Made by a program: the position numbers and the translations under genes. The notes beneath the pieces are model-generated. The model saw nothing but the letters and a program-made list of their open reading frames with translations, made no database searches and was not told where the DNA came from. From Bacteroidota bacterium (lineage in GTDB: Bacteria; Bacteroidota; Ignavibacteria; UBA10030; UBA6906), in the NCBI GenBank assembly GCA_049670805.1, contig JBATTW010000158.1, forward strand, positions 1 to 54,189: a stretch of 54,189 nt of DNA. The letters run 5' to 3'. This document shows positions 1-54,189 of the stretch, piece by piece (within the stretch, counting starts at the first letter, position 1; each line of letters begins with the position of its first letter).

Positions 1-3
1 GTC

Positions 4-1005
4 ATGATGCAGACATCAAATGAGCTTCTGCTCCAGACCACGAATCTCGGAAAACGCTTTAAACGACGGTGGGCCGTTCGCGATCTGAACCTGACGGTTC
101 GCCGCGGTGAGGTGTTCGGGTTTCTCGGTCCAAACGGGGCAGGAAAGAGCACGACGATACGAATGCTGCTCTCTCTCGTGAAGCCGACAACGGGAGCGGT
201 GAGCCTCTTCGGCAAGTCGCTGCGTGGCAACCGGCGGGAGGTCCTTGCGCGGATCGGGGGTCTTGTGGAGCGGCCGGACTTTTATCTTTATCTGTCGGGC
301 CGTAAGAACCTGGAGATTGTTTCCGCTCTCAAAGGCGACGGTCGTAAAGAGGAAATCGATGAGGTTCTGGATATCGTAGGCCTGCTGAGACGTGCGGACG
401 ACGGGGTAAAAACCTATTCACACGGTATGAAGCAGCGTCTCGGGATAGCGCAAGCACTTCTCGGGTTTCCGGAGGTTGTCATTCTGGACGAACCGACATC
501 AGGACTCGACCCGCAAGGTATCAAAGAGGTGAGGGATCTGATACGCCGACTCAGGACCGAACGCTCAATGACGATCTTCCTTTCTTCACATCTTCTGCAC
601 GAGATCGAAAAGACAGCGACATCTATGGCGATCATCAACGCGGGGACGGTTGTTGTGCAGGGAGGTGTGCAGGAATTGCTCTCCGAGGGCGACTTCGTGC
701 TCCGCGTGGAGGCCCGGCCTGTGGAGCGAGCGTTGAGAGTTCTCTCGGTGGAACCGGGTGTTGAGCAATTGAGGAGGGAAGGTGAGGTGATTGAGTGCTC
801 TGTCCCCAGGAAGGATGTTGGCGCCTTGAATCGGCGTCTGGTGGAGGCCGGGATCGAGGTGAACGCTCTGGTGCCAAAGCGGTCGCTCGAGGACTACTTT
901 CTCTCCATCACCGAAGGACAGTCAGGCATGCCACCCGTCGGGCCCTCCCGTCATCCAGGGGGCCGCGGGATGGAAGAACCTCTGGAGGGTCAACCGGGAG
1001 GATAG
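4..1005 (+). CDS. ABC transporter ATP-binding protein (ABC-2 type exporter ATPase)
   Basis: 333-aa ORF with Walker A GPNGAGKST, signature-like YSHGMKQR and Walker B VVILDEPTSGLD. An ABC-2 permease follows 4 nt later. It carries an unusual ~30-aa Pro/Gly-rich C-terminal tail. Confidence 0.9.
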   Translation: MMQTSNELLLQTTNLGKRFKRRWAVRDLNLTVRRGEVFGFLGPNGAGKSTTIRMLLSLVKPTTGAVSLFGKSLRGNRREVLARIGGLVERPDFYLYLSGRKNLEIVSALKGDGRKEEIDEVLDIVGLLRRADDGVKTYSHGMKQRLGIAQALLGFPEVVILDEPTSGLDPQGIKEVRDLIRRLRTERSMTIFLSSHLLHEIEKTATSMAIINAGTVVVQGGVQELLSEGDFVLRVEARPVERALRVLSVEPGVEQLRREGEVIECSVPRKDVGALNRRLVEAGIEVNALVPKRSLEDYFLSITEGQSGMPPVGPSRHPGGRGMEEPLEGQPGG

Positions 1006-1009
1006 CACG

Positions 1010-1846
1010 GTGCGATCAGTTCTGGGGAACGAAATACTCAAGACATACCGGAAATGGCGATCCTTCATAGCCTTTGTGACGATTGGTGCCGTTGTGCCGC
1101 TGGTGCATGTCGCTCTCTATCTCCAGGGCGATGCCCTGCTGAATTCAGTGACCCGGGGGGTTGCCCAGGATTTCCTCCTGCTCGGGAATCTCATGAACGG
1201 CTATTTCGTAACCTCCTTCCTGATGAACAGTCTGTGGCTGCATATTCCCTTCCTGATTACGCTGGGGGCGGGAGATCAGCTTGCGGGTGAGGCCGCAAGC
1301 GGGACCTTCAGATTGCTGTTGATCAGACCCGCTTCGCGCACAAAGGTGCTGCTGGCCAAGTACGCAACGACGCTTCTCTACACGCTCACCGTTGTCGTGT
1401 TCCTGATGCTCCTTTCGATTCTGCTCGGCATCACGCTGTTCGGCACAGGGGATCTCCTCGTCGCCGGTCGGACTCTTGTCATCGTTCCGGAATCGGAGGT
1501 TCTCTGGAGACTCTGCGGAGCGTGTGTTCTGGCGGTATGGGGTATGTGGACTGTTGCTTCGCTTGCATTCCTGTTTTCTTCGCTTGTCGAGAATGCCATC
1601 GGGCCGATCATCGGGACGATGGCCGTGATTATTGTCTTCTACGTTGTGGGAAACATCCCCGTTGATCTCTTCCGACAGATCAAGCCGTACCTCTTTACCA
1701 CCTACCTCAACCTGTGGCAGAAAGTGATGTTGGAACCGATTGTATGGTCAGACGTAGGTACCTCCGTGGCTATTCTCGGCGGATTCAGCATTGGCTTTTT
1801 GGCGCTATCTTGGTATATTTTCGCGACCAGAGATATCCTCAGCTAG
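1010..1846 (+). CDS. ABC-2 family transporter permease
   Basis: 278-aa polytopic hydrophobic ORF with a GTG start, immediately downstream of the ATPase. It has the typical ABC-2 layout of about 6 TM segments. Confidence 0.75.
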   Translation: MRSVLGNEILKTYRKWRSFIAFVTIGAVVPLVHVALYLQGDALLNSVTRGVAQDFLLLGNLMNGYFVTSFLMNSLWLHIPFLITLGAGDQLAGEAASGTFRLLLIRPASRTKVLLAKYATTLLYTLTVVVFLMLLSILLGITLFGTGDLLVAGRTLVIVPESEVLWRLCGACVLAVWGMWTVASLAFLFSSLVENAIGPIIGTMAVIIVFYVVGNIPVDLFRQIKPYLFTTYLNLWQKVMLEPIVWSDVGTSVAILGGFSIGFLALSWYIFATRDILS

Positions 1847-1911
1847 CAAAGTCACTGAGTATGGCAGAGTGAATTTCGCTTACCTTGTCCGCCCACAGAA
1901 AGGATGCTCCG

Positions 1912-3096
1912 ATGGATATTGCTGCTATACAGGAAGCACTTCGTGCCCGGCGTATTGATGGGTGGTTGCTCTTTGACTTTCGCAACCGGGACTTTCTCGC
2001 ATACCGTGTTCTGGGTCTGGATTTCGAGAAGATGAACACGCGCCGGTGGTTCTACTTTATCCCCGCGCGAGGCAAGCCCAAGAAGCTTGTGTCGGTGGTG
2101 GAGAAACTCAAACTGGATGATCTTCCAGGGACCACAAACGTTTACCTCTCGTGGAAAGAAATGCACAGTATGCTCAAGCGCATGCTTGGGGCGCGAAAGA
2201 GACTTGCTATGCAGTACTCACCCAGGAACAATGTCCCGTATATTTCTCTCGCGGACGCGGGAACAATCGAGCTGGTAAAGCGCCTTGGTCACAAACCGGT
2301 CTCCTCCGCGGATCTGCTGCAGATGTTTGTCTCGGTGATTGACGAAGAGGGGTACCGGTTGCACAAGGAGGCCGCTGAAATAATCGACCGGATTCGGGCC
2401 GAGGCATTTCAGAAGATAGCGGAGGCGGTCTCTTCCGGCACGACGGAGTATGATATTCAACAGTTCATTATGCGGCGATTTGCCGAAAACGGTCTGACAA
2501 CATACGATCCTCCCATGGTAGGGACAAACGAGCACCCGGCCGACCCTCATTTCGACCTCACACCGGATATCGCGCGGCCTTTCAAGCCAGGGGATACGGT
2601 CTTGATCGACCTCTGGGCGAAGAAGGACGTCCCGGGAGGGATATACTACGACATCACCTGGGTGGGATATGTGGGGGATGAGCCTCCCCCGAAGTACGCT
2701 GAGATCTTCCGCGTTGTGAGGGACGCGCGGGACGCGGCGATCCGGTTTGTCGTGGGGAGATTTGAGAAACGTCAGCGCTGTTTTGGATGGGAGGTGGATG
2801 ATGCGTGCAGGTCCGTCGTCCGGAGGGCGGGATACGGGAAGTACTTCCTCCACAGGACGGGCCATTCGATCGGAGAAGAAACCCACGGCGATGGTGTGAA
2901 CATCGACAATCTGGAAACAAAGGACGAGCGGGAGCTCCTTCCGGGATGCTGTTTTTCGATCGAACCGGGCATTTATCTTGCCGATGAGATGGCCGTCCGC
3001 TCGGAAGTAAACATGTTCATCCGGCACGACGGAGTTCCGGAGGTAACGGGCGAGGTCCAGAACGAACTGATACGCATCCCTGTCTCATCTTCTTGA
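1912..3096 (+). CDS. M24 family metallopeptidase (Xaa-Pro aminopeptidase-like)
   Basis: Pita-bread fold motifs DLWAKKD..GGIYYDITW, HRTGHSIGEETHGDG and CFSIEPGIY. The ORF track starts at a TTG (1885); I prefer the ATG at 1912 (MDIAAIQEALR...). Confidence 0.85.
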   Translation: MDIAAIQEALRARRIDGWLLFDFRNRDFLAYRVLGLDFEKMNTRRWFYFIPARGKPKKLVSVVEKLKLDDLPGTTNVYLSWKEMHSMLKRMLGARKRLAMQYSPRNNVPYISLADAGTIELVKRLGHKPVSSADLLQMFVSVIDEEGYRLHKEAAEIIDRIRAEAFQKIAEAVSSGTTEYDIQQFIMRRFAENGLTTYDPPMVGTNEHPADPHFDLTPDIARPFKPGDTVLIDLWAKKDVPGGIYYDITWVGYVGDEPPPKYAEIFRVVRDARDAAIRFVVGRFEKRQRCFGWEVDDACRSVVRRAGYGKYFLHRTGHSIGEETHGDGVNIDNLETKDERELLPGCCFSIEPGIYLADEMAVRSEVNMFIRHDGVPEVTGEVQNELIRIPVSSS

Positions 3097-3105
3097 GGAA
3101 ATGGC

Positions 3106-4377
3106 GTGAATCTCGCACAACGGTTCAACCTCGTCAAGATCGGCTTTCATCCAACGTTCTGGGTGGCAAACGGAATGGAGCTGTTTGAGCGGCTTGCCTA
3201 CTACGGGCAGGCGACGGTGTTGAGCGTCTTCCTCCGTAACCACCTCCATTTTTCGGAGATTGAGACCGGGCAGTTATCATCGATCTTTGGCGGCCTTATC
3301 TACCTTCTCCCGATTGTCGGCGGCACGCTGGCGGACAAGTTCGGCTTTCGGAGGGCGTTCTCCATTGCGTTTTCCGTACTAACCGTCGGGTACTTGCTTA
3401 TCGGTGCTCCCGGAATGGCGATGTTCCAGGGGACGCTGGAGAACTTTCCGCTCTACTGGCTGATGGTTGTCTTCCTCGTGTTCACCGCTATCGGAGGATC
3501 CTTTATCAAACCCTCGGTGCTCGGGACGGTGGCCGTGACCTCAAAGCCCGAAACCAAGTCGCTGGGGTACGCTTTCTACTACTGGATCGTGAACATTGGC
3601 GCTGCCCTGGGGCCGCTCGTCGCGTATGTTGTGCGGGACAGCATTGGTATCGAGTACGTGTATGTTGTCTCTTCCGCCAGCTGCGCGTTGATGTTTGTGG
3701 TAAATCTCCTCTTCTACAAGGAGGTGAAGGAAGAGGGGCCGGAAGTGGTGGAATCGCTCGGCACGAAAATGAAGAATCTACTTCTGGTGCTGGGCAACCT
3801 GAAGTTCATGGCGTTTCTTCTGATTTTTTCGCTCTACTGGATCATCTTCTGGCAAATTTTTATCGTAGTTCCTTTCTACATTACCGATTACATATCCTCA
3901 GACGCACCCTTCGAGATTATTATCTCCGTTGGGGCCTGGGGAATCATTCTCTTCCAGCTTCCGATCAACCGGCTCACCAGAGGACTCTCGCCCCGCACGG
4001 CAATTCTGACCGGCTTTGGCGTGTCGTCCCTCTGCTGGCTCATCATTGCGTTGCATCCTTCCATCCCAACATTCATTGCGGGGATCCTTGTCTTCTCTCT
4101 GGGTGAGATGATGCAGGCTCCACGCTACTACGAGTACATCTCCAATCTTGCCCCAAAGGGGCAGCAGGGTCTGTTCCAGGGCTATGCCTTTCTCCCCATA
4201 GCGATTGCGTGGCTCGTCGGCGGGACGCTCGGTGGCTGGTTATACGTCACATACGCGAAGGAAGCTGGCAACCCGGTCATTGTCTTTCTGGTGATCTTCG
4301 CCATTGGTATTCTTGCAACGGTACTCATGGGAATATACAACCGCGTTGTGCCTGCCACTGAGAGGACGGGGGAATGA
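3106..4377 (+). CDS. POT/PTR2 family di-/tripeptide:proton symporter (MFS)
   Basis: ExxERFxYYG-type motif (MELFERLAYYGQ) and PTR2 motif GGTLADKFGFRRAF. Multi-TM protein with a GTG start. Confidence 0.85.
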   Translation: MNLAQRFNLVKIGFHPTFWVANGMELFERLAYYGQATVLSVFLRNHLHFSEIETGQLSSIFGGLIYLLPIVGGTLADKFGFRRAFSIAFSVLTVGYLLIGAPGMAMFQGTLENFPLYWLMVVFLVFTAIGGSFIKPSVLGTVAVTSKPETKSLGYAFYYWIVNIGAALGPLVAYVVRDSIGIEYVYVVSSASCALMFVVNLLFYKEVKEEGPEVVESLGTKMKNLLLVLGNLKFMAFLLIFSLYWIIFWQIFIVVPFYITDYISSDAPFEIIISVGAWGIILFQLPINRLTRGLSPRTAILTGFGVSSLCWLIIALHPSIPTFIAGILVFSLGEMMQAPRYYEYISNLAPKGQQGLFQGYAFLPIAIAWLVGGTLGGWLYVTYAKEAGNPVIVFLVIFAIGILATVLMGIYNRVVPATERTGE

Positions 4378-5072
4378 TCCGTGTCTGGGTAATCGTGCTG
4401 ATCCTTACCGCCGGTGTGGGTATGGCTCAGGAGCTCTCGGGAGAGAAGATTCTGGAGAACGTCGAAGGGACAATGGAGGGGGTTAAAGATTACACGGCGA
4501 CACTGGATATCGTTGCAGACATCGAGGGGATTTCCGTTCCCCCGATGAAGGTCACGATGTACTTCAAGCAGCCGGACAAGGTTCACTTTGAGTCGGAGGG
4601 CTTTGCACTGATCCCGCGGGAAGGACTGGCTATGGGCCCTGCAACGCTCAGGGCGAATTTCCAGGTGGACCATGTCGGCTGGGATACCGTGCACGGGGCC
4701 CGGGCTTACCGGTTGACACTCCTGCCCCGCAGCGAGAGAACGCGTGCTCGTTGGGTACAGGTACTGGTGGATCCCGAACACTGGACCGCTGAGCGCATCG
4801 TCACGAAGATGGTCGATGGCCGGTCTATCGCGGCCACGTTTCACTACGCGCAGGTGGAGGAGTGCTGGTTGCCATCTCACCTGGATGTGACCTTTGCATC
4901 TGCAGAACAGGACTCGAACGAACTTCCTCCATGGGAGGAACAGCCCCAGACCACATCGCGGCGTAGGGCTCCCCTGAAGGGAACGCTCCAAATCCGTTAC
5001 TCCGACTACAAGGTGAACACCGGTTTGAGTGACCAGTTGTTCGACCCCCGGGACGGGTTTCGAGAGCCGTAA
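4374..5072 (+). CDS. LolA-like outer-membrane lipoprotein-sorting family protein (putative)
   Basis: 232 aa with an N-terminal signal peptide (MIRVWVIVLILTAGVGMAQE) and a beta-rich body resembling LolA-like/DUF-type sorting proteins. ATGA start/stop overlap with the POT gene. Confidence 0.5.
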   Translation: MIRVWVIVLILTAGVGMAQELSGEKILENVEGTMEGVKDYTATLDIVADIEGISVPPMKVTMYFKQPDKVHFESEGFALIPREGLAMGPATLRANFQVDHVGWDTVHGARAYRLTLLPRSERTRARWVQVLVDPEHWTAERIVTKMVDGRSIAATFHYAQVEECWLPSHLDVTFASAEQDSNELPPWEEQPQTTSRRRAPLKGTLQIRYSDYKVNTGLSDQLFDPRDGFREP

Positions 5073-5147
5073 CGCGCCATCCACACGATTTGCCCTTTTC
5101 CCAACGCGTTTTGATGAGCAAAACAGGGAGGGACTGGGCTTGACTCT

Positions 5148-5191
5148 TTGTTAGATTTGCCTAACTTTGTATTTAGGTAAACCTAAAACCA
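5148..5191 (+). promoter_or_regulatory. Candidate promoter (TTGTTA-16-TATTTA) overlapped by two DtxR/IdeR-type operator palindromes
   Basis: 5151-5169 TTAGATTTGCCTAACTTTG matches the remembered DtxR/IdeR box TTAGGTTAGCCTAACCTAA at 14/19 positions. 5172-5187 TTTAGGTAAACCTAAA is a 16-bp near-perfect palindrome (13/19 to the box from 5173). The first overlaps the -35 and the second overlaps the -10 of the DtxR-family gene promoter. Confidence 0.6.
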
Positions 5192-5215
5192 TTCATGCGC
5201 GCGCATACCGAATAG

Positions 5216-5872
5216 ATGCATCGCACCAGAACGACAGAGGACTACCTTAAAGCGATCTGTATGCTTGAACAGCGGGGTCAGAGGGTGAGTACCTCCGCTC
5301 TTGCGACCCGGCTTCACCTGGCTGACGCCTCGATTACTGAGATGCTCAAGAAGCTCTCCCGGAGAGGCCTGGTACGCTACGAGCGGTACCGCGGAGTGGA
5401 GCTTACGGTGCCGGGACGGAAGCTTGCCATAAAGATCATGCGAAGACACAGATTGTGGGAGATGTTCCTAGTCAAGTTTCTTGGTTTCTCGTGGGATCAA
5501 ATACACGAGGAAGCAGAACGCCTGGAACACGTCACGTCCGATCTCCTCGAGCAACAGCTCGACCGTGCGCTTGGTCATCCCAACGTTGACCCGCATGGCG
5601 ATCCTATTCCGACGGTGGACGGAGTCCTGAGAGACCCGAAGCTCATCAAGCTTGCCGAGAGCCGCCCGGGGTCAATTGTTCTGGTGACGCGGGTTCGTGA
5701 CGGGGATCCCGAGATACTCCGATATATGGCCCTACTGGGAATCGGTCTCGGGAAGAAGATCAGGGTCAAGGAAGCGATCGACTTCGACGGGTCGCTCCGT
5801 GTGCAGATTGGGGCGAAGGAACAATTCATAAGCGCCAAACTTGCGGAGAGCATTTATGTTGGGTGCGTGTGA
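5216..5872 (+). CDS. DtxR/MntR family metal-dependent transcriptional repressor with C-terminal SH3/FeoA-like domain
   Basis: N-terminal wHTH (TEDYLKAICMLEQRG...ITEMLKKLSRRGLV). Metal-site helix RRHRLWEMFL...IHEEAERLEHV, with Glu where DtxR has Cys102. Also contains DPHGDPIP and a C-terminal FeoA-like domain. Confidence 0.9.
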   Translation: MHRTRTTEDYLKAICMLEQRGQRVSTSALATRLHLADASITEMLKKLSRRGLVRYERYRGVELTVPGRKLAIKIMRRHRLWEMFLVKFLGFSWDQIHEEAERLEHVTSDLLEQQLDRALGHPNVDPHGDPIPTVDGVLRDPKLIKLAESRPGSIVLVTRVRDGDPEILRYMALLGIGLGKKIRVKEAIDFDGSLRVQIGAKEQFISAKLAESIYVGCV

Positions 5873-5911
5873 GAGGCAGCACACATCAGAAGCACTGGAG
5901 GGAAAAGCCTG

Positions 5912-6940
5912 ATGGTCGCTCCGAGTATCGCGCTGGTCGTTGGCACAGTGCTCATTGCAGTGCTCCTGGCGCTTTTCTTGCCAAAGCGAGGATTGGTGGC
6001 GCGGTGGCAGCAATTCCAGAGAAATACATCACGTGTCCTGGCGGAGGATGCGTTGAAGCACGTCTACGATTGCGAGTACAAGAACGTCCACAGCTCTCTG
6101 CAGAGCATCGCTGGTGCATTGGCGATTTCCCCTGATAAGGCTATCAGGCTTGTGTCCCGGCTTGAGGGGATGGGTCTGGTGAGCTCGCGCGCAAACGCAC
6201 TGACGCTAACGGCCGATGGCCGTTCCTACGCTCTGCGCATTATCCGTGTTCACCGGCTTCTGGAGCACTACCTGGCCGACGAGACCGGCCTCCATGAAAC
6301 GGAATGGCATAAGGAGGCGGAACGTCAGGAACACAGGCTGGCGCCGGGCGAGGTGGACGCGCTCGCGGCCAGGATGGGGAACCCGGGCTTCGATCCGCAC
6401 GGGGACCCTATTCCGACGGCAAACGGTGACCTCCCGACACCAATCGGAATTCCCCTGACCGACCTGGAAGGCGGTGGGATTGGCACCATCGTCCACATTG
6501 AAGACGAACCCCCGACCGTGTATGCTCAACTTGTTGCCCAGGGTCTCTACCCCGGCATGCAAATCCGTATGGTGGAGTCCATCAGGGATCGCATTCGCTT
6601 TGCCGCGAATGAAGAGGAGCGTATTCTCGCGCCGCTCCTTGCTCGAAACATAACCATTCGCCGGATCCCGGTTGAAGAGAAGCTGGAAGGACCTCACAAG
6701 ACCCTGGCATCGGTCAAGGCCGGAGAGGCGGCTGTCGTCGTGGGGATCTCGAAGGCGTGCAGAGGGCAACAGCGGAGACGACTGATGGATCTCGGGATTA
6801 TTCCTGGTACCAAGATCGCGGCCGAGATGCAGAGTGTTGGTGGTGACCCGACCGCCTATCGGGTGCGGGGTGCTCTTGTCGCTCTCCGGAAACTTCAGGC
6901 GAAACACATCTTTGTAGAACCAGAGGGCGAAGAAGCATGA
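5912..6940 (+). CDS. Membrane-anchored DtxR-like wHTH/metal-binding domain fused to two FeoA (SH3-like) domains
   Basis: An N-terminal TM helix (SIALVVGTVLIAVLLALFL) is followed by a DtxR-like wHTH and the RVHRLLEHYL...WHKEAERQEH...DPHGDPIP module. Two FeoA-like segments follow; the last is ...RRRLMDLGIIPGTKIAAE...YRVRGALVALR. ATGA overlap with feoB. Confidence 0.8.
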   Translation: MVAPSIALVVGTVLIAVLLALFLPKRGLVARWQQFQRNTSRVLAEDALKHVYDCEYKNVHSSLQSIAGALAISPDKAIRLVSRLEGMGLVSSRANALTLTADGRSYALRIIRVHRLLEHYLADETGLHETEWHKEAERQEHRLAPGEVDALAARMGNPGFDPHGDPIPTANGDLPTPIGIPLTDLEGGGIGTIVHIEDEPPTVYAQLVAQGLYPGMQIRMVESIRDRIRFAANEEERILAPLLARNITIRRIPVEEKLEGPHKTLASVKAGEAAVVVGISKACRGQQRRRLMDLGIIPGTKIAAEMQSVGGDPTAYRVRGALVALRKLQAKHIFVEPEGEEA

Positions 6941-7743
6941 AGGAGACCTCAGAACAGAACTCCTGTAAGGACTGTCCGGCGCACAACGTCCAAAACCTGA
7001 TCAAACTGGGCATCACGATGGATCAGTATGACTACGTGGTCGCTCTTGCAGGGAATCCCAATACCGGTAAAAGCACGGTGTTTAATGCGCTTACAGGTCT
7101 GCGTCAACACACGGGGAACTGGCCGGGGAAAACGGTGATGCGGGCGGAGGGAGGTTTTGCCTTCGGGGGCAAACGGTTCAAGATTGTCGACCTGCCAGGG
7201 ACGTATTCCCTTCTTTCGATGACTACCGATGAAGAGATCGCCCGGGACTTTCTCCTGTTCGGACAACCGGACGTTACCGTGATCGTGGTGGACGCCACCC
7301 GGCTTGAGCGCAACCTGAACCTTGTCCTGCAGGTACTGGAAATCACCGATCGGGCCGTTCTCTGTCTCAATCTCATAGACGAAGCAAAAAGGCACGGGCT
7401 CATCATTGATGAGAGGAGGCTAGGCCGTGATCTTGGGATCCCGGTGGTTCCGACAACGGCCCGCGACGGTCTGGGTATCCAGGAACTCCTCAAAGCGATC
7501 GCGGACGTGAGCTCCGGTGCGGTGAAGAGTAAACCGTATCGTATCAAAGACAGTCCGAAGCCGCTTACCCGAGCGGTGGAGAGGCTTACGAAAAGAGTCC
7601 GGGCGGAATACCCGGGGCTCCCGAACGCGCGCTGGGTTGCAATGCGTCTACTCGAAGGGGATAAGCGAGTCGTTGATGCTCTGCGGAGCGGAGAGTTGGG
7701 CAGCATTGCGCCGACAAACGAGGGTCTGGAAGCGACGGCATAG
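6937..7743 (+). CDS. feoB: Ferrous iron transporter FeoB, N-terminal GTPase + helical domain (separate polypeptide)
   Basis: G1 GNPNTGKST, G3 DLPGTYSL and G4 NLID. Ends at TAG 7741-7743, in the same reading frame as the downstream membrane part. Confidence 0.9.
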   Translation: MKETSEQNSCKDCPAHNVQNLIKLGITMDQYDYVVALAGNPNTGKSTVFNALTGLRQHTGNWPGKTVMRAEGGFAFGGKRFKIVDLPGTYSLLSMTTDEEIARDFLLFGQPDVTVIVVDATRLERNLNLVLQVLEITDRAVLCLNLIDEAKRHGLIIDERRLGRDLGIPVVPTTARDGLGIQELLKAIADVSSGAVKSKPYRIKDSPKPLTRAVERLTKRVRAEYPGLPNARWVAMRLLEGDKRVVDALRSGELGSIAPTNEGLEATA

Positions 7744-7755
7744 GAGGAGACACCG

Positions 7756-9189
7756 ATGTCAGATTATCACGCTTCTCGTGAAGCGATTGTCGCGGAGGCC
7801 AGCAGGGCCCGATGGGAGCTCGATGAGGAATTCCATGATTCATTGATGGAGTCCATCTATCGGGAAGCTGCCCGCATTGCGGACAGGGCCGTAACGAGGG
7901 AGGGGGAGCGGCCTCGTTTCGACGTGGATCGTGCAATAGACGGCGTTGTGACAAGCCGCTGGCTCGGGTTTCCCATCATGTTCCTGCTCCTTGCCTTGGT
8001 TTTCTGGGTCACTGTCGAAGGAGCGAACTACCCGTCCCGGATGATCGCAGCGGTCCTCATCGATATGGTCCTTCCGGCACTCAACGACTTCGGGGGGTGG
8101 GTAGGCTTCCCCTCGTGGTTCAGCGGCCTTCTTTTTGACGGCGCCTATCTGGCAATGGCCTGGGTTGTAAGCGTTATGCTACCGCCGATGGCAATTTTCT
8201 TCCCTCTTTTTACCCTCCTGGAGGACTTCGGATACCTGCCTCGCGTTGCCTTCAATCTGGACAGTCTGTTTCGTAGGGCGGGGGCTCATGGTAAGCAGGC
8301 ACTTACCATGACCATGGGTTTCGGCTGCAACGCTGCCGGAGTCGTTGCAGCACGCATCATCGATAGCCCGCGAGAGAGGTTGATCGCCATTATCACCAAC
8401 AACTTTTCACTCTGCAACGGGCGATGGCCCACGCAGATCTTGATTGCATCGATCTTCCTCGGGAGCCTGGTGCCCGCACACCTCGCGGGTGTTGTGACTT
8501 CAGGGGCAGTGGTATTCATTGCCGTTCTCGGTATCGGTTTGAGCTTGCTCGTATCCTGGGGTCTTTCACGCACGGCTCTCAGAGGAGCTCCGTCTGCCTT
8601 TAGCCTCGAGCTTCCTCCGTACCGACCTCCAAAGATCTGGAAGACTCTCTACACATCTCTCATTGACCGGACAATCTTTGTTCTATGGCGCGCCGTTCTC
8701 TTCGCGGGTCCGGCCGGTATGGTGATCTGGCTGGTCTCCAATATGCATTTGGCGGATCTGACTCTTGCGGAGCACTTCATCCAGCGGACGGACCCTTTTG
8801 CGATTCTGCTGGGGCTCAACGGGGTTATTCTGCTTGCCTATGTCATCGCGATTCCCGCGAACGAGATCGTGATACCGACAGTGCTGATGCTAACGGTGAT
8901 GACATCAGGCATAGCGGGCCTGGGAGAGGGAGCCGGGGTTATGTTTGAGCTGGATTCGGCTTCGGCAACTGCGGATATCCTCCGAACCGGTGGTTGGACG
9001 ACGCTCACGGGAGTGTGCCTCATGCTCTTCAGTTTGTTGCACAATCCCTGCTCCACGACAATCTACACGATCTACAAGGAAACCGGAAGTCTCAAGTGGA
9101 CAACCGTCGCAACGATCATACCACTCGTGCTCGGAATTATTGTCTGTTTCTTTGTTGCCCAGCTATGGCGCCTGGCTGCGGGCGGATGA
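7756..9189 (+). CDS. feoB: Ferrous iron transporter FeoB, membrane (gate/permease) domain
   Basis: 477 aa. The ...[22 protein letters not shown]... entry into the TM region is typical of FeoB, and the protein is polytopic. AGGAGG (7742-7747) lies 8 nt upstream of the ATG. Confidence 0.9.
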
Positions 9190-9211
9190 GTGGGGGGGAA
9201 AGTGGGGAAAT

Positions 9212-10801
9212 CTACCGAACCGCGCCCAGATCCTTTCCTTCCATCAAAAGCTTCTCGTACTCTTCCTTGTACTCCTTGATTGCCCTGTAGATGGAGTTGG
9301 CAACCTTCTTCTGTCCGGACGAACTCTTGAGGAATCGCTCATCCTCTCGATTTGAGAGGTATCCCGTTTCAATGAGAACGTTTGGCATTGCCGCACCGAC
9401 GAGAACGTAGAACCCGGCTTGCTTTACCCCCCTACTCGGGAGGCCCGTGTACTTTGCCATGGTCTGTTGAGCGATCTCTGCAAACCGTTCGCTTGAGCGC
9501 ATGTGCGCACTCTGTGCCATTGCGACGAGGATGAAATTCTCTTCCGTCAATTCTTCGTATCGTCCTTGGAAGTTCTCCTCCAGCTCTATGACGGCGTTTT
9601 CCCTCTCGGCGATTGCGATAGCCTCTTCTGTTCTCCCCGGCCGGAGCAGATACACCTCGAAACCCCTTGTCTTGCTTGGCTTCCTCTTCAACGAATTCGC
9701 GTGTATGCTGACAAAGAGCTTTCCGCCGGCCTCGTTGGCAATCTGTCCACGCCGATAGAGTTCGACGAATTCGTCTGTCTTCCTGGTGTAGACAACCTTT
9801 ACGTTTTTGAGGTTCTTTTCGATGAGCGCACCCAGTCTCAGAGCGATGCCGAGTGTGACGTTCTTTTCTCTGACACCGCCAACCCCAATCGTTCCGGGAT
9901 CGTAACCACCGTGACCTGCGTCGACAACAATCACGTCGAGTTCCCAGCGTTTTCGCTGTGTATCGAGATCCGACTGAATTCCATGTCCGGTCGTTCCCAG
10001 GGGAAGTTTGTCCTGGGAGACGGGCGTGCGGACAGAGATGAGAAGATCATTGGAAGCGTTGTCACGCAGAACCTCGGTTGCGGCGATCTTGCCGGAGAGG
10101 TGGAAGGTAAGCTGGACAGAAGTCGGTGATTGAATGGCGACGATCTTCTTGACGGCGCCCACGGGCTTGAGGGTGTTGATCGTTGTGGTGTCCGCCCGGG
10201 CATTCGCGATCGTGACGTACAACCAGCCGTCCTGCCTGAGCCAGCTCTCATAGTCCTCGAGTCTCTTCGTAGACGGTATCCGAATGAGCAGGCCGTTGGC
10301 CTTCTGCTCCATCTTCAGCGTTGTGATGTCATAGGGACGCCGGACCGGTGTTCCGCCGATATGAAGAACCTTGTCGGCTGCGTCGTAGCTTGCTGCCATG
10401 TTGAGAAGCAGCTCGAACAGAGGAGAGAAGGATTCCAGCGGAACGAAGAAGGAGTGGGCAGCGTAGACAATCTCGTGAGGGAGCTGGTACACTGTTCTTC
10501 GTTGATGCTGATCAGTGAAGACGACGAAAGGGCTTCCACCCGTTACTTTGATACGATAGGGCGGCTGTTTGATTTCCAGTTTGTGTGTGACGCTGTTTTC
10601 GTATGTCGAGAGGGAGAGAATCTGCGCGAGGTCGGAGAGGGATGCGTAGAGAGTTGCATGCTTGCGAAAGACCCCGATCACCGTGTTTCGGGAGGGATCA
10701 TTCTCGAATTCGATACGGAGGGTGTGTTCCTGCGCGAAGAGGGCCAGCGGTACCAGAGCCAGGCCGAAGAGGACAAGCGAGAACCGGAGGTGCCATCTCA
10801 T
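9212..10801 (-). CDS. N-acetylmuramoyl-L-alanine amidase (Amidase_3) with N-terminal targeting domains
   Basis: Signal peptide, then the catalytic domain VVDAGHGGYDPG...VSIHANS...ETGYLSN. Confidence 0.9.
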   Translation of the reverse strand: MRWHLRFSLVLFGLALVPLALFAQEHTLRIEFENDPSRNTVIGVFRKHATLYASLSDLAQILSLSTYENSVTHKLEIKQPPYRIKVTGGSPFVVFTDQHQRRTVYQLPHEIVYAAHSFFVPLESFSPLFELLLNMAASYDAADKVLHIGGTPVRRPYDITTLKMEQKANGLLIRIPSTKRLEDYESWLRQDGWLYVTIANARADTTTINTLKPVGAVKKIVAIQSPTSVQLTFHLSGKIAATEVLRDNASNDLLISVRTPVSQDKLPLGTTGHGIQSDLDTQRKRWELDVIVVDAGHGGYDPGTIGVGGVREKNVTLGIALRLGALIEKNLKNVKVVYTRKTDEFVELYRRGQIANEAGGKLFVSIHANSLKRKPSKTRGFEVYLLRPGRTEEAIAIAERENAVIELEENFQGRYEELTEENFILVAMAQSAHMRSSERFAEIAQQTMAKYTGLPSRGVKQAGFYVLVGAAMPNVLIETGYLSNREDERFLKSSSGQKKVANSIYRAIKEYKEEYEKLLMEGKDLGAVR

Positions 10802-10813
10802 GCCGTTGCGATC

Positions 10814-11311
10814 CTACCGGTAATTGGTAAACTGGACTGCAAATGCGAGATCTTCGTTCCGGAGCATTGTGATCAAAGCCTGAAGGTCGTCCTTACTCTT
10901 GCCACTCACGCGGACCTGGTCATCCATGATCTGGGCCTGCACTTTGCGCTTTGTACCCTTGATCAGCTTGACGAGAAGTCTTGCGTCATCCTTATCGATA
11001 CCAACCCTGAGCTTGATCACCTGCCGGACCGTACCGCCTGCCGCGGGCTCGCGTTGTCCATAGTCCAGAGCCTTGAGGGGAACATGTCGCTTGATGAGCT
11101 TCTCCTGGAGGATGTCGTTGACACTTCTGAGTTTGTAGTCGTCGTCGGAGACAACTGTTACCGTCCTCTCCTTCTCGTTCAGCTGAATCGAGCTCTTGGA
11201 GCCCTTGAAATCGTAGCGCTGCCCGATCTCCTTGGAGGCCTGGTTCACCGCGTTGTCGACTTCCTGCAGGTTGACTTCAGAAACGATGTCGAAGGAACTG
11301 GCCATCATCAA
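10814..11311 (-). CDS. yajQ: YajQ family nucleotide / cyclic-di-GMP-binding protein (UPF0234)
   Basis: 165 aa. SFDIVSEVNLQEVDNAVNQASKEIGQRYDFKGS... is the characteristic YajQ N-terminus. Confidence 0.9.
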   Translation of the reverse strand: MMMASSFDIVSEVNLQEVDNAVNQASKEIGQRYDFKGSKSSIQLNEKERTVTVVSDDDYKLRSVNDILQEKLIKRHVPLKALDYGQREPAAGGTVRQVIKLRVGIDKDDARLLVKLIKGTKRKVQAQIMDDQVRVSGKSKDDLQALITMLRNEDLAFAVQFTNYR

Positions 11312-11455
11312 CGAAATCGGATGTGGAAAAAGGCGTGCCAGAAGATCTTGAGAATCTGCAAGCGCGGGTGTTTGGTCCGGACGACATACTGCTGTCGGAT
11401 CTCTTTTCCCTGCACTCTGTCCCGTGTACTAATCTGTACGGTCAACGGGTACATA

Positions 11456-12613
11456 TCAGCCTCGCGGTGTTTCTGTCAACTGCTCCGTTATTCCGATGTT
11501 GCGTTTGGAAAGCTCCCGGATCAACGGCTCGCCGGGGACAATCTCTTCGGGTGGAAATACCCCCCGACGGGTGATGAGGCCCTGGGCGAGCATTTGTGCG
11601 ATGATTGATGTGGGGAACGCCGTCATCCGCATCATCGCAGTCATCGTTGTTGCCACATCATAGTGATCTATCAACTCATACACAAGCGTCTTCCTGAGTT
11701 TTCCCTCTGTGCCCACTATCGTGGCTCGTGCGAGGACAACGTCTCTGTCCTTGAAGTCGAGTTTCTTGCGCAGCAACTCGGCAAACAACTCCCGGGCAGT
11801 GCGCACGTTTGCTCCAACCACCAGGGGTTCCGCCGACGCGAATCCGAGGTCGACGAGGGTCTTGATTTTTTCGCAATGTCCTCTGTACCGGATGGTCTTG
11901 TAGTCGAGGTCCTTTACCTTTCCGCGCAGCAGTCTGGGGAGCGACGAAATGCCTCCGGAAGTGTTAAATGCTTCAAGCCGCCCAAACGGTGACGGGAACT
12001 CGATATCCTCGAGATCAGACAATGGTTCTACTTTCCGGAGGGAGCCTCCTCTGATCACGTCAACCGGTTCCAGGTACTCGTTGAGAAGACCCTCGACGGA
12101 GAATGTGATCTGGTAGAAGAGCGGCGGTCGGGGGTTCTGCGGAAGACCTCCCACGCGAAGCCGGATTGAGTCCACCGTGTCAAACCTGCGGAACCCTTCC
12201 ACCGCGAGGATATTGATGAGCCCCGGGGCAAGCCCGCAGTTTGGAATGATCGTCACATCTCTTTGTCTTGCTTCCTCGCTCAGGGCGAGCTGTTGCTCCA
12301 GGATATCGTTGCTACCGCCGAGATCGCACATATGAACTTCTGCCTCAATTGCAGCCCTCGCGACTTGGAGATTGAGCGAATAAGGGGCGGCACTGAAAAT
12401 GACATCACCGCCCCGAAAAAGGCTGATCATATCTTCCTTGTTGTTCGCATCGATCTGACGCGGGTGGACGTTCGGGCCGATTGCGCGTGCGGATCGTTCA
12501 GCTGCCTCGAGGTGAAGGTCGGCTAGGATCACCTCATTGCTCTTGTCTGCGGTGGCTAGATCGAATGCTGCTGCGCTTCCCATCATCCCGCTGCTAAGTA
12601 CCACGTATCGCAT
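11456..12613 (-). CDS. Saccharopine dehydrogenase family NAD(P)-binding protein
   Basis: Rossmann N-terminus MRYVVLSSGMMGSAAAFDL and a Sacchrp_dh-like C-terminal half. I use the ATG at 12613 rather than the ORF-track start at 12679, which would overlap the upstream gene. Confidence 0.75.
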   Translation of the reverse strand: MRYVVLSSGMMGSAAAFDLATADKSNEVILADLHLEAAERSARAIGPNVHPRQIDANNKEDMISLFRGGDVIFSAAPYSLNLQVARAAIEAEVHMCDLGGSNDILEQQLALSEEARQRDVTIIPNCGLAPGLINILAVEGFRRFDTVDSIRLRVGGLPQNPRPPLFYQITFSVEGLLNEYLEPVDVIRGGSLRKVEPLSDLEDIEFPSPFGRLEAFNTSGGISSLPRLLRGKVKDLDYKTIRYRGHCEKIKTLVDLGFASAEPLVVGANVRTARELFAELLRKKLDFKDRDVVLARATIVGTEGKLRKTLVYELIDHYDVATTMTAMMRMTAFPTSIIAQMLAQGLITRRGVFPPEEIVPGEPLIRELSKRNIGITEQLTETPRG

Positions 12614-12632
12614 TGCTCTCTCCACTCTATAT

Positions 12633-13274
12633 TTACTTGAGGACCCGCCCTGTTTCCCTGCTCCAGAAGAGCAGGTCAAGCTCGTCCATGGTCAGTCCGA
12701 CATGCCCACAGAATAGAGCAAACTGTTGTTCAATCGCTAGATAGTTCGGTCGGGTCATCGTCCTCGGGAGGCTCGAGAGGATTCCATGGCGCTGGAGGTT
12801 CTTGAGAATGTGGCGATCCAGGATCGCCAGGTTTCTGTAGCCGATATTCCGGAGGAAATGGGAAGCCTCCTTCCAACCCAGCCCCCTGACGTTTGCCACC
12901 AGCCAATTCCTGAGTAGGTCTCCCTGCTGCCCGTCTTCCAGCCGGCGTGCAATTTCCGGGAATTGAGCATGAGCTCTGGCCAGGTGCCTCGCTTTTGTGC
13001 GGTGGAACCGGATGTAGGACTCCCGCCGGGCAAGGGTGCGGGCCAGGAGATCGTGGTCGTCCCAGCGATCAAGTGAGCGCAGAGCGTCGATGGCCGCTGC
13101 TGCGCGAGTTGCGCTCGACTGTGGTGTCAGGATGCAGTAAGCCATTTCGTAGAAGTACTCGTTCCGACTGATCGCACCGAACTCGGCAAGCCGCTGCCGG
13201 ATGACTGCCTTGCGGAACTCAAACGCCCCATACAGCTCTTCCACGAACCGGTAGCGCCCCGACGGTTCCGTCAT
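12633..13274 (-). CDS. ogg: Ogg2-type 8-oxoguanine DNA glycosylase/AP lyase (HhH-GPD)
   Basis: Signature GLGWKEASHFLRNIGYRNLAILDRHIL (catalytic Lys and Asp). The ATG at 13274 forms an ATGA overlap with the mutY stop. Confidence 0.8.
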   Translation of the reverse strand: MTEPSGRYRFVEELYGAFEFRKAVIRQRLAEFGAISRNEYFYEMAYCILTPQSSATRAAAAIDALRSLDRWDDHDLLARTLARRESYIRFHRTKARHLARAHAQFPEIARRLEDGQQGDLLRNWLVANVRGLGWKEASHFLRNIGYRNLAILDRHILKNLQRHGILSSLPRTMTRPNYLAIEQQFALFCGHVGLTMDELDLLFWSRETGRVLK

Positions 13275-14212
13275 GCCAGGGACACTCTCCGGGTGTGGAA
13301 GGCCCCGTTCCCGCGGAGGCGAACCAGACCGTCGGTCTCGAGATCCTCCAGCAGCCGTATGAGCCATTGTCGGTTCCGTTCAGTGAAACCGGGCGCGATT
13401 GATGCGCCCAGTGTGTCGAGGGGTGTCGATTGTCCGTCGGGAAGCAGGCAAAGCCTTTTTACGATCCACCCGCGGTAGATGCGGTTCGGGGTTCCCCAAA
13501 AGGAGGGTTCGTTTCTGGAGACTTGTGGGGTCGGCCGGGACATGGATGGGCGCGAGAGACAATGGTTGGCGATCGGACACCGGTCGCAGGATGGTTTTCG
13601 GGCGGTGCAAATGATGGCCCCAAAGTCCATCAATGCGTGATTCCATACCCCAGCCCGGTTATTAGGAAGGATGTGGGCTGCCAGCTCCCAGATGTCATCC
13701 TCGTGCCGGAGGTCTGCCCGCGAGCGCATTCTCCAGAACACCCTCGAAAGAACTCTGCGAATATTCACATCGACGACAGGCAGTTGCCGGTCGAAGGCAA
13801 ATACAAGTATTGCGTGCGCCGTGTACTTCCCGACTCCTGGGAGGGCAATGAGAGCCTTGTACTCCCGGGGGAATCGTCCCGCCCGGCCGCCCACGATTGC
13901 GCGGGCTGCCCTGTGGAGCCGAACTGCGCGGTTGTTGTATCCCATCCCCTGCCATGTACGGAGGACCTGCCTCTGGCTCGCGGACGCGAGGGCGCGGGTT
14001 GTCGGGAAGCGCGATAGGAACAGCGGGTACATGCTGAGCACCCGGCTGACCTGTGTCTGTTGCAGCATGTACTCTGAAACCAGGATGCGGTAAGGATCGC
14101 GCGTGTTGCGCCACGGCAGGGTCCTAGCGTGGCGCCGGTACCACCGAAGAACGCCAGTGACTACCGGTCGTATCCTAATTCTCGAGATTCTCTGCTTCGG
14201 GGGAAGTCCCAT
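13271..14212 (-). CDS. mutY: A/G-specific adenine DNA glycosylase MutY
   Basis: LPWRNTRDPYRILVSEYMLQQTQV, HhH LPGVGKYTAHAIL, VDVNIRRV, and Fe-S loop CTARKPSCDRCPIANHC plus a C-terminal domain. I use the ATG at 14212; the ORF-track start at 14221 is a TTG. Confidence 0.85.
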   Translation of the reverse strand: MGLPPKQRISRIRIRPVVTGVLRWYRRHARTLPWRNTRDPYRILVSEYMLQQTQVSRVLSMYPLFLSRFPTTRALASASQRQVLRTWQGMGYNNRAVRLHRAARAIVGGRAGRFPREYKALIALPGVGKYTAHAILVFAFDRQLPVVDVNIRRVLSRVFWRMRSRADLRHEDDIWELAAHILPNNRAGVWNHALMDFGAIICTARKPSCDRCPIANHCLSRPSMSRPTPQVSRNEPSFWGTPNRIYRGWIVKRLCLLPDGQSTPLDTLGASIAPGFTERNRQWLIRLLEDLETDGLVRLRGNGAFHTRRVSLA

Positions 14213-14612
14213 TATTGGCAAGGAGGGAGGCTGCTTCTCTGTTCCCTTCCAGGATATCCATATTCATCAATTCCTGTGGCTGGACCCAGCGGATCTGTTC
14301 AAAGACATTGTTGACCGGTGCGCCCGTAAAAGCTGTCACGAGGTAATAGAAAATCCGAAATGCGCTCTCCTGCTCCACATCGGATACTCCTTCCGGGTAG
14401 ACCCATTCCTGCTGGTGGAACATGCTACATACCGTGAGATCGATGCCCAGCTCTTCCCGAATTTCCCGCCTGACCGTCTGGACCGGACTTTCGCCGGGTT
14501 CGATCTTTCCCCCGGGGAACTCCCACTTCAGAGGATATCGCGCGCTGCGCTTGCGCTGGCAGGCGAGTATCTTTCCCTCGTTGATCACTATTCCGACGGC
14601 GACTTCTTTCAT
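14175..14612 (-). CDS. mutT: NUDIX hydrolase, MutT-like 8-oxo-dGTP diphosphatase
   Basis: Nudix box GGKIEPGESPVQTVRREIREELGI. ATGA overlap with the folA stop. Confidence 0.85.
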   Translation of the reverse strand: MKEVAVGIVINEGKILACQRKRSARYPLKWEFPGGKIEPGESPVQTVRREIREELGIDLTVCSMFHQQEWVYPEGVSDVEQESAFRIFYYLVTAFTGAPVNNVFEQIRWVQPQELMNMDILEGNREAASLLANNGTSPEAENLEN

Positions 14613-15109
14613 TGTTGCTGCATTTCTTGCGTTCCGTTCGGGAAGGTGGTGCGGTGATAGTCCAGGAACGTGAAGCCATCATGGCTCTCTCTGTTCACCA
14701 GGGCGAACTGATTGTGAAGCACGTTTTCGTAGGGCGGAAAAAAAGTGTCGGCCTCAGCATCAGTGTGGACGAGCGTAAGATAGATTTCGTCGGCCCGCTC
14801 GAGGAGTTGTGTGTATAGTTGACCGCCGCCGATGACAAATACCCGTTCCTGATAGGCCAGGGCGCTGAGCGCGGCGTCGAGGGTTGGGTAGGTTTCCACA
14901 TCCGCCAGGGGGCGTGAGCTGAGCACCACGTTTCGCCGGCCGGGCAAGGCACGGCCGATCGATGCAAATGTCTTTCTCCCCATAAGGATAGCGTGACCCA
15001 TCGTCAGCCGCTTGAATCTTTTTAGGTCTTCTGAGATGTGCCAGGGGAGCGTCCCCCCTTTCCCGATCGCCCGATTGCGTGCCACGGCAGCGATGATGGC
15101 CAGTTTCAC
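14609..15109 (-). CDS. folA: Dihydrofolate reductase
   Basis: VKLAIIAAVARNRAIGKGGTLPWHISEDLKRFKRLTMGHAILMGRKTFASIG. The GTG start at 15109 forms a GTGA overlap with the thyA stop. The 130-aa N-terminal extension in the ORF track is not DHFR-like. Confidence 0.9.
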   Translation of the reverse strand: MKLAIIAAVARNRAIGKGGTLPWHISEDLKRFKRLTMGHAILMGRKTFASIGRALPGRRNVVLSSRPLADVETYPTLDAALSALAYQERVFVIGGGQLYTQLLERADEIYLTLVHTDAEADTFFPPYENVLHNQFALVNRESHDGFTFLDYHRTTFPNGTQEMQQQ

Positions 15110-15918
15110 ACGGCCACCTCGAATTTGATGGTGGGGTACGGGTCGTAGCCAACGAGTGAAAAATCCTCGAAAGAAAGCTGTACCAGGGGTCTGGATGCTA
15201 TCTCCAGGCGGGGGAGCTGTCTGGGTTTGCGTGTCAACTGCTCCTTCAGGCCATCGACGTGGTTGACGTAGATATGCGCATCGACGATCGTATGGCTGAA
15301 GAGACCGGGAGCCAGACCGGCTTCCTGTGCCAGAACCTGGGTGAGAAGTGAGTAGGCGGCGAGATTGAAAGGAACGCCGATGGCAATATCGCCGGATCGC
15401 TGGGTGAGATGGCAATTCAGTGATTGTCCCTGAACGTTGAAGACAAACGAGTAATGGCACGGGGGAAGTTTGCTCCCGAATGCGTTGCCGGGTTCCCACG
15501 CGGTGACGACCATCCGTCGGGATGTCGGGTCGTTTTTGAGCAGCTCCACGACTTTCCCGATCTGATCGATTTCGATCACTTCGTAGGTTCCCGTTGCCGG
15601 GTTCATCTGTGCGCTTGGGAAGCGTCGCCAGTAACGCCCGTACGCCGTGTCCAGATTGCCCTCCTCGTCAGCCCACGAATCCCAGATTCGGGTATGCCGG
15701 CGGAGGTTACGGATGTGGTCCTCGCCTGACAGGTACCAGAGAACTTCATGCAGCATGGCTTTGAAAGCCACCTTCTTTGTCGTCAGCAGAGGAAAGCCTC
15801 TGCCGAGATCCACCTTGTAGTGTTCCGCGAACGAGGAAAGCGTGTCAACGCCGGTCCGGTTCTTCTTGAGCGTTCCGTTTGCGAGAACGCGTTCTGCAAG
15901 GTCCAGGTACTCTCTCAT
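15106..15918 (-). CDS. thyA: Thymidylate synthase ThyA
   Basis: MREYLDLAERVL..., DLGRGFPLLTTKKV and active-site LPPCHYSFVFNV. I use the ATG at 15918; the ORF-track start at 15927 is a TTG. Confidence 0.95.
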   Translation of the reverse strand: MREYLDLAERVLANGTLKKNRTGVDTLSSFAEHYKVDLGRGFPLLTTKKVAFKAMLHEVLWYLSGEDHIRNLRRHTRIWDSWADEEGNLDTAYGRYWRRFPSAQMNPATGTYEVIEIDQIGKVVELLKNDPTSRRMVVTAWEPGNAFGSKLPPCHYSFVFNVQGQSLNCHLTQRSGDIAIGVPFNLAAYSLLTQVLAQEAGLAPGLFSHTIVDAHIYVNHVDGLKEQLTRKPRQLPRLEIASRPLVQLSFEDFSLVGYDPYPTIKFEVAV

Positions 15919-15973
15919 ACACCCCAAACGGTCTGTGCCGAACCATAATACATACTCGGTCGAGCAAAATCAA

Positions 15974-16741
15974 TCACCTGAGGACCCCCCTTCGCAAGGT
16001 CCGGACGGCAACCAGGAAGGAGACGAATAGGAACACCGTGAACGCAAGCGCTTCAAGCAGCACGGTCTGGTGCACACCCAGATCGATGGTAGCGTATCGA
16101 AGCACGTCGGTGTGCCACGTCAGAGGATTGAGACGCGCGATCGCGCCAAGCCACGAGGGCAACGCTTCGATCGGATAGAACATGCTGCTCGCAAACATGA
16201 GAACAAAATATGCGACGTTGATAAACGTGTTGAACATGTCATTGCGTCGGATGCGAAGCGCAAAAGACGTCAAGAAGAAAAACCAGCCTGCCGTTCCGAT
16301 GACGATACCCGGTGCCAGCACCCAGATCCCCGCCCACCGGAGAGGGATACTCAGAAGAACGACGCCCAGCGATACGGTAATGGTCGCCTGAATGAGCGAG
16401 AGAATGCAATTGAAGAGAATCTTGCCGATGAGGAACTGGGATCGTGTCATGGGGTAGGTGAGGAACTCGTAGAAGATACCGTTCTCACGATCGACGAAAA
16501 ATCCGTATGATGTATTGATGGCTATTCCGAAACATGCCATCGAGAGCACACCCGCAAGGAAGAAGGCATTGTAGCTGACGGTGCTTCCCTGTACGGCGAT
16601 TCCCCCGGAAAACGCGCGGTCGAGCCCGATGCCAAAGAGGAGAAGGTAGGTCAGAGGCATGAAGAGATCGTAGAATAGCCACGTCATACTCGTGGTACGC
16701 ATCCGGTACTCCCGGTACATGACAGCCAGTATCATCCTCAT
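15974..16741 (-). CDS. ABC-2 family transporter permease
   Basis: Polytopic protein starting MRMILAVMYREYRM... The ATG at 16741 forms an ATGA overlap with the upstream ATPase stop. Confidence 0.8.
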   Translation of the reverse strand: MRMILAVMYREYRMRTTSMTWLFYDLFMPLTYLLLFGIGLDRAFSGGIAVQGSTVSYNAFFLAGVLSMACFGIAINTSYGFFVDRENGIFYEFLTYPMTRSQFLIGKILFNCILSLIQATITVSLGVVLLSIPLRWAGIWVLAPGIVIGTAGWFFFLTSFALRIRRNDMFNTFINVAYFVLMFASSMFYPIEALPSWLGAIARLNPLTWHTDVLRYATIDLGVHQTVLLEALAFTVFLFVSFLVAVRTLRRGVLR

Positions 16742-17724
16742 AGCGGAGGTTTCCCTCCGGCGACGTGGTCTCGCCCCAGAATCTCCAGAAACACATCCTC
16801 GAGGGTCGCGCGCCCGACCTCGAAGCGAAGTATGGTGTGCCGGTCCGACAGGTTCTTGAGAATGTTCAGAGCGGAGAGTTCGTTCCCCTTGACGCAAATC
16901 TCGGCGGTGTTGTGTTTGTAGGTGAGCTTCAGAAGCGGGAGTTGCTCCAGTTCGTGGAGGATAGCGTCGTCAATGGTTTCAAAAGTGATGCTCATGTCGA
17001 AGGCGTGCGAGGAGAGCGATTTTATCATTTCCAGATTGCCCTGGGCTATCGTCTTGCCGCGATCCACAATGGCGATGGTGTCGCAGAGCTCCTCGGCCTC
17101 CTGGAGGATATGGGTGGTCAAGAAGATGGTCCTGCCCAGAAGCGCCTGCTCCCGGATTGCCTCGATTGTCCCCCGTTTGCTGATGGGGTCCATTCCTGTC
17201 GTTGCCTCGTCGAGGAAGACCACCGGCCTGTCGACCATGAAAACTTTTGAGACCTGCACGCGTCGTTTCAGTCCCCCGCTGAGATCGATAACCTTCTGAT
17301 TCCTGTACTCGTCAAGCCCGAACTGCTCCAGTACGCTCGCCACACGCTGTTTGATTTCAGGATGCGGGATGGACTGAAATCTGCCGTACGTTGCCAGATT
17401 GTCAGCGACCGAGAGATAGAGCTCAACAGCGTTCTCCTGCAAAACGGTGCAGATCTGTTTGCGAACTTCGTAGGGGTGTTTGACGACATCCAGTCCCATG
17501 ACTGATGCCGAACCACCGGTGGGTTGAATGAGGGTTGTAAGAATCCGGAGGAGGGTGGTCTTCCCCGCACCGTTGCGTCCGAGCAGGCCGAAGATTTCAC
17601 CCTGCTCCACACGCAGGCTCAGACCGTCCAGGGCCCGGACGGATTGCCCGCCCTTCTTCGTGTAGATCTTGAGGAGGTCTCGAACAAGTATGGCAGGCTG
17701 GGTCGTGTTCATAGGTGCGGGCAT
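16738..17724 (-). CDS. ABC transporter ATP-binding protein
   Basis: Walker A GRNGAGKTT, signature LSGGLKRR, Walker B VVFLDEATTGMD. Confidence 0.9.
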   Translation of the reverse strand: MPAPMNTTQPAILVRDLLKIYTKKGGQSVRALDGLSLRVEQGEIFGLLGRNGAGKTTLLRILTTLIQPTGGSASVMGLDVVKHPYEVRKQICTVLQENAVELYLSVADNLATYGRFQSIPHPEIKQRVASVLEQFGLDEYRNQKVIDLSGGLKRRVQVSKVFMVDRPVVFLDEATTGMDPISKRGTIEAIREQALLGRTIFLTTHILQEAEELCDTIAIVDRGKTIAQGNLEMIKSLSSHAFDMSITFETIDDAILHELEQLPLLKLTYKHNTAEICVKGNELSALNILKNLSDRHTILRFEVGRATLEDVFLEILGRDHVAGGKPPL

Positions 17725-17867
17725 AATCTATGAGGATAGACCAGCATAGTCAAGGAGAACGGGTCAAAATAGCGTGTTTTTGAGGCCTTCGGAGGCTCCT
17801 GGCCGCAACATCGCTGCCATTCTGACGTATATGTGACAGAGGGATTACCTAAAGACCCGGTGGATTT

Positions 17868-19730
17868 ATGAAACGTTCAGTACCGATGCTTCTCGTTTTG
17901 GGTACCGTCAGCTTCCTGGCCTGTGCGGGAGAAAAGACGGTGGTCTCCCTGAAGGACTTCTGCAACGCAGAACTGAAGTCAATGGGCCTGGAAGTCGATA
18001 GGTCGACAACGTTCCATGTCAAGGCACTCGGGGGTGGCGGCAGCAAAGGCTGGACCTACAAGAGCGATAGGATGTTTGCCTATGGGTGGATTATCGACGC
18101 CGAAACCCGTGACCTCGTCTGGAAGATGAGCGTTCGGAACACTGAGCAGGATGGTGACGACAGAGTTTTTGATGGGGATGTGACCCTCAGTCGCGGTTCC
18201 TATGAGCTCTATTTCACGGTCTACGGATTTGAGTTCCATTCCACGTTTAAACACATGGTTGTCAACATCGACCATCGGACCGAACATCTTTTTGGCGGCG
18301 GATTCGGGAAATCGGACAAGGGGTTTTTTCAATGGTTCTCCGAGTGGTGGTCCGATGATCTGGAGGATGACTGGAGGGAGCGCTGTAAGAACTGGGGGGT
18401 CGAGCTGCGTGTCGATGAAGATTCCCGCGGGATGATCAAGACCTTTACGGCACCGAAACGGAACGCAAACAGTCTCTTTCGGGCGGTAGCACTGGGAGAC
18501 GGGGAAGTGGTCCGGGAAGGGTTTTCGCTTTCTGAAAGAACGACGCTCAACATCTATGCACTGGGTGAGGGGCAGAAGAAATCAGACTTTGCCGACTATG
18601 GATGGATTGTGGGCCGTTGGGACCGCAAACGCGTCTGGGAGATGAAACCTTCGAATGCTCAACACGCCGGCGGTGCGAAAAAGAACATTCGCTACAACCA
18701 CCGTGTAACTCTTGACCCTGGCGAGTATGTGCTCTACTACATCACTGATGACAGTCACTCGGCGGCCGACTGGAATGATCAGCCCCCCTACGATCCGCTC
18801 AACTGGGGGATCACACTCTCGGCAACGTCAGCGACAGACAGGGAAAACTTTCGACCCTATCCCTACAAGGAAATCGACAATGTCATTGTGAGCCTGATCG
18901 GAGTCGGGGATGATGAGTACCGGAGCGAAGGGTTCACATTGAAGCGCGATACCAGAGTGAGAATCTATGCCATTGGAGAGCGTGGCTACTCCCGGAGGAA
19001 AATGGCGGACTACGGCACAATCCTTGACGCGCGGACGCGCGAGAAGGTCTGGGCAATGGATGGCGATGAAACGTATCATGCGGGTGGCGCGTCGAAGAAC
19101 CGGTACTTCGACGGGGTGATACGGCTTCGTGCGGGAAGCTACATTACCGGCTACTCCTCGGACGATTCACATTCCTCCGACGACTGGAATGCCGAGAAGC
19201 CGTTTGATGTGGAGAACTATGGGATCACCGTCATGGGTGCGGACAGAGATTTCGATCGGGCGGTTGTATCCGGGTTTGTCGAGGAGAGAGACCGTGGCGT
19301 ACTGGCACAGCTCGTCAGGGTCAGGGACAACGTGAATCTCCGGGAGGGTTTTACACTCGACCGGACGACCCGGGTTCGGATTCACGCGATCGGCGAAGGT
19401 GTGAATCGGCAGATGTACGACTTCGGATGGATCGAGGACGCCGAAACCGGCGCGGTTGTGTGGGAAATGACCTACGCAATGACGTTTCATGCTGGCGGCG
19501 GCAGGAAGAACAGGACAGTCAATACCACCTTGATTCTTGAGAAGGGTGACTATACGTTGCGATACCGCAGCGATGACTCTCATTCGTACGGACGGTGGAA
19601 CGTTCAGGCACCCGAGGATCCTGAATACTGGGGCATTACTCTTTACCGGGACGAGCCGACGGAGCCGCTACCCCCGACACCGGGAGGGGCGGAACCGCCT
19701 CCGGCTCCAAACCCTCCGCGCGGAAAATGA
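17868..19730 (+). CDS. Putative lipoprotein composed of four copies of an unrecognised ~137-aa module
   Basis: Signal/lipobox-like MKRSVPMLLVLGTVSFLAC. Four modules share EGF(T/S)L..T.V.I.A.GEG...D(Y/F)GWI.D..T...VWEM....HAGG..KN....V.L..G.Y.L.Y..DDSHS..WN...P.DP..WGITL. Pro-rich C-terminal tail. Confidence 0.7.
   Translation: MKRSVPMLLVLGTVSFLACAGEKTVVSLKDFCNAELKSMGLEVDRSTTFHVKALGGGGSKGWTYKSDRMFAYGWIIDAETRDLVWKMSVRNTEQDGDDRVFDGDVTLSRGSYELYFTVYGFEFHSTFKHMVVNIDHRTEHLFGGGFGKSDKGFFQWFSEWWSDDLEDDWRERCKNWGVELRVDEDSRGMIKTFTAPKRNANSLFRAVALGDGEVVREGFSLSERTTLNIYALGEGQKKSDFADYGWIVGRWDRKRVWEMKPSNAQHAGGAKKNIRYNHRVTLDPGEYVLYYITDDSHSAADWNDQPPYDPLNWGITLSATSATDRENFRPYPYKEIDNVIVSLIGVGDDEYRSEGFTLKRDTRVRIYAIGERGYSRRKMADYGTILDARTREKVWAMDGDETYHAGGASKNRYFDGVIRLRAGSYITGYSSDDSHSSDDWNAEKPFDVENYGITVMGADRDFDRAVVSGFVEERDRGVLAQLVRVRDNVNLREGFTLDRTTRVRIHAIGEGVNRQMYDFGWIEDAETGAVVWEMTYAMTFHAGGGRKNRTVNTTLILEKGDYTLRYRSDDSHSYGRWNVQAPEDPEYWGITLYRDEPTEPLPPTPGGAEPPPAPNPPRGK
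17973..19646 (+). repeat. Protein-level tandem repeat, 4 modules (approx. 17973-18413, 18474-18824, 18882-19238, 19299-19646)
   Basis: Modules 2-4 align without large gaps at a ~136-139 residue period. Module 1 is diverged and carries a ~50-aa insertion rich in W/F/D (FFQWFSEWWSDDLEDDW). Confidence 0.7.
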
Positions 19731-19755
19731 AGCGTGTCAGGTAGTCTGGCACGCT
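19731..19755 (+). terminator. Stem-loop immediately after the stop codon (terminator-like, weak U-tract)
   Basis: AGCGTGTCAG-GTAGT-CTGGCACGCT forms a 10-bp stem with one G-U pair, followed by CTCTCCTCTGTTTC. Confidence 0.4.
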
Positions 19756-19789
19756 CTCTCCTCTGTTTCAGTTCTGTACGCCTTCCAGA

Positions 19790-19818
19790 TTGATTCTCGA
19801 GCGCTGATTCTCTACCTT
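19790..19818 (+). promoter_or_regulatory. Candidate sigma70-type promoter TTGATT-17-TACCTT
   Basis: Hexamers at 19790-19795 and 19813-19818, ~29 nt upstream of the GTG start at 19847. Confidence 0.3.
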
Positions 19819-19846
19819 TTCCCAATCAACACAAGGGCGGGCAAAA

Positions 19847-20929
19847 GTGAAACGTTCGAGAAGAGAGTTCCTGCAGAAATCATCTATCGTGGGCGTTGGT
19901 GCACTGGTCTCCTCCACACTTTGCGCCTCTGGAGGAGCAAGTCGGGGCACGATCCAAGCGTCGGGTCCGGCCGTCATCGCCAGCGGAAACGGCCTCCGGT
20001 CTGTGGAAGAAGCGATGGATCTCATTCAGGGAGGTGCCGATGCGCTGGATGCAGTGATCGCAGGCGTCAATATCCTCGAGGAAGACCCCGAAGACACTTC
20101 TGTGGGTTATGGTGGCCTGCCAAACGAGGAGGGGATCGTAGAACTTGATGCGGCCGTGATGCATGGGCCCACACACAGTGCCGGAGCCGTCGGGGCGCTT
20201 CGGAACATCAAGACGCCATCCAGGGTTGCCCGTCTCGTCATGGAGCGAACCGACCACGTGCTGCTTGTAGGGGAAGGGGCGTTGAGGTTTGCCAGGGCGC
20301 ATGGATTCCCGGAGGTGGATCTTCTTACAGAGAAAGCACGGAAAGAGTGGTTGCAGTGGATCGAAACCCACTCCGGAGAGGATGATTGGTTGCCACCCGG
20401 GAAGTTCGGCCGTCGGGAGACAGATGCGCCGGCAGAGTCTGAAGAGAGTGCCCCGCCAGCGTTGAAGCGCGATGGAGGAACCATTCATTGCAGCGGCATC
20501 GATATGGAGGGAAACATCTCCTCCGTGACGTCGACGAGTGGGCTGGCGTTCAAGCTTCCAGGACGCGTGGGAGACTCGCCTATTATCGGGGCGGGACTCT
20601 ATGTGGATAACGAAATCGGTGCGGCAGGTTCAACCGGGAGAGGTGAGGCGACACTCGCAAACTGCAGTTGCGTTATGATAGTGGAGTACATGCGGCGAGG
20701 ACGGTCACCCGAGGAGGCATGCCTGCAGGCATGTGTGGACATCGTGGAGCACAACAAGGAATCCCGGCTCCGTGACAGGAGGGGATTGCCGACATTCAAT
20801 GTGAGATTCTACGCCATCAACAAGCGGGGTGACAGTGGCGGAGCAGGGATTTTCAAAGGGAGCTCCTATGCGTTCCATGACGGCCGATCAGCTCGTCTCA
20901 TCCCCCTCCCATACATCTACGAGAAGTGA
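19847..20929 (+). CDS. N4-(beta-N-acetylglucosaminyl)-L-asparaginase (glycosylasparaginase, Ntn hydrolase), Tat-exported
   Basis: Twin-arginine signal MKRSRREFLQKSSIVGVGAL. Autoprocessing/nucleophile region GGTIHCSG and TSGLAFKLPGRVGDSPIIGAGLYVDNEIGAAGSTGRGE. Confidence 0.85.
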   Translation: MKRSRREFLQKSSIVGVGALVSSTLCASGGASRGTIQASGPAVIASGNGLRSVEEAMDLIQGGADALDAVIAGVNILEEDPEDTSVGYGGLPNEEGIVELDAAVMHGPTHSAGAVGALRNIKTPSRVARLVMERTDHVLLVGEGALRFARAHGFPEVDLLTEKARKEWLQWIETHSGEDDWLPPGKFGRRETDAPAESEESAPPALKRDGGTIHCSGIDMEGNISSVTSTSGLAFKLPGRVGDSPIIGAGLYVDNEIGAAGSTGRGEATLANCSCVMIVEYMRRGRSPEEACLQACVDIVEHNKESRLRDRRGLPTFNVRFYAINKRGDSGGAGIFKGSSYAFHDGRSARLIPLPYIYEK

Positions 20930-20968
20930 CACCGTCGATTTTTTTTGCGAATATCGTCCTTTGGGATA

Positions 20969-20997
20969 TTGACATTTGAGACGTTCGTGCGTATCCT
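20969..20997 (+). promoter_or_regulatory. Candidate sigma70-type promoter TTGACA-17-TATCCT
   Basis: Perfect -35 hexamer at 20969-20974 and -10 at 20992-20997, upstream of the dehydrogenase gene. A T8 run at 20942-20949 lies after the preceding stop. Confidence 0.4.
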
Positions 20998-21157
20998 GAA
21001 ATGGTGATATTTTCCGATTTCTGAAGTACAACCAAGAGGAGGACTGGACAAACACCAGGCGGATTCTCCCTGCGTGGTGGCCCGGGTTCCTGTGGGGCCT
21101 CTGCGGAGAACGGGATCAAGGAATCCGACAAAGCTCAGAATCAATGAGCGAGGGTGG

Positions 21158-23104
21158 ATGAATCGATTGCTACTGCTTTCTGCCATACTCATTCTTGGCT
21201 GTTCCTGCACCGTGTCGGTTGTCGCCCAACCGTTCAGGGTTGATACCGTCGCACGGGCTCCGTATGCGCAATACCCGGTGTCCATCGATTTCGCGGCTGA
21301 CGGGAGCGGCAAGATCTTCTTCACAGAGAAGAAGACAGGCAGACTTCGTATCCACGACGGTTCCCTCATACCGGAGCCCTTTCTCGTCGTCCCGGTCGAG
21401 AGCGACGGAGAACAGGGTTTCCTTGGCCTCGCAGTACATCCCTCCTACCCGGACAGCCCTTACATCTATGTCTACTACACGAGGAGCATTGACCGCTCGA
21501 ATGTCGTGGAACGTTACCAGGACTCAAGTGGTGTAGGCATACGACCGCGACCCCTGTTGATCGTACCACGACTCGATGACGGGGACGAGAACAACGGCGG
21601 TACAATGGGGTTTGGACCGGATGGCAAACTCTACATTGCGGTTGGAGACTACGGCACCCACCCGGAGAACGCTCAGGATCTTACCACACGACGAAACTAT
21701 CGAGGGAAGATTCTTCGTCTGAACGACGACGGATCGGTCCCTGATGACAATCCCTTTCCAGATTCTCCGATCTGGTCCTACGGACACCGCAATCCGACAG
21801 GTCTGGCATTTGATGCAGCAACGGGACTCCTGTACTGTACCGAAAGCGGGCAGGGGGGGAGAAACGAGATCAATGTTGTGACAAAGGGAGCGAACCTCGG
21901 GTGGCCTGATGCTGCTCGAGACAAAGACCAGCGGATCTTCAGCTTCACGGGCCGAGAGCTTCCCGACTTAACCGGGATCGTTCTCTATCAGGGAGAAGCG
22001 TTCCCGAGACTTCAGGGGAAGTTTCTGTTTGGCGGGACCGCTCATCGCTCGTTGATGATGGGTGAGTATACCCCCGAAGGGGATTCCATGGTTGTGGAAG
22101 AATTCTTTACGACAAACGCAGGATTTGCGGATGTGGAGGTGGATCCTGGTGGAAACATCTATCTCGTCAACGGTCCGTATATCTCTAGCAGAATCCTTCG
22201 ACTTGTTCCCGTAAAACCTGAGTTTACATCGATCCCTCTTGAGCGAGCATGGCAGGACACGCTGTACGAATACACACCAGAGTTCACCGGGACCCCCCCT
22301 CGCTTGTCGATAGTCTCCGGCCCGGAAGGCATGAAGATAGATTCGGCCGGGCTGGGCGTGCAGTGGGTTCCGTCGAATGATCAGGCTCTCGATGGTACCC
22401 ACATGGTTACCTTGCGTGGGGAGAACGGGGCGGGCTATGCCGATCAGACCTTCCCGGTTGAGGTCATCAACGTTAACGATCCCCCCGCAGGGTTCGGCCT
22501 TCTCAATCCTTCCAACGAGGAGTTGATCACGCTTGAGGACTATCCCTCGGGCGTGCTATTCACCTGGGAGCAAGCTGAGGATCCGGATGGAGACAGCATC
22601 CAGTACATTTTCGAGCTGGACACCCTGCACACCTTTCGGTTACCGCTCAGACAAGACACCCTCTCAGGGGATACGGACTCGATTCGTGTTCGGTTGCCCG
22701 ATGGTGCGATGAACTACTACTGGAGGGTCTGGGCGACCGATGGCAAGATCACGCTGTTGAGCACTCCGGACGTCAGACTGGTCACGGCGGATGTGCTCCT
22801 GCCGGTACTTGCAGCGGCGGAGCTGGAAGAAGACGCGGACCCGGAGTCGATTCTGGAACAGAATTTCCCGAATCCGTTCAATCCGACGACAAGCATTCAA
22901 TACACGGTACCGCGTGAAGGAAGGGTTCGTCTCTCTGTGTACAACCTCCTTGGGCAGGAGGTCGCCGTCATCTTTGATGGGACACAATCAGAAGGGATCT
23001 ACTCGGTGGAATTTGACAAAGCCGATCTGCCGAGCGGGATCTACTTCTATCGTATCCACGGCCCGGGATTCTTTGAAACAAAAAAGATGGTCATTGCCAA
23101 GTAA
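21158..23104 (+). CDS. PQQ-dependent (soluble glucose/sorbosone dehydrogenase-type) beta-propeller protein with Ig/cadherin-like domains and a T9SS C-terminal sorting domain
   Basis: Signal peptide MNRLLLLSAILILGCSC. GSDH motifs GFLGLAVHP and SYGHRNPTGLAFD. He_PIG/cadherin-like segment ...VEVINVNDPP. CTD starting LEQNFPNPFNPTT. I use the ATG at 21158. Confidence 0.85.
   Translation: MNRLLLLSAILILGCSCTVSVVAQPFRVDTVARAPYAQYPVSIDFAADGSGKIFFTEKKTGRLRIHDGSLIPEPFLVVPVESDGEQGFLGLAVHPSYPDSPYIYVYYTRSIDRSNVVERYQDSSGVGIRPRPLLIVPRLDDGDENNGGTMGFGPDGKLYIAVGDYGTHPENAQDLTTRRNYRGKILRLNDDGSVPDDNPFPDSPIWSYGHRNPTGLAFDAATGLLYCTESGQGGRNEINVVTKGANLGWPDAARDKDQRIFSFTGRELPDLTGIVLYQGEAFPRLQGKFLFGGTAHRSLMMGEYTPEGDSMVVEEFFTTNAGFADVEVDPGGNIYLVNGPYISSRILRLVPVKPEFTSIPLERAWQDTLYEYTPEFTGTPPRLSIVSGPEGMKIDSAGLGVQWVPSNDQALDGTHMVTLRGENGAGYADQTFPVEVINVNDPPAGFGLLNPSNEELITLEDYPSGVLFTWEQAEDPDGDSIQYIFELDTLHTFRLPLRQDTLSGDTDSIRVRLPDGAMNYYWRVWATDGKITLLSTPDVRLVTADVLLPVLAAAELEEDADPESILEQNFPNPFNPTTSIQYTVPREGRVRLSVYNLLGQEVAVIFDGTQSEGIYSVEFDKADLPSGIYFYRIHGPGFFETKKMVIAK
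22855..23101 (+). other. T9SS type-A C-terminal sorting domain (CTD) coding segment
   Basis: LEQNFPNPFNPTTSIQYTVPREGRVRLSVYNLLGQEVAVIFDG...GIYFYRIHG...KKMVIAK. Confidence 0.8.
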
Positions 23105-23160
23105 CGCGTTCTGAAGGAACACCCGCGCAGCACGTTTCCCGCCTCAGGCCCATCGACCGC

Positions 23161-24393
23161 CTATCGAACGCGTTTGACAACCACTAGCGTCTTGTCATCG
23201 GAGTATGACCCCAGGCGACTGTACACCTGCACTTCCTGGAGGATCAGCTGGCAGATCTCCTTGGGCGGCCGTGCTCTGTGTTGCAGGAGTGATTCGACGA
23301 GTCGTTGCTCGCCGTACATCTCCTGACGATCGTTTGCGGCCTCGACGATGCCATCGGTGTAGAGCAGAAGGATGTCACCCTTGTGCATGAGCGCAACCTC
23401 AAACTGGTACTGTTCTTCGGGGAAGGGGCCGATGAGCTGGCCCGTTGCCGGGAGGGTCTCCACAGCATCGTTCTCAGCTCGGAGGAGAACAGGGTTGCTG
23501 TGACCGGCGTTGACGTAGAGGACGATGCCACGCTCCGAGGCGGTCAATTCTGCATAGACCAGCGAGATGAATTGCTCGGGGGTAAAGGTCCTGTGAACGA
23601 GCCGGTTGATACGTGAAACGAGCGTGCTGATCTTTGTTTGGAATTCTGCCCCCATCCGGAGCGCGCCGGAGACATAGAGAGCCTGCGCGGCGGCAGAAAG
23701 CCCCTTGCTTGCCGCGTCCCCTATGACCACTCCGAGGCGGTCTCCATCGCCCGGGGCCTGAAGGTAGTCAAAGAAGTCGCCGCCCACCACCCTGTCCGGC
23801 AGGGATACGCCGTACATGTCATACTGATGGAACCGCATCTCGTGTTCGGGGAGGATGCTCTTCTGAATGTCGTGCGCTCTATCCAGATCAGCCTCCAGGA
23901 GGCGGGCTTTTGACTCGATATGCCGGTTGCGGAGGGCCGATGTGAGGGCGTGACCGACGATGTTGAGGGCGTACCGCATATCGTCTTCCATGAAATCGGC
24001 GTTGACCCCGATGACGTACTGGTAGAGCTTCTGGCCCTTCCAGGAGACCTTCTCCCCCACCCCCGTGGCGGAGTACAATTTGATTCCCATCTTGCGAAGA
24101 TAGCGACTGGTTTCCTTTGCGAACACCGTCCCTTTCCGGTGCAGCTGTAGAAACGGCGGATAGTCGGATACGTGAAGGCGAAAATCCTTTGCAATAGGCG
24201 TCATCTTGCCGTATTGTCGTGAAAGGCGGTATGTACCCTCCGCCGCCTGAAGTGTCCAGATGCGGCCCCCCTTGATCGGAATCTCCTCGCTGTGGATGAT
24301 GTTCCGAAGAACGTGGGCGAGCAACTGCTCGTCGCTTCGAAACTTCTTCTCACCGAGAGCTTTTATTGTACGGTACAGTCTGTGCTGGTCCAT
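23161..24393 (-). CDS. PP2C/SpoIIE family protein phosphatase with N-terminal sensor-like domain
   Basis: GGDFFDY, GDAASKG and LLLYTDGIVEA motifs in the C-terminal half. Confidence 0.85.
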   Translation of the reverse strand: MDQHRLYRTIKALGEKKFRSDEQLLAHVLRNIIHSEEIPIKGGRIWTLQAAEGTYRLSRQYGKMTPIAKDFRLHVSDYPPFLQLHRKGTVFAKETSRYLRKMGIKLYSATGVGEKVSWKGQKLYQYVIGVNADFMEDDMRYALNIVGHALTSALRNRHIESKARLLEADLDRAHDIQKSILPEHEMRFHQYDMYGVSLPDRVVGGDFFDYLQAPGDGDRLGVVIGDAASKGLSAAAQALYVSGALRMGAEFQTKISTLVSRINRLVHRTFTPEQFISLVYAELTASERGIVLYVNAGHSNPVLLRAENDAVETLPATGQLIGPFPEEQYQFEVALMHKGDILLLYTDGIVEAANDRQEMYGEQRLVESLLQHRARPPKEICQLILQEVQVYSRLGSYSDDKTLVVVKRVR

Positions 24394-24402
24394 AGGTCCG
24401 TT

Positions 24403-25071
24403 TCATTCATGATACTTCTTCTCCCCTGCCCGGATGGGGATGTCGATATGGTCCTCCTCCCGTGGAATGGCGCAGGAGAAGATGCTGCTGTACGCGCAGT
24501 AGGGATTGTACGCCTTGTTAAAATCAACGACATATTTGAATAATGGTTTTGTTACCTCGTTTCCGACATCGAGATATCGTCCTACCTCGTACGTTTCCTT
24601 GCCGTTGGTCTCGTCGGTGAACCAGACACTCAGGTTGTCCCGATATCGGGTGTAACGCGCCGGGTCGTGTGGAGTGAATTTGTACGCATTGAGTTTGATG
24701 GTCTTCGGTTCACCGTCCGGATCGGGTATGGTGAAGAGGAAGTAACCGTACTTGAGCTGCTTTTGTGCCTCCCCCCGGGTGCCCATTACGGTTACCGTCT
24801 CGGGGTGAGTGTAGTGGTGCAGTTCGGACACACCCCGGAGACGAGGGTCGATGGGGAACCACCGGATGCCCTGGTACGAGACTGATGTGTCGCGGAAAAA
24901 CGGGGAAGAAGGATTGGTGCGATAGTACTCATCCATTCCTTCCCGGTGTCGGAGATTATCCTGTACGATGGCAAGACTATCGGCGGAGGTCAGCTGTGGC
25001 ATTGCCGGTTTTCGACTGCACCCGTAAGTGAGGGCAATCACCAGTATTGCGACAAAATAGAGGTTCTTCAT
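24403..25071 (-). CDS. DUF1684 domain lipoprotein
   Basis: Lipobox ALTYGCS. C-terminal NPYCAYSSIFSCAIPREEDHIDIPIRAGEKKY is typical of DUF1684. Confidence 0.75.
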   Translation of the reverse strand: MKNLYFVAILVIALTYGCSRKPAMPQLTSADSLAIVQDNLRHREGMDEYYRTNPSSPFFRDTSVSYQGIRWFPIDPRLRGVSELHHYTHPETVTVMGTRGEAQKQLKYGYFLFTIPDPDGEPKTIKLNAYKFTPHDPARYTRYRDNLSVWFTDETNGKETYEVGRYLDVGNEVTKPLFKYVVDFNKAYNPYCAYSSIFSCAIPREEDHIDIPIRAGEKKYHE

Positions 25072-25109
25072 GCGCTGGCCAGCTCCAGGATGGTGAAGGA
25101 TGACGGAAC

Positions 25110-25775
25110 CTAAAGACCGAATCTGTTCAAGATATGGTTTACCTTCCCTTTCAGTCCCAGCCTGTACCCGTGGCGGTCCGCCGTTCCCCGTCCTTCGTGA
25201 AGAACATAGTCTTCAATCGGAAAATCGATGAACTCCAGTCTCTTCTGGCGTGCGGCCAGCATGTTCTTGAGACAGGGTGCACCGTGGCGTTCGAAGGCTG
25301 GAAGAGCGAGGTAGAGTTCCCGCTTGATGACCATACATGTCGGGCGGATGTACGGATGCCCCCCCGCATGCTCCGGTACGTCAAAGCCGCGTCCGTTCAT
25401 CCAGGTCATCTTCCCCACCGCGTAGCGTGCTGCTTCCCTGCCGCAGAGCTCCACCATCTCCTCCAGAAAACCACCCCGGAGAACAACACAGTCTGAGTCA
25501 AGGAAAAGGACGTATTCGCTCTCGAGCGTATTGAGTGCCTGGTCCATTGCCGGGCCGTGATGGATGTTTCGCCTATTGGCGAGAAACGTTGTTGTCTCCG
25601 GGTGGACACGCGCGAGCTGTGACAGCTCCTCCAGACTGCCATCCCGCGACCCGTTGTCGATGAGGAGGACGTGCAGATCATTATAGAAAGACCGCAGTGT
25701 GTCGAGTGCCCGTTGTGTGAGAGTGGGAGTCCTGAAATTGATGATGATCGCCGTTGTGCCGGGTGGTGTGCTCAT
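25110..25775 (-). CDS. Family 2 glycosyltransferase
   Basis: IIINFRTP...LLIDNGSRDGS...FLDSDC (DxD). ATGA overlap with the upstream C39-like gene. Confidence 0.8.
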   Translation of the reverse strand: MSTPPGTTAIIINFRTPTLTQRALDTLRSFYNDLHVLLIDNGSRDGSLEELSQLARVHPETTTFLANRRNIHHGPAMDQALNTLESEYVLFLDSDCVVLRGGFLEEMVELCGREAARYAVGKMTWMNGRGFDVPEHAGGHPYIRPTCMVIKRELYLALPAFERHGAPCLKNMLAARQKRLEFIDFPIEDYVLHEGRGTADRHGYRLGLKGKVNHILNRFGL

Positions 25776-26635
25776 CGGCCGTCACCGTAAACCGAATCAA
25801 CACCAAACCTGCTGGCAGCCCAGAGTGAAAGGTTGGCGGTAATTGCAGCGATTGCCCGCTTTTCGTCTTCAGTTCGCACCACCAGATCGTACGTGTCGGC
25901 CACGAATTTGATGTTCCTGAGCATCCGGCCGACCTGATCCTTCCGAACACCTCCGTGCCAGAAAACAATTTGCCTGCGGATCATGGTCCCATGGCGGCGG
26001 AGCAGCTCGCCCATCGGAAAGACCTTTGTGCTCTGCGGCGTCCGTGGCGTGCAGATGTGCGACAGATCTGTGAAATACTCGTCCCAGTGCGTGGCAAACG
26101 ATCGGTTCTCGGGTCGGCGGAGGTACCGGGCGCGCTGGAGCGAAAATCGTGCCTTGGTGCGCACGCGATATCTCGGGACAACAGGATAGAGATCGTACAG
26201 CTGTTTCTTCTTTGTGCGATCGAGTTTGTCTCTCTCGGTGTAGAGCCATCGCTTCTGGAGGACCCGCCAGTCTTCCACGCGAACAACCGGTGCTTTGCTG
26301 CTGTCGATGGAGATGAACTTGCCCTGCTCGGCGCCCACGATGGTTATCCAGTGACTCCATCGGTCAACGCAGAGGAGGCTTGGCTGGCCGCTCCTGAGTG
26401 CCAGGAGCAATTCCCGCTGGGCACGGTGAGAATCGGTGCGTCGAATGAATTGCATCTGGCAGTCGTATGCCTTTGCTGCTTGGGCCAGCTTGATCTCATC
26501 TGTGCCCGCCCACCAATGGGAGCCGGCGATCCGCGAGACTTTCTTTTCGTCAACGATCCTGCCAAGCATGACCAGTGCATACTTCAGGGCAAACGGACCG
26601 CACTGCCACTTGTTAGGCTGAGGGTAGAGACCCAT
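25772..26635 (-). CDS. Hypothetical protein with N-terminal papain-like (peptidase C39-like) domain
   Basis: QPNKWQCGPFALKYAL (Gln...Cys) and ...DRWSHWITIVG (His), arranged as in C39/BtrH-like cysteine peptidases. The ~150-aa basic C-terminal half is unrecognised. No signal peptide. Confidence 0.5.
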   Translation of the reverse strand: MGLYPQPNKWQCGPFALKYALVMLGRIVDEKKVSRIAGSHWWAGTDEIKLAQAAKAYDCQMQFIRRTDSHRAQRELLLALRSGQPSLLCVDRWSHWITIVGAEQGKFISIDSSKAPVVRVEDWRVLQKRWLYTERDKLDRTKKKQLYDLYPVVPRYRVRTKARFSLQRARYLRRPENRSFATHWDEYFTDLSHICTPRTPQSTKVFPMGELLRRHGTMIRRQIVFWHGGVRKDQVGRMLRNIKFVADTYDLVVRTEDEKRAIAAITANLSLWAASRFGVDSVYGDGR

Positions 26636-26760
26636 GATGGATGATGCGTTCTAGGATGTGTGCGGTGGCTTCTACGGGTGTGCGTGGCTCAGCAGCGTGG
26701 CCTGCGCTCGGATAAGGTACGCAAACAGTGGAGGATTTCCAAGGATGGAGACGGTGCGAC

Positions 26761-26783
26761 GCTGTCCCCCCCGGGGGGACAGC
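26761..26783 (-). terminator. GC hairpin GCTGT-C7/G6-ACAGC just downstream of the 26790 stop
   Basis: Perfect inverted repeat GCTGTCCCCCC/GGGGGGACAGC with no U-tract. Confidence 0.35.
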
Positions 26784-26789
26784 ACACCA

Positions 26790-27335
26790 TTACTCGGGGA
26801 TGGAGGGGCCTTTGTATTGCTTGAATGCCTTTAGCGCGAAATAGACACCCGCCCCAATTGAGAGAGCACAAGCCGTGATCCCGAGCAGGAAGACGATATC
26901 CCCGAGAGGTTCCGCGGCTTCCAGGTCGTCTGAGAGGAGCCAGTTCCAGTCATGGATGAGACCCTTGGCGATCAGCTTCAACTGCTTGTACGGGGCGTCT
27001 TTGATGTAGACACTGACATTAACCAGACTCTGGCCCACCCAGAAGCCGGGGTAGCCGATCTGAGCGATGTTCTGTCGCCAGGTCACTATCATCAGTGCCA
27101 GCGGCAACAGAACCTGGAACAGCGATCCAGCGATCATGTGCATCCACATGCCAAACACCCTAAAGAAGAGATGGCCGGCCTCGTGAATGAAGAGGTTTAT
27201 GGAGTCCATGACAAAGAGAGCAAACGGAGGTCTGAAACCCGGTTGTGCCGGTTCATAAGAGGTCAGGAGAAAGAGGAAGAGGTATCCCGTGTATGCCCAG
27301 AAGAGGAGTTTGACTGTGAGGATCGCGTATTTCAC
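26790..27335 (-). CDS. Small polytopic membrane protein with HExxH motif (M50B-like putative metallopeptidase)
   Basis: 181 aa with 5-6 hydrophobic segments. IHEAGHLFF sits at the start of a TM segment. Confidence 0.5.
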   Translation of the reverse strand: MKYAILTVKLLFWAYTGYLFLFLLTSYEPAQPGFRPPFALFVMDSINLFIHEAGHLFFRVFGMWMHMIAGSLFQVLLPLALMIVTWRQNIAQIGYPGFWVGQSLVNVSVYIKDAPYKQLKLIAKGLIHDWNWLLSDDLEAAEPLGDIVFLLGITACALSIGAGVYFALKAFKQYKGPSIPE

Positions 27336-27373
27336 AACCGGATGCTCCTGAGAGATGTGGGACGGACATGCCG

Positions 27374-27877
27374 TCAGCGGACTTTAGAGGCGTCTCTATA
27401 GAAGAGGAGCATTGACGTGGTTGGCGGGGTGAACCCGAGCTGGCGCAGCAAGGCGACGATCTGGCCGCGGTGGTAGCTGGAGTGATCCACTATGTGCTGG
27501 AGGGACTGCCAGTAGGTGAGCGTGACCGATCCTGCGGCCAGGGAGGTGACCCGGAAGGTTTCCGCCAGTTTTTTATCAGTCATCGTTCCGATAGATCGTG
27601 CCATGCCGCGGCCCACCTCTTCCCACAATGATTTGAGGGCGGGGAGGGAGGGGACATCACCTGTGCTCAGCAAGGTCGCATCGGAGGTTCCGTGCCACCG
27701 CGACTGCCACAGCTTCTCGGCTGCCACGATATGGACCATGGTCCCATGGAGGCTGCCGTGACTGCTCTTCAAGTCCTGCATGTACTCTTTATCTGGTACG
27801 CTCGCAAGCGCGCCCAGAATGCGATTGTTTGCCCAGGCGTTATAGGCATGGAGCAACTTGACTTCCTGCAAGTTCAT
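27374..27877 (-). CDS. DinB family protein
   Basis: LLHAYNAWANNRIL...HIVAAEKLW...HIVDHSSYHRGQIVALLRQLG (His triad of the DinB four-helix bundle). Confidence 0.85.
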   Translation of the reverse strand: MNLQEVKLLHAYNAWANNRILGALASVPDKEYMQDLKSSHGSLHGTMVHIVAAEKLWQSRWHGTSDATLLSTGDVPSLPALKSLWEEVGRGMARSIGTMTDKKLAETFRVTSLAAGSVTLTYWQSLQHIVDHSSYHRGQIVALLRQLGFTPPTTSMLLFYRDASKVR

Positions 27878-27887
27878 ACAGGACCTC

Positions 27888-30503
27888 TTATTTCTTGTCC
27901 AGGGCTTTTTTTAGTTCGGCAAGGGCCTTGAGCGCATCCACCGGCGTCATGTTGTCGATGTCCAGGGAACGCAACTGTTGGCGGAGGACGTCATCCCGGG
28001 CCTCGAAGAGGGTCAATTGCATCGTATCGGGAAGCATCCTTCCCCGGGAACGCCCGCCTTCGCCTCCATCGTGGACCGAGAGGTCTGACGACTCGAGATT
28101 ATGCAGAATGGCCTTTGCGCGGTCGGTAACTTCCCCGGGGAGGCCAGCCATCTGCGCGACCTGTATGCCGTAGGAGTGGTCGGCAAACCCCGGGCTTACC
28201 TTGTGCAGGAAGACCACCTTGTCTCCGTATTCGCGAACCTCCACTTTGTAGTTCCTGATACGCGCAAGAATCTCGGCAAGCTCGTTCAGCTCGTGATAGT
28301 GTGTGGCAAAGAGGGTGCGGGCACCGACGTGCTCGTGCAGGTATTCGGTAAGCGCCCATGCGATGCTGATCCCGTCGAACGTGCTGGTCCCCCTCCCCAC
28401 TTCATCGAGGAGGATGAGACTACGCTTCGTGGAGGTGTTGACGATGTGTGCGGCCTCGTGCATTTCGACCAGGAAGGTGCTCTCCCCTGAAGCGATGTTG
28501 TCACTCGCACCGACCCGGGTGAAGATCTTGTCCACGATGCCGATTATTGCTTTCTTCGCGGGCACAAAGCTGCCGATCTGGGCCAGGAGAACGATGAGGC
28601 CGGCCTGTCTCAGGTAGCTCGACTTTCCGCTCATATTGGGTCCCGTAATGATCAGGATCTGCTCATCGTCGGTGTTTATCCTCACGTCGTTGGGGACATA
28701 CTGTTCACCCGGTGGAAGAAGACGCTCTATGACCGGATGGCGCCCCTGGTGGATTTCCAGGGATAAGCCGTCATTCACCTCCGGACAGACATAGTCGTAT
28801 GCCACGGCCACGGCAGCGAGTGAGACCAGAGAGTCGATTGCTGCAATCGCCGAGGCATCCTCCTGAATGGCCTCGGCATGCTCTGCAACCTCGAGTCGCA
28901 CCTCATTGAAGAGACGGGTCTCGAGCGACAGTATCTTCTCCTCGGCGTGAAGGACCTTCTCCTCGTACTCCTTCAACTGTGGAGTGATGTAGCGCTCCGC
29001 ATTGGTGAGGGTCTGTTTTCGGATGTAGTCCTGCGGGATCCGGGTCTTATGGGTATGAGTAACTTCGATGTAGTATCCGAAGACATTGTTGAACCCGACC
29101 TTGAGTGACGGAATGCCCGTTCTCTCCCGTTCCGTCCGCTGGAGTTTCGCGATCCATTCCTTGCCGCTGGTTGCCAGATCACGTAGAGAATCGAGGTCGC
29201 TGTTGTACCCTCTCTTGAGAACGCCCCCATCTGAGAGGAGCATGGGCGGGTCCTCTTCGAGTGCACCCTCGAGGAAACCTATGATTGGCTCCAGAGGGTC
29301 GAGGGCATCCCTGATCGAGACGAGGTATTCTGAGTTCAGTCCGGTGAGCGCTTCTTTCAACGCACAAACCTCTGAAAGGGCAGACTTCATCGCGTTGAGC
29401 TCACGCGGATTTGCCCGCGCTGTGCATATCCGCGCATTAAGGCGCTCCAAGTCTCCCATACCGGTGAGGATATCGGCAACGGTTTCTCTTGAACCCTTCT
29501 CCTGTGTGAACTCAGCTACAGCCTCCAACCGCTGGCGGATGGGATCTACCTGGTTCAAGGGCTGGTTGATCCACCGCTTGAGGAGGCGGCCCCCCATCGG
29601 GGTCCTCGTCCGGTCAAGAACGGAGAAGAGGGTCCCTTCCGAGGATCCGCTGAGGGAGGAGGTGATCTCGAGGTTTCGCTTTGTCGAGGGGTCAAGCGTT
29701 ATGTGGTCACCGACGTTGTGCGGGAGGAGCTTCTTTATGTGGAGCAGGTTGGCTTTCTGAGTCTCCTCCAGGTAGTTCATCACCGCGCCAGAGGCAACCA
29801 GTCCCAGGGTATGACCCTCCAACCCAAAGCCCTTTAACGATTTCGTTTGAAAGTGTGAGAGGAGAAGCTCGTGGGCGTAATCCAGGTTGAAGAGCCAATC
29901 GTCCCGTTTGGTATACATCCCCCTGAAATCCTGGCCCAGGAGTTGTTGGAGGGTGGGGTGGTCTCGTTTCTGTACGATGACCTCCGAGGGACCGACCGCA
30001 CCGATCTGTTCACGCAATTGCCGCAGGGGGAACTCCCCGGCCCGGAACTCCGCCGTGGAGACATCAATAAAGGCAAAACCCACAGGATCATCAGCAGCCG
30101 CGACGGCGGACGGGAGAGCCACGGCAGCCAGGAAGTTGTTCTGCTTCTGCTCGAGGACCTTGTCGGAAAAAGCCACACCGGGCGTCACAACCTCGATAAC
30201 ATCCCGCTTGACAATGCCCTTTGCTAGCCTGGGGTCCTCCAGCTGCTCACAGATTGCGACGCGGTAGCCCGCCTTGACGAGTTTTGGGAGATAGGAGTCC
30301 AGAGAGTGGTGAGGAAAACCGGCAAGAGGGACCTCCCCCGCGGTGCCGTTTCCCCTTTTCGTCAGCGTTATTCCGAGGACACTCGAGGTTGTCCTGGCGT
30401 CGTCCTCGAACGTCTCGTAGAAGTCACCCATGCGAAAGAGCAGTATCGTGTCGGGATACCGCGCCTTCACCTGGGCGTACTGTTTCATCAACGGTGTTGA
30501 CAC
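27888..30503 (-). CDS. mutS: DNA mismatch repair protein MutS
   Basis: TPLMKQYAQVKARYPDTILLFRMGDFYETF, Walker A TGPNMSGKSSYLRQ, 871 aa. GTG start. Confidence 0.95.
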   Translation of the reverse strand: MSTPLMKQYAQVKARYPDTILLFRMGDFYETFEDDARTTSSVLGITLTKRGNGTAGEVPLAGFPHHSLDSYLPKLVKAGYRVAICEQLEDPRLAKGIVKRDVIEVVTPGVAFSDKVLEQKQNNFLAAVALPSAVAAADDPVGFAFIDVSTAEFRAGEFPLRQLREQIGAVGPSEVIVQKRDHPTLQQLLGQDFRGMYTKRDDWLFNLDYAHELLLSHFQTKSLKGFGLEGHTLGLVASGAVMNYLEETQKANLLHIKKLLPHNVGDHITLDPSTKRNLEITSSLSGSSEGTLFSVLDRTRTPMGGRLLKRWINQPLNQVDPIRQRLEAVAEFTQEKGSRETVADILTGMGDLERLNARICTARANPRELNAMKSALSEVCALKEALTGLNSEYLVSIRDALDPLEPIIGFLEGALEEDPPMLLSDGGVLKRGYNSDLDSLRDLATSGKEWIAKLQRTERERTGIPSLKVGFNNVFGYYIEVTHTHKTRIPQDYIRKQTLTNAERYITPQLKEYEEKVLHAEEKILSLETRLFNEVRLEVAEHAEAIQEDASAIAAIDSLVSLAAVAVAYDYVCPEVNDGLSLEIHQGRHPVIERLLPPGEQYVPNDVRINTDDEQILIITGPNMSGKSSYLRQAGLIVLLAQIGSFVPAKKAIIGIVDKIFTRVGASDNIASGESTFLVEMHEAAHIVNTSTKRSLILLDEVGRGTSTFDGISIAWALTEYLHEHVGARTLFATHYHELNELAEILARIRNYKVEVREYGDKVVFLHKVSPGFADHSYGIQVAQMAGLPGEVTDRAKAILHNLESSDLSVHDGGEGGRSRGRMLPDTMQLTLFEARDDVLRQQLRSLDIDNMTPVDALKALAELKKALDKK

Positions 30504-30628
30504 GGCGCAGACGAGAAGGTGGCAGTTGTCGGGGATCTACTTGTGACCGTGTACGAACAAAATTAAGAAAAATTCGCTCCGAAAAGCAATGAATGGCCTA
30601 TGTGACATAATTCGTCGGCAGGCAAAAT

Positions 30629-30659
30629 GCAGACAGGGGTCGCGAGGACCCCTGTCTGC
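30629..30659 (-). terminator. Rho-independent terminator-like hairpin
   Basis: Perfect 13-bp stem GCAGACAGGGGTC / GACCCCTGTCTGC with a 5-nt loop. On the minus strand it is followed by ATTTTGCC. Confidence 0.6.
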
Positions 30660-30686
30660 TGAGTGCGTACTTCGGGGAGAGAGCTA

Positions 30687-31075
30687 CTAGTTGAATTTGG
30701 GAACGTGGACGCTTTCCCACCAGCTCGAGATGGCATACGTCTGCCTGTAGAAGCCGGGGTAGTATGGCGCCCGGAAGTTCGGATCCTCGAGCCGTTTGTC
30801 ATATCGGTATAGTTTTGAATAACCGGTCTTTACGCTGGTAGACCCATTGTGAAACGTGCCCACCGCTCCACGCTCTCTCTGGACAATAGATCCATGCATG
30901 GACCAGAGCGAATCGACAACTGCGGCGCTCCTTTGTCACAGGATTGATAATGTGGTTTGCTGGTAACAGGCACAACGTTACCGGAGTTGGCATCGCATCT
31001 CCCGTCAGGAAGATGTATGCAGGGGGGATAGTTGCATTGTGTCCGGCCATGATCGGCCTGCCACGGATCGGGGGA
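30687..31075 (-). pseudogene. Truncated, frameshifted paralogue of the 3' part of the 31151-32422 gene
   Basis: The 70-aa ORF (30687-30899) MHGSIVQRERGAVGTFHNGSTSVKTGYSKLYRYDKRLEDPNFRAPYYPGFYRQTYAISSWWESVHVPKFN aligns with the last 71 aa of the neighbouring gene. Upstream, in another frame, IMAGHNATIPPAYIFLTGDAMPTPVTLCLLPANHIINPV...SCRFAL aligns with SIAAQQDIQISDDILYADRNWGTSDDILGLIAEDNVVILDNV...NCMIDAS. Confidence 0.55.
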
Positions 31076-31117
31076 GAATGACGACAGAGACAGGGAACGA
31101 AAACGCCCCCACTTGGT

Positions 31118-31140
31118 GAGGGCGCAGCTTCTGCGCCCTC
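31118..31140 (-). terminator. Hairpin after the 31151 stop
   Basis: GAGGGCGCAG-CTT-CTGCGCCCTC, a 10-bp perfect stem. The U-tract on the minus strand is weak (GCGTTTTCG, 19 nt downstream). Confidence 0.4.
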
Positions 31141-31150
31141 GCGGAGACTG

Positions 31151-32422
31151 TCAACGATTAAAATCTGGAACGTGTACGCTCTCCCACCAGGCGGCAATTG
31201 CTCGGGTCTTGGTGTAGTAGCCCGGATAATAGGGAGGTCGGAAGTTGGGGTCTTCCAGTCGCCGGTCATAGACAAAGCGTTTGGAGTACCCGGTTTTGAC
31301 TGCGTGAGACCCAACCTGGTAGGTACCGAGTCTACCCCGGTCGTGTTGTACGACGGATCCAACCATGTTCAGAACACCGCGCGGGGCGCCCTTGTTTGCG
31401 TCTTCCGCCTCAAACGCCCCCGTTCGGGTGAAGAGACTGGCATCTATCATGCAATTGGTGCTGTTTGGCACGTTGTCCAGTATGACAACGTTGTCTTCGG
31501 CAATCAACCCGAGTATGTCATCGCTCGTACCCCAGTTCCGGTCCGCATAGAGAATGTCGTCTGAGATCTGTATGTCCTGCTGTGCGGCGATGGAGAGCTC
31601 ACCGTCCACCGTACCCTGAACGGTTACCGTGCCTGTGCCAAGAAGTGCACCGTTGAATGTAGGATCGCTCAGGAGGACGGTGTCTATGGGAGTCCCACCC
31701 TGTGACACGATAGCGATTCCGTCGTCGTTGGCTGCAGTGCCAGCCTCGAACGTAATCTCGATGTTTCCTGCGTAGCTTCGTCCACCTGATGTGGCGGCAT
31801 TTACCACTTCAGAGATATCGATGGGGTAGTCGATTTCCGCAACGCCGGTCTCATAGCCGTGTTTGAATATGGCATTGTTGCCCCCCGTCCCCCATTTGGG
31901 ATCGAGGCCCTTCGCTGTTGTGAGTTTCTCCATGAAGACAGGGGAACCGGTCATGTGGAATCGTCCGTTGGAGTGAATCCGTCCCCAGACCGTGTCCCCG
32001 GTGTACCAGTCCTCGTTCCCCTCGAAATCCGACATGTAGGCAAAAAGTGTAAAGCTGTTTCTCTTGTTCCCGCCAAACTCGACAACAACAGTGTCGTAGA
32101 GTATGCCGTCTGCTCCCCGGCAGTTCGCAACGCTTCGCAGAACAGGAACGCCCGTTGGTCCCGTGACTATGCTGTAGGTGAAGGTCCCGTTCAGCCGGCC
32201 TGAGAGAACCTGGGTTTCCGAGCCACGCCAGGCTGTATCCTGGTAGAAGCGCGCCAGGCCGACATTTGCCCCGGTTATGGCCAGATTATGTGATTCGGTG
32301 GCCGCAGCATACGAGCTCATGTTCCCCTGCGCGTTCCCGGCGATGATGTTGAGGTTCATGGAGATGTAACCAAGGATGAACCCAAATCCTATAATATGAA
32401 TCAGTGCAGCTTTGCCACCCAT
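31151..32422 (-). CDS. PilX/GspK-like N-terminally anchored protein (putative minor pseudopilin-like, beta-rich C-terminal region)
   Basis: 423 aa. N-terminal helix KAALIHIIGFGFILGYISMNLNIIAG followed by ESHNLAITGANVGLARFYQD (PilX_N-like). Large beta-rich body and a conserved C-terminus ...KTGYSKRFVYDRRLEDPNFRPPYYPGYY...WWESVHVP. Confidence 0.5.
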   Translation of the reverse strand: MGGKAALIHIIGFGFILGYISMNLNIIAGNAQGNMSSYAAATESHNLAITGANVGLARFYQDTAWRGSETQVLSGRLNGTFTYSIVTGPTGVPVLRSVANCRGADGILYDTVVVEFGGNKRNSFTLFAYMSDFEGNEDWYTGDTVWGRIHSNGRFHMTGSPVFMEKLTTAKGLDPKWGTGGNNAIFKHGYETGVAEIDYPIDISEVVNAATSGGRSYAGNIEITFEAGTAANDDGIAIVSQGGTPIDTVLLSDPTFNGALLGTGTVTVQGTVDGELSIAAQQDIQISDDILYADRNWGTSDDILGLIAEDNVVILDNVPNSTNCMIDASLFTRTGAFEAEDANKGAPRGVLNMVGSVVQHDRGRLGTYQVGSHAVKTGYSKRFVYDRRLEDPNFRPPYYPGYYTKTRAIAAWWESVHVPDFNR

Positions 32423-32440
32423 TGTCGTACCCTTAGCAAG

Positions 32441-33055
32441 TTATCGTCGAACGTTCTGTGACGCGAGTCTCGTCTGCTGCCACAGCGAACTGGAGTAGAG
32501 AGCCTCTCGCTCTCCCGTCTGGACCATCCCGGCGCTGCGGTGCAGTGCGTAGGGATTCTGTACTTCCATAGTGATTTCCACCGAGTGGATTTCCGTCAGC
32601 TCGTGTGCTGCCACCGGTGTGGATATGATCCTTCCCATTCGGTCAAGATAGGAAAGATGAAAGACCGTGACGACACCAACTGTCCCCGGCTTGCCACCGT
32701 TGACACGCCGATACAGGGGACGGTCGAGATCATTTTGCGTTCCCGGAAGATCGCTGGTGCTCCCCCCGTAGTACCGTATGGTGTCGGCCGAACCATTACG
32801 GTCGACATCGTAGAGAAAGACGATTGTCGATGTATCGGCATAGAGAATAGTTTTGCCGTCTTCCGGGACACCGACGCCCATGTTGCGGAACTCGCCCTCG
32901 ATAAGGTGTGCAGTCTGCACAAGCATTTCCTGAACGAGCATGTCACCGTTATACATAGACTGGTTTTCCGCGGCGATATCATTCGCATTGAGAATGATGC
33001 CCAGCAACGCGCCGCCGAGTATCAGCGAACCAAGATAGTCAATGAGTGTGTGCAT
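32441..33055 (-). CDS. PilW/GspJ-like pseudopilin-like protein without prepilin leader
   Basis: 204 aa starting MHTLIDYLGSLILGGALLGIIL (compare FTLIE...). Followed by the TIVFLYDVDRNGSADTIRYY / LYRRVNGG / VVTVFHLSYLDRMG pattern typical of PilW/PulJ-type proteins. Confidence 0.5.
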   Translation of the reverse strand: MHTLIDYLGSLILGGALLGIILNANDIAAENQSMYNGDMLVQEMLVQTAHLIEGEFRNMGVGVPEDGKTILYADTSTIVFLYDVDRNGSADTIRYYGGSTSDLPGTQNDLDRPLYRRVNGGKPGTVGVVTVFHLSYLDRMGRIISTPVAAHELTEIHSVEITMEVQNPYALHRSAGMVQTGEREALYSSSLWQQTRLASQNVRR

Positions 33056-33082
33056 TATCTGCTCCCGCGAAAGGTCTTATCA

Positions 33083-33607
33083 TCAGTCAAAATGAAAGTA
33101 TCCCATTACGAGTGACAGCCGCAACGTGTCAAGCGGTGAGCCCTCGGGGGGGGGATAGGATCGCCAGGTCTTCAGATCGATCCGTTTCAAGAATGTGCGC
33201 GTGGCGGACGCTTGGCTCACATCGCCCGGATTGACATAGGAAACCGAAAAGCTGGTAGCGAAGCGTCGATTCGTTCCAGTGGCCATTCTCACGGTGGAGA
33301 ATTGGTGGAAATCATCAAAATCGTCAAACTTGTGAACACTGTCCTCATCAGCCTCATCCGGCCCCATCGCGTATGGTGCGGTCAGCGCGGCGGTATTTCC
33401 CAGTGCCACCGAAGAAGTATCTGTTACTTCATCAAAGGCAAGGCCCTGGGCCATCTCGAGATACGATGTCGCAATCGTGGTCGCGAGGATCATATCCTGC
33501 GCGTCGGTGATATCGTCGCCGGTATTGCCCAACAGCCGGTAGAAATTCTGCAGGATCGTTGTAAGGACGATAAACGCGCCAATGGTGAGAATTGTATGGT
33601 TTGACAT
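33083..33607 (-). CDS. Small pseudopilin-like protein (PilV/GspI-like architecture) without prepilin leader
   Basis: 174 aa. MSNHTILTIGAFIVLTTILQNFY helix followed by a soluble domain. First gene of the three-gene cassette. Confidence 0.4.
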   Translation of the reverse strand: MSNHTILTIGAFIVLTTILQNFYRLLGNTGDDITDAQDMILATTIATSYLEMAQGLAFDEVTDTSSVALGNTAALTAPYAMGPDEADEDSVHKFDDFDDFHQFSTVRMATGTNRRFATSFSVSYVNPGDVSQASATRTFLKRIDLKTWRSYPPPEGSPLDTLRLSLVMGYFHFD

Positions 33608-33883
33608 GGTATCTGATTCCTCAGACCGATGACCAGTTATGTTGTTTTCTGTTTCCTAGGGCGTTGGGGAGGGACGCACTTGATTTCCTAATCGCGCAAA
33701 GCGCATGCCACGGGGGGGCTTTATCCGGCAAGAGTGATGGCGGACACACCTGGGGCCCGGGGTGGTCGAAACGACCCGGATTCGTATGCTACAGAGTTGG
33801 GTAACATCACCGTGTTGATGGGGAAAGAGAGGTGAAAAGGGAAGATGGGAGAAACTTCAAAGGACCAGTGAGGATTGGCTAAT

Positions 33884-33899
33884 ACCCCCCTCGGGGGGT
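33884..33899 (-). terminator. Short C6/G6 hairpin downstream of the 33930 stop
   Basis: ACCCCCC-TC-GGGGGGT palindrome 31 nt after the stop of the yitJ-like gene. No U-tract. Confidence 0.3.
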
Positions 33900-33929
33900 G
33901 GAAGGATGAGAGGTGTCTGGTGCCAGGAT

Positions 33930-35762
33930 CTACTGACCCAGGATCTTGAAAATCCCCTCGATTTTTCCCAGGGGAGCACCCAGCTGAACCCCGGCTACCT
34001 CGCCTTTAATATGCTCGAATGTCTCCCGGGCAATGCTCACTCCCTCCAGGAAAGCTTCTTCTTTTGTTCCCGCCTTCTTCATCCGCTCCAGGATGTCGGG
34101 GGGTACGGTGGCTCCGGGCACCTCGTTGTTCATAAACTCGGCATTGCGGTAAGAGACAAGCGGCCAGATTCCACAGACAAGCGGGATTTTCAGGTGTTCG
34201 ACCCGCTTCACGAAGCTCTCCAGAATATCGATGTCAAACACGGGTTGTGTAATCATGTACTCTGCGCCCGCGTCGACTTTCCAGTCGAGCCGTCTCAACT
34301 CCTCGTCCAGATTTATTGCGCCGGGATTTACCCCCACGCCGATGCTGAATCCTGTTGGCTCGCCAATCGGGTTTCCGGCCAGGTCCAGACCGTGGTTGAG
34401 GCGGTTGATGAGATTCGACAGACCTATGGCATCTACGTCAAAGACTGCTGTTGCGTCAGGATAGTTCCCCAGTTTGGGCGGATCGCCCGTGATGGCGAGG
34501 ATGTTCCTGAGCCCGAGGGCCCAGGCTCCGAGCAGGTCTGACTGCATCCCGATCGCGTTTCGGTCCCGGCAAGCGAAGTGGAGGACCGTTTCAATGCCAA
34601 TTTCCCTCTGGATGAGAACAGCCAGCGAGAGGGCGGACATCCTGGCGGAGGCTCTCGGGCCGTCCGGGATGTTGATGGCATCGATCCCGAAATTGAAGAG
34701 CGTTCTTGCCTTGGCGAGCTGAGCCGAAGGAGAGACGCCGCGCGGGGAGACGAGCTCGACGAGTGTCACGAACTCCTCACGGAGAAGCTTGTTCATGAGA
34801 CGAGACTTCTCCGTCTTCTCGTAGACACGGACCGTTTCGGGCGCGGTGACTTTGAGCTCGGCTTCCTTGACATCCATCCGCTTTGCAGGCTGTAGTGCGT
34901 GGACGGCCCTACGGATGGCCTTGATATGTTCGGGGTTTGTTCCGCAGCATCCTCCCACGACAGCGGCACCCGTCTGGATAAAACGCTTGGCATACTCAGC
35001 CATGTATTCGGGGGAGGTCATGTAGATGTTTCTGCCGCCGATCCTCTGGGGGAGACCCGCATTTGGCTGCACCGAGATCGGGAGGCGGGTGAGGGTCTTG
35101 AGCTCTTCGAGGGCATCCAGCATCGCCTTTGGACCTACCGAGCAGTTCATTCCGATGACATCAACCCCCTGCTCACTCAGCGCGTCCACAAATACCTGCA
35201 GTGATGCTCCCCGAAGCAGCTTGCGCTCGTCATTGATGGTGACCTGTGCGACAATCGGGATCTCCTGCCGAAGTTCACGTGCTGCCCTGATCGCCTGGAC
35301 CAGCTCTGCCGGCATGATAAACGTCTCGAAGATGATCAGGTCCACGCCGCCATCAAGCAACCCCCGGATCTGTTCTTTGAAGACGTCTCTTGCCTCGTCA
35401 TAGGCAAGCCGCCCGAGAGGCTCGATTTCGACTCCGAGCGGGCCGACAGATCCCGCAACCAATGCCCTTTCCCCCGCCGCCTGTTTCGCGAGCTCTGCTC
35501 CCTTCAGGTTGATTTCATAGGTCTTGCTCTCCAACCCATGGGGTGAGAGCTTGAAATGGTTCGCGCCATAGGTGTTCGTCTCGATGACGTCGGCACCAGC
35601 CTTTACGTACTCCTCGTGAACCTGAGAGACGAGATCGGGGTTGGTGAGATTGAGCTCGTCAAAACAGGTGTTGACGTAGATCCCCTTTTCATAGAGATAC
35701 GTGCCGACTCCGCCATCGAACACGATAACCTCTTTCTGGAGTCTGTTGCGAAATCCCTTCAT
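33930..35762 (-). CDS. yitJ: Bifunctional homocysteine S-methyltransferase / 5,10-methylenetetrahydrofolate reductase (YitJ-type fusion)
   Basis: N-terminal Hcy-binding domain (VIVFDGGVGTYLYEKGI..., zinc site VVGGCCGTNPEHI). C-terminal MetF/MTHFR TIM barrel (...FACRDRN...ILAITGDPP...). 610 aa. Confidence 0.9.
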   Translation of the reverse strand: MKGFRNRLQKEVIVFDGGVGTYLYEKGIYVNTCFDELNLTNPDLVSQVHEEYVKAGADVIETNTYGANHFKLSPHGLESKTYEINLKGAELAKQAAGERALVAGSVGPLGVEIEPLGRLAYDEARDVFKEQIRGLLDGGVDLIIFETFIMPAELVQAIRAARELRQEIPIVAQVTINDERKLLRGASLQVFVDALSEQGVDVIGMNCSVGPKAMLDALEELKTLTRLPISVQPNAGLPQRIGGRNIYMTSPEYMAEYAKRFIQTGAAVVGGCCGTNPEHIKAIRRAVHALQPAKRMDVKEAELKVTAPETVRVYEKTEKSRLMNKLLREEFVTLVELVSPRGVSPSAQLAKARTLFNFGIDAINIPDGPRASARMSALSLAVLIQREIGIETVLHFACRDRNAIGMQSDLLGAWALGLRNILAITGDPPKLGNYPDATAVFDVDAIGLSNLINRLNHGLDLAGNPIGEPTGFSIGVGVNPGAINLDEELRRLDWKVDAGAEYMITQPVFDIDILESFVKRVEHLKIPLVCGIWPLVSYRNAEFMNNEVPGATVPPDILERMKKAGTKEEAFLEGVSIARETFEHIKGEVAGVQLGAPLGKIEGIFKILGQ

Positions 35763-35795
35763 GGTACCCTCATGCCGATGATTTGGATGATGATG

Positions 35796-35823
35796 AATCT
35801 ATGATTTTCTTTCTCAGAGTCAA
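35796..35823 (-). promoter_or_regulatory. Candidate sigma70-type promoter TTGACT-16-TAGATT for the yitJ-like gene
   Basis: Minus-strand hexamers at 35823-35818 and 35801-35796, ~34 nt upstream of the ATG at 35762. Confidence 0.3.
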
Positions 35824-35861
35824 ACGAATGGGGGGATGTGTGGTTCGCAGTATCTGTTTCG

Positions 35862-35890
35862 TTGCCTTCAACAGGCAAAGTCGGTACATT
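35862..35890 (+). promoter_or_regulatory. Candidate sigma70-type promoter TTGCCT-17-TACATT for the BNR-repeat gene
   Basis: Hexamers at 35862-35867 and 35885-35890. GGAGG lies 5 nt upstream of the ATG at 35916. Confidence 0.3.
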
Positions 35891-35915
35891 GACCCACCAT
35901 CTGAAGGGAGGATGT

Positions 35916-38453
35916 ATGCGGAATTCCGGATTGGCGGTCTTCGTATCGTTCGTGTTTGTCACGGCTTTTGCAGCGTCCGTTTCTCCTGGGCCGGGCCAGT
36001 TGTCTGAGTGGCAGGGAGTTCCCCATGCGAGTTCGGCGGCGAGTTCGGGCGGACGGTCCGGTGCTCTGGAAGCCCTTGAGTTCTGGTCTGCATCCCGGGC
36101 GTACCCGGAGATGGACATTCCCCCCGACAGGTACTTCCCCGAGTACGTAAGGGTGAAGTCGGAACTCAGAAAAAGCTCGGATCGCAGTACAAGCACTCCC
36201 CCCTGGGAGTTCCTCGGGCCCGTCAATTTCGCCGGAAGGATGATCGGAATCGCTATAAACCCTCTAGATCCGAAGACAATCTACGCAGGTGCAGCAAGCG
36301 GAGGCCTGTGGCGTACCCGCTCCTTTATAGTGGGCGACTGGGAGCGGGTGGAGACCGGCTTTCCCGTGCTTGGAGTAAACGCAATCGCGATCAATCCGGC
36401 AGACACCAGCGAAATCTATATTGGGACGGGGGAAACGTATCGCTATCAGGGTTCCGTGGGTGGCCAGGTGATCAGGACCACCCGGGGGAGCTATGGGATG
36501 GGGATACTGAAGACCACCGACGGAGGCGCGACCTGGTCGCAAAGTCTGGACTGGTCCTATCACCAGCAACGGGGTGTGCAGGCAATCCGACTCAATCCGC
36601 TCAACCCCAGCTCGGTTTTTGCCGCGACCTCAGAAGGTGTCTACAAATCAACAGATGCCGGTGGTACATGGTTGCCCGTGCTGGAGGTGCTCATGGCACG
36701 CGATATTGCCATACATCCTCTTGACACGATGCGTGTGCTTGCGACGTGTGGGAATTTCGCGAGCACGGGCACCGGTGTCTACTCTTCTCTTGACGGCGGG
36801 GAGAGTTTTGAGAAGATCCAGAGCCTCCCCGATTTCTCCGGCATGGCGCGGCTGGGAGTGTTCAAGAAGAGTCCCGATCTGGTCTATGTCTCACTCGCGG
36901 AGAGCACCACAGTTATCGGTGAGCTCTGGTCCAGCACGGATTTCGGTTCAACCTGGCAGCACGTGAAGACCGATAACAACGGTGACGTCCAGGGGTGGTA
37001 TGCACGCTTCCTGGCCATTCATCCCGGCGACGCGAGCCAGATTATCCAGGGAGCTCAGGGGCTCTGGAAATCCACCGATTGGGGCGCGAATTTCACACGG
37101 AGTAATGATTGCTGGGCCGATTTCCACGACTTTGTCCATCATCCTACAGATACCAATACCATCTACGTCGTGGATGACGGCGGTGTCTGGCGTTCAACGG
37201 ACTTCGGGGACTCCTATCAGTTCATCGGTCACGGGCTCCAGACATCCCAGTTCTACAGCGGGTTCTCGAGCTCCGCCACCGACTCCCTCCTCGCTCTGGG
37301 ACAGGTCCAGGATCACTTTGGCTGGATGTATACGGGATCAGAAAACTGGCCGCAGGGAGGAGTGGACGAGGTCGGCTGGACAGCCATTGATCCCGTCAGC
37401 GACAGCATCATGTATGCGGTTTCCAGGGGTGGACGCGGGGTGTTCAAGTCCGTCGACAGGGGCAGATCATACTTCCAGATCGGTTCCAGCTTTGGCGGTG
37501 TGGGCGGATGGAATTCGCCAATTGTTCTCTCCCCATCTCATACGAGTATCCTCTATTTTGGACGGAGCAGAGTCTACAAGACAACCAATGGTGGAGGGAC
37601 GTGGTTGCTCACCGGCGGAGGGACGGACCTGGATGGGAATCCTGCCCTCTCGATGGCCATTTCCGCGACGAGTCCGGACACGGTCCTCGTCGGTACAGCC
37701 CCGGGGGCCGCGCGGCCGCACATTTTCAGAACCATCGATGGTGGAGACACATGGGACGATGTGACACGCTGGCTCCCGAATCGCTACCCGATGGACCTTG
37801 CGGTTGACCCCACGGACTCCAGGGTCATCTATGCGGTGTTTGGTGGTTTTGACACAACGCGGGTTGCGAAATCGACCAACGTTGGAATCACCTGGACGGA
37901 CGTCTCCGGGAATCTTCCCAACGTTCCGACGACAGCAGTTGCGGTTGACCCCTTTGCGCCGGAGCATGTCTATGTCGGCAATGACATCGGGGTCTTTGTC
38001 TCGACGAACGGCGGCGGTGGATGGGAACGTTTTGACGAGGGGCTCCCGGAGGCATTGCTCGTATCCGATCTGAGCATATCTCCTTCCAACCAGTCGATCA
38101 AGGCCGCATCCCACAGCAACGGCGTTTACGAGAGGAAGCTTCTTGTCCCACAGGTGACCGGGGTAGCGGAAGCCGCAACGGATGTGCCGGTTGGGATGGT
38201 CCTGCGGCAGAACTATCCCAATCCCTTCAATCCCTCTACGCAGATAGAGTTTCAGGTTGCTGTTCCCGCAGAAGTTACCCTCAAAATCTACTCGCTTGCA
38301 GGCGAGGAGCTCCTGACCCTGGTCCACGGGCCAAAACCCGCCGGTGTGCACACTCTGGATTTTAATGGTTCGGGACTGGCAAGCGGGATCTACATTTACG
38401 AGCTGGTCGCCGGTCCGGTGCGGGCAGCCCGGAAAATGATTCTCCTCAAATAG
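35916..38453 (+). CDS. BNR/Asp-box repeat (sortilin/VPS10- or Ycf48-like double propeller) protein with T9SS C-terminal sorting domain
   Basis: Signal peptide MRNSGLAVFVSFVFVTAFAA. At least 10 Asp-boxes (STDAGGTW, SLDGGESF, STDFGSTW, STDWGANF, STDFGDSY, SVDRGRSY, TTNGGGTW, TIDGGDTW, STNVGITW, STNGGGGW). CTD LRQNYPNPFNPSTQIEF... Confidence 0.85.
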   Translation: MRNSGLAVFVSFVFVTAFAASVSPGPGQLSEWQGVPHASSAASSGGRSGALEALEFWSASRAYPEMDIPPDRYFPEYVRVKSELRKSSDRSTSTPPWEFLGPVNFAGRMIGIAINPLDPKTIYAGAASGGLWRTRSFIVGDWERVETGFPVLGVNAIAINPADTSEIYIGTGETYRYQGSVGGQVIRTTRGSYGMGILKTTDGGATWSQSLDWSYHQQRGVQAIRLNPLNPSSVFAATSEGVYKSTDAGGTWLPVLEVLMARDIAIHPLDTMRVLATCGNFASTGTGVYSSLDGGESFEKIQSLPDFSGMARLGVFKKSPDLVYVSLAESTTVIGELWSSTDFGSTWQHVKTDNNGDVQGWYARFLAIHPGDASQIIQGAQGLWKSTDWGANFTRSNDCWADFHDFVHHPTDTNTIYVVDDGGVWRSTDFGDSYQFIGHGLQTSQFYSGFSSSATDSLLALGQVQDHFGWMYTGSENWPQGGVDEVGWTAIDPVSDSIMYAVSRGGRGVFKSVDRGRSYFQIGSSFGGVGGWNSPIVLSPSHTSILYFGRSRVYKTTNGGGTWLLTGGGTDLDGNPALSMAISATSPDTVLVGTAPGAARPHIFRTIDGGDTWDDVTRWLPNRYPMDLAVDPTDSRVIYAVFGGFDTTRVAKSTNVGITWTDVSGNLPNVPTTAVAVDPFAPEHVYVGNDIGVFVSTNGGGGWERFDEGLPEALLVSDLSISPSNQSIKAASHSNGVYERKLLVPQVTGVAEAATDVPVGMVLRQNYPNPFNPSTQIEFQVAVPAEVTLKIYSLAGEELLTLVHGPKPAGVHTLDFNGSGLASGIYIYELVAGPVRAARKMILLK
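38202..38450 (+). other. T9SS type-A C-terminal sorting domain coding segment
   Basis: LRQNYPNPFNPSTQIEFQVAVPAEVTLKIYSLAGEELLTLVHG...GIYIYELVAG...RKMILLK. Confidence 0.8.
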
Positions 38454-38465
38454 GATGGAAACAAT

Positions 38466-40835
38466 ATGAAACGGCTTGTTGCTGCTGCGGGGGTACTTAT
38501 CATGGCGGTGGCGAGTGTTGTGGGGCAGGACCGGCACAGCCAGGTACGAATCCCCGTCAATTCGGTGGAGGATGTGCGAAGGGTCGCCCGTCTCGGTATT
38601 CCGGTTGACCATACCGGAGGTCGGGCGGGTCGCTGGCTGGACCTCTTTCTCAGCAGCCGTGAGGTTGAACTCCTGGAAAGAAACGGTATTCCCTTTACGG
38701 TGCTCATCCAGAATTGGGAGGAACACTACCGCCGACGTCAGCGGGAAGAGTCTCTCCGTCCTTCGCTTCCTGCGCTCGCTTCGGCGGTGAAGCATTTCCA
38801 TCTTGGCTCAATGGGTGGTTTTCTGACGCTGCAAGAAATCAGGGCCGAGCTGGACTCCATGCGATCGGAGTATCCGCATCTCATTACGGAAAGAGATTCC
38901 ATCGGTGTTTCTGTAGAGAACAGACCCCTCTGGGCCATGAAGATCTCCGCACATGCCGACCTGGATGAGACGGAGCCGCGTGCACTCTATGATGCGCTGA
39001 CGCATGCGGGGGAGCCGGGCGGGATGATGCAGTTGATCTACTTCATGTGGTATCTTCTCGAGAACTACGGGACAGATCCCGAGGTCACACATCTGCTCGA
39101 TCACCGGGAGCTCTTCTTCATCCCGGTTGTGAACCCTGACGGGTATCTGTACAACGAGATCTCGTGGCCGGACGGGGGAGGACAGTGGCGCAAGAATCGG
39201 CGAGACAATGGGGACGGTTCTATCGGTGTGGATCTCAACCGCAACTACGAGTTTGCATGGGGGTACGACAACGAAGGGTCGAGTCCTAATGGTGTCTCAG
39301 ATGTCTATCGGGGTCCCCGGGGCTTTTCGGAGCCGGAGACACGAACGGTGAGAGATTTCTGTGTGGAGAAAGGCTTCTCTACTGCGCTCAACTACCATAC
39401 ATACGGCAATCTCCTCATCTACCCCTGGGGATATCTCGATGGTGATACGATGGATTCCACCCGGTACCGTGCAATGGCGGAAGAGATGACCTCGGCTAAC
39501 AGATATACCTACGGTACCGGGGGACAGACAGTTGGCTACATCACCAACGGGGACGCTGACGACTGGATGTACGGGGAGACGCTGCTCAAACCGCGTATCG
39601 TTTCCATGACACCGGAAGTGGGGAGCGTGACAGACGGTCACTGGCCGTCCGTCTCCCGAATCCTTCCTCACGCCCAGGAGAATCTCTTCGCGAACCTCTA
39701 TCTTGCGCATGCAGCCGGGCAGTTTCTCACGATCGCTGATGCGGAGGTAGAGCAAGAATCATCCTCTGATACTATCCGGATCCAGCTCTCGTTTGTCAGT
39801 GCGGGGATGGTGGTGCCCGCTTCAACCGCACAGCTCTCGGTCGCCAGCACGTATATTCGTGTCATCGACTCGTCTTTCTCCTCTTTCGAGTGGGAGGATC
39901 CGATGTCAATCCGTGCCCTTCCCAACACGTCGTACACCCCCGGCGATCATGCCCGGCTGATCGTAGAGCTCTCCTACGTTGGCGGGTACACCGTTGACAC
40001 GGTGCAGATCCGTCTGGGAGCTCCGGCTCTTCTGTATGCGGATGACGCTGAATCGAGCATGGCGAACTGGGAGTTCGCCACGGATAACCCTTCCGCCAGG
40101 TGGGACACCTCGAGCGGCAGAGCACACTCCGGTCTCCTCTCATACACGGAAAGCCCCGCCGGAGTCTATCCGGACAATCTCACCACGACGATGACTCTAC
40201 GCTCGCCGCTGGTCCTTTCCGGCACCGGGGCGGAGCTCCGGTTCTGGGCGATGTGGGACATCGAAACCAACTGGGACTACGCGGTTGTGGAGGTTTCAAC
40301 AGACGGGCAGAGCTGGAATCCTCTCCGGGGTAGATATACGGCGCAGGGCTCGGGAAGGGGGAAGCAGCCTCTCTTCTCGCCCGGTCTGGACGGTATCAAA
40401 CATGCATGGGCCGAGGAAGTAATGGACCTGGAAGAGTTTCTGGGTCAATCCGTGCAGCTGCGGTTTCGATTCGAGTCGGATGGCTACGTAGGTGGGGAGG
40501 GGATTTTTGTTGATGATATCAGGTTGTTACTCTACACGTCGCTGACTGATGTTGGAGACGAACTGCCGCCGGATATCTTCTCTCTCAGGCAGAACTATCC
40601 GAATCCATTCAATCCCGCTACTACCATACGGTATTCCCTGCCGAGGAGAGGCCACGTCACGCTGAAGGTCTTTGACCTCCTTGGAAGGGAGGTCGAGACG
40701 CTCGTGGACGAGGTAAGATCTGCCGGTGCTCATAGCGTGCGGTTCGATGCGGGGGGCCTTGCAGCCGGTGTGTACCTGTACAGGCTTACCGCCGGTGGAG
40801 GCAGCCAGACGAGAAAGCTCCTGTTGCTTCGTTAA
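38466..40835 (+). CDS. M14 family zinc carboxypeptidase with additional beta-sandwich domains and T9SS C-terminal sorting domain
   Basis: Signal peptide. Zinc/HxxE region LTHAGEPGG, plus FIPVVNPDGY, WRKNRRDN...GVDLNRNY and HTYGNLLIYPWGY. CTD LRQNYPNPFNPATTIRY... Confidence 0.9.
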   Translation: MKRLVAAAGVLIMAVASVVGQDRHSQVRIPVNSVEDVRRVARLGIPVDHTGGRAGRWLDLFLSSREVELLERNGIPFTVLIQNWEEHYRRRQREESLRPSLPALASAVKHFHLGSMGGFLTLQEIRAELDSMRSEYPHLITERDSIGVSVENRPLWAMKISAHADLDETEPRALYDALTHAGEPGGMMQLIYFMWYLLENYGTDPEVTHLLDHRELFFIPVVNPDGYLYNEISWPDGGGQWRKNRRDNGDGSIGVDLNRNYEFAWGYDNEGSSPNGVSDVYRGPRGFSEPETRTVRDFCVEKGFSTALNYHTYGNLLIYPWGYLDGDTMDSTRYRAMAEEMTSANRYTYGTGGQTVGYITNGDADDWMYGETLLKPRIVSMTPEVGSVTDGHWPSVSRILPHAQENLFANLYLAHAAGQFLTIADAEVEQESSSDTIRIQLSFVSAGMVVPASTAQLSVASTYIRVIDSSFSSFEWEDPMSIRALPNTSYTPGDHARLIVELSYVGGYTVDTVQIRLGAPALLYADDAESSMANWEFATDNPSARWDTSSGRAHSGLLSYTESPAGVYPDNLTTTMTLRSPLVLSGTGAELRFWAMWDIETNWDYAVVEVSTDGQSWNPLRGRYTAQGSGRGKQPLFSPGLDGIKHAWAEEVMDLEEFLGQSVQLRFRFESDGYVGGEGIFVDDIRLLLYTSLTDVGDELPPDIFSLRQNYPNPFNPATTIRYSLPRRGHVTLKVFDLLGREVETLVDEVRSAGAHSVRFDAGGLAAGVYLYRLTAGGGSQTRKLLLLR
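40584..40832 (+). other. T9SS type-A C-terminal sorting domain coding segment
   Basis: LRQNYPNPFNPATTIRYSLPRRGHVTLKVFDLLGREVETLVDE...GVYLYRLTAG...RKLLLLR. Confidence 0.8.
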
Positions 40836-40855
40836 TCAGATCCGTTGAGGACCAG

Positions 40856-42688
40856 ATGAAGGCCATTGGGTCGAGTCGCGAGCGTGATCGGGCGAAGATA
40901 TCGGATGGGTACAAATGGGACCCCACCCATCTTTATCCGTCTGACGCGGCGTGGCGTGAGGCAAAGGGTCGGTTGCTGGCAGACATCCCGGAGCTGGGTC
41001 AGTTTCGTGGGAGACTTGCCGATTCGGCGATGACGCTGCTCAGCTGTCTGGAAGCGGTGAGCCAGCTGACGAAGGAGTATGCACGGCTATATGTATACGC
41101 GAGCCTGAATTCCGACGTCGACACACGGGAGTCGGCCTACCTCGCCATGGTCCAGGAAGTTGGTCAGATTGGATCCGATTTCGCGGCTAAGACCTCTTTT
41201 GTCCGGCCTGAGATATTGACCATGGGGAGGGAAACCGTAGAGGCGTTTCTGGCCGCGCAGCCGAGACTGGGTATCTACAGGCACGACCTGGATGACATAC
41301 TCAGGCGAAAAGAGCACACGGGGACCGAAGGTGAGGAAAAGATCATCGCTGATGCCAGCCTGATGGCCGACGGGCCTGACAACATCTTCGGCATTTTCTC
41401 CAACGCGGATTTCCCCTTCCCGGAAGTGATCCTTCACGACGGGGAGCGCGTCAAACTGGATAAGGCGGCTTTCAGTCTGTATCGGACCGCCCCCAACAGA
41501 GCCGACAGGAAAGCTGTCTTCGAATCCTATCTCAGGTCCTTGAACGGATACCGGCGGACCTTCGGGGGTCAACTCTACGCGCAGGTGAAGAAAGATCTGT
41601 TCTACATGCGGGCGCGGAAGTACGAATCGTGTCTCCAGGGTGCTCTGGATGGAAACAACATCCCCACAGATGTATACACAGGGCTCATTCAGAATGCCAA
41701 CCGCCACCTGAAATCTTTTCATCGCTATCTGGCACTCAGGAAAAGGTTGCTGGGCGTGGAAGAACTTCACTACTACGATCTCTACGCCCCTATCGTACCC
41801 GAGGAGGATCTTCACTACTCGTATGATGAGGCCCGGGAACTCGTGATTGATTCGCTTGCTCCGCTCGGGGCGGAGTACCAGGAGACCGTGAAGAGGGCGT
41901 TCACCGATCGGTGGATGGATGTCTATCCAAGCGAAGGAAAGCGCGCGGGGGCGTACTCCAACGGTGCTGCGTATGATATTCATCCATACGTATTGTTGAA
42001 TTACAATGGTAAGTACGACGACGTGAGCACCATTGCTCATGAGCTAGGCCATACGATGCACAGTCACCTCAGCAATACGCACCAACCCTATCCGCTTTCG
42101 CACTACTCGATTTTTGTGGCAGAGGTGGCGTCCACATTCAACGAGGCCCTTCTCCTGAATCATATGCTCAAGTCCATAACGGATGATGCGATCCGGCTCT
42201 CTCTCCTGGGTAACTATCTGGATGGCCTTCGCGCAACGGTGTTTCGGCAAACGCAGTTTGCCGAATTCGAGCTCCGCATTCACGAGATGGCGGAACGCGG
42301 CGAGACTCTGACCGGCGATATTCTCAACGAGGTATACGACGGGATCACCAGACGGTACTACGGTCACGACAGTGGGCTCTGTGTCGTGGATGAAGAGTGC
42401 AGAGCCGAGTGGGCCAACGTGCCCCACTTCTACTACAACTTCTACGTCTTTCAGTACGCGACATCGTTTACCGCGTCTGCCGCGCTATCGGAAAAAGTGA
42501 TTTCCGGTGACAGCGAATCGACGCAGGCGTACCTGCGCCTCCTTTCGGCAGGCGGATCTGATTACCCGATTGCCCTGTTAAGCCAGGCCGGGGTGGACAT
42601 GACAGGACCGGTGCCGTTTGAACTGACGATGCAAAAAATGAACCGGGTCTTGGATGAGATGGAGAGTATCTGCGGCGGGGGTGGGTAG
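40856..42688 (+). CDS. pepF: Oligoendopeptidase F (M3B family)
   Basis: 610 aa with HELGHTMHS zinc motif and an M3B-like N-terminal region. No signal peptide. Confidence 0.9.
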   Translation: MKAIGSSRERDRAKISDGYKWDPTHLYPSDAAWREAKGRLLADIPELGQFRGRLADSAMTLLSCLEAVSQLTKEYARLYVYASLNSDVDTRESAYLAMVQEVGQIGSDFAAKTSFVRPEILTMGRETVEAFLAAQPRLGIYRHDLDDILRRKEHTGTEGEEKIIADASLMADGPDNIFGIFSNADFPFPEVILHDGERVKLDKAAFSLYRTAPNRADRKAVFESYLRSLNGYRRTFGGQLYAQVKKDLFYMRARKYESCLQGALDGNNIPTDVYTGLIQNANRHLKSFHRYLALRKRLLGVEELHYYDLYAPIVPEEDLHYSYDEARELVIDSLAPLGAEYQETVKRAFTDRWMDVYPSEGKRAGAYSNGAAYDIHPYVLLNYNGKYDDVSTIAHELGHTMHSHLSNTHQPYPLSHYSIFVAEVASTFNEALLLNHMLKSITDDAIRLSLLGNYLDGLRATVFRQTQFAEFELRIHEMAERGETLTGDILNEVYDGITRRYYGHDSGLCVVDEECRAEWANVPHFYYNFYVFQYATSFTASAALSEKVISGDSESTQAYLRLLSAGGSDYPIALLSQAGVDMTGPVPFELTMQKMNRVLDEMESICGGGG

Positions 42689-42703
42689 ACGCGGAGCCTG
42701 TGG

Positions 42704-43165
42704 CTATCGGGGATAAACACCTACGAGTTTGTAGATCCACCGGTGGAGGGCGTGGAACGAGCTGACCGGTTCAAGAAACATCAGAATACACTGACCATGT
42801 ATCACGCCCATCTGCTTCTCCTCGGCCTCCTTGATCGCCTCCTCAGACGCTGACCCCGGCTGCATCCATATCGAGGATATTCCCTTCTCGGCACACTGCC
42901 GCACGACATTCCCTGTTTGCGCAGGCGGGATAACCATAACGACAGATCGCACTTCGCCGGGAAGGTCCATTACGGAATTCCAGCATGCGTCTCCCTCAAC
43001 GAGATCCAGGGTGGGGTGGACCGGGAAGACCGCAAATTCCTTCTCCTTCATTGTTCTGTAGACAACGTTCCCGAATTTCTTCCGGTCGGCCGAGACGCCA
43101 ATCACCGCGTAGGCGGGTGAGCTGAAAAACGTTTCAATCGGTTCCTGAGTTTCGGTTCGTTTCAT
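42704..43165 (-). CDS. CoA-binding domain protein (YccU/YneT-like)
   Basis: YAVIGVSADRKKFGNVVYRTM...VFPVHP...IWMQPG is typical of CoA_binding_2. Confidence 0.8.
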   Translation of the reverse strand: MKRTETQEPIETFFSSPAYAVIGVSADRKKFGNVVYRTMKEKEFAVFPVHPTLDLVEGDACWNSVMDLPGEVRSVVMVIPPAQTGNVVRQCAEKGISSIWMQPGSASEEAIKEAEEKQMGVIHGQCILMFLEPVSSFHALHRWIYKLVGVYPR

Positions 43166-43183
43166 ACGGTCCTCGTTAACGGG

Positions 43184-43915
43184 TTACTCGCAGAGGCTCT
43201 GAAGCGACTGGTAGTCGGTGTGTAGCTGGTCGATCGCGTTCTTGATGGTGGCTTCGTTCTCGGTTTCGACCACGTCCACGAGTGCCCGGACTGACTTGGT
43301 GAGCTGTGAGCGGGCTGCATCGAACTCCTCCGTTATCTTCTTGTAGCGCCCGGGAAGAGTTGCCTTGTTGAGGGATTCCATCTTCTCCACCAGTTCCTGG
43401 GAAAACTCACGGATCTTCTCCAGAGAGTAGTCGGGAAGATAGTAGTGGTAGAGGACGTAGAGGGATTTGTGGAAGTCGTCGATCTCCGGAAGGACCGGTC
43501 GGATCATGTGAACAAGAGCTTCGAACTGTGAGTGAAGCTCTTCGGCGGCATTCAGGAGGGCTTTGTCCTGGTTCTCCTCGGCAGCCTTCTTGTACTTCTG
43601 GACAACCGCCTGAAGTTCGGCTATCCCCGCTTTCCAGGCTTCTTCCTTCTCCCTGAGGATCCCGGGGAGTTTCGCCTCAGCGAGCGCGCTGGTGCCCTGT
43701 TCGATCTCGGGGAGGAGCTCCTTCAGGAGCGCGTAGTCGTTCTCGGGCCATGCTTCGTGCCATACCCGGAATATGACTGAGTGGAACTCTTCGAGTTCCG
43801 GAACCCGTGCCTGGGTGTCTCCTGAGTCGGGACCATGATGCTGGGCGAAAATCTGTACCGAGAAGAGCAGAGCCGCGCAGAGGAGAAGGGGTCGGATAAT
43901 AGAGGACTTGTTCAC
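43184..43915 (-). CDS. Secreted alpha-helical protein with an exact 104-residue internal duplication (function unknown)
   Basis: Signal peptide MNKSSIIRPLLLCAALLFSVQIFAQ. Residues ~38-137 and ~142-241 align without gaps: PE(L/I)(E/D)(E/D)FH, (W/Y)H, LPG and LH. Confidence 0.6.
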   Translation of the reverse strand: MNKSSIIRPLLLCAALLFSVQIFAQHHGPDSGDTQARVPELEEFHSVIFRVWHEAWPENDYALLKELLPEIEQGTSALAEAKLPGILREKEEAWKAGIAELQAVVQKYKKAAEENQDKALLNAAEELHSQFEALVHMIRPVLPEIDDFHKSLYVLYHYYLPDYSLEKIREFSQELVEKMESLNKATLPGRYKKITEEFDAARSQLTKSVRALVDVVETENEATIKNAIDQLHTDYQSLQSLCE

Positions 43916-43957
43916 CTTTTCTGTAACCTCCTGGAGCTGCGTTGGTACTGGCGAGGA

Positions 43958-44956
43958 CTAGGGTATAACCTTGTAAGAGCTCAACGCTTTCATGTAGTTG
44001 GCGCGTTCGAACGCAGCCGGATTTGCCACGGACTTCTGGCTCATGCTTCCTTTCATCTGGGCGACAGAGACGTATTCATGATCAATCATCCATTTGTTGA
44101 CCTCCTCCAGAACCTCGGTGAGGTGCGAGGGGCCGTGTTTGAGGAGAGCGGAACACATCATGGTGACGTCGGCACCCGCCATGAGCATCTTCAGAACATC
44201 CTGTGCTGTATGGACCCCGCTTGTGGCCGCGAGGTTTGCCTTGATCCGCCCGTGGAGTATCGCGATCCAGCGGAGGGGGAGGCGGAGCGCCTGCGGGGTG
44301 CTGAGAATGACGTTGGGTGTCACTTCGAGCTCAGCAAGATCGAAATCCGGTTGGTAGAATCTGTTGAAAAGGACGAGGCCGTCTACTCCGGCCTCGTCGA
44401 GTTTGTGCGCCATGTTGGCCATGTTGCTGAAGAAGGGGCTGAGCTTCATGGCCACCGGAATCTTGACAGAGTTCCTGACAGCCTTCAGAACGTCGACGTA
44501 CAGCTGCTCGACATCTCCGGCGTTCTGCTGAGGGTCGGTGGGGATGTGGTAGACATTCAGTTCAAGGGCGTCTGCACCGGCTTCCTCGATCTTCTTGGCG
44601 TATGAGATCCACCCGCCCGTGGAGATACCGTTCAAACTACCGATGACCGGTATCTCGAGCGCCTCTTTTGCCTCATGGATATGGTCAATGTACTCCTCGG
44701 GGCCGAGGTTGTACTCGTCCGCTTCGGGGAAGTACGATGTGGCTTCCGCGAAGCTCTCGGCACCGTATTGCATGTAGTGGTCGAGTTCCGCCGCATCGTG
44801 GCTGATCTGCTCCTCAAAGAGCGAATACATCACGACCGCGGCGGCTCCGGCACCTTCGAGTCGTTTCATGCTGTCGAGAGTGTGCGAGAGCGGGCTTGCA
44901 GACGGGACAATCGGGTTCTTGAGATTGAGTCCCAGGTATGTGGTTGAGAGGTCCAT
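43958..44956 (-). CDS. Dihydroorotate dehydrogenase-like protein (class 1 DHOD fold, FMN TIM barrel)
   Basis: [23 protein letters not shown]...IGSLNG...KLSPFF...LVLFNRF...[18 protein letters not shown] use the ATG at 44956; the 109-aa Arg-rich extension in the ORF track is spurious. Confidence 0.85.
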
Positions 44957-45008
44957 GGTTACATTTCCATTCTGTTTCTGTGAAACGAGCAGTAGACACG
45001 TTTGGTGA

Positions 45009-48000
45009 TCACGAGCTCTTCTGGAGCGGTGGTTTTTGCGTCTTACTGTTTCCGTCGCTTGCCAGGGCTTCGTAGGCCTTCCACCGATCCTGGACATCCT
45101 TTTCCGCCTTGGCCATGAGCTCCTTTGCCGCCTGCGGATTGCTCTTGGTGAGCATCTTGTAGCGGGCTTCCATGTAGGCGTAGTCCTGAAAGCTGATTTT
45201 TGGAGGCTTCGATTCAATCTTGAGGGGATTCTTCCCTTCGAGCGCCACCCGGGGATCATACCTGTACAGAGGCCAGTGGCCACTCTCGACGGCTGCCTTC
45301 TGGTTCTGCATCGCCTTGGTCATGTTGATGCCATGGGCGATGCAGTGGCTGTAGGCGATGATGAGGGACGGCCCATCGTACGCTTCCGCCTCGAGAAACG
45401 CACGAACGGTCTGGAGATCGCTATGGCCCATGGCAACCTCGGCCACGTAGACGTTTCCGTATGTCATGGCCATCCGGCCGAGGTCTTTCTTGGCTTGCAG
45501 TTTTCCGCCGAAGGCAAACTTCGCGACCGCAGAGCGGGGTGTTGCTTTTGACATCTGTCCGCCTGTGTTGGAGTACACCTCGGTATCCAGTACGAGGAGG
45601 TTTACGTTCCGTCCCGAAGCGAGGACGTGGTCCAGACCTCCGTAACCGATGTCGTAGGCCCACCCGTCTCCGCCCACAATCCAGACGCTCTTCTTCACGA
45701 GGCTGTCCGCCAGGGTCAGGAGGTCCTTTGCTTCCGCCGAGTCCAGCGTCTTGAGCTTCTCCTTCAGCGCTTCCACTCGTTCGCGCTGTTCAAAGATACC
45801 CGATTCGTCTGACTGGTCCGCCTCGAGAAGCCCCTGTGCCAGGCCCGCTCCGACCGTCGAGGAGAGGGACTGTACCAGCTCGCGGGCCATCTCGTTGTGC
45901 TTGTCGAGCGTCAGTCGGAAACCCATACCGAATTCGGCATTGTCTTCGAAAAGAGAATTGGACCAGGCAGGGCCGCGACCGTTTGGATCCTTCGACCAGG
46001 GCGTTGTGGGAAGGTTCCCCCCGTAGATGGAGGAGCACCCTGTTGCGTTTGCCACGACGCAACGATCGCCAAAGAGCTGGCTGATCAGTTTCACGTACGG
46101 TGTTTCTCCACATGCGGAACATGCACCGGAATACTCGAAGAGAGGCTGTAAGAACTGCGAGCCCTTCACGGTATCGACCTTGACGGTTCGTCTGTCGACC
46201 TCCGGCAGATTCAGGAAAAAGTCGTAGTTTTCTCTCTCCGACTCACGGATAGGAGGCTGTGGCTCCATGTTGATCGCCTTTAGCCGGGTCTCCTTCTTGT
46301 TCTTTGCGGGGCAGACCTCGACGCAGAGTCCGCATCCGGTGCAATCTTCGGGAGCTGTCTGAATGGTGTATTTCATTCCCTTGTACTCCGCCCCCCTGAA
46401 GTCGACGGCCTTATACGTCCCGGGCCTGTCCTTCAGATGTGAGGGATCGTACACCTTTGCACGTATGGCGGCGTGGGGACAGACGAGAACGCATTTATTG
46501 CACTGGATGCAGGTTCCCTCGTCCCACACGGGGATCTCGAGGGCGATATTTCGTTTCTCCCAGGCTGCAGTGCCGGTAGGAAATGTGCCGTCCACGGGGA
46601 AGGCGCTCACGGGGAGATCATCGCCGAAGCCTCCAATGATTCGCGCCGTCACATCCTTGACGAACTCGGGCGCCTTTTCGGAGACAATGGGTGGCATCTC
46701 GACCGAGCTCGAGACCGCAGCCGGTAGCTCTACCTGGTGGAGGTTTGCCAGCGTCTGGTCCACGGCCGCGAAGTTCTGCTGTACCACCTGATCGCCCTTC
46801 TTGCCGTATGTCTTTTTGATTGCGCTCTTGATCTTCTCGATGGCCTCATCGCGTGGCAGCACGCCGGAGATCGCAAAGAAGCAGGTCTGCATGATCGTGT
46901 TGATCCGCGCACCCATGCCCGTCTTCTGGGCGACGCTGTACGCATCAATAGTGTAAAGATTGATCTTCTTCTGAATCAGCCGCTGCTGCACCTGGCGGGG
47001 GAGTTTGTCCCAGACTTCGTCCGGTCCGTAGATGCTGTTGAGGAGAAAGGTCGCGCCCGGCACCGCGGATTTTAGAACATCGAACTTCTCCAGAAAAACC
47101 CACTGGTGACAGGCAATGAAATTCGCCTGGGTGACAAGATAGGTCGAGTGTATCGGACGGGGCCCGAATCGAAGGTGGGATACGGTCGTGGATCCCGACT
47201 TCTTGGAATCGTAGACGAAATATCCCTGCGCATTAAAATCGGTCTCTTCGCCGATGATCTTGATGGAGTTCTTGTTTGCGCCCACCGTTCCATCGGCGCC
47301 CAGGCCATAGAAAAGCCCCCTGATCACATCCTCCTCCTCTGTCGTGAAGGACAGATCGTAGTCAAGGCTGGTATTTGTCACGTCGTCCACGATACCGAGG
47401 GTGAATTGATTCTTGGGCTTCTCCCGGTTCATCTCGTCGAAGACACCCTTTACCATTGCCGGGGTGAACTCCTTTGAGGAGAGCCCGTACCGACCACCGA
47501 TGATGTGCGGAAATGGCCGTGCGGCACCGTTTCCCGCCGCCATGCTTTCCGCAAACGCGGTGACGACATCTTTGTAGAGAGGTTCACCCGCCGCACCGGG
47601 CTCTTTTGTCCGATCCAGTACGGCAATGCTCTTTGCTGTCTGCGGAATGGCGTCCAGCAGCCGCTGGGGGTCCCACGGCCTGTAGAGGCGAACCTTTACG
47701 AGGCCTACTTTTTCACCTTGCGCGTTGAGGTGCTCTACAGTCTCGTGTGCGGCTTCGGCCCCGGAACCTATCATGATGATTACTCTTTCTGGATCCGGTG
47801 CGCCCACGTACTGGAAGAGTTTGTATTCTCGGCCGACGACCTTGTTGAATCTGTCCATCACCTTCTGGACGATGTCGGGAGTCTTCAGGTAGAAGGGATT
47901 GACGGTTTCCCGTGCCTGGAAAAACACATCGGGGTTCTGTGCCGTGCCCCGGATCACGGGATGATCGGGCGAGAGCGCCCGTGCACGGTGTGCGTGCACC

Positions 48001-48596
48001 AGCTCATCATCGATCATTGCACGCATCTCTTCGTCGGTAAGCTCTTCGATCTTCATGACCTCGTGTGATGTGCGGAAACCATCGAAGAAGTGGACAAACG
48101 GGACACGAGATTCGAGCGAGGCTGCTTGCGCGATGAGCACGAAGTCCATGACCTCCTGCACGCTGTTGGATGCGAGCAGGGCAAAACCGGTGCTGCGGGT
48201 TGCCATGACGTCGCTGTGGTCACCAAAAATCGAGAGTGCGTGTGCCGCGACTGAGCGGGCGGAGACGTTGAACACGGTCGGAGTCAGCTCACCTGCGATC
48301 TTAAACATGTTGGGGATCATCAGAAGCAGACCCTGAGAAGCGGTGAAGGTCGTTGATAGTGCTCCTGTCTGGAGGGCGCCGTGGACAGCGCCTGCAGCAC
48401 CACCTTCGCTTTGCATCTCCGTAACTGACGGCACCGTGCCCCAGAGGTTTTTCCTCCCTTGAGCAGACCATTCGTCGGCCCATTCGCCCATGTTTGAGGA
48501 TGGCGTGATCGGGTAGATCGCTATGACTTCATTCAGCTTGTGGGCTGAAAAGGCTGCTGCTTCGTTGCCGTCAATCGTGACTTTTCGATGCTTCAT
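45009..48596 (-). CDS. nifJ: Pyruvate:ferredoxin (flavodoxin) oxidoreductase, single-chain NifJ/YdbK type
   Basis: 1195 aa. N-terminus [34 protein letters not shown]. Two ferredoxin-type clusters, [12 protein letters not shown] and [15 protein letters not shown] motif [13 protein letters not shown]. Confidence 0.95.
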
Positions 48597-48813
48597 CGTT
48601 ACCTGCCTGTTTCTTCAGAATTTATGTAAACTTGGTAGTTCAGAAAAAGGTCTAGTTCGGTCGGTTTCGTATAGGATATGGCCAATTCCATGCCAGCAGC
48701 CAAGCAGCCAAAAACGATAAAAAGAAGGGGTTCTCTGCCTCCTATTCCAAGAATTGAGAAAAGCCGGGAGGGGGTGGGAATAGTACAAGAAGTGACTCTG
48801 GTCTGGCGGCGTT

Positions 48814-49740
48814 CTAACCCTTCCCGAGAAAAGCGTAGTTCATCATCTTGTATGCGAGTCTTGCAGCGGTCAGATCCGGGTGGTGCACGCCCCTGACCGG
48901 TGCGAGCTCGACCAGGTCGAATCCCACGATCGTGCGTGATTCGCCGATCATCCGGATTATGCGGGTGGCCTCCGTCCAGGAAAGGCCGTTGGGTTCGGGA
49001 GTTCCAGTGCTCGGCATGATCGAGGGATCAAGGCAGTCCACATCAAAAGTGACATACACGTGGTCTGTCAGGCTCCTCAGGATTGTCTGATGCAACCGTT
49101 CCGACGACTGCGCATATTCGCCGTCATGGATGTTGTGTGCGTAGAAGGTCTGGACCCCTCTGTTCTTTATGTATTCCGATTCTTCCCGGCACTGAGCGCG
49201 AATACCCACCTGGACGAGGCGGTGTGGATCAAGCACTTCGCAAACTCGCGCCATTACCGAGGCGTGACTGTACCGGTTCCCTCCGTAGCTGTCGCGTAGG
49301 TCAGAATGTGCGTCAAACTGGATCACGGAGAGGGCCGGGAACCGCTGGAGGTGTGCGGCGATGCAGGCTGAGGATATCGTGTGTTCGCCGCCTAGGGTAG
49401 CTACGAATTTCCCCTCTTCCAGGCGGGTTTTGACGGTACGCTGAAGGTAGTCCAGCGCACGTTTGTCAACCCGATTTCCAAACTTCAGAGACGGCAGCGT
49501 GGCTATCCCGACGTCTTTGCACAATTCACGGTCAATCTCCTCATCGTAGAATTCCACGTAGTGGGAGGCCTTGATGATGCGGGATGGTCCCATGCCGGTT
49601 CCGCGTCCAAAGCTCACGGTATGTTCATACGGTGCGGAGAGGAGGACGATCAATGATGACTCGTACTCTGAAGATGCTTTCTCAAGACCAAGGAAATTTG
49701 ACCGGGGCCCGAGAGCCGCGGGCGGGGGGGTGGGTGCCAT
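48814..49740 (-). CDS. speB: Agmatinase (arginase/ureohydrolase family)
   Basis: Mn-binding motifs GGEHTIS, FDAHSDL and TFDVDCLDPS. Confidence 0.8.
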   Translation of the reverse strand: MAPTPPPAALGPRSNFLGLEKASSEYESSLIVLLSAPYEHTVSFGRGTGMGPSRIIKASHYVEFYDEEIDRELCKDVGIATLPSLKFGNRVDKRALDYLQRTVKTRLEEGKFVATLGGEHTISSACIAAHLQRFPALSVIQFDAHSDLRDSYGGNRYSHASVMARVCEVLDPHRLVQVGIRAQCREESEYIKNRGVQTFYAHNIHDGEYAQSSERLHQTILRSLTDHVYVTFDVDCLDPSIMPSTGTPEPNGLSWTEATRIIRMIGESRTIVGFDLVELAPVRGVHHPDLTAARLAYKMMNYAFLGKG

Positions 49741-49823
49741 GGGACTCTGCTTGAGGGGATTCTGATATCTGCTTCGGGTGCCCGAATATAGCCGGGGTCG
49801 CGTTCAATTGCAACACGCTCTAC

Positions 49824-49852
49824 TTGACAATCGGGTTATTTTCGGCTATGTT
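49824..49852 (+). promoter_or_regulatory. Candidate sigma70-type promoter TTGACA-17-TATGTT giving a (near-)leaderless mRNA
   Basis: Perfect -35 at 49824-49829 and -10 at 49847-49852. The ATG of the DUF2085 gene is at 49864, 11 nt after the -10, with no Shine-Dalgarno sequence. Confidence 0.4.
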
Positions 49853-49863
49853 CTCGTCATCCT

Positions 49864-50382
49864 ATGAATCTCCAACGGCTGACCTATCTCGCCATCGCTA
49901 TCGGTGCCGCTCTCTGGTGTGCGTTGATTGCCCTGCCACCGGCAATTGCTGCCTCTTCGGATTCCCTGGCAGACACCGCGGCACTTCTTGCCTCGTTCTT
50001 TCGTCCTGTCTGTCATCAGATTGATGGCCGCTCGCTCACACTGTTCGGGGAACCCCTGGCGGTCTGTGCGAGATGTTCGGCAATCTATGGCGCGTTCTTG
50101 CTGGGAACCCTGCTCTATCCCCTGCTTCGCAGTGTTGAAAAACCTGTGATGCCACCCCGCTGGCTGTTGATTGTGGCCCTCATCCCCATGCTGGCAGATG
50201 CGATTCCCGGGATGATCGGAATCCATGAAGTAAGCACCGCGACGCGCGTCATCACGGGGGCCATTTTCGGCGCCGTGTTACCCTTTGTGATACTTCCCGC
50301 TGCCATCGAGGGTGTTGGTCAGCTCTTTACGCGTTTTACTCCTTCCACCGTCCATCACAAGAAAGGAATGAGCGATGCCTGA
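49864..50382 (+). CDS. DUF2085 family membrane protein
   Basis: FFRPVCHQIDGRSL...AVCARCSAIYGAFLLG (CHQ...CARC motif pair) with 4-5 TM segments. Confidence 0.8.
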   Translation: MNLQRLTYLAIAIGAALWCALIALPPAIAASSDSLADTAALLASFFRPVCHQIDGRSLTLFGEPLAVCARCSAIYGAFLLGTLLYPLLRSVEKPVMPPRWLLIVALIPMLADAIPGMIGIHEVSTATRVITGAIFGAVLPFVILPAAIEGVGQLFTRFTPSTVHHKKGMSDA

Positions 50383-50899
50383 AAAACCGAGTAAGCTCAT
50401 GCCAGCCCTTTATGGGGGCATCATCATTGGGATTATCTCCGGGATCCCGTATGTAAACTTCGTCAACTGTCTCTGTTGTGCAGGAGTCCTGTTCGGTGGT
50501 TTCATGGCGGTCTTCTTCTACAACAAAGACCTGACTCCCGCCATGTCTCCCCTCACCAGCGGTGACTCGATTCAGCTGGGTGCTCTGGCCGGGCTTATCG
50601 GCGCCATTGTAGGGAGCGTCATCACCGGGTTGATAATGGTCACTGTTGGCAACGTTGCCGGCGAAGCCATGTACGAAATGCTCATGAGCTTCTACGAGAC
50701 GGTGGGTATTCTCGACCTGATGCCACCCGAGGCGGTCGATGGGATGTACGAAGGGATGACGAAGGCCGAACTGGATCCTATGACGATCGTTATGTCGCTC
50801 ATCATCGACCCGCTGTTCGGATTGCTCGGGGGTCTCATAGGTTATGCGGTCTACAAGCCGAAAGACGTAGCACCGGCAGCGGCACCACCGCAATCATAA
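50375..50899 (+). CDS. Hypothetical integral membrane protein
   Basis: 174 aa with 3-4 hydrophobic segments and an NCLCCAG motif. Overlaps the DUF2085 gene by 8 nt. No family recognised. Confidence 0.55.
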   Translation: MPEKPSKLMPALYGGIIIGIISGIPYVNFVNCLCCAGVLFGGFMAVFFYNKDLTPAMSPLTSGDSIQLGALAGLIGAIVGSVITGLIMVTVGNVAGEAMYEMLMSFYETVGILDLMPPEAVDGMYEGMTKAELDPMTIVMSLIIDPLFGLLGGLIGYAVYKPKDVAPAAAPPQS

Positions 50900-50921
50900 A
50901 CCATAGTTCTGTTTCGCAGGG

Positions 50922-50974
50922 AAGGCAATATCTCCTCCGGCTTCGCGGCCGGGAGGGGGTATTGCCTTTTCTTG
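50922..50974 (+). terminator. Rho-independent terminator
   Basis: AAGGCAATATCTCCTCCGGC-TTCGCG-GCCGGGAGGGGGTATTGCCTT forms a ~20-bp stem with one bulge and two G-U pairs. It runs into TTTTCTTG and sits between convergent genes. Confidence 0.7.
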
Positions 50975-50991
50975 TAGGAGATCAAGCTTAG

Positions 50992-52734
50992 CTAGATCCC
51001 CCCTGCCGTTCCCCCGCTTCTGGGATCAGCCGATCCCTGCCAGAGACTATCTGTTTTCAGGATACTCGGCGCAGAGCCAAAGTAGCGGAGCTCTTCCACC
51101 ACATGTCCGCGTTCCCTCAATTCCTTGAGCCGGTCGGCCGGGAACCCGTCCGCATCGACGCGGACCGTGTCCGGCAGATGTTGATGGTGGAGACGGGGGA
51201 GAAGGACCGCCGTCGGGGCGTCACAGCTGTGGTCGATGATGTTGGACATCACGTGGAAGACACTGGATATGATCCTGGGTCCCCCGCGGGCGCCTGTGAT
51301 GAGAAGGGGTTCCCCTGCCTGATCCAGGATGATCGTGGGGGTCATTGCGGAGAGCATGCGCTTCTCCGGTGTGATCATGTTTACCTCACCCTGCACGAGC
51401 CCCAGCATATTTGGCGCCCCCGCCTTGGTGGTGAAATCATCCATCTCATCGTTCAGGAGAAAGCCCGCGCCGGCTACTGTGACGGCGGAGCCAAAGAGCT
51501 CGTTGAGGGTTGTGGTAAGGGCCACAGCATTGCCGTGCGGGTCGGTGACAGAAATATGTGTTGTGTGGTTCCCCTCACGGGGCTGCGACGGCAGGGTCAG
51601 CTGCCCGGAGGGAGTTGCAGCGGTGGGATCTATCGTTGCGCGCAGGCTGTCGGCGTACTCTTTTGAGATGAGCAGCTTCTGGGGGATCTCTACAAAGTCA
51701 GGATCGGCAAGTGTTGCATTCCGGATGGCAAATGCTCTCCGCATCGCTTCCGCCGTTAGGTGCAGAAGGTCGGTGGACCCCCATCCGAGGGAGCCGGCAT
51801 CATATCCTTCCATGATGTTTGCAATGATTGCGAGCGTGATTCCACCTGAAGAGGGAGGAGGCATTGAGAAAACGGTCCGGTCCCTGTAGGTGAATCGAAC
51901 AGGATCTCTCCAGCGCGGAGCGTATCTCCTGAGGTCCTCGCGCGTGATGATCCCCCCGCCCCGTCTCATCTCGGAAACAATGAGATCTGCCGTTTCACCC
52001 TCGTAAAACCCGGCGGAGCCGTTTTGCGCAATGCGCCGGAGAGTGGAGGCAAGGTCGGGGTTTCGCCAGGTGGTTCCCGTCCGAAGGGGAGCTCCATCCG
52101 GAAGAAACAGTTCGGCTGAAGCAGGGAACCGGCGAAGCCGTGTGAGATCGTCGGCGAGGACTGCCGCAAACCGCCGGTTGATTTCAAAACCATCTTCCGC
52201 GAGTCGGATCGCCGGGGCAAGGAGGTCCTTCCACGGGATTGTTCCGTATCTTCTGTGGAGGGCCCGGAGTCCGGCAACGCTCCCCGGAACGCCGGAAGCG
52301 AGATGACCGGTGACGGAACCGTCCGTCAGGCCTCCGAGAGAGTCCAGGTACATAGACGCATCAGAGGCGAGCGGTGCCTTCTCCCGGAAGTCCAGGGCCG
52401 CTGTCGATCCATCCGAAAGATAGACGAGGGCAAATCCCCCGCCGCCGATATTGCCGGCCTCCGGGTAGACCACCGCCAGGGCGAATGCGGTTGCGACGGC
52501 CGCGTCAACAGCGTTGCCGCCATCTCTGAGCGCCAGTAGCCCGATCTCCGTTGCGGGGGCTGCGTCAGATACCACCACTCCTCTACCGGTGGCGTACGGG
52601 AAAGATGCAAAATCATACGGCCACCGGGGAGACACCTTCTCACTCAGAGAAGGCGCGCCACAGCCCAGGATCAGGAGAGACAAAAGCGGAGGGACGCAAA
52701 GAGCGACAATCTGTTCTTTGAATGCCCTTTTCAT
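50992..52734 (-). CDS. ggt: Gamma-glutamyltransferase
   Basis: Lipoprotein-like signal ...LSLLILGCGA. Autoprocessing site NHTTHISVTDPHGNAVALTTTLN and GGPRIIS. I use the ATG at 52734. Confidence 0.9.
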   Translation of the reverse strand: MKRAFKEQIVALCVPPLLSLLILGCGAPSLSEKVSPRWPYDFASFPYATGRGVVVSDAAPATEIGLLALRDGGNAVDAAVATAFALAVVYPEAGNIGGGGFALVYLSDGSTAALDFREKAPLASDASMYLDSLGGLTDGSVTGHLASGVPGSVAGLRALHRRYGTIPWKDLLAPAIRLAEDGFEINRRFAAVLADDLTRLRRFPASAELFLPDGAPLRTGTTWRNPDLASTLRRIAQNGSAGFYEGETADLIVSEMRRGGGIITREDLRRYAPRWRDPVRFTYRDRTVFSMPPPSSGGITLAIIANIMEGYDAGSLGWGSTDLLHLTAEAMRRAFAIRNATLADPDFVEIPQKLLISKEYADSLRATIDPTAATPSGQLTLPSQPREGNHTTHISVTDPHGNAVALTTTLNELFGSAVTVAGAGFLLNDEMDDFTTKAGAPNMLGLVQGEVNMITPEKRMLSAMTPTIILDQAGEPLLITGARGGPRIISSVFHVMSNIIDHSCDAPTAVLLPRLHHQHLPDTVRVDADGFPADRLKELRERGHVVEELRYFGSAPSILKTDSLWQGSADPRSGGTAGGI

Positions 52735-52744
52735 GGAGCACCGA

Positions 52745-53740
52745 TCATGTCTGCCGGCACGGTCCGGGCCACACCGCCAGTGCAATCTCACGCTTTTCCG
52801 AAGAATCCACCGCTGTATAGAAATGGTAGTGACGGTGTGCATGCTCTATTATATGCGGCTTTGCCGCGTGCAACGCGTCATATGTACCAGCTTGTCCAAT
52901 CGGAAGAACCGGGTTGTCGTCAATCGGGCGCCAGCCGAGCGGAAACTCTTTTTCGGTTGTCCAGGCAATTCCGTCCTGAGAGTGGATCCCATCCCAGCTG
53001 TAGTACGCCATGTACCAGATGTCTTGGTGCTTGTACAGGCTCGGATCCCCGGATCGCCCGGTGGAGTCCCAGGTTTCCGCCCGCCTGCTGCCGACCAGGA
53101 CCGGGGAGTGTGCATCATCGACCGTCCAGTGCTTGAGGTCCGTCGATGTTGCATACCCGATGAATTCCTCCTCAACGCCCCCGTGGACACCCGACGCGTT
53201 GAAGAAAAGGTAGTAGGTGCTGGCCACCTTGAGAACGTGTGGATGCCAGATGGCGTCTCTTCGCCATCCTTCCCCGCCCGGGGTAATGATGGGGTTTCCC
53301 CCGTATCGTTCCCATTCGAGAAGATCCTCTGACACGGCGAGGTTCAGTGTTTTGGCACCCTTCTCGTACCCCTCTTCGGTAACGCCGAAGTAGAATAGAT
53401 GGTAACGCCCCCCCTCCTGCCAGATAAATGGTCCGGCGGTTCCGGTCGGGTCCGGTGATCCGAGCCGATCGCTCGGACCGAAAATCGGATTCGATGGATC
53501 CTTCCGCCAGTTCACGAGATCTTCGCTCCACGCAAGCCCCACCTGCGGCCGACGGACGGAGGCATATCCTCTCTCTGCGCGACCCCCACGTGCGTACCCG
53601 GTGTACACCATGCCAAGCGATTCCCGGTGATGGTCAAACCAGACCACGGGCGACTCCACCATTCCTGCATCCCAGGAACCCGGGGGACCACAATGGAGAA
53701 CAATCCCGCATTTGACCAGCTGTGAACCTGGAACGTGCAC
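52745..53740 (-). CDS. Five-bladed beta-propeller glycosidase-like protein (GH43/GH130-like), cytoplasmic
   Basis: Repeated W-containing blades (SWDAGMVESPVV, VGLAWSEDLVNW, LAVSEDLLEW, GYATSTDLKHW). No signal peptide. GTG start. Family assignment is tentative. Confidence 0.5.
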   Translation of the reverse strand: MHVPGSQLVKCGIVLHCGPPGSWDAGMVESPVVWFDHHRESLGMVYTGYARGGRAERGYASVRRPQVGLAWSEDLVNWRKDPSNPIFGPSDRLGSPDPTGTAGPFIWQEGGRYHLFYFGVTEEGYEKGAKTLNLAVSEDLLEWERYGGNPIITPGGEGWRRDAIWHPHVLKVASTYYLFFNASGVHGGVEEEFIGYATSTDLKHWTVDDAHSPVLVGSRRAETWDSTGRSGDPSLYKHQDIWYMAYYSWDGIHSQDGIAWTTEKEFPLGWRPIDDNPVLPIGQAGTYDALHAAKPHIIEHAHRHYHFYTAVDSSEKREIALAVWPGPCRQT

Positions 53741-53774
53741 GGTTGACTCATGTGTGTTGGGGAAGGGGGGTGAG

Positions 53775-54017
53775 CTACTTCTTCTTTATCAGGTTGACGA
53801 TCCATAGAAAAACCACGGCGCCGACCACGGCCATGACGAGCTGCCCTACCAGCCCTCCGACATCAATGCTGAAGACTTCCACGAGAAACCCGCCCACCAG
53901 AGCGCCGATGACACCGACGACGAGATTACCGACGAGCCCAAAGCCTTTTCCCTTCACGATCTTCCCTGCAAGCCAGCCGGCGACCAGGCCAATGATCAAA
54001 AAGAGAACGATGCTCAT
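53775..54017 (-). CDS. GlsB/YeaQ/YmgE family (transglycosylase-associated) stress membrane protein
   Basis: 80 aa. MSIVLFLIIGLVAGWLAGKIVKGKGFGLVGNLVVGVIGALVGGFL is the hallmark sequence. AGGAGGA lies upstream. Confidence 0.85.
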   Translation of the reverse strand: MSIVLFLIIGLVAGWLAGKIVKGKGFGLVGNLVVGVIGALVGGFLVEVFSIDVGGLVGQLVMAVVGAVVFLWIVNLIKKK

Positions 54018-54048
54018 GGTATCCTCCTGTAAGTGATTACCGTTCAGT

Positions 54049-54189
54049 CTACCCCTTTTCCCCCGCAGAGTCCGGCCCGGGGGGCTTCTGATCGGGCTCG
54101 ACCTTCGTTTCGGGTTTCTGTGGCTCGATTTGCGGTGTCAGCTCGGCAATCCGGCCCTCCAGCTCCTCTATTACCTTCTTCTGCGAACC
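54049..54189 (-). CDS. 3' end of a gene running off the window (46 C-terminal codons, coiled-coil / Pro-Glu-Lys-rich)
   Basis: The open frame from the window edge reads ...QKKVIEELEGRIAELTPQIEPQKPETKVEPDQKPPGPDSAGEKG-stop (TAG at 54049-54051). It is not in the ORF track because no start codon lies inside the window. Confidence 0.3.
   Translation of the reverse strand, partial: GSQKKVIEELEGRIAELTPQIEPQKPETKVEPDQKPPGPDSAGEKG

Follow-up and report, generated by a model that had tools for sequence, protein, structure and literature searches.

A conserved three-gene cassette of Ignavibacteria encoding candidate minor pilins with reduced leaders

Gene layout, signals and flanks of the cassette

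Three minus-strand genes, designated ORF1, ORF2 and ORF3, form a compact cassette in the window, the whole stretch of 54,189 nucleotides that was analysed (Table 1). Their coordinates were re-derived from the window, which confirmed the first-pass annotation in its description of three co-directional ORFs of 174, 204 and 423 aa separated by gaps of 27 and 18 nt; every peptide string cited there for ORF1-3 was also found in the sequence. As had been claimed, each protein carries a single N-terminal hydrophobic segment and none elsewhere. In a Kyte-Doolittle profile with a 19-residue window, the maxima were 1.55, 2.06 and 1.77 for ORF1, ORF2 and ORF3, all at residues 4-10, and values elsewhere were at most 0.99. 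The trio genes are genuine and conserved, and they evolve under purifying selection: homologues of near-constant length number at least 268 for ORF1, at least 637 for ORF2 and at least 351 for ORF3, and dN/dS against the closest relative (locus L062) is 0.09-0.16 for the trio (0.09 for ORF1), compared with 0.10 for mutS. Paralogy among the ORF1, ORF2 and ORF3 families was not detected with hhalign.

Table 1. Positions of the cassette genes and of neighbouring features in the window
Feature	Position	Strand	Length	Description
Sigma-54-type -24/-12 promoter box, TGGCATGCGCTTTGC	33696..33710	-		Putative promoter; precedes the ORF1 start codon by 89-103 nt
ORF1	33083..33607	-	174 aa	Putative small subunit; a single hydrophobic helix at the N-terminus, MSN-HTILTIGAF...
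ORF2	32441..33055	-	204 aa	Candidate GspJ/PilW/PilA3-like minor pilin; Met, then HTLID, without leader
ORF3	31151..32422	-	423 aa	Candidate ComZ/GspK-like tip subunit with a predicted inserted beta-solenoid; vestigial leader M-G-G/K
Terminator-like hairpin	31103..31125	-		Directly 3' of the ORF3 stop; 10-pair stem (7 G-C), then TTTCGTT
O3' pseudogene remnant	30687..30908	-		Second ORF3 paralogue; last ~73 codons only
Terminator-like hairpin	30629..30659	-		3' of the O3' remnant, upstream of mutS; 13-pair stem (9 G-C), then ATTTTG

TGGCAY-N5-TTGC occurs only once in the 54-kb window, at the putative promoter box, against 0.11 occurrences expected. Across relatives, 13 of 35 cassettes detached from pil genes have a box agreeing at 9 or more of 11 positions in the 250 nt that precede ORF1, and none of 8 cassettes embedded among pil genes has one; 1.3% of random 250-nt windows contain such a box. 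Sigma-54/PilR dependence is common for pilin genes elsewhere.

The window copy is detached from pil genes and sits between MTHFR and mutS. When the long non-overlapping ORFs beyond the cassette were surveyed with Pfam, the window showed no pilus ATPase, platform protein, secretin, prepilin peptidase or recognisable pilin, as the first-pass annotation had stated; MTHFR, mutS and the gene at 35838..38453 were identified outside this survey, by synteny and reading. The MTHFR-trio-mutS arrangement recurs in about 20 loci of metagenome-assembled genomes (MAGs), and the trio is flanked in other lineages by Dus, by an M28 peptidase or by pil genes. Since the flanks differ between lineages, the adjacency to mutS and MTHFR is read as inherited synteny, and a functional tie to either gene was set aside.

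The O3' remnant downstream of ORF3 is 64% identical to ORF3 residues 350-422. L062 has an intact O3' of 422 aa, whose C-terminus matches the remnant at 94% identity; relative to L062, a 1159-bp deletion in the window has removed most of the gene. With this paralogue destroyed next to it, and with tandem cassette duplications in other MAGs (three cassettes in L013, two in L019), the window copy might itself be a decaying, non-functional duplicate of a working set in a pil cluster elsewhere. However, ORF1-3 are intact and their dN/dS equals that of mutS, the syntenic arrangement has been kept, and a promoter box and a terminator of its own accompany the copy. Furthermore, in the same locus scan no second, embedded trio was seen in MAGs with the MTHFR/mutS-type cassette. 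We regard decay of the window copy as highly improbable.

Predicted folds and family assignments

In the lollipop fold of pilins, an antiparallel beta-sheet packs against an N-terminal alpha-helix some 50 residues long, the first half of which is hydrophobic. The AF2 models of ORF2 and ORF3 show an alpha1-helix and beta-sheet of this kind, and their only significant PDB neighbours are pilins. For ORF2 (pLDDT 79.9), a helix at residues 2-57 is followed by a beta-sheet; the sole significant Foldseek match in the PDB was 5g23, TTHA1219 (PilA3) of Thermus thermophilus (E=1.4e-4, probability 1.0). TTHA1219 is GspJ/XcpW-like, and its neighbour TTHA1218 is GspI-like (PMC5131608). For ORF3 (pLDDT 88.6), a helix at residues 2-61 is followed by four strands and a long beta-rich region of about 280 residues of short strands, with two terminal strands at 401-415. 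In the model, this order is compatible with a ComZ-type topology, in which a beta-solenoid is inserted in a pilin fold. The only significant matches of ORF3 were the ComZ chains of 6qvi (E=6e-9, probability 1.0; about 540 alignment columns, TM 0.36-0.42). Ice-binding beta-helices appeared lower in the same list as non-significant matches; the closest relative of the ComZ solenoid is an ice-binding protein, according to Salleh et al. (PMC6561018). ComZ is GspK-related, was missed by PilFind, and binds PilA2 and DNA (PMC6561018). Because the Foldseek TM-scores are modest (0.42-0.48, and 0.36-0.42 for ComZ as given above) and the rmsd is high, these pilin assignments rest on the 3Di and probability scores and on the uniqueness of the matches.

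The sequence profiles were far less informative. The first-pass annotation had pointed to PilW/GspJ-like patterns in ORF2 and PilX_N/GspK-like patterns in ORF3. Neither was borne out at the profile level: ORF1-3 gave no PilW, GspJ, PilX_N, GspK, N_methyl or T2SSI/J/K match in Pfam and NCBIfam at E<=10. Searches with the O3' remnant and ORF1-3 against these databases returned only a sub-threshold DUF4900 match and noise-level matches to bactofilin, FapA and PmtD. Family profiles found nothing significant among all PDB sequences, and matches to Cas7 and TBX1 (E 0.2-0.9) were set aside as chance. Likewise, the ORF1 and ORF2 profiles gave no significant hmmsearch --max match to the canonical prepilins encoded beside distant ORF3 homologues (loci L059-L061).

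The DUF4900 (PF16241) match covers ORF3 residues 121-170 with the C-terminal half of the model (E=3.6e-4) and lies below the gathering threshold, at 21.3 against 29.4 bits. Many ORF3 orthologues carry a precomputed PF16241 match. As the family has no assigned function, membership is uninformative on mechanism. One member of the ORF2 superfamily has a weak precomputed match to Pfam PpdB. A Pfam scan of 134 superfamily members found no recurrent family, and PpdB was not among its matches, although the PpdB model (PF27121) was perhaps absent from the Pfam copy used. For ORF1, no link was found in Pfam, among PDB sequences or by hhalign, and a scan of 111 family members gave scattered single Pfam matches only. 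ORF1 invariably opens the trio, and this position makes it a putative GspI/PilA2-like partner. Literature searches on leaderless pilins, on DUF4900 and on prepilin peptidase in Ignavibacteriae turned up no earlier description.

Conserved N-termini with reduced leaders

A class III signal peptide has a short basic leader that ends in Gly, followed by Phe or Met at +1 and Glu at +5, and is cut by PilD/GspO. No canonical leader of this type is present in the trio, which starts MSN/HTILT (ORF1), M/HTLID (ORF2) and MGG/KAALI (ORF3); none of the three proteins has a basic residue before its hydrophobic stretch. A hidden upstream leader or a mis-called start was ruled out, as the first-pass annotation had anticipated from a TAA upstream of ORF2. 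This TAA lies 8 codons upstream of the ATG (7 codons in between), another lies 4 codons upstream of the ORF3 ATG, and in-frame stops occur at a median of 6-8 codons upstream across 41-44 loci. The unusual N-termini are conserved in more than 100 orthologues of each ORF. With a start-codon artefact excluded and these starts kept over hundreds of homologues, the earlier suggestion of a family of leaderless pilin-fold proteins gains support.

In ORF2, Met alone precedes the hydrophobic stretch, Asp6 is invariant (118/118 sequences) and Gly14 is likewise invariant. A broad-profile alignment to TTHA1219, itself non-significant (E=0.19), places this Asp on Glu5. The ORF2 superfamily comprises 735 clusters at 50% identity, and among those listed all leaders are 0-2 residues long. 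The first ten positions of ORF3 are free of acidic residues and include a near-invariant Gly3-Lys4 pair, with Gly3 present in 112/114 orthologues. Distant ORF3 homologues (hmmsearch E 1e-12 to 1e-34) have leaders of 5-30 residues ending in Gly, and their genes adjoin those of canonical KG/FTLIE prepilins and PilM-like, PilO-like and secretin genes. Because Gly3 is conserved and aligns with the -1 Gly of these leader-bearing homologues, the absence of a leader, as first proposed for all three proteins, holds for ORF3 only in the canonical sense. ORF3 thus retains a vestigial M-x-G start; ORF1 begins M-S-N, or M-T-T-G in some orthologues. Vestigial leaders of 2-4 residues ending in Gly are found in ORF3 and in part of the ORF1 and ORF2 families, where cleavage might still occur. 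In the trio, the class III leader is reduced to 0-4 uncharged residues.

Association with pilus genes and proposed role

The genes run small-medium-large (ORF1-ORF2-ORF3) in about 50 MAG loci, those of Kryptoniota included, and this order is kept at every locus whose flanks can be seen. In 11 loci from Ignavibacteria and Kryptoniota (L034, L035, L038, L041, L044, L048, L053, L054, L055, L057 and L058), the trio lies inside or beside pil genes. Where the flanks are complete, the order is one to four pilA-like genes, pilC (T2SSF), pilB (T2SSE), the trio, a PilT-like ATPase, a PilM/N fusion, a PilO-like gene and a secretin. In a further locus (L066), two trios adjoin pilA-pilC-pilB-pilT. A genetic association with type IV filament machinery is therefore seen in relatives but not within the 54-kb window, and the label "orphan" first given to the cassette fits the detached window copy but not its embedded counterparts in other lineages. 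Since orthologues sit between pilB and pilT, the window copy is most naturally read as a tip-complex module that serves machinery encoded elsewhere; this possibility, raised in the first-pass annotation, is favoured by the pilin-fold models together with the 11 loci.

The trio could instead encode ordinary membrane-anchored or Sec-secreted envelope proteins, such as beta-helix adhesins or enzymes, with helices that act as signal anchors or cleaved signal peptides and no tie to a pilus. The lack of pilin-family profile matches, the weak bactofilin/FapA-type beta-helix matches in ORF3 and the small residues A-G-N-A after the ORF3 hydrophobic stretch, which on reading could serve signal peptidase I, would fit such proteins. 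Nevertheless, each predicted helix is continuous over 56-60 residues and extends into the globular domain, and invariant residues within the first 15 positions (Asp6 and Gly14 of ORF2, Gly3-Lys4 of ORF3) are unlike signal peptides. Given also that the structural matches are uniquely pilins and that the trio lies between pilB and pilT in the 11 loci, we give this explanation hardly any credence.

The trio might also form the GspI-J-K pseudopilus tip of a type II secretion system (T2SS), in which a short periplasmic pseudopilus drives exoproteins out by way of the secretin. The structural neighbours themselves most resemble T2SS pseudopilins (PMC5131608). In addition, the PilM/N fusion of the embedded clusters is GspL-like in architecture, their secretin is short (about 410 aa), and M. 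roseus is said to encode type II secretion. Against this, a PilT-like retraction ATPase with a TLHTSSA box is encoded in the embedded clusters, and an ATPase of this kind belongs to type IV pili, not to T2SS. These clusters also contain one to four tandem small pilin-like genes, GspC was not seen, and the best match of ORF3 is the pilus tip protein ComZ. A T2SS role is unlikely.

We consider that the trio is probably the minor-pilin priming/tip complex of a type IV pilus-like machine, a counterpart of GspIJK, PilVWX or PilA2-PilA3-ComZ; it is most likely a divergent member of this known type of minor-pilin module. The closest parallel is the T. thermophilus cluster pilA1-pilA2-pilA3-comZ (TTHA1217-1220; 5G23, 6QVI, 6QVF), where a GspJ-like pilin directly precedes a large tip pilin in the same order as ORF2-ORF3. 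ORF3 may be likened to ComZ on the basis of its model, and both escape sequence-based pilin detection (PMC6561018). However, identity is only 11-12% without HMM-level homology, ORF3 is shorter (423 versus 554 aa), and the Thermus genes adjoin the major pilin gene pilA4 whereas the window trio is detached. PilA1-3 are called type IV pilins by PilFind (PMC6561018), while the trio has no canonical leader. Binding of ComZ to PilA2 and double-stranded DNA, and its need in natural transformation, concern Thermus only (PMC6561018).

GspI-GspJ-GspK and PilV-PilW-PilX are likewise encoded as small-medium-large co-directional sets. Their largest subunit, which would form the filament cap, is without an acidic residue at +5, and ORF3 also has none there. 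Their presumed role is assembly priming (PMC5131608), and by analogy the same may be presumed for the trio. The trio differs from them in its lack of Pfam T2SSI/J/K, PilW and PilX_N matches and in leaders of 0-4 residues, none of them basic, with an acidic residue in ORF2 only, Asp rather than Glu. It also has no fourth, GspH/FimU-like gene; no further conserved small gene was found inside the cassette, be it the window copy or the embedded ones, although one of the tandem genes that precede pilC may encode a subunit of this kind. The products of these tandem genes start MGQQQLLL and are putative major pilins, as suggested by their position, their size and a match to Geobacter PilA that is not significant (E=0.2). 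A third parallel is the cyanobacterial PilX homologues, which belong to another lineage and another sequence family. By description, they resemble ORF3 as PilX/GspK-type minor pilins with a bulky beta-solenoid, and several alternative minor-pilin sets per genome parallel the duplicated cassettes of the trio (bioRxiv 10.64898/2026.02.12.705559). Their solenoid has been proposed as a tip plug in organisms without PilY1 (bioRxiv 10.64898/2026.02.12.705559).

As a minor-pilin complex, the trio would be expressed as one operon, from the sigma-54-type promoter through ORF1, ORF2 and ORF3 to the terminator. The N-terminal hydrophobic helix of each protein would anchor it in the inner membrane, and the three helices, with ORF1 presumably adopting a similar fold, may bundle into a trimer. 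ORF3 would cap the filament, because its bulky beta-solenoid would block further subunit addition above it. The trimer could then serve as the nucleus on which a PilB/PilC motor, presumably encoded elsewhere in this genome, polymerises the major pilin of the lineage, and the solenoid, probably placed at the pilus tip, may act as a plug, an adhesin or a DNA receptor. At least ORF2 should enter the filament without prepilin-peptidase cleavage, because Met alone precedes HTLID and an invariant Asp stands in the place of Glu5.

More tentatively, Ignavibacteria and Kryptoniota may run a pilus-like machine in which all subunits, the MGQQQLLL pilin and the trio, are nearly leaderless and assembled without PilD, a proposal that we hold to be possible but rather doubtful. 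In such a machine, the initiator Met or its excision would yield the "mature" N-terminus, with the Asp of ORF2 replacing Glu5. A complete Ignavibacteria genome was reported without pilA and pilD in a 2013 annotation. A single regex for the A24 peptidase motif GGGDxK found no match over 1.06 Mb of compared loci, which is a weak negative. PilD may thus be absent, as judged from that one annotation and this single-motif search.

The class III leader and its peptidase serve as the practical definition of type IV filaments, and pilin-finding software depends on both. The 735 ORF2-type clusters, all annotated as "hypothetical", point to a lineage-wide system in which fold, gene order and motor genes are retained while the leader is down to 0-4 uncharged residues. 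Should processing prove truly dispensable, neither leader cleavage nor N-methylation would be an intrinsic need for the membrane extraction and polymerisation of a pilin. A machine that works without PilD would break the rule by which every pilin is a prepilin cut by PilD (bioRxiv 10.64898/2026.02.12.705559), and would explain the apparent occurrence of pilB/pilC/pilT/pilQ without pilA or pilD in Ignavibacteria genomes. The ComZ-type solenoid tip pilin would also be extended past Deinococcus-Thermus and cyanobacteria to the FCB group. Finally, the duplication of the cassette, its detachment from the pil cluster and its decay, as in the O3' remnant, may offer a view of tip-module diversification.

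Cassette architecture and operon signals

ORF1, ORF2 and ORF3 lie on the minus strand with intergenic gaps of 27 nt (ORF1/ORF2) and 18 nt (ORF2/ORF3), and their lengths, order and spacing agree with the first-pass annotation. Each protein carries, as also claimed there, one N-terminal hydrophobic helix (hydrophobic segment at residues ~4-28) and no second one. Homologues are numerous (at least 268 for ORF1, 637 for ORF2 and 351 for ORF3) and almost invariant in length (~175, ~204 and ~420 aa, respectively). The close homologues all come from metagenomes or MAGs labelled Ignavibacteria or 'Bacteroidota'; the DNA comes from an uncultured bacterium of the Ignavibacteria/FCB group.

Features of the cassette and its surroundings, with an example of the putative major pilin genes
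Feature	Locus	Coordinates	Strand	Remark
Homocysteine-methyltransferase/MTHFR fusion gene	window	33930..35762		upstream of cassette
Sigma-54-type -24/-12 box, TGGCATGCGCTTTGC	window	33710..33696	-	89-103 nt before ORF1
ORF1	window	33607..33083	-	174 aa
ORF2	window	33055..32441	-	204 aa
ORF3	window	32422..31151	-	423 aa
Hairpin and T-rich tail	window	31125..31103	-	directly 3' of ORF3
O3' (second ORF3 paralogue), pseudogene remnant	window	30687..30908	-	70-73 C-terminal codons, between ORF3 and mutS
mutS	window	27888..30503		downstream of cassette
MGQQQ genes, example	L041	4495-4899 and 5020-5403

The sigma-54-type box is the sole match to TGGCAY-N5-TTGC in the window, where 0.11 were expected. 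A near-consensus box was found 5' of ORF1 in 13 of 35 detached cassettes (those lying away from pil genes, as in the window), compared with 1.3% of random windows; unlike these, cassettes embedded behind pilB were not seen to be preceded by such boxes. The cassette looks like a self-contained operon. In L065, a locus with a distant ORF1 equivalent, the genes ahead of the trio encode a HisKA kinase and a sigma-54 activator, a pair that recalls PilS/PilR.

When the window's long ORFs beyond the cassette were surveyed with Pfam, no pilus ATPase, platform protein, secretin, prepilin peptidase or recognisable pilin turned up, in line with the first reading. The survey yielded transporters, repair enzymes, peptidases and Feo, as well as three T9SS-tail proteins (two identified by Pfam, one by reading). 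The latter are large secreted proteins: a glucose/sorbosone dehydrogenase-like protein (21074-23104, +), a repeat-rich protein (35838-38453, +) whose L062 homologue weakly matches Sortilin-Vps10, and an M14 carboxypeptidase (38466-40835, +). They are consistent with an FCB-group organism, and nothing evident connects them with the cassette. FeoB is seemingly split into a G-domain ORF (6937-7743, +; 268 aa) and, 12 nt away, a membrane Gate/FeoB_C ORF (7756-9189, +; 477 aa). Ahead of this pair are two genes that fuse a DtxR-type repressor to FeoA (5216-5872, 5912-6940). No Pfam family was found at E<=1e-5 for the ORFs at 17868-19730 (+), 25772-26635 (-), 26790-27335 (-), 43184-43915 (-) and 4374-5072 (+), one of which encodes 620 aa.

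Predicted folds and the Thermus PilA2-PilA3-ComZ set

The sole Pfam/NCBIfam match for the trio was a sub-threshold one to DUF4900, for which ORF3 scored 21.3 bits where the cut-off is 29.4, and profiles of the three families found nothing significant among all PDB sequences. Therefore, the 'PilW-like' and 'PilX_N-like' patterns read earlier in ORF2 and ORF3 are not profile-level matches in Pfam/NCBIfam. No relatedness was detectable among the three families. Homologues with a source-supplied name were all 'hypothetical protein' or had been given a clearly mistaken name (bactofilin CcmA, EF-1beta), and no prior description of the cassette was found in the searched literature.

Structure prediction was more informative. 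The ORF2 model (119-sequence alignment, pLDDT 79.9) has an N-terminal helix of 56 residues followed by an antiparallel sheet, and Foldseek returned one significant PDB match, 5G23 (E=1.4e-4, probability 1.0), the 'type IV-like pilin TTHA1219' of Thermus thermophilus. The ORF3 model (117 sequences, pLDDT 88.6) opens with a helix of 60 residues and four strands, continues with ~280 residues of short strands and closes with two terminal strands; its only significant matches were the three ComZ chains in 6QVI (E=6e-9, probability 1.0), with ice-binding beta-helices lower in the list and non-significant. Both models thus have the helix-plus-sheet layout proposed for them, with pilins as their only significant neighbours. 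The TM-scores are modest (0.42-0.48), as expected for full-length helices set against crystal constructs that are truncated at the N-terminus; the placement rests on each match being unique and on the two agreeing with each other. That the three are Sec-anchored proteins unrelated to pili is a less likely reading beside two predicted pilin folds. From its position, size and N-terminal helix, ORF1 may be the GspI/PilA2-like partner. Residues 94-100 of ORF1 (window ~33308-33328, -) form an acidic cluster, F-x-D-F-D-D-F, with D96/F97/D98/D99 invariant across the family; the distant 122-aa equivalent in L065 has YDDFDDF. The cluster might bind metal or form part of an interface.

In structure, TTHA1219 (PilA3) resembles GspJ/XcpW and the adjacent TTHA1218 resembles GspI (PMC5131608). 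The gene for ComZ (TTHA1220), a GspK-related pilin whose sheet is interrupted by a beta-solenoid insert, lies directly 3' of the TTHA1219 gene; ComZ was missed by PilFind and binds PilA2 and DNA, and a position at the tip of the pilus has been proposed for it (PMC6561018). With ORF2 resembling TTHA1219 and ORF3 resembling ComZ, the ORF2-ORF3 pair appears to reproduce PilA3-ComZ in both predicted fold and gene order. By function and architecture, the trio is most likely a core minor-pilin/pseudopilin tip set of the PilA2-PilA3-ComZ type. Of the sequence features that define type IV pilins, it lacks the canonical class III leader, Glu5 and a match to curated HMMs.

Genomic context and cassette turnover

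One genome per species was scanned, giving 55 loci. HMMs of the three families showed the order ORF1-ORF2-ORF3 to be kept wherever flanks exist, Candidatus Kryptoniota included. In the embedded class (L034, L035, L038, L041, L044, L048, L053, L054, L055, L057, L058), the trio lies inside or beside a pil cluster that, where its flanks are complete, is ordered as one to four small pilin-like genes (127-137 aa, beginning MGQQQLLLIILGVIIVGIAIAVGI), pilC (T2SSF), pilB (T2SSE, ~595 aa), trio, PilT-type ATPase (a 409-aa T2SSE with a TLHTSSA box), PilM/N fusion, PilO-like gene and secretin. These orthologous trios favour the earlier suggestion of a tip module served by machinery encoded elsewhere. A T2SS pseudopilus tip, which the Gsp-related folds would also suit, is less likely given the PilT-type ATPase and the tandem pilin-like genes.

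The detached class comprises the MTHFR-trio-mutS arrangement of the window and about 20 other loci, as well as trios placed before a Dus gene. L066 is intermediate, with two divergent trios just upstream of two pilA-like genes, pilC, pilB and pilT; nothing lies between its pilB and pilT, which shows that a pil cluster need not have a trio inside it. In a rough NJ tree of ORF3, the embedded Kryptoniota copy falls outside the Ignavibacteria copies, and the embedded Ignavibacteria copies form one clade amid detached ones. This topology points to an ancestral embedded state and to moves of the trio in several lineages. Distant ORF3 homologues (hmmsearch E 1e-12 to 1e-34) occur in L059 (unclassified MAG) and in L060 and L061 (Cloacimonadales), each adjoining canonical KG|FTLIE-type prepilins; in L059, a secretin, a PilT-like ATPase and a PilM-like gene (by reading) are also present, along with a weak PilO-like match.

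In L062, the closest relative, an intact O3' of 422 aa (7637-8905), 62.6% identical to ORF3, lies between ORF3 and mutS; the window differs by a clean 1159-bp deletion that removed the first ~352 codons of O3'. Next to such a remnant, the window's trio could itself be read as a decaying duplicate. This is less likely: dN/dS against L062 (~90% nucleotide identity) was 0.09 for ORF1, 0.16 for ORF2 and 0.10 for ORF3, with 0.10 for mutS, and the three genes are real and constrained. Elsewhere, whole cassettes are repeated in tandem (three copies in L013, 4990-13083; two in L019, 3238-9495), L054 (699-2522, 8778-11272) has a partial inverted second copy with ORF2- and ORF3-like ORFs only, and L059 (3798-8102) has three ORF3-like paralogues in a row within a canonical pilus cluster. 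Therefore, tip modules turn over by duplication, relocation and loss in this lineage. A solitary ORF3 paralogue without ORF1 or ORF2 upstream was seen in L037 (1853-3121), whose MAG (JBAWAH...bin8) also has a complete trio embedded in a pil cluster (L053).

Reduced leaders and filament assembly

The first-pass annotation considered a missed upstream leader unlikely, and the homologues agree: across 41-44 independent loci, the median distance from an in-frame stop to the conserved Met is 6-8 codons, and upstream start codons are absent from most of these loci. A hidden upstream start was ruled out by these close stops and few start codons. The starts of all three proteins are conserved. ORF2 begins M-[Q/H/S]-x-[LIV]-[LI]-D with Asp6 invariant (118/118 sequences), and, as first read, HTLID occupies +1 to +5 if the initiator Met is counted as -1. 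An exhaustive profile search placed ORF2 in a superfamily of 735 clusters at 50% identity. Among the 150 members listed, all full-length proteins start M-x-x-L-L-D-I-I-G-S or M-G-[YFS]-S-T-L-L-D-I-I-G-S, the leader being nothing or 'MG'. The top PDB sequence for the broad superfamily profile was again TTHA1219, in a non-significant alignment (E=0.19) that sets Asp on Glu5.

The start of ORF3 reads M-x-G-K-A-[AS]-L-I, and 112 of 114 sequences have Gly3. This Gly aligns with the -1 Gly of leader-bearing distant homologues (...EQG|NVPIL, ...NEHG|NLAAA); a vestigial leader of three residues, and with it a possible cleavage site, therefore remains in ORF3. The earlier claim of leaderless proteins thus holds for the canonical leader, absent from all three, but not for the vestigial M-x-G of ORF3. 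ORF1 begins M-x(1-2)-[N/G]-[H/Q]-T-[ILM]-L-T (N 74, G 29), the window's copy having Asn where a quarter of orthologues carry Gly. Basic residues ahead of the hydrophobic helix are absent from ORF1, ORF2 and ORF3.

The small pilin-like genes of the pil clusters (L034, L038, L041, L051, L053, L054, L055, L066) occur one to four in tandem, adjoin pil genes (upstream of pilC where pilC is visible) and encode 115-137 aa with the near-invariant start MGQQQLLLIILGVIIVGIAIAVGI. No Pfam pilin family was recognised in these MGQQQ proteins, and their best PDB-sequence match, the N-terminal helix of Geobacter PilA, was non-significant. These putative major pilins share a reduced-leader pattern, MG|QQQLLL, with a two-residue 'leader' and no Glu5. 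Given the conserved short starts, the exclusion of a hidden start and the MGQQQ pattern, system-wide leader reduction is well supported. For the Melioribacter roseus genome, pilT, pilQ, pilB and pilC were reported and pilA and pilD were not (PMC3534657). A regex search for the A24 GGGDxK motif across 1.06 Mb of examined loci gave no match, which is weak evidence. Independence from a prepilin peptidase is plausible, with ORF2 the strongest case.

We propose that ORF1, ORF2 and ORF3 would insert into the membrane via their N-terminal helices and assemble into a trimer resembling GspIJK. This would nucleate the major pilin, whose polymerisation would be driven by a PilB/PilC motor encoded elsewhere in the genome. 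The trimer would end at the tip, exposing the ORF3 solenoid as a plug, adhesin or DNA receptor; this location and role follow the proposals for ComZ and for the cyanobacterial solenoid-bearing PilX. With the cassette, the need for leader cleavage in the assembly of type IV filaments becomes directly testable.
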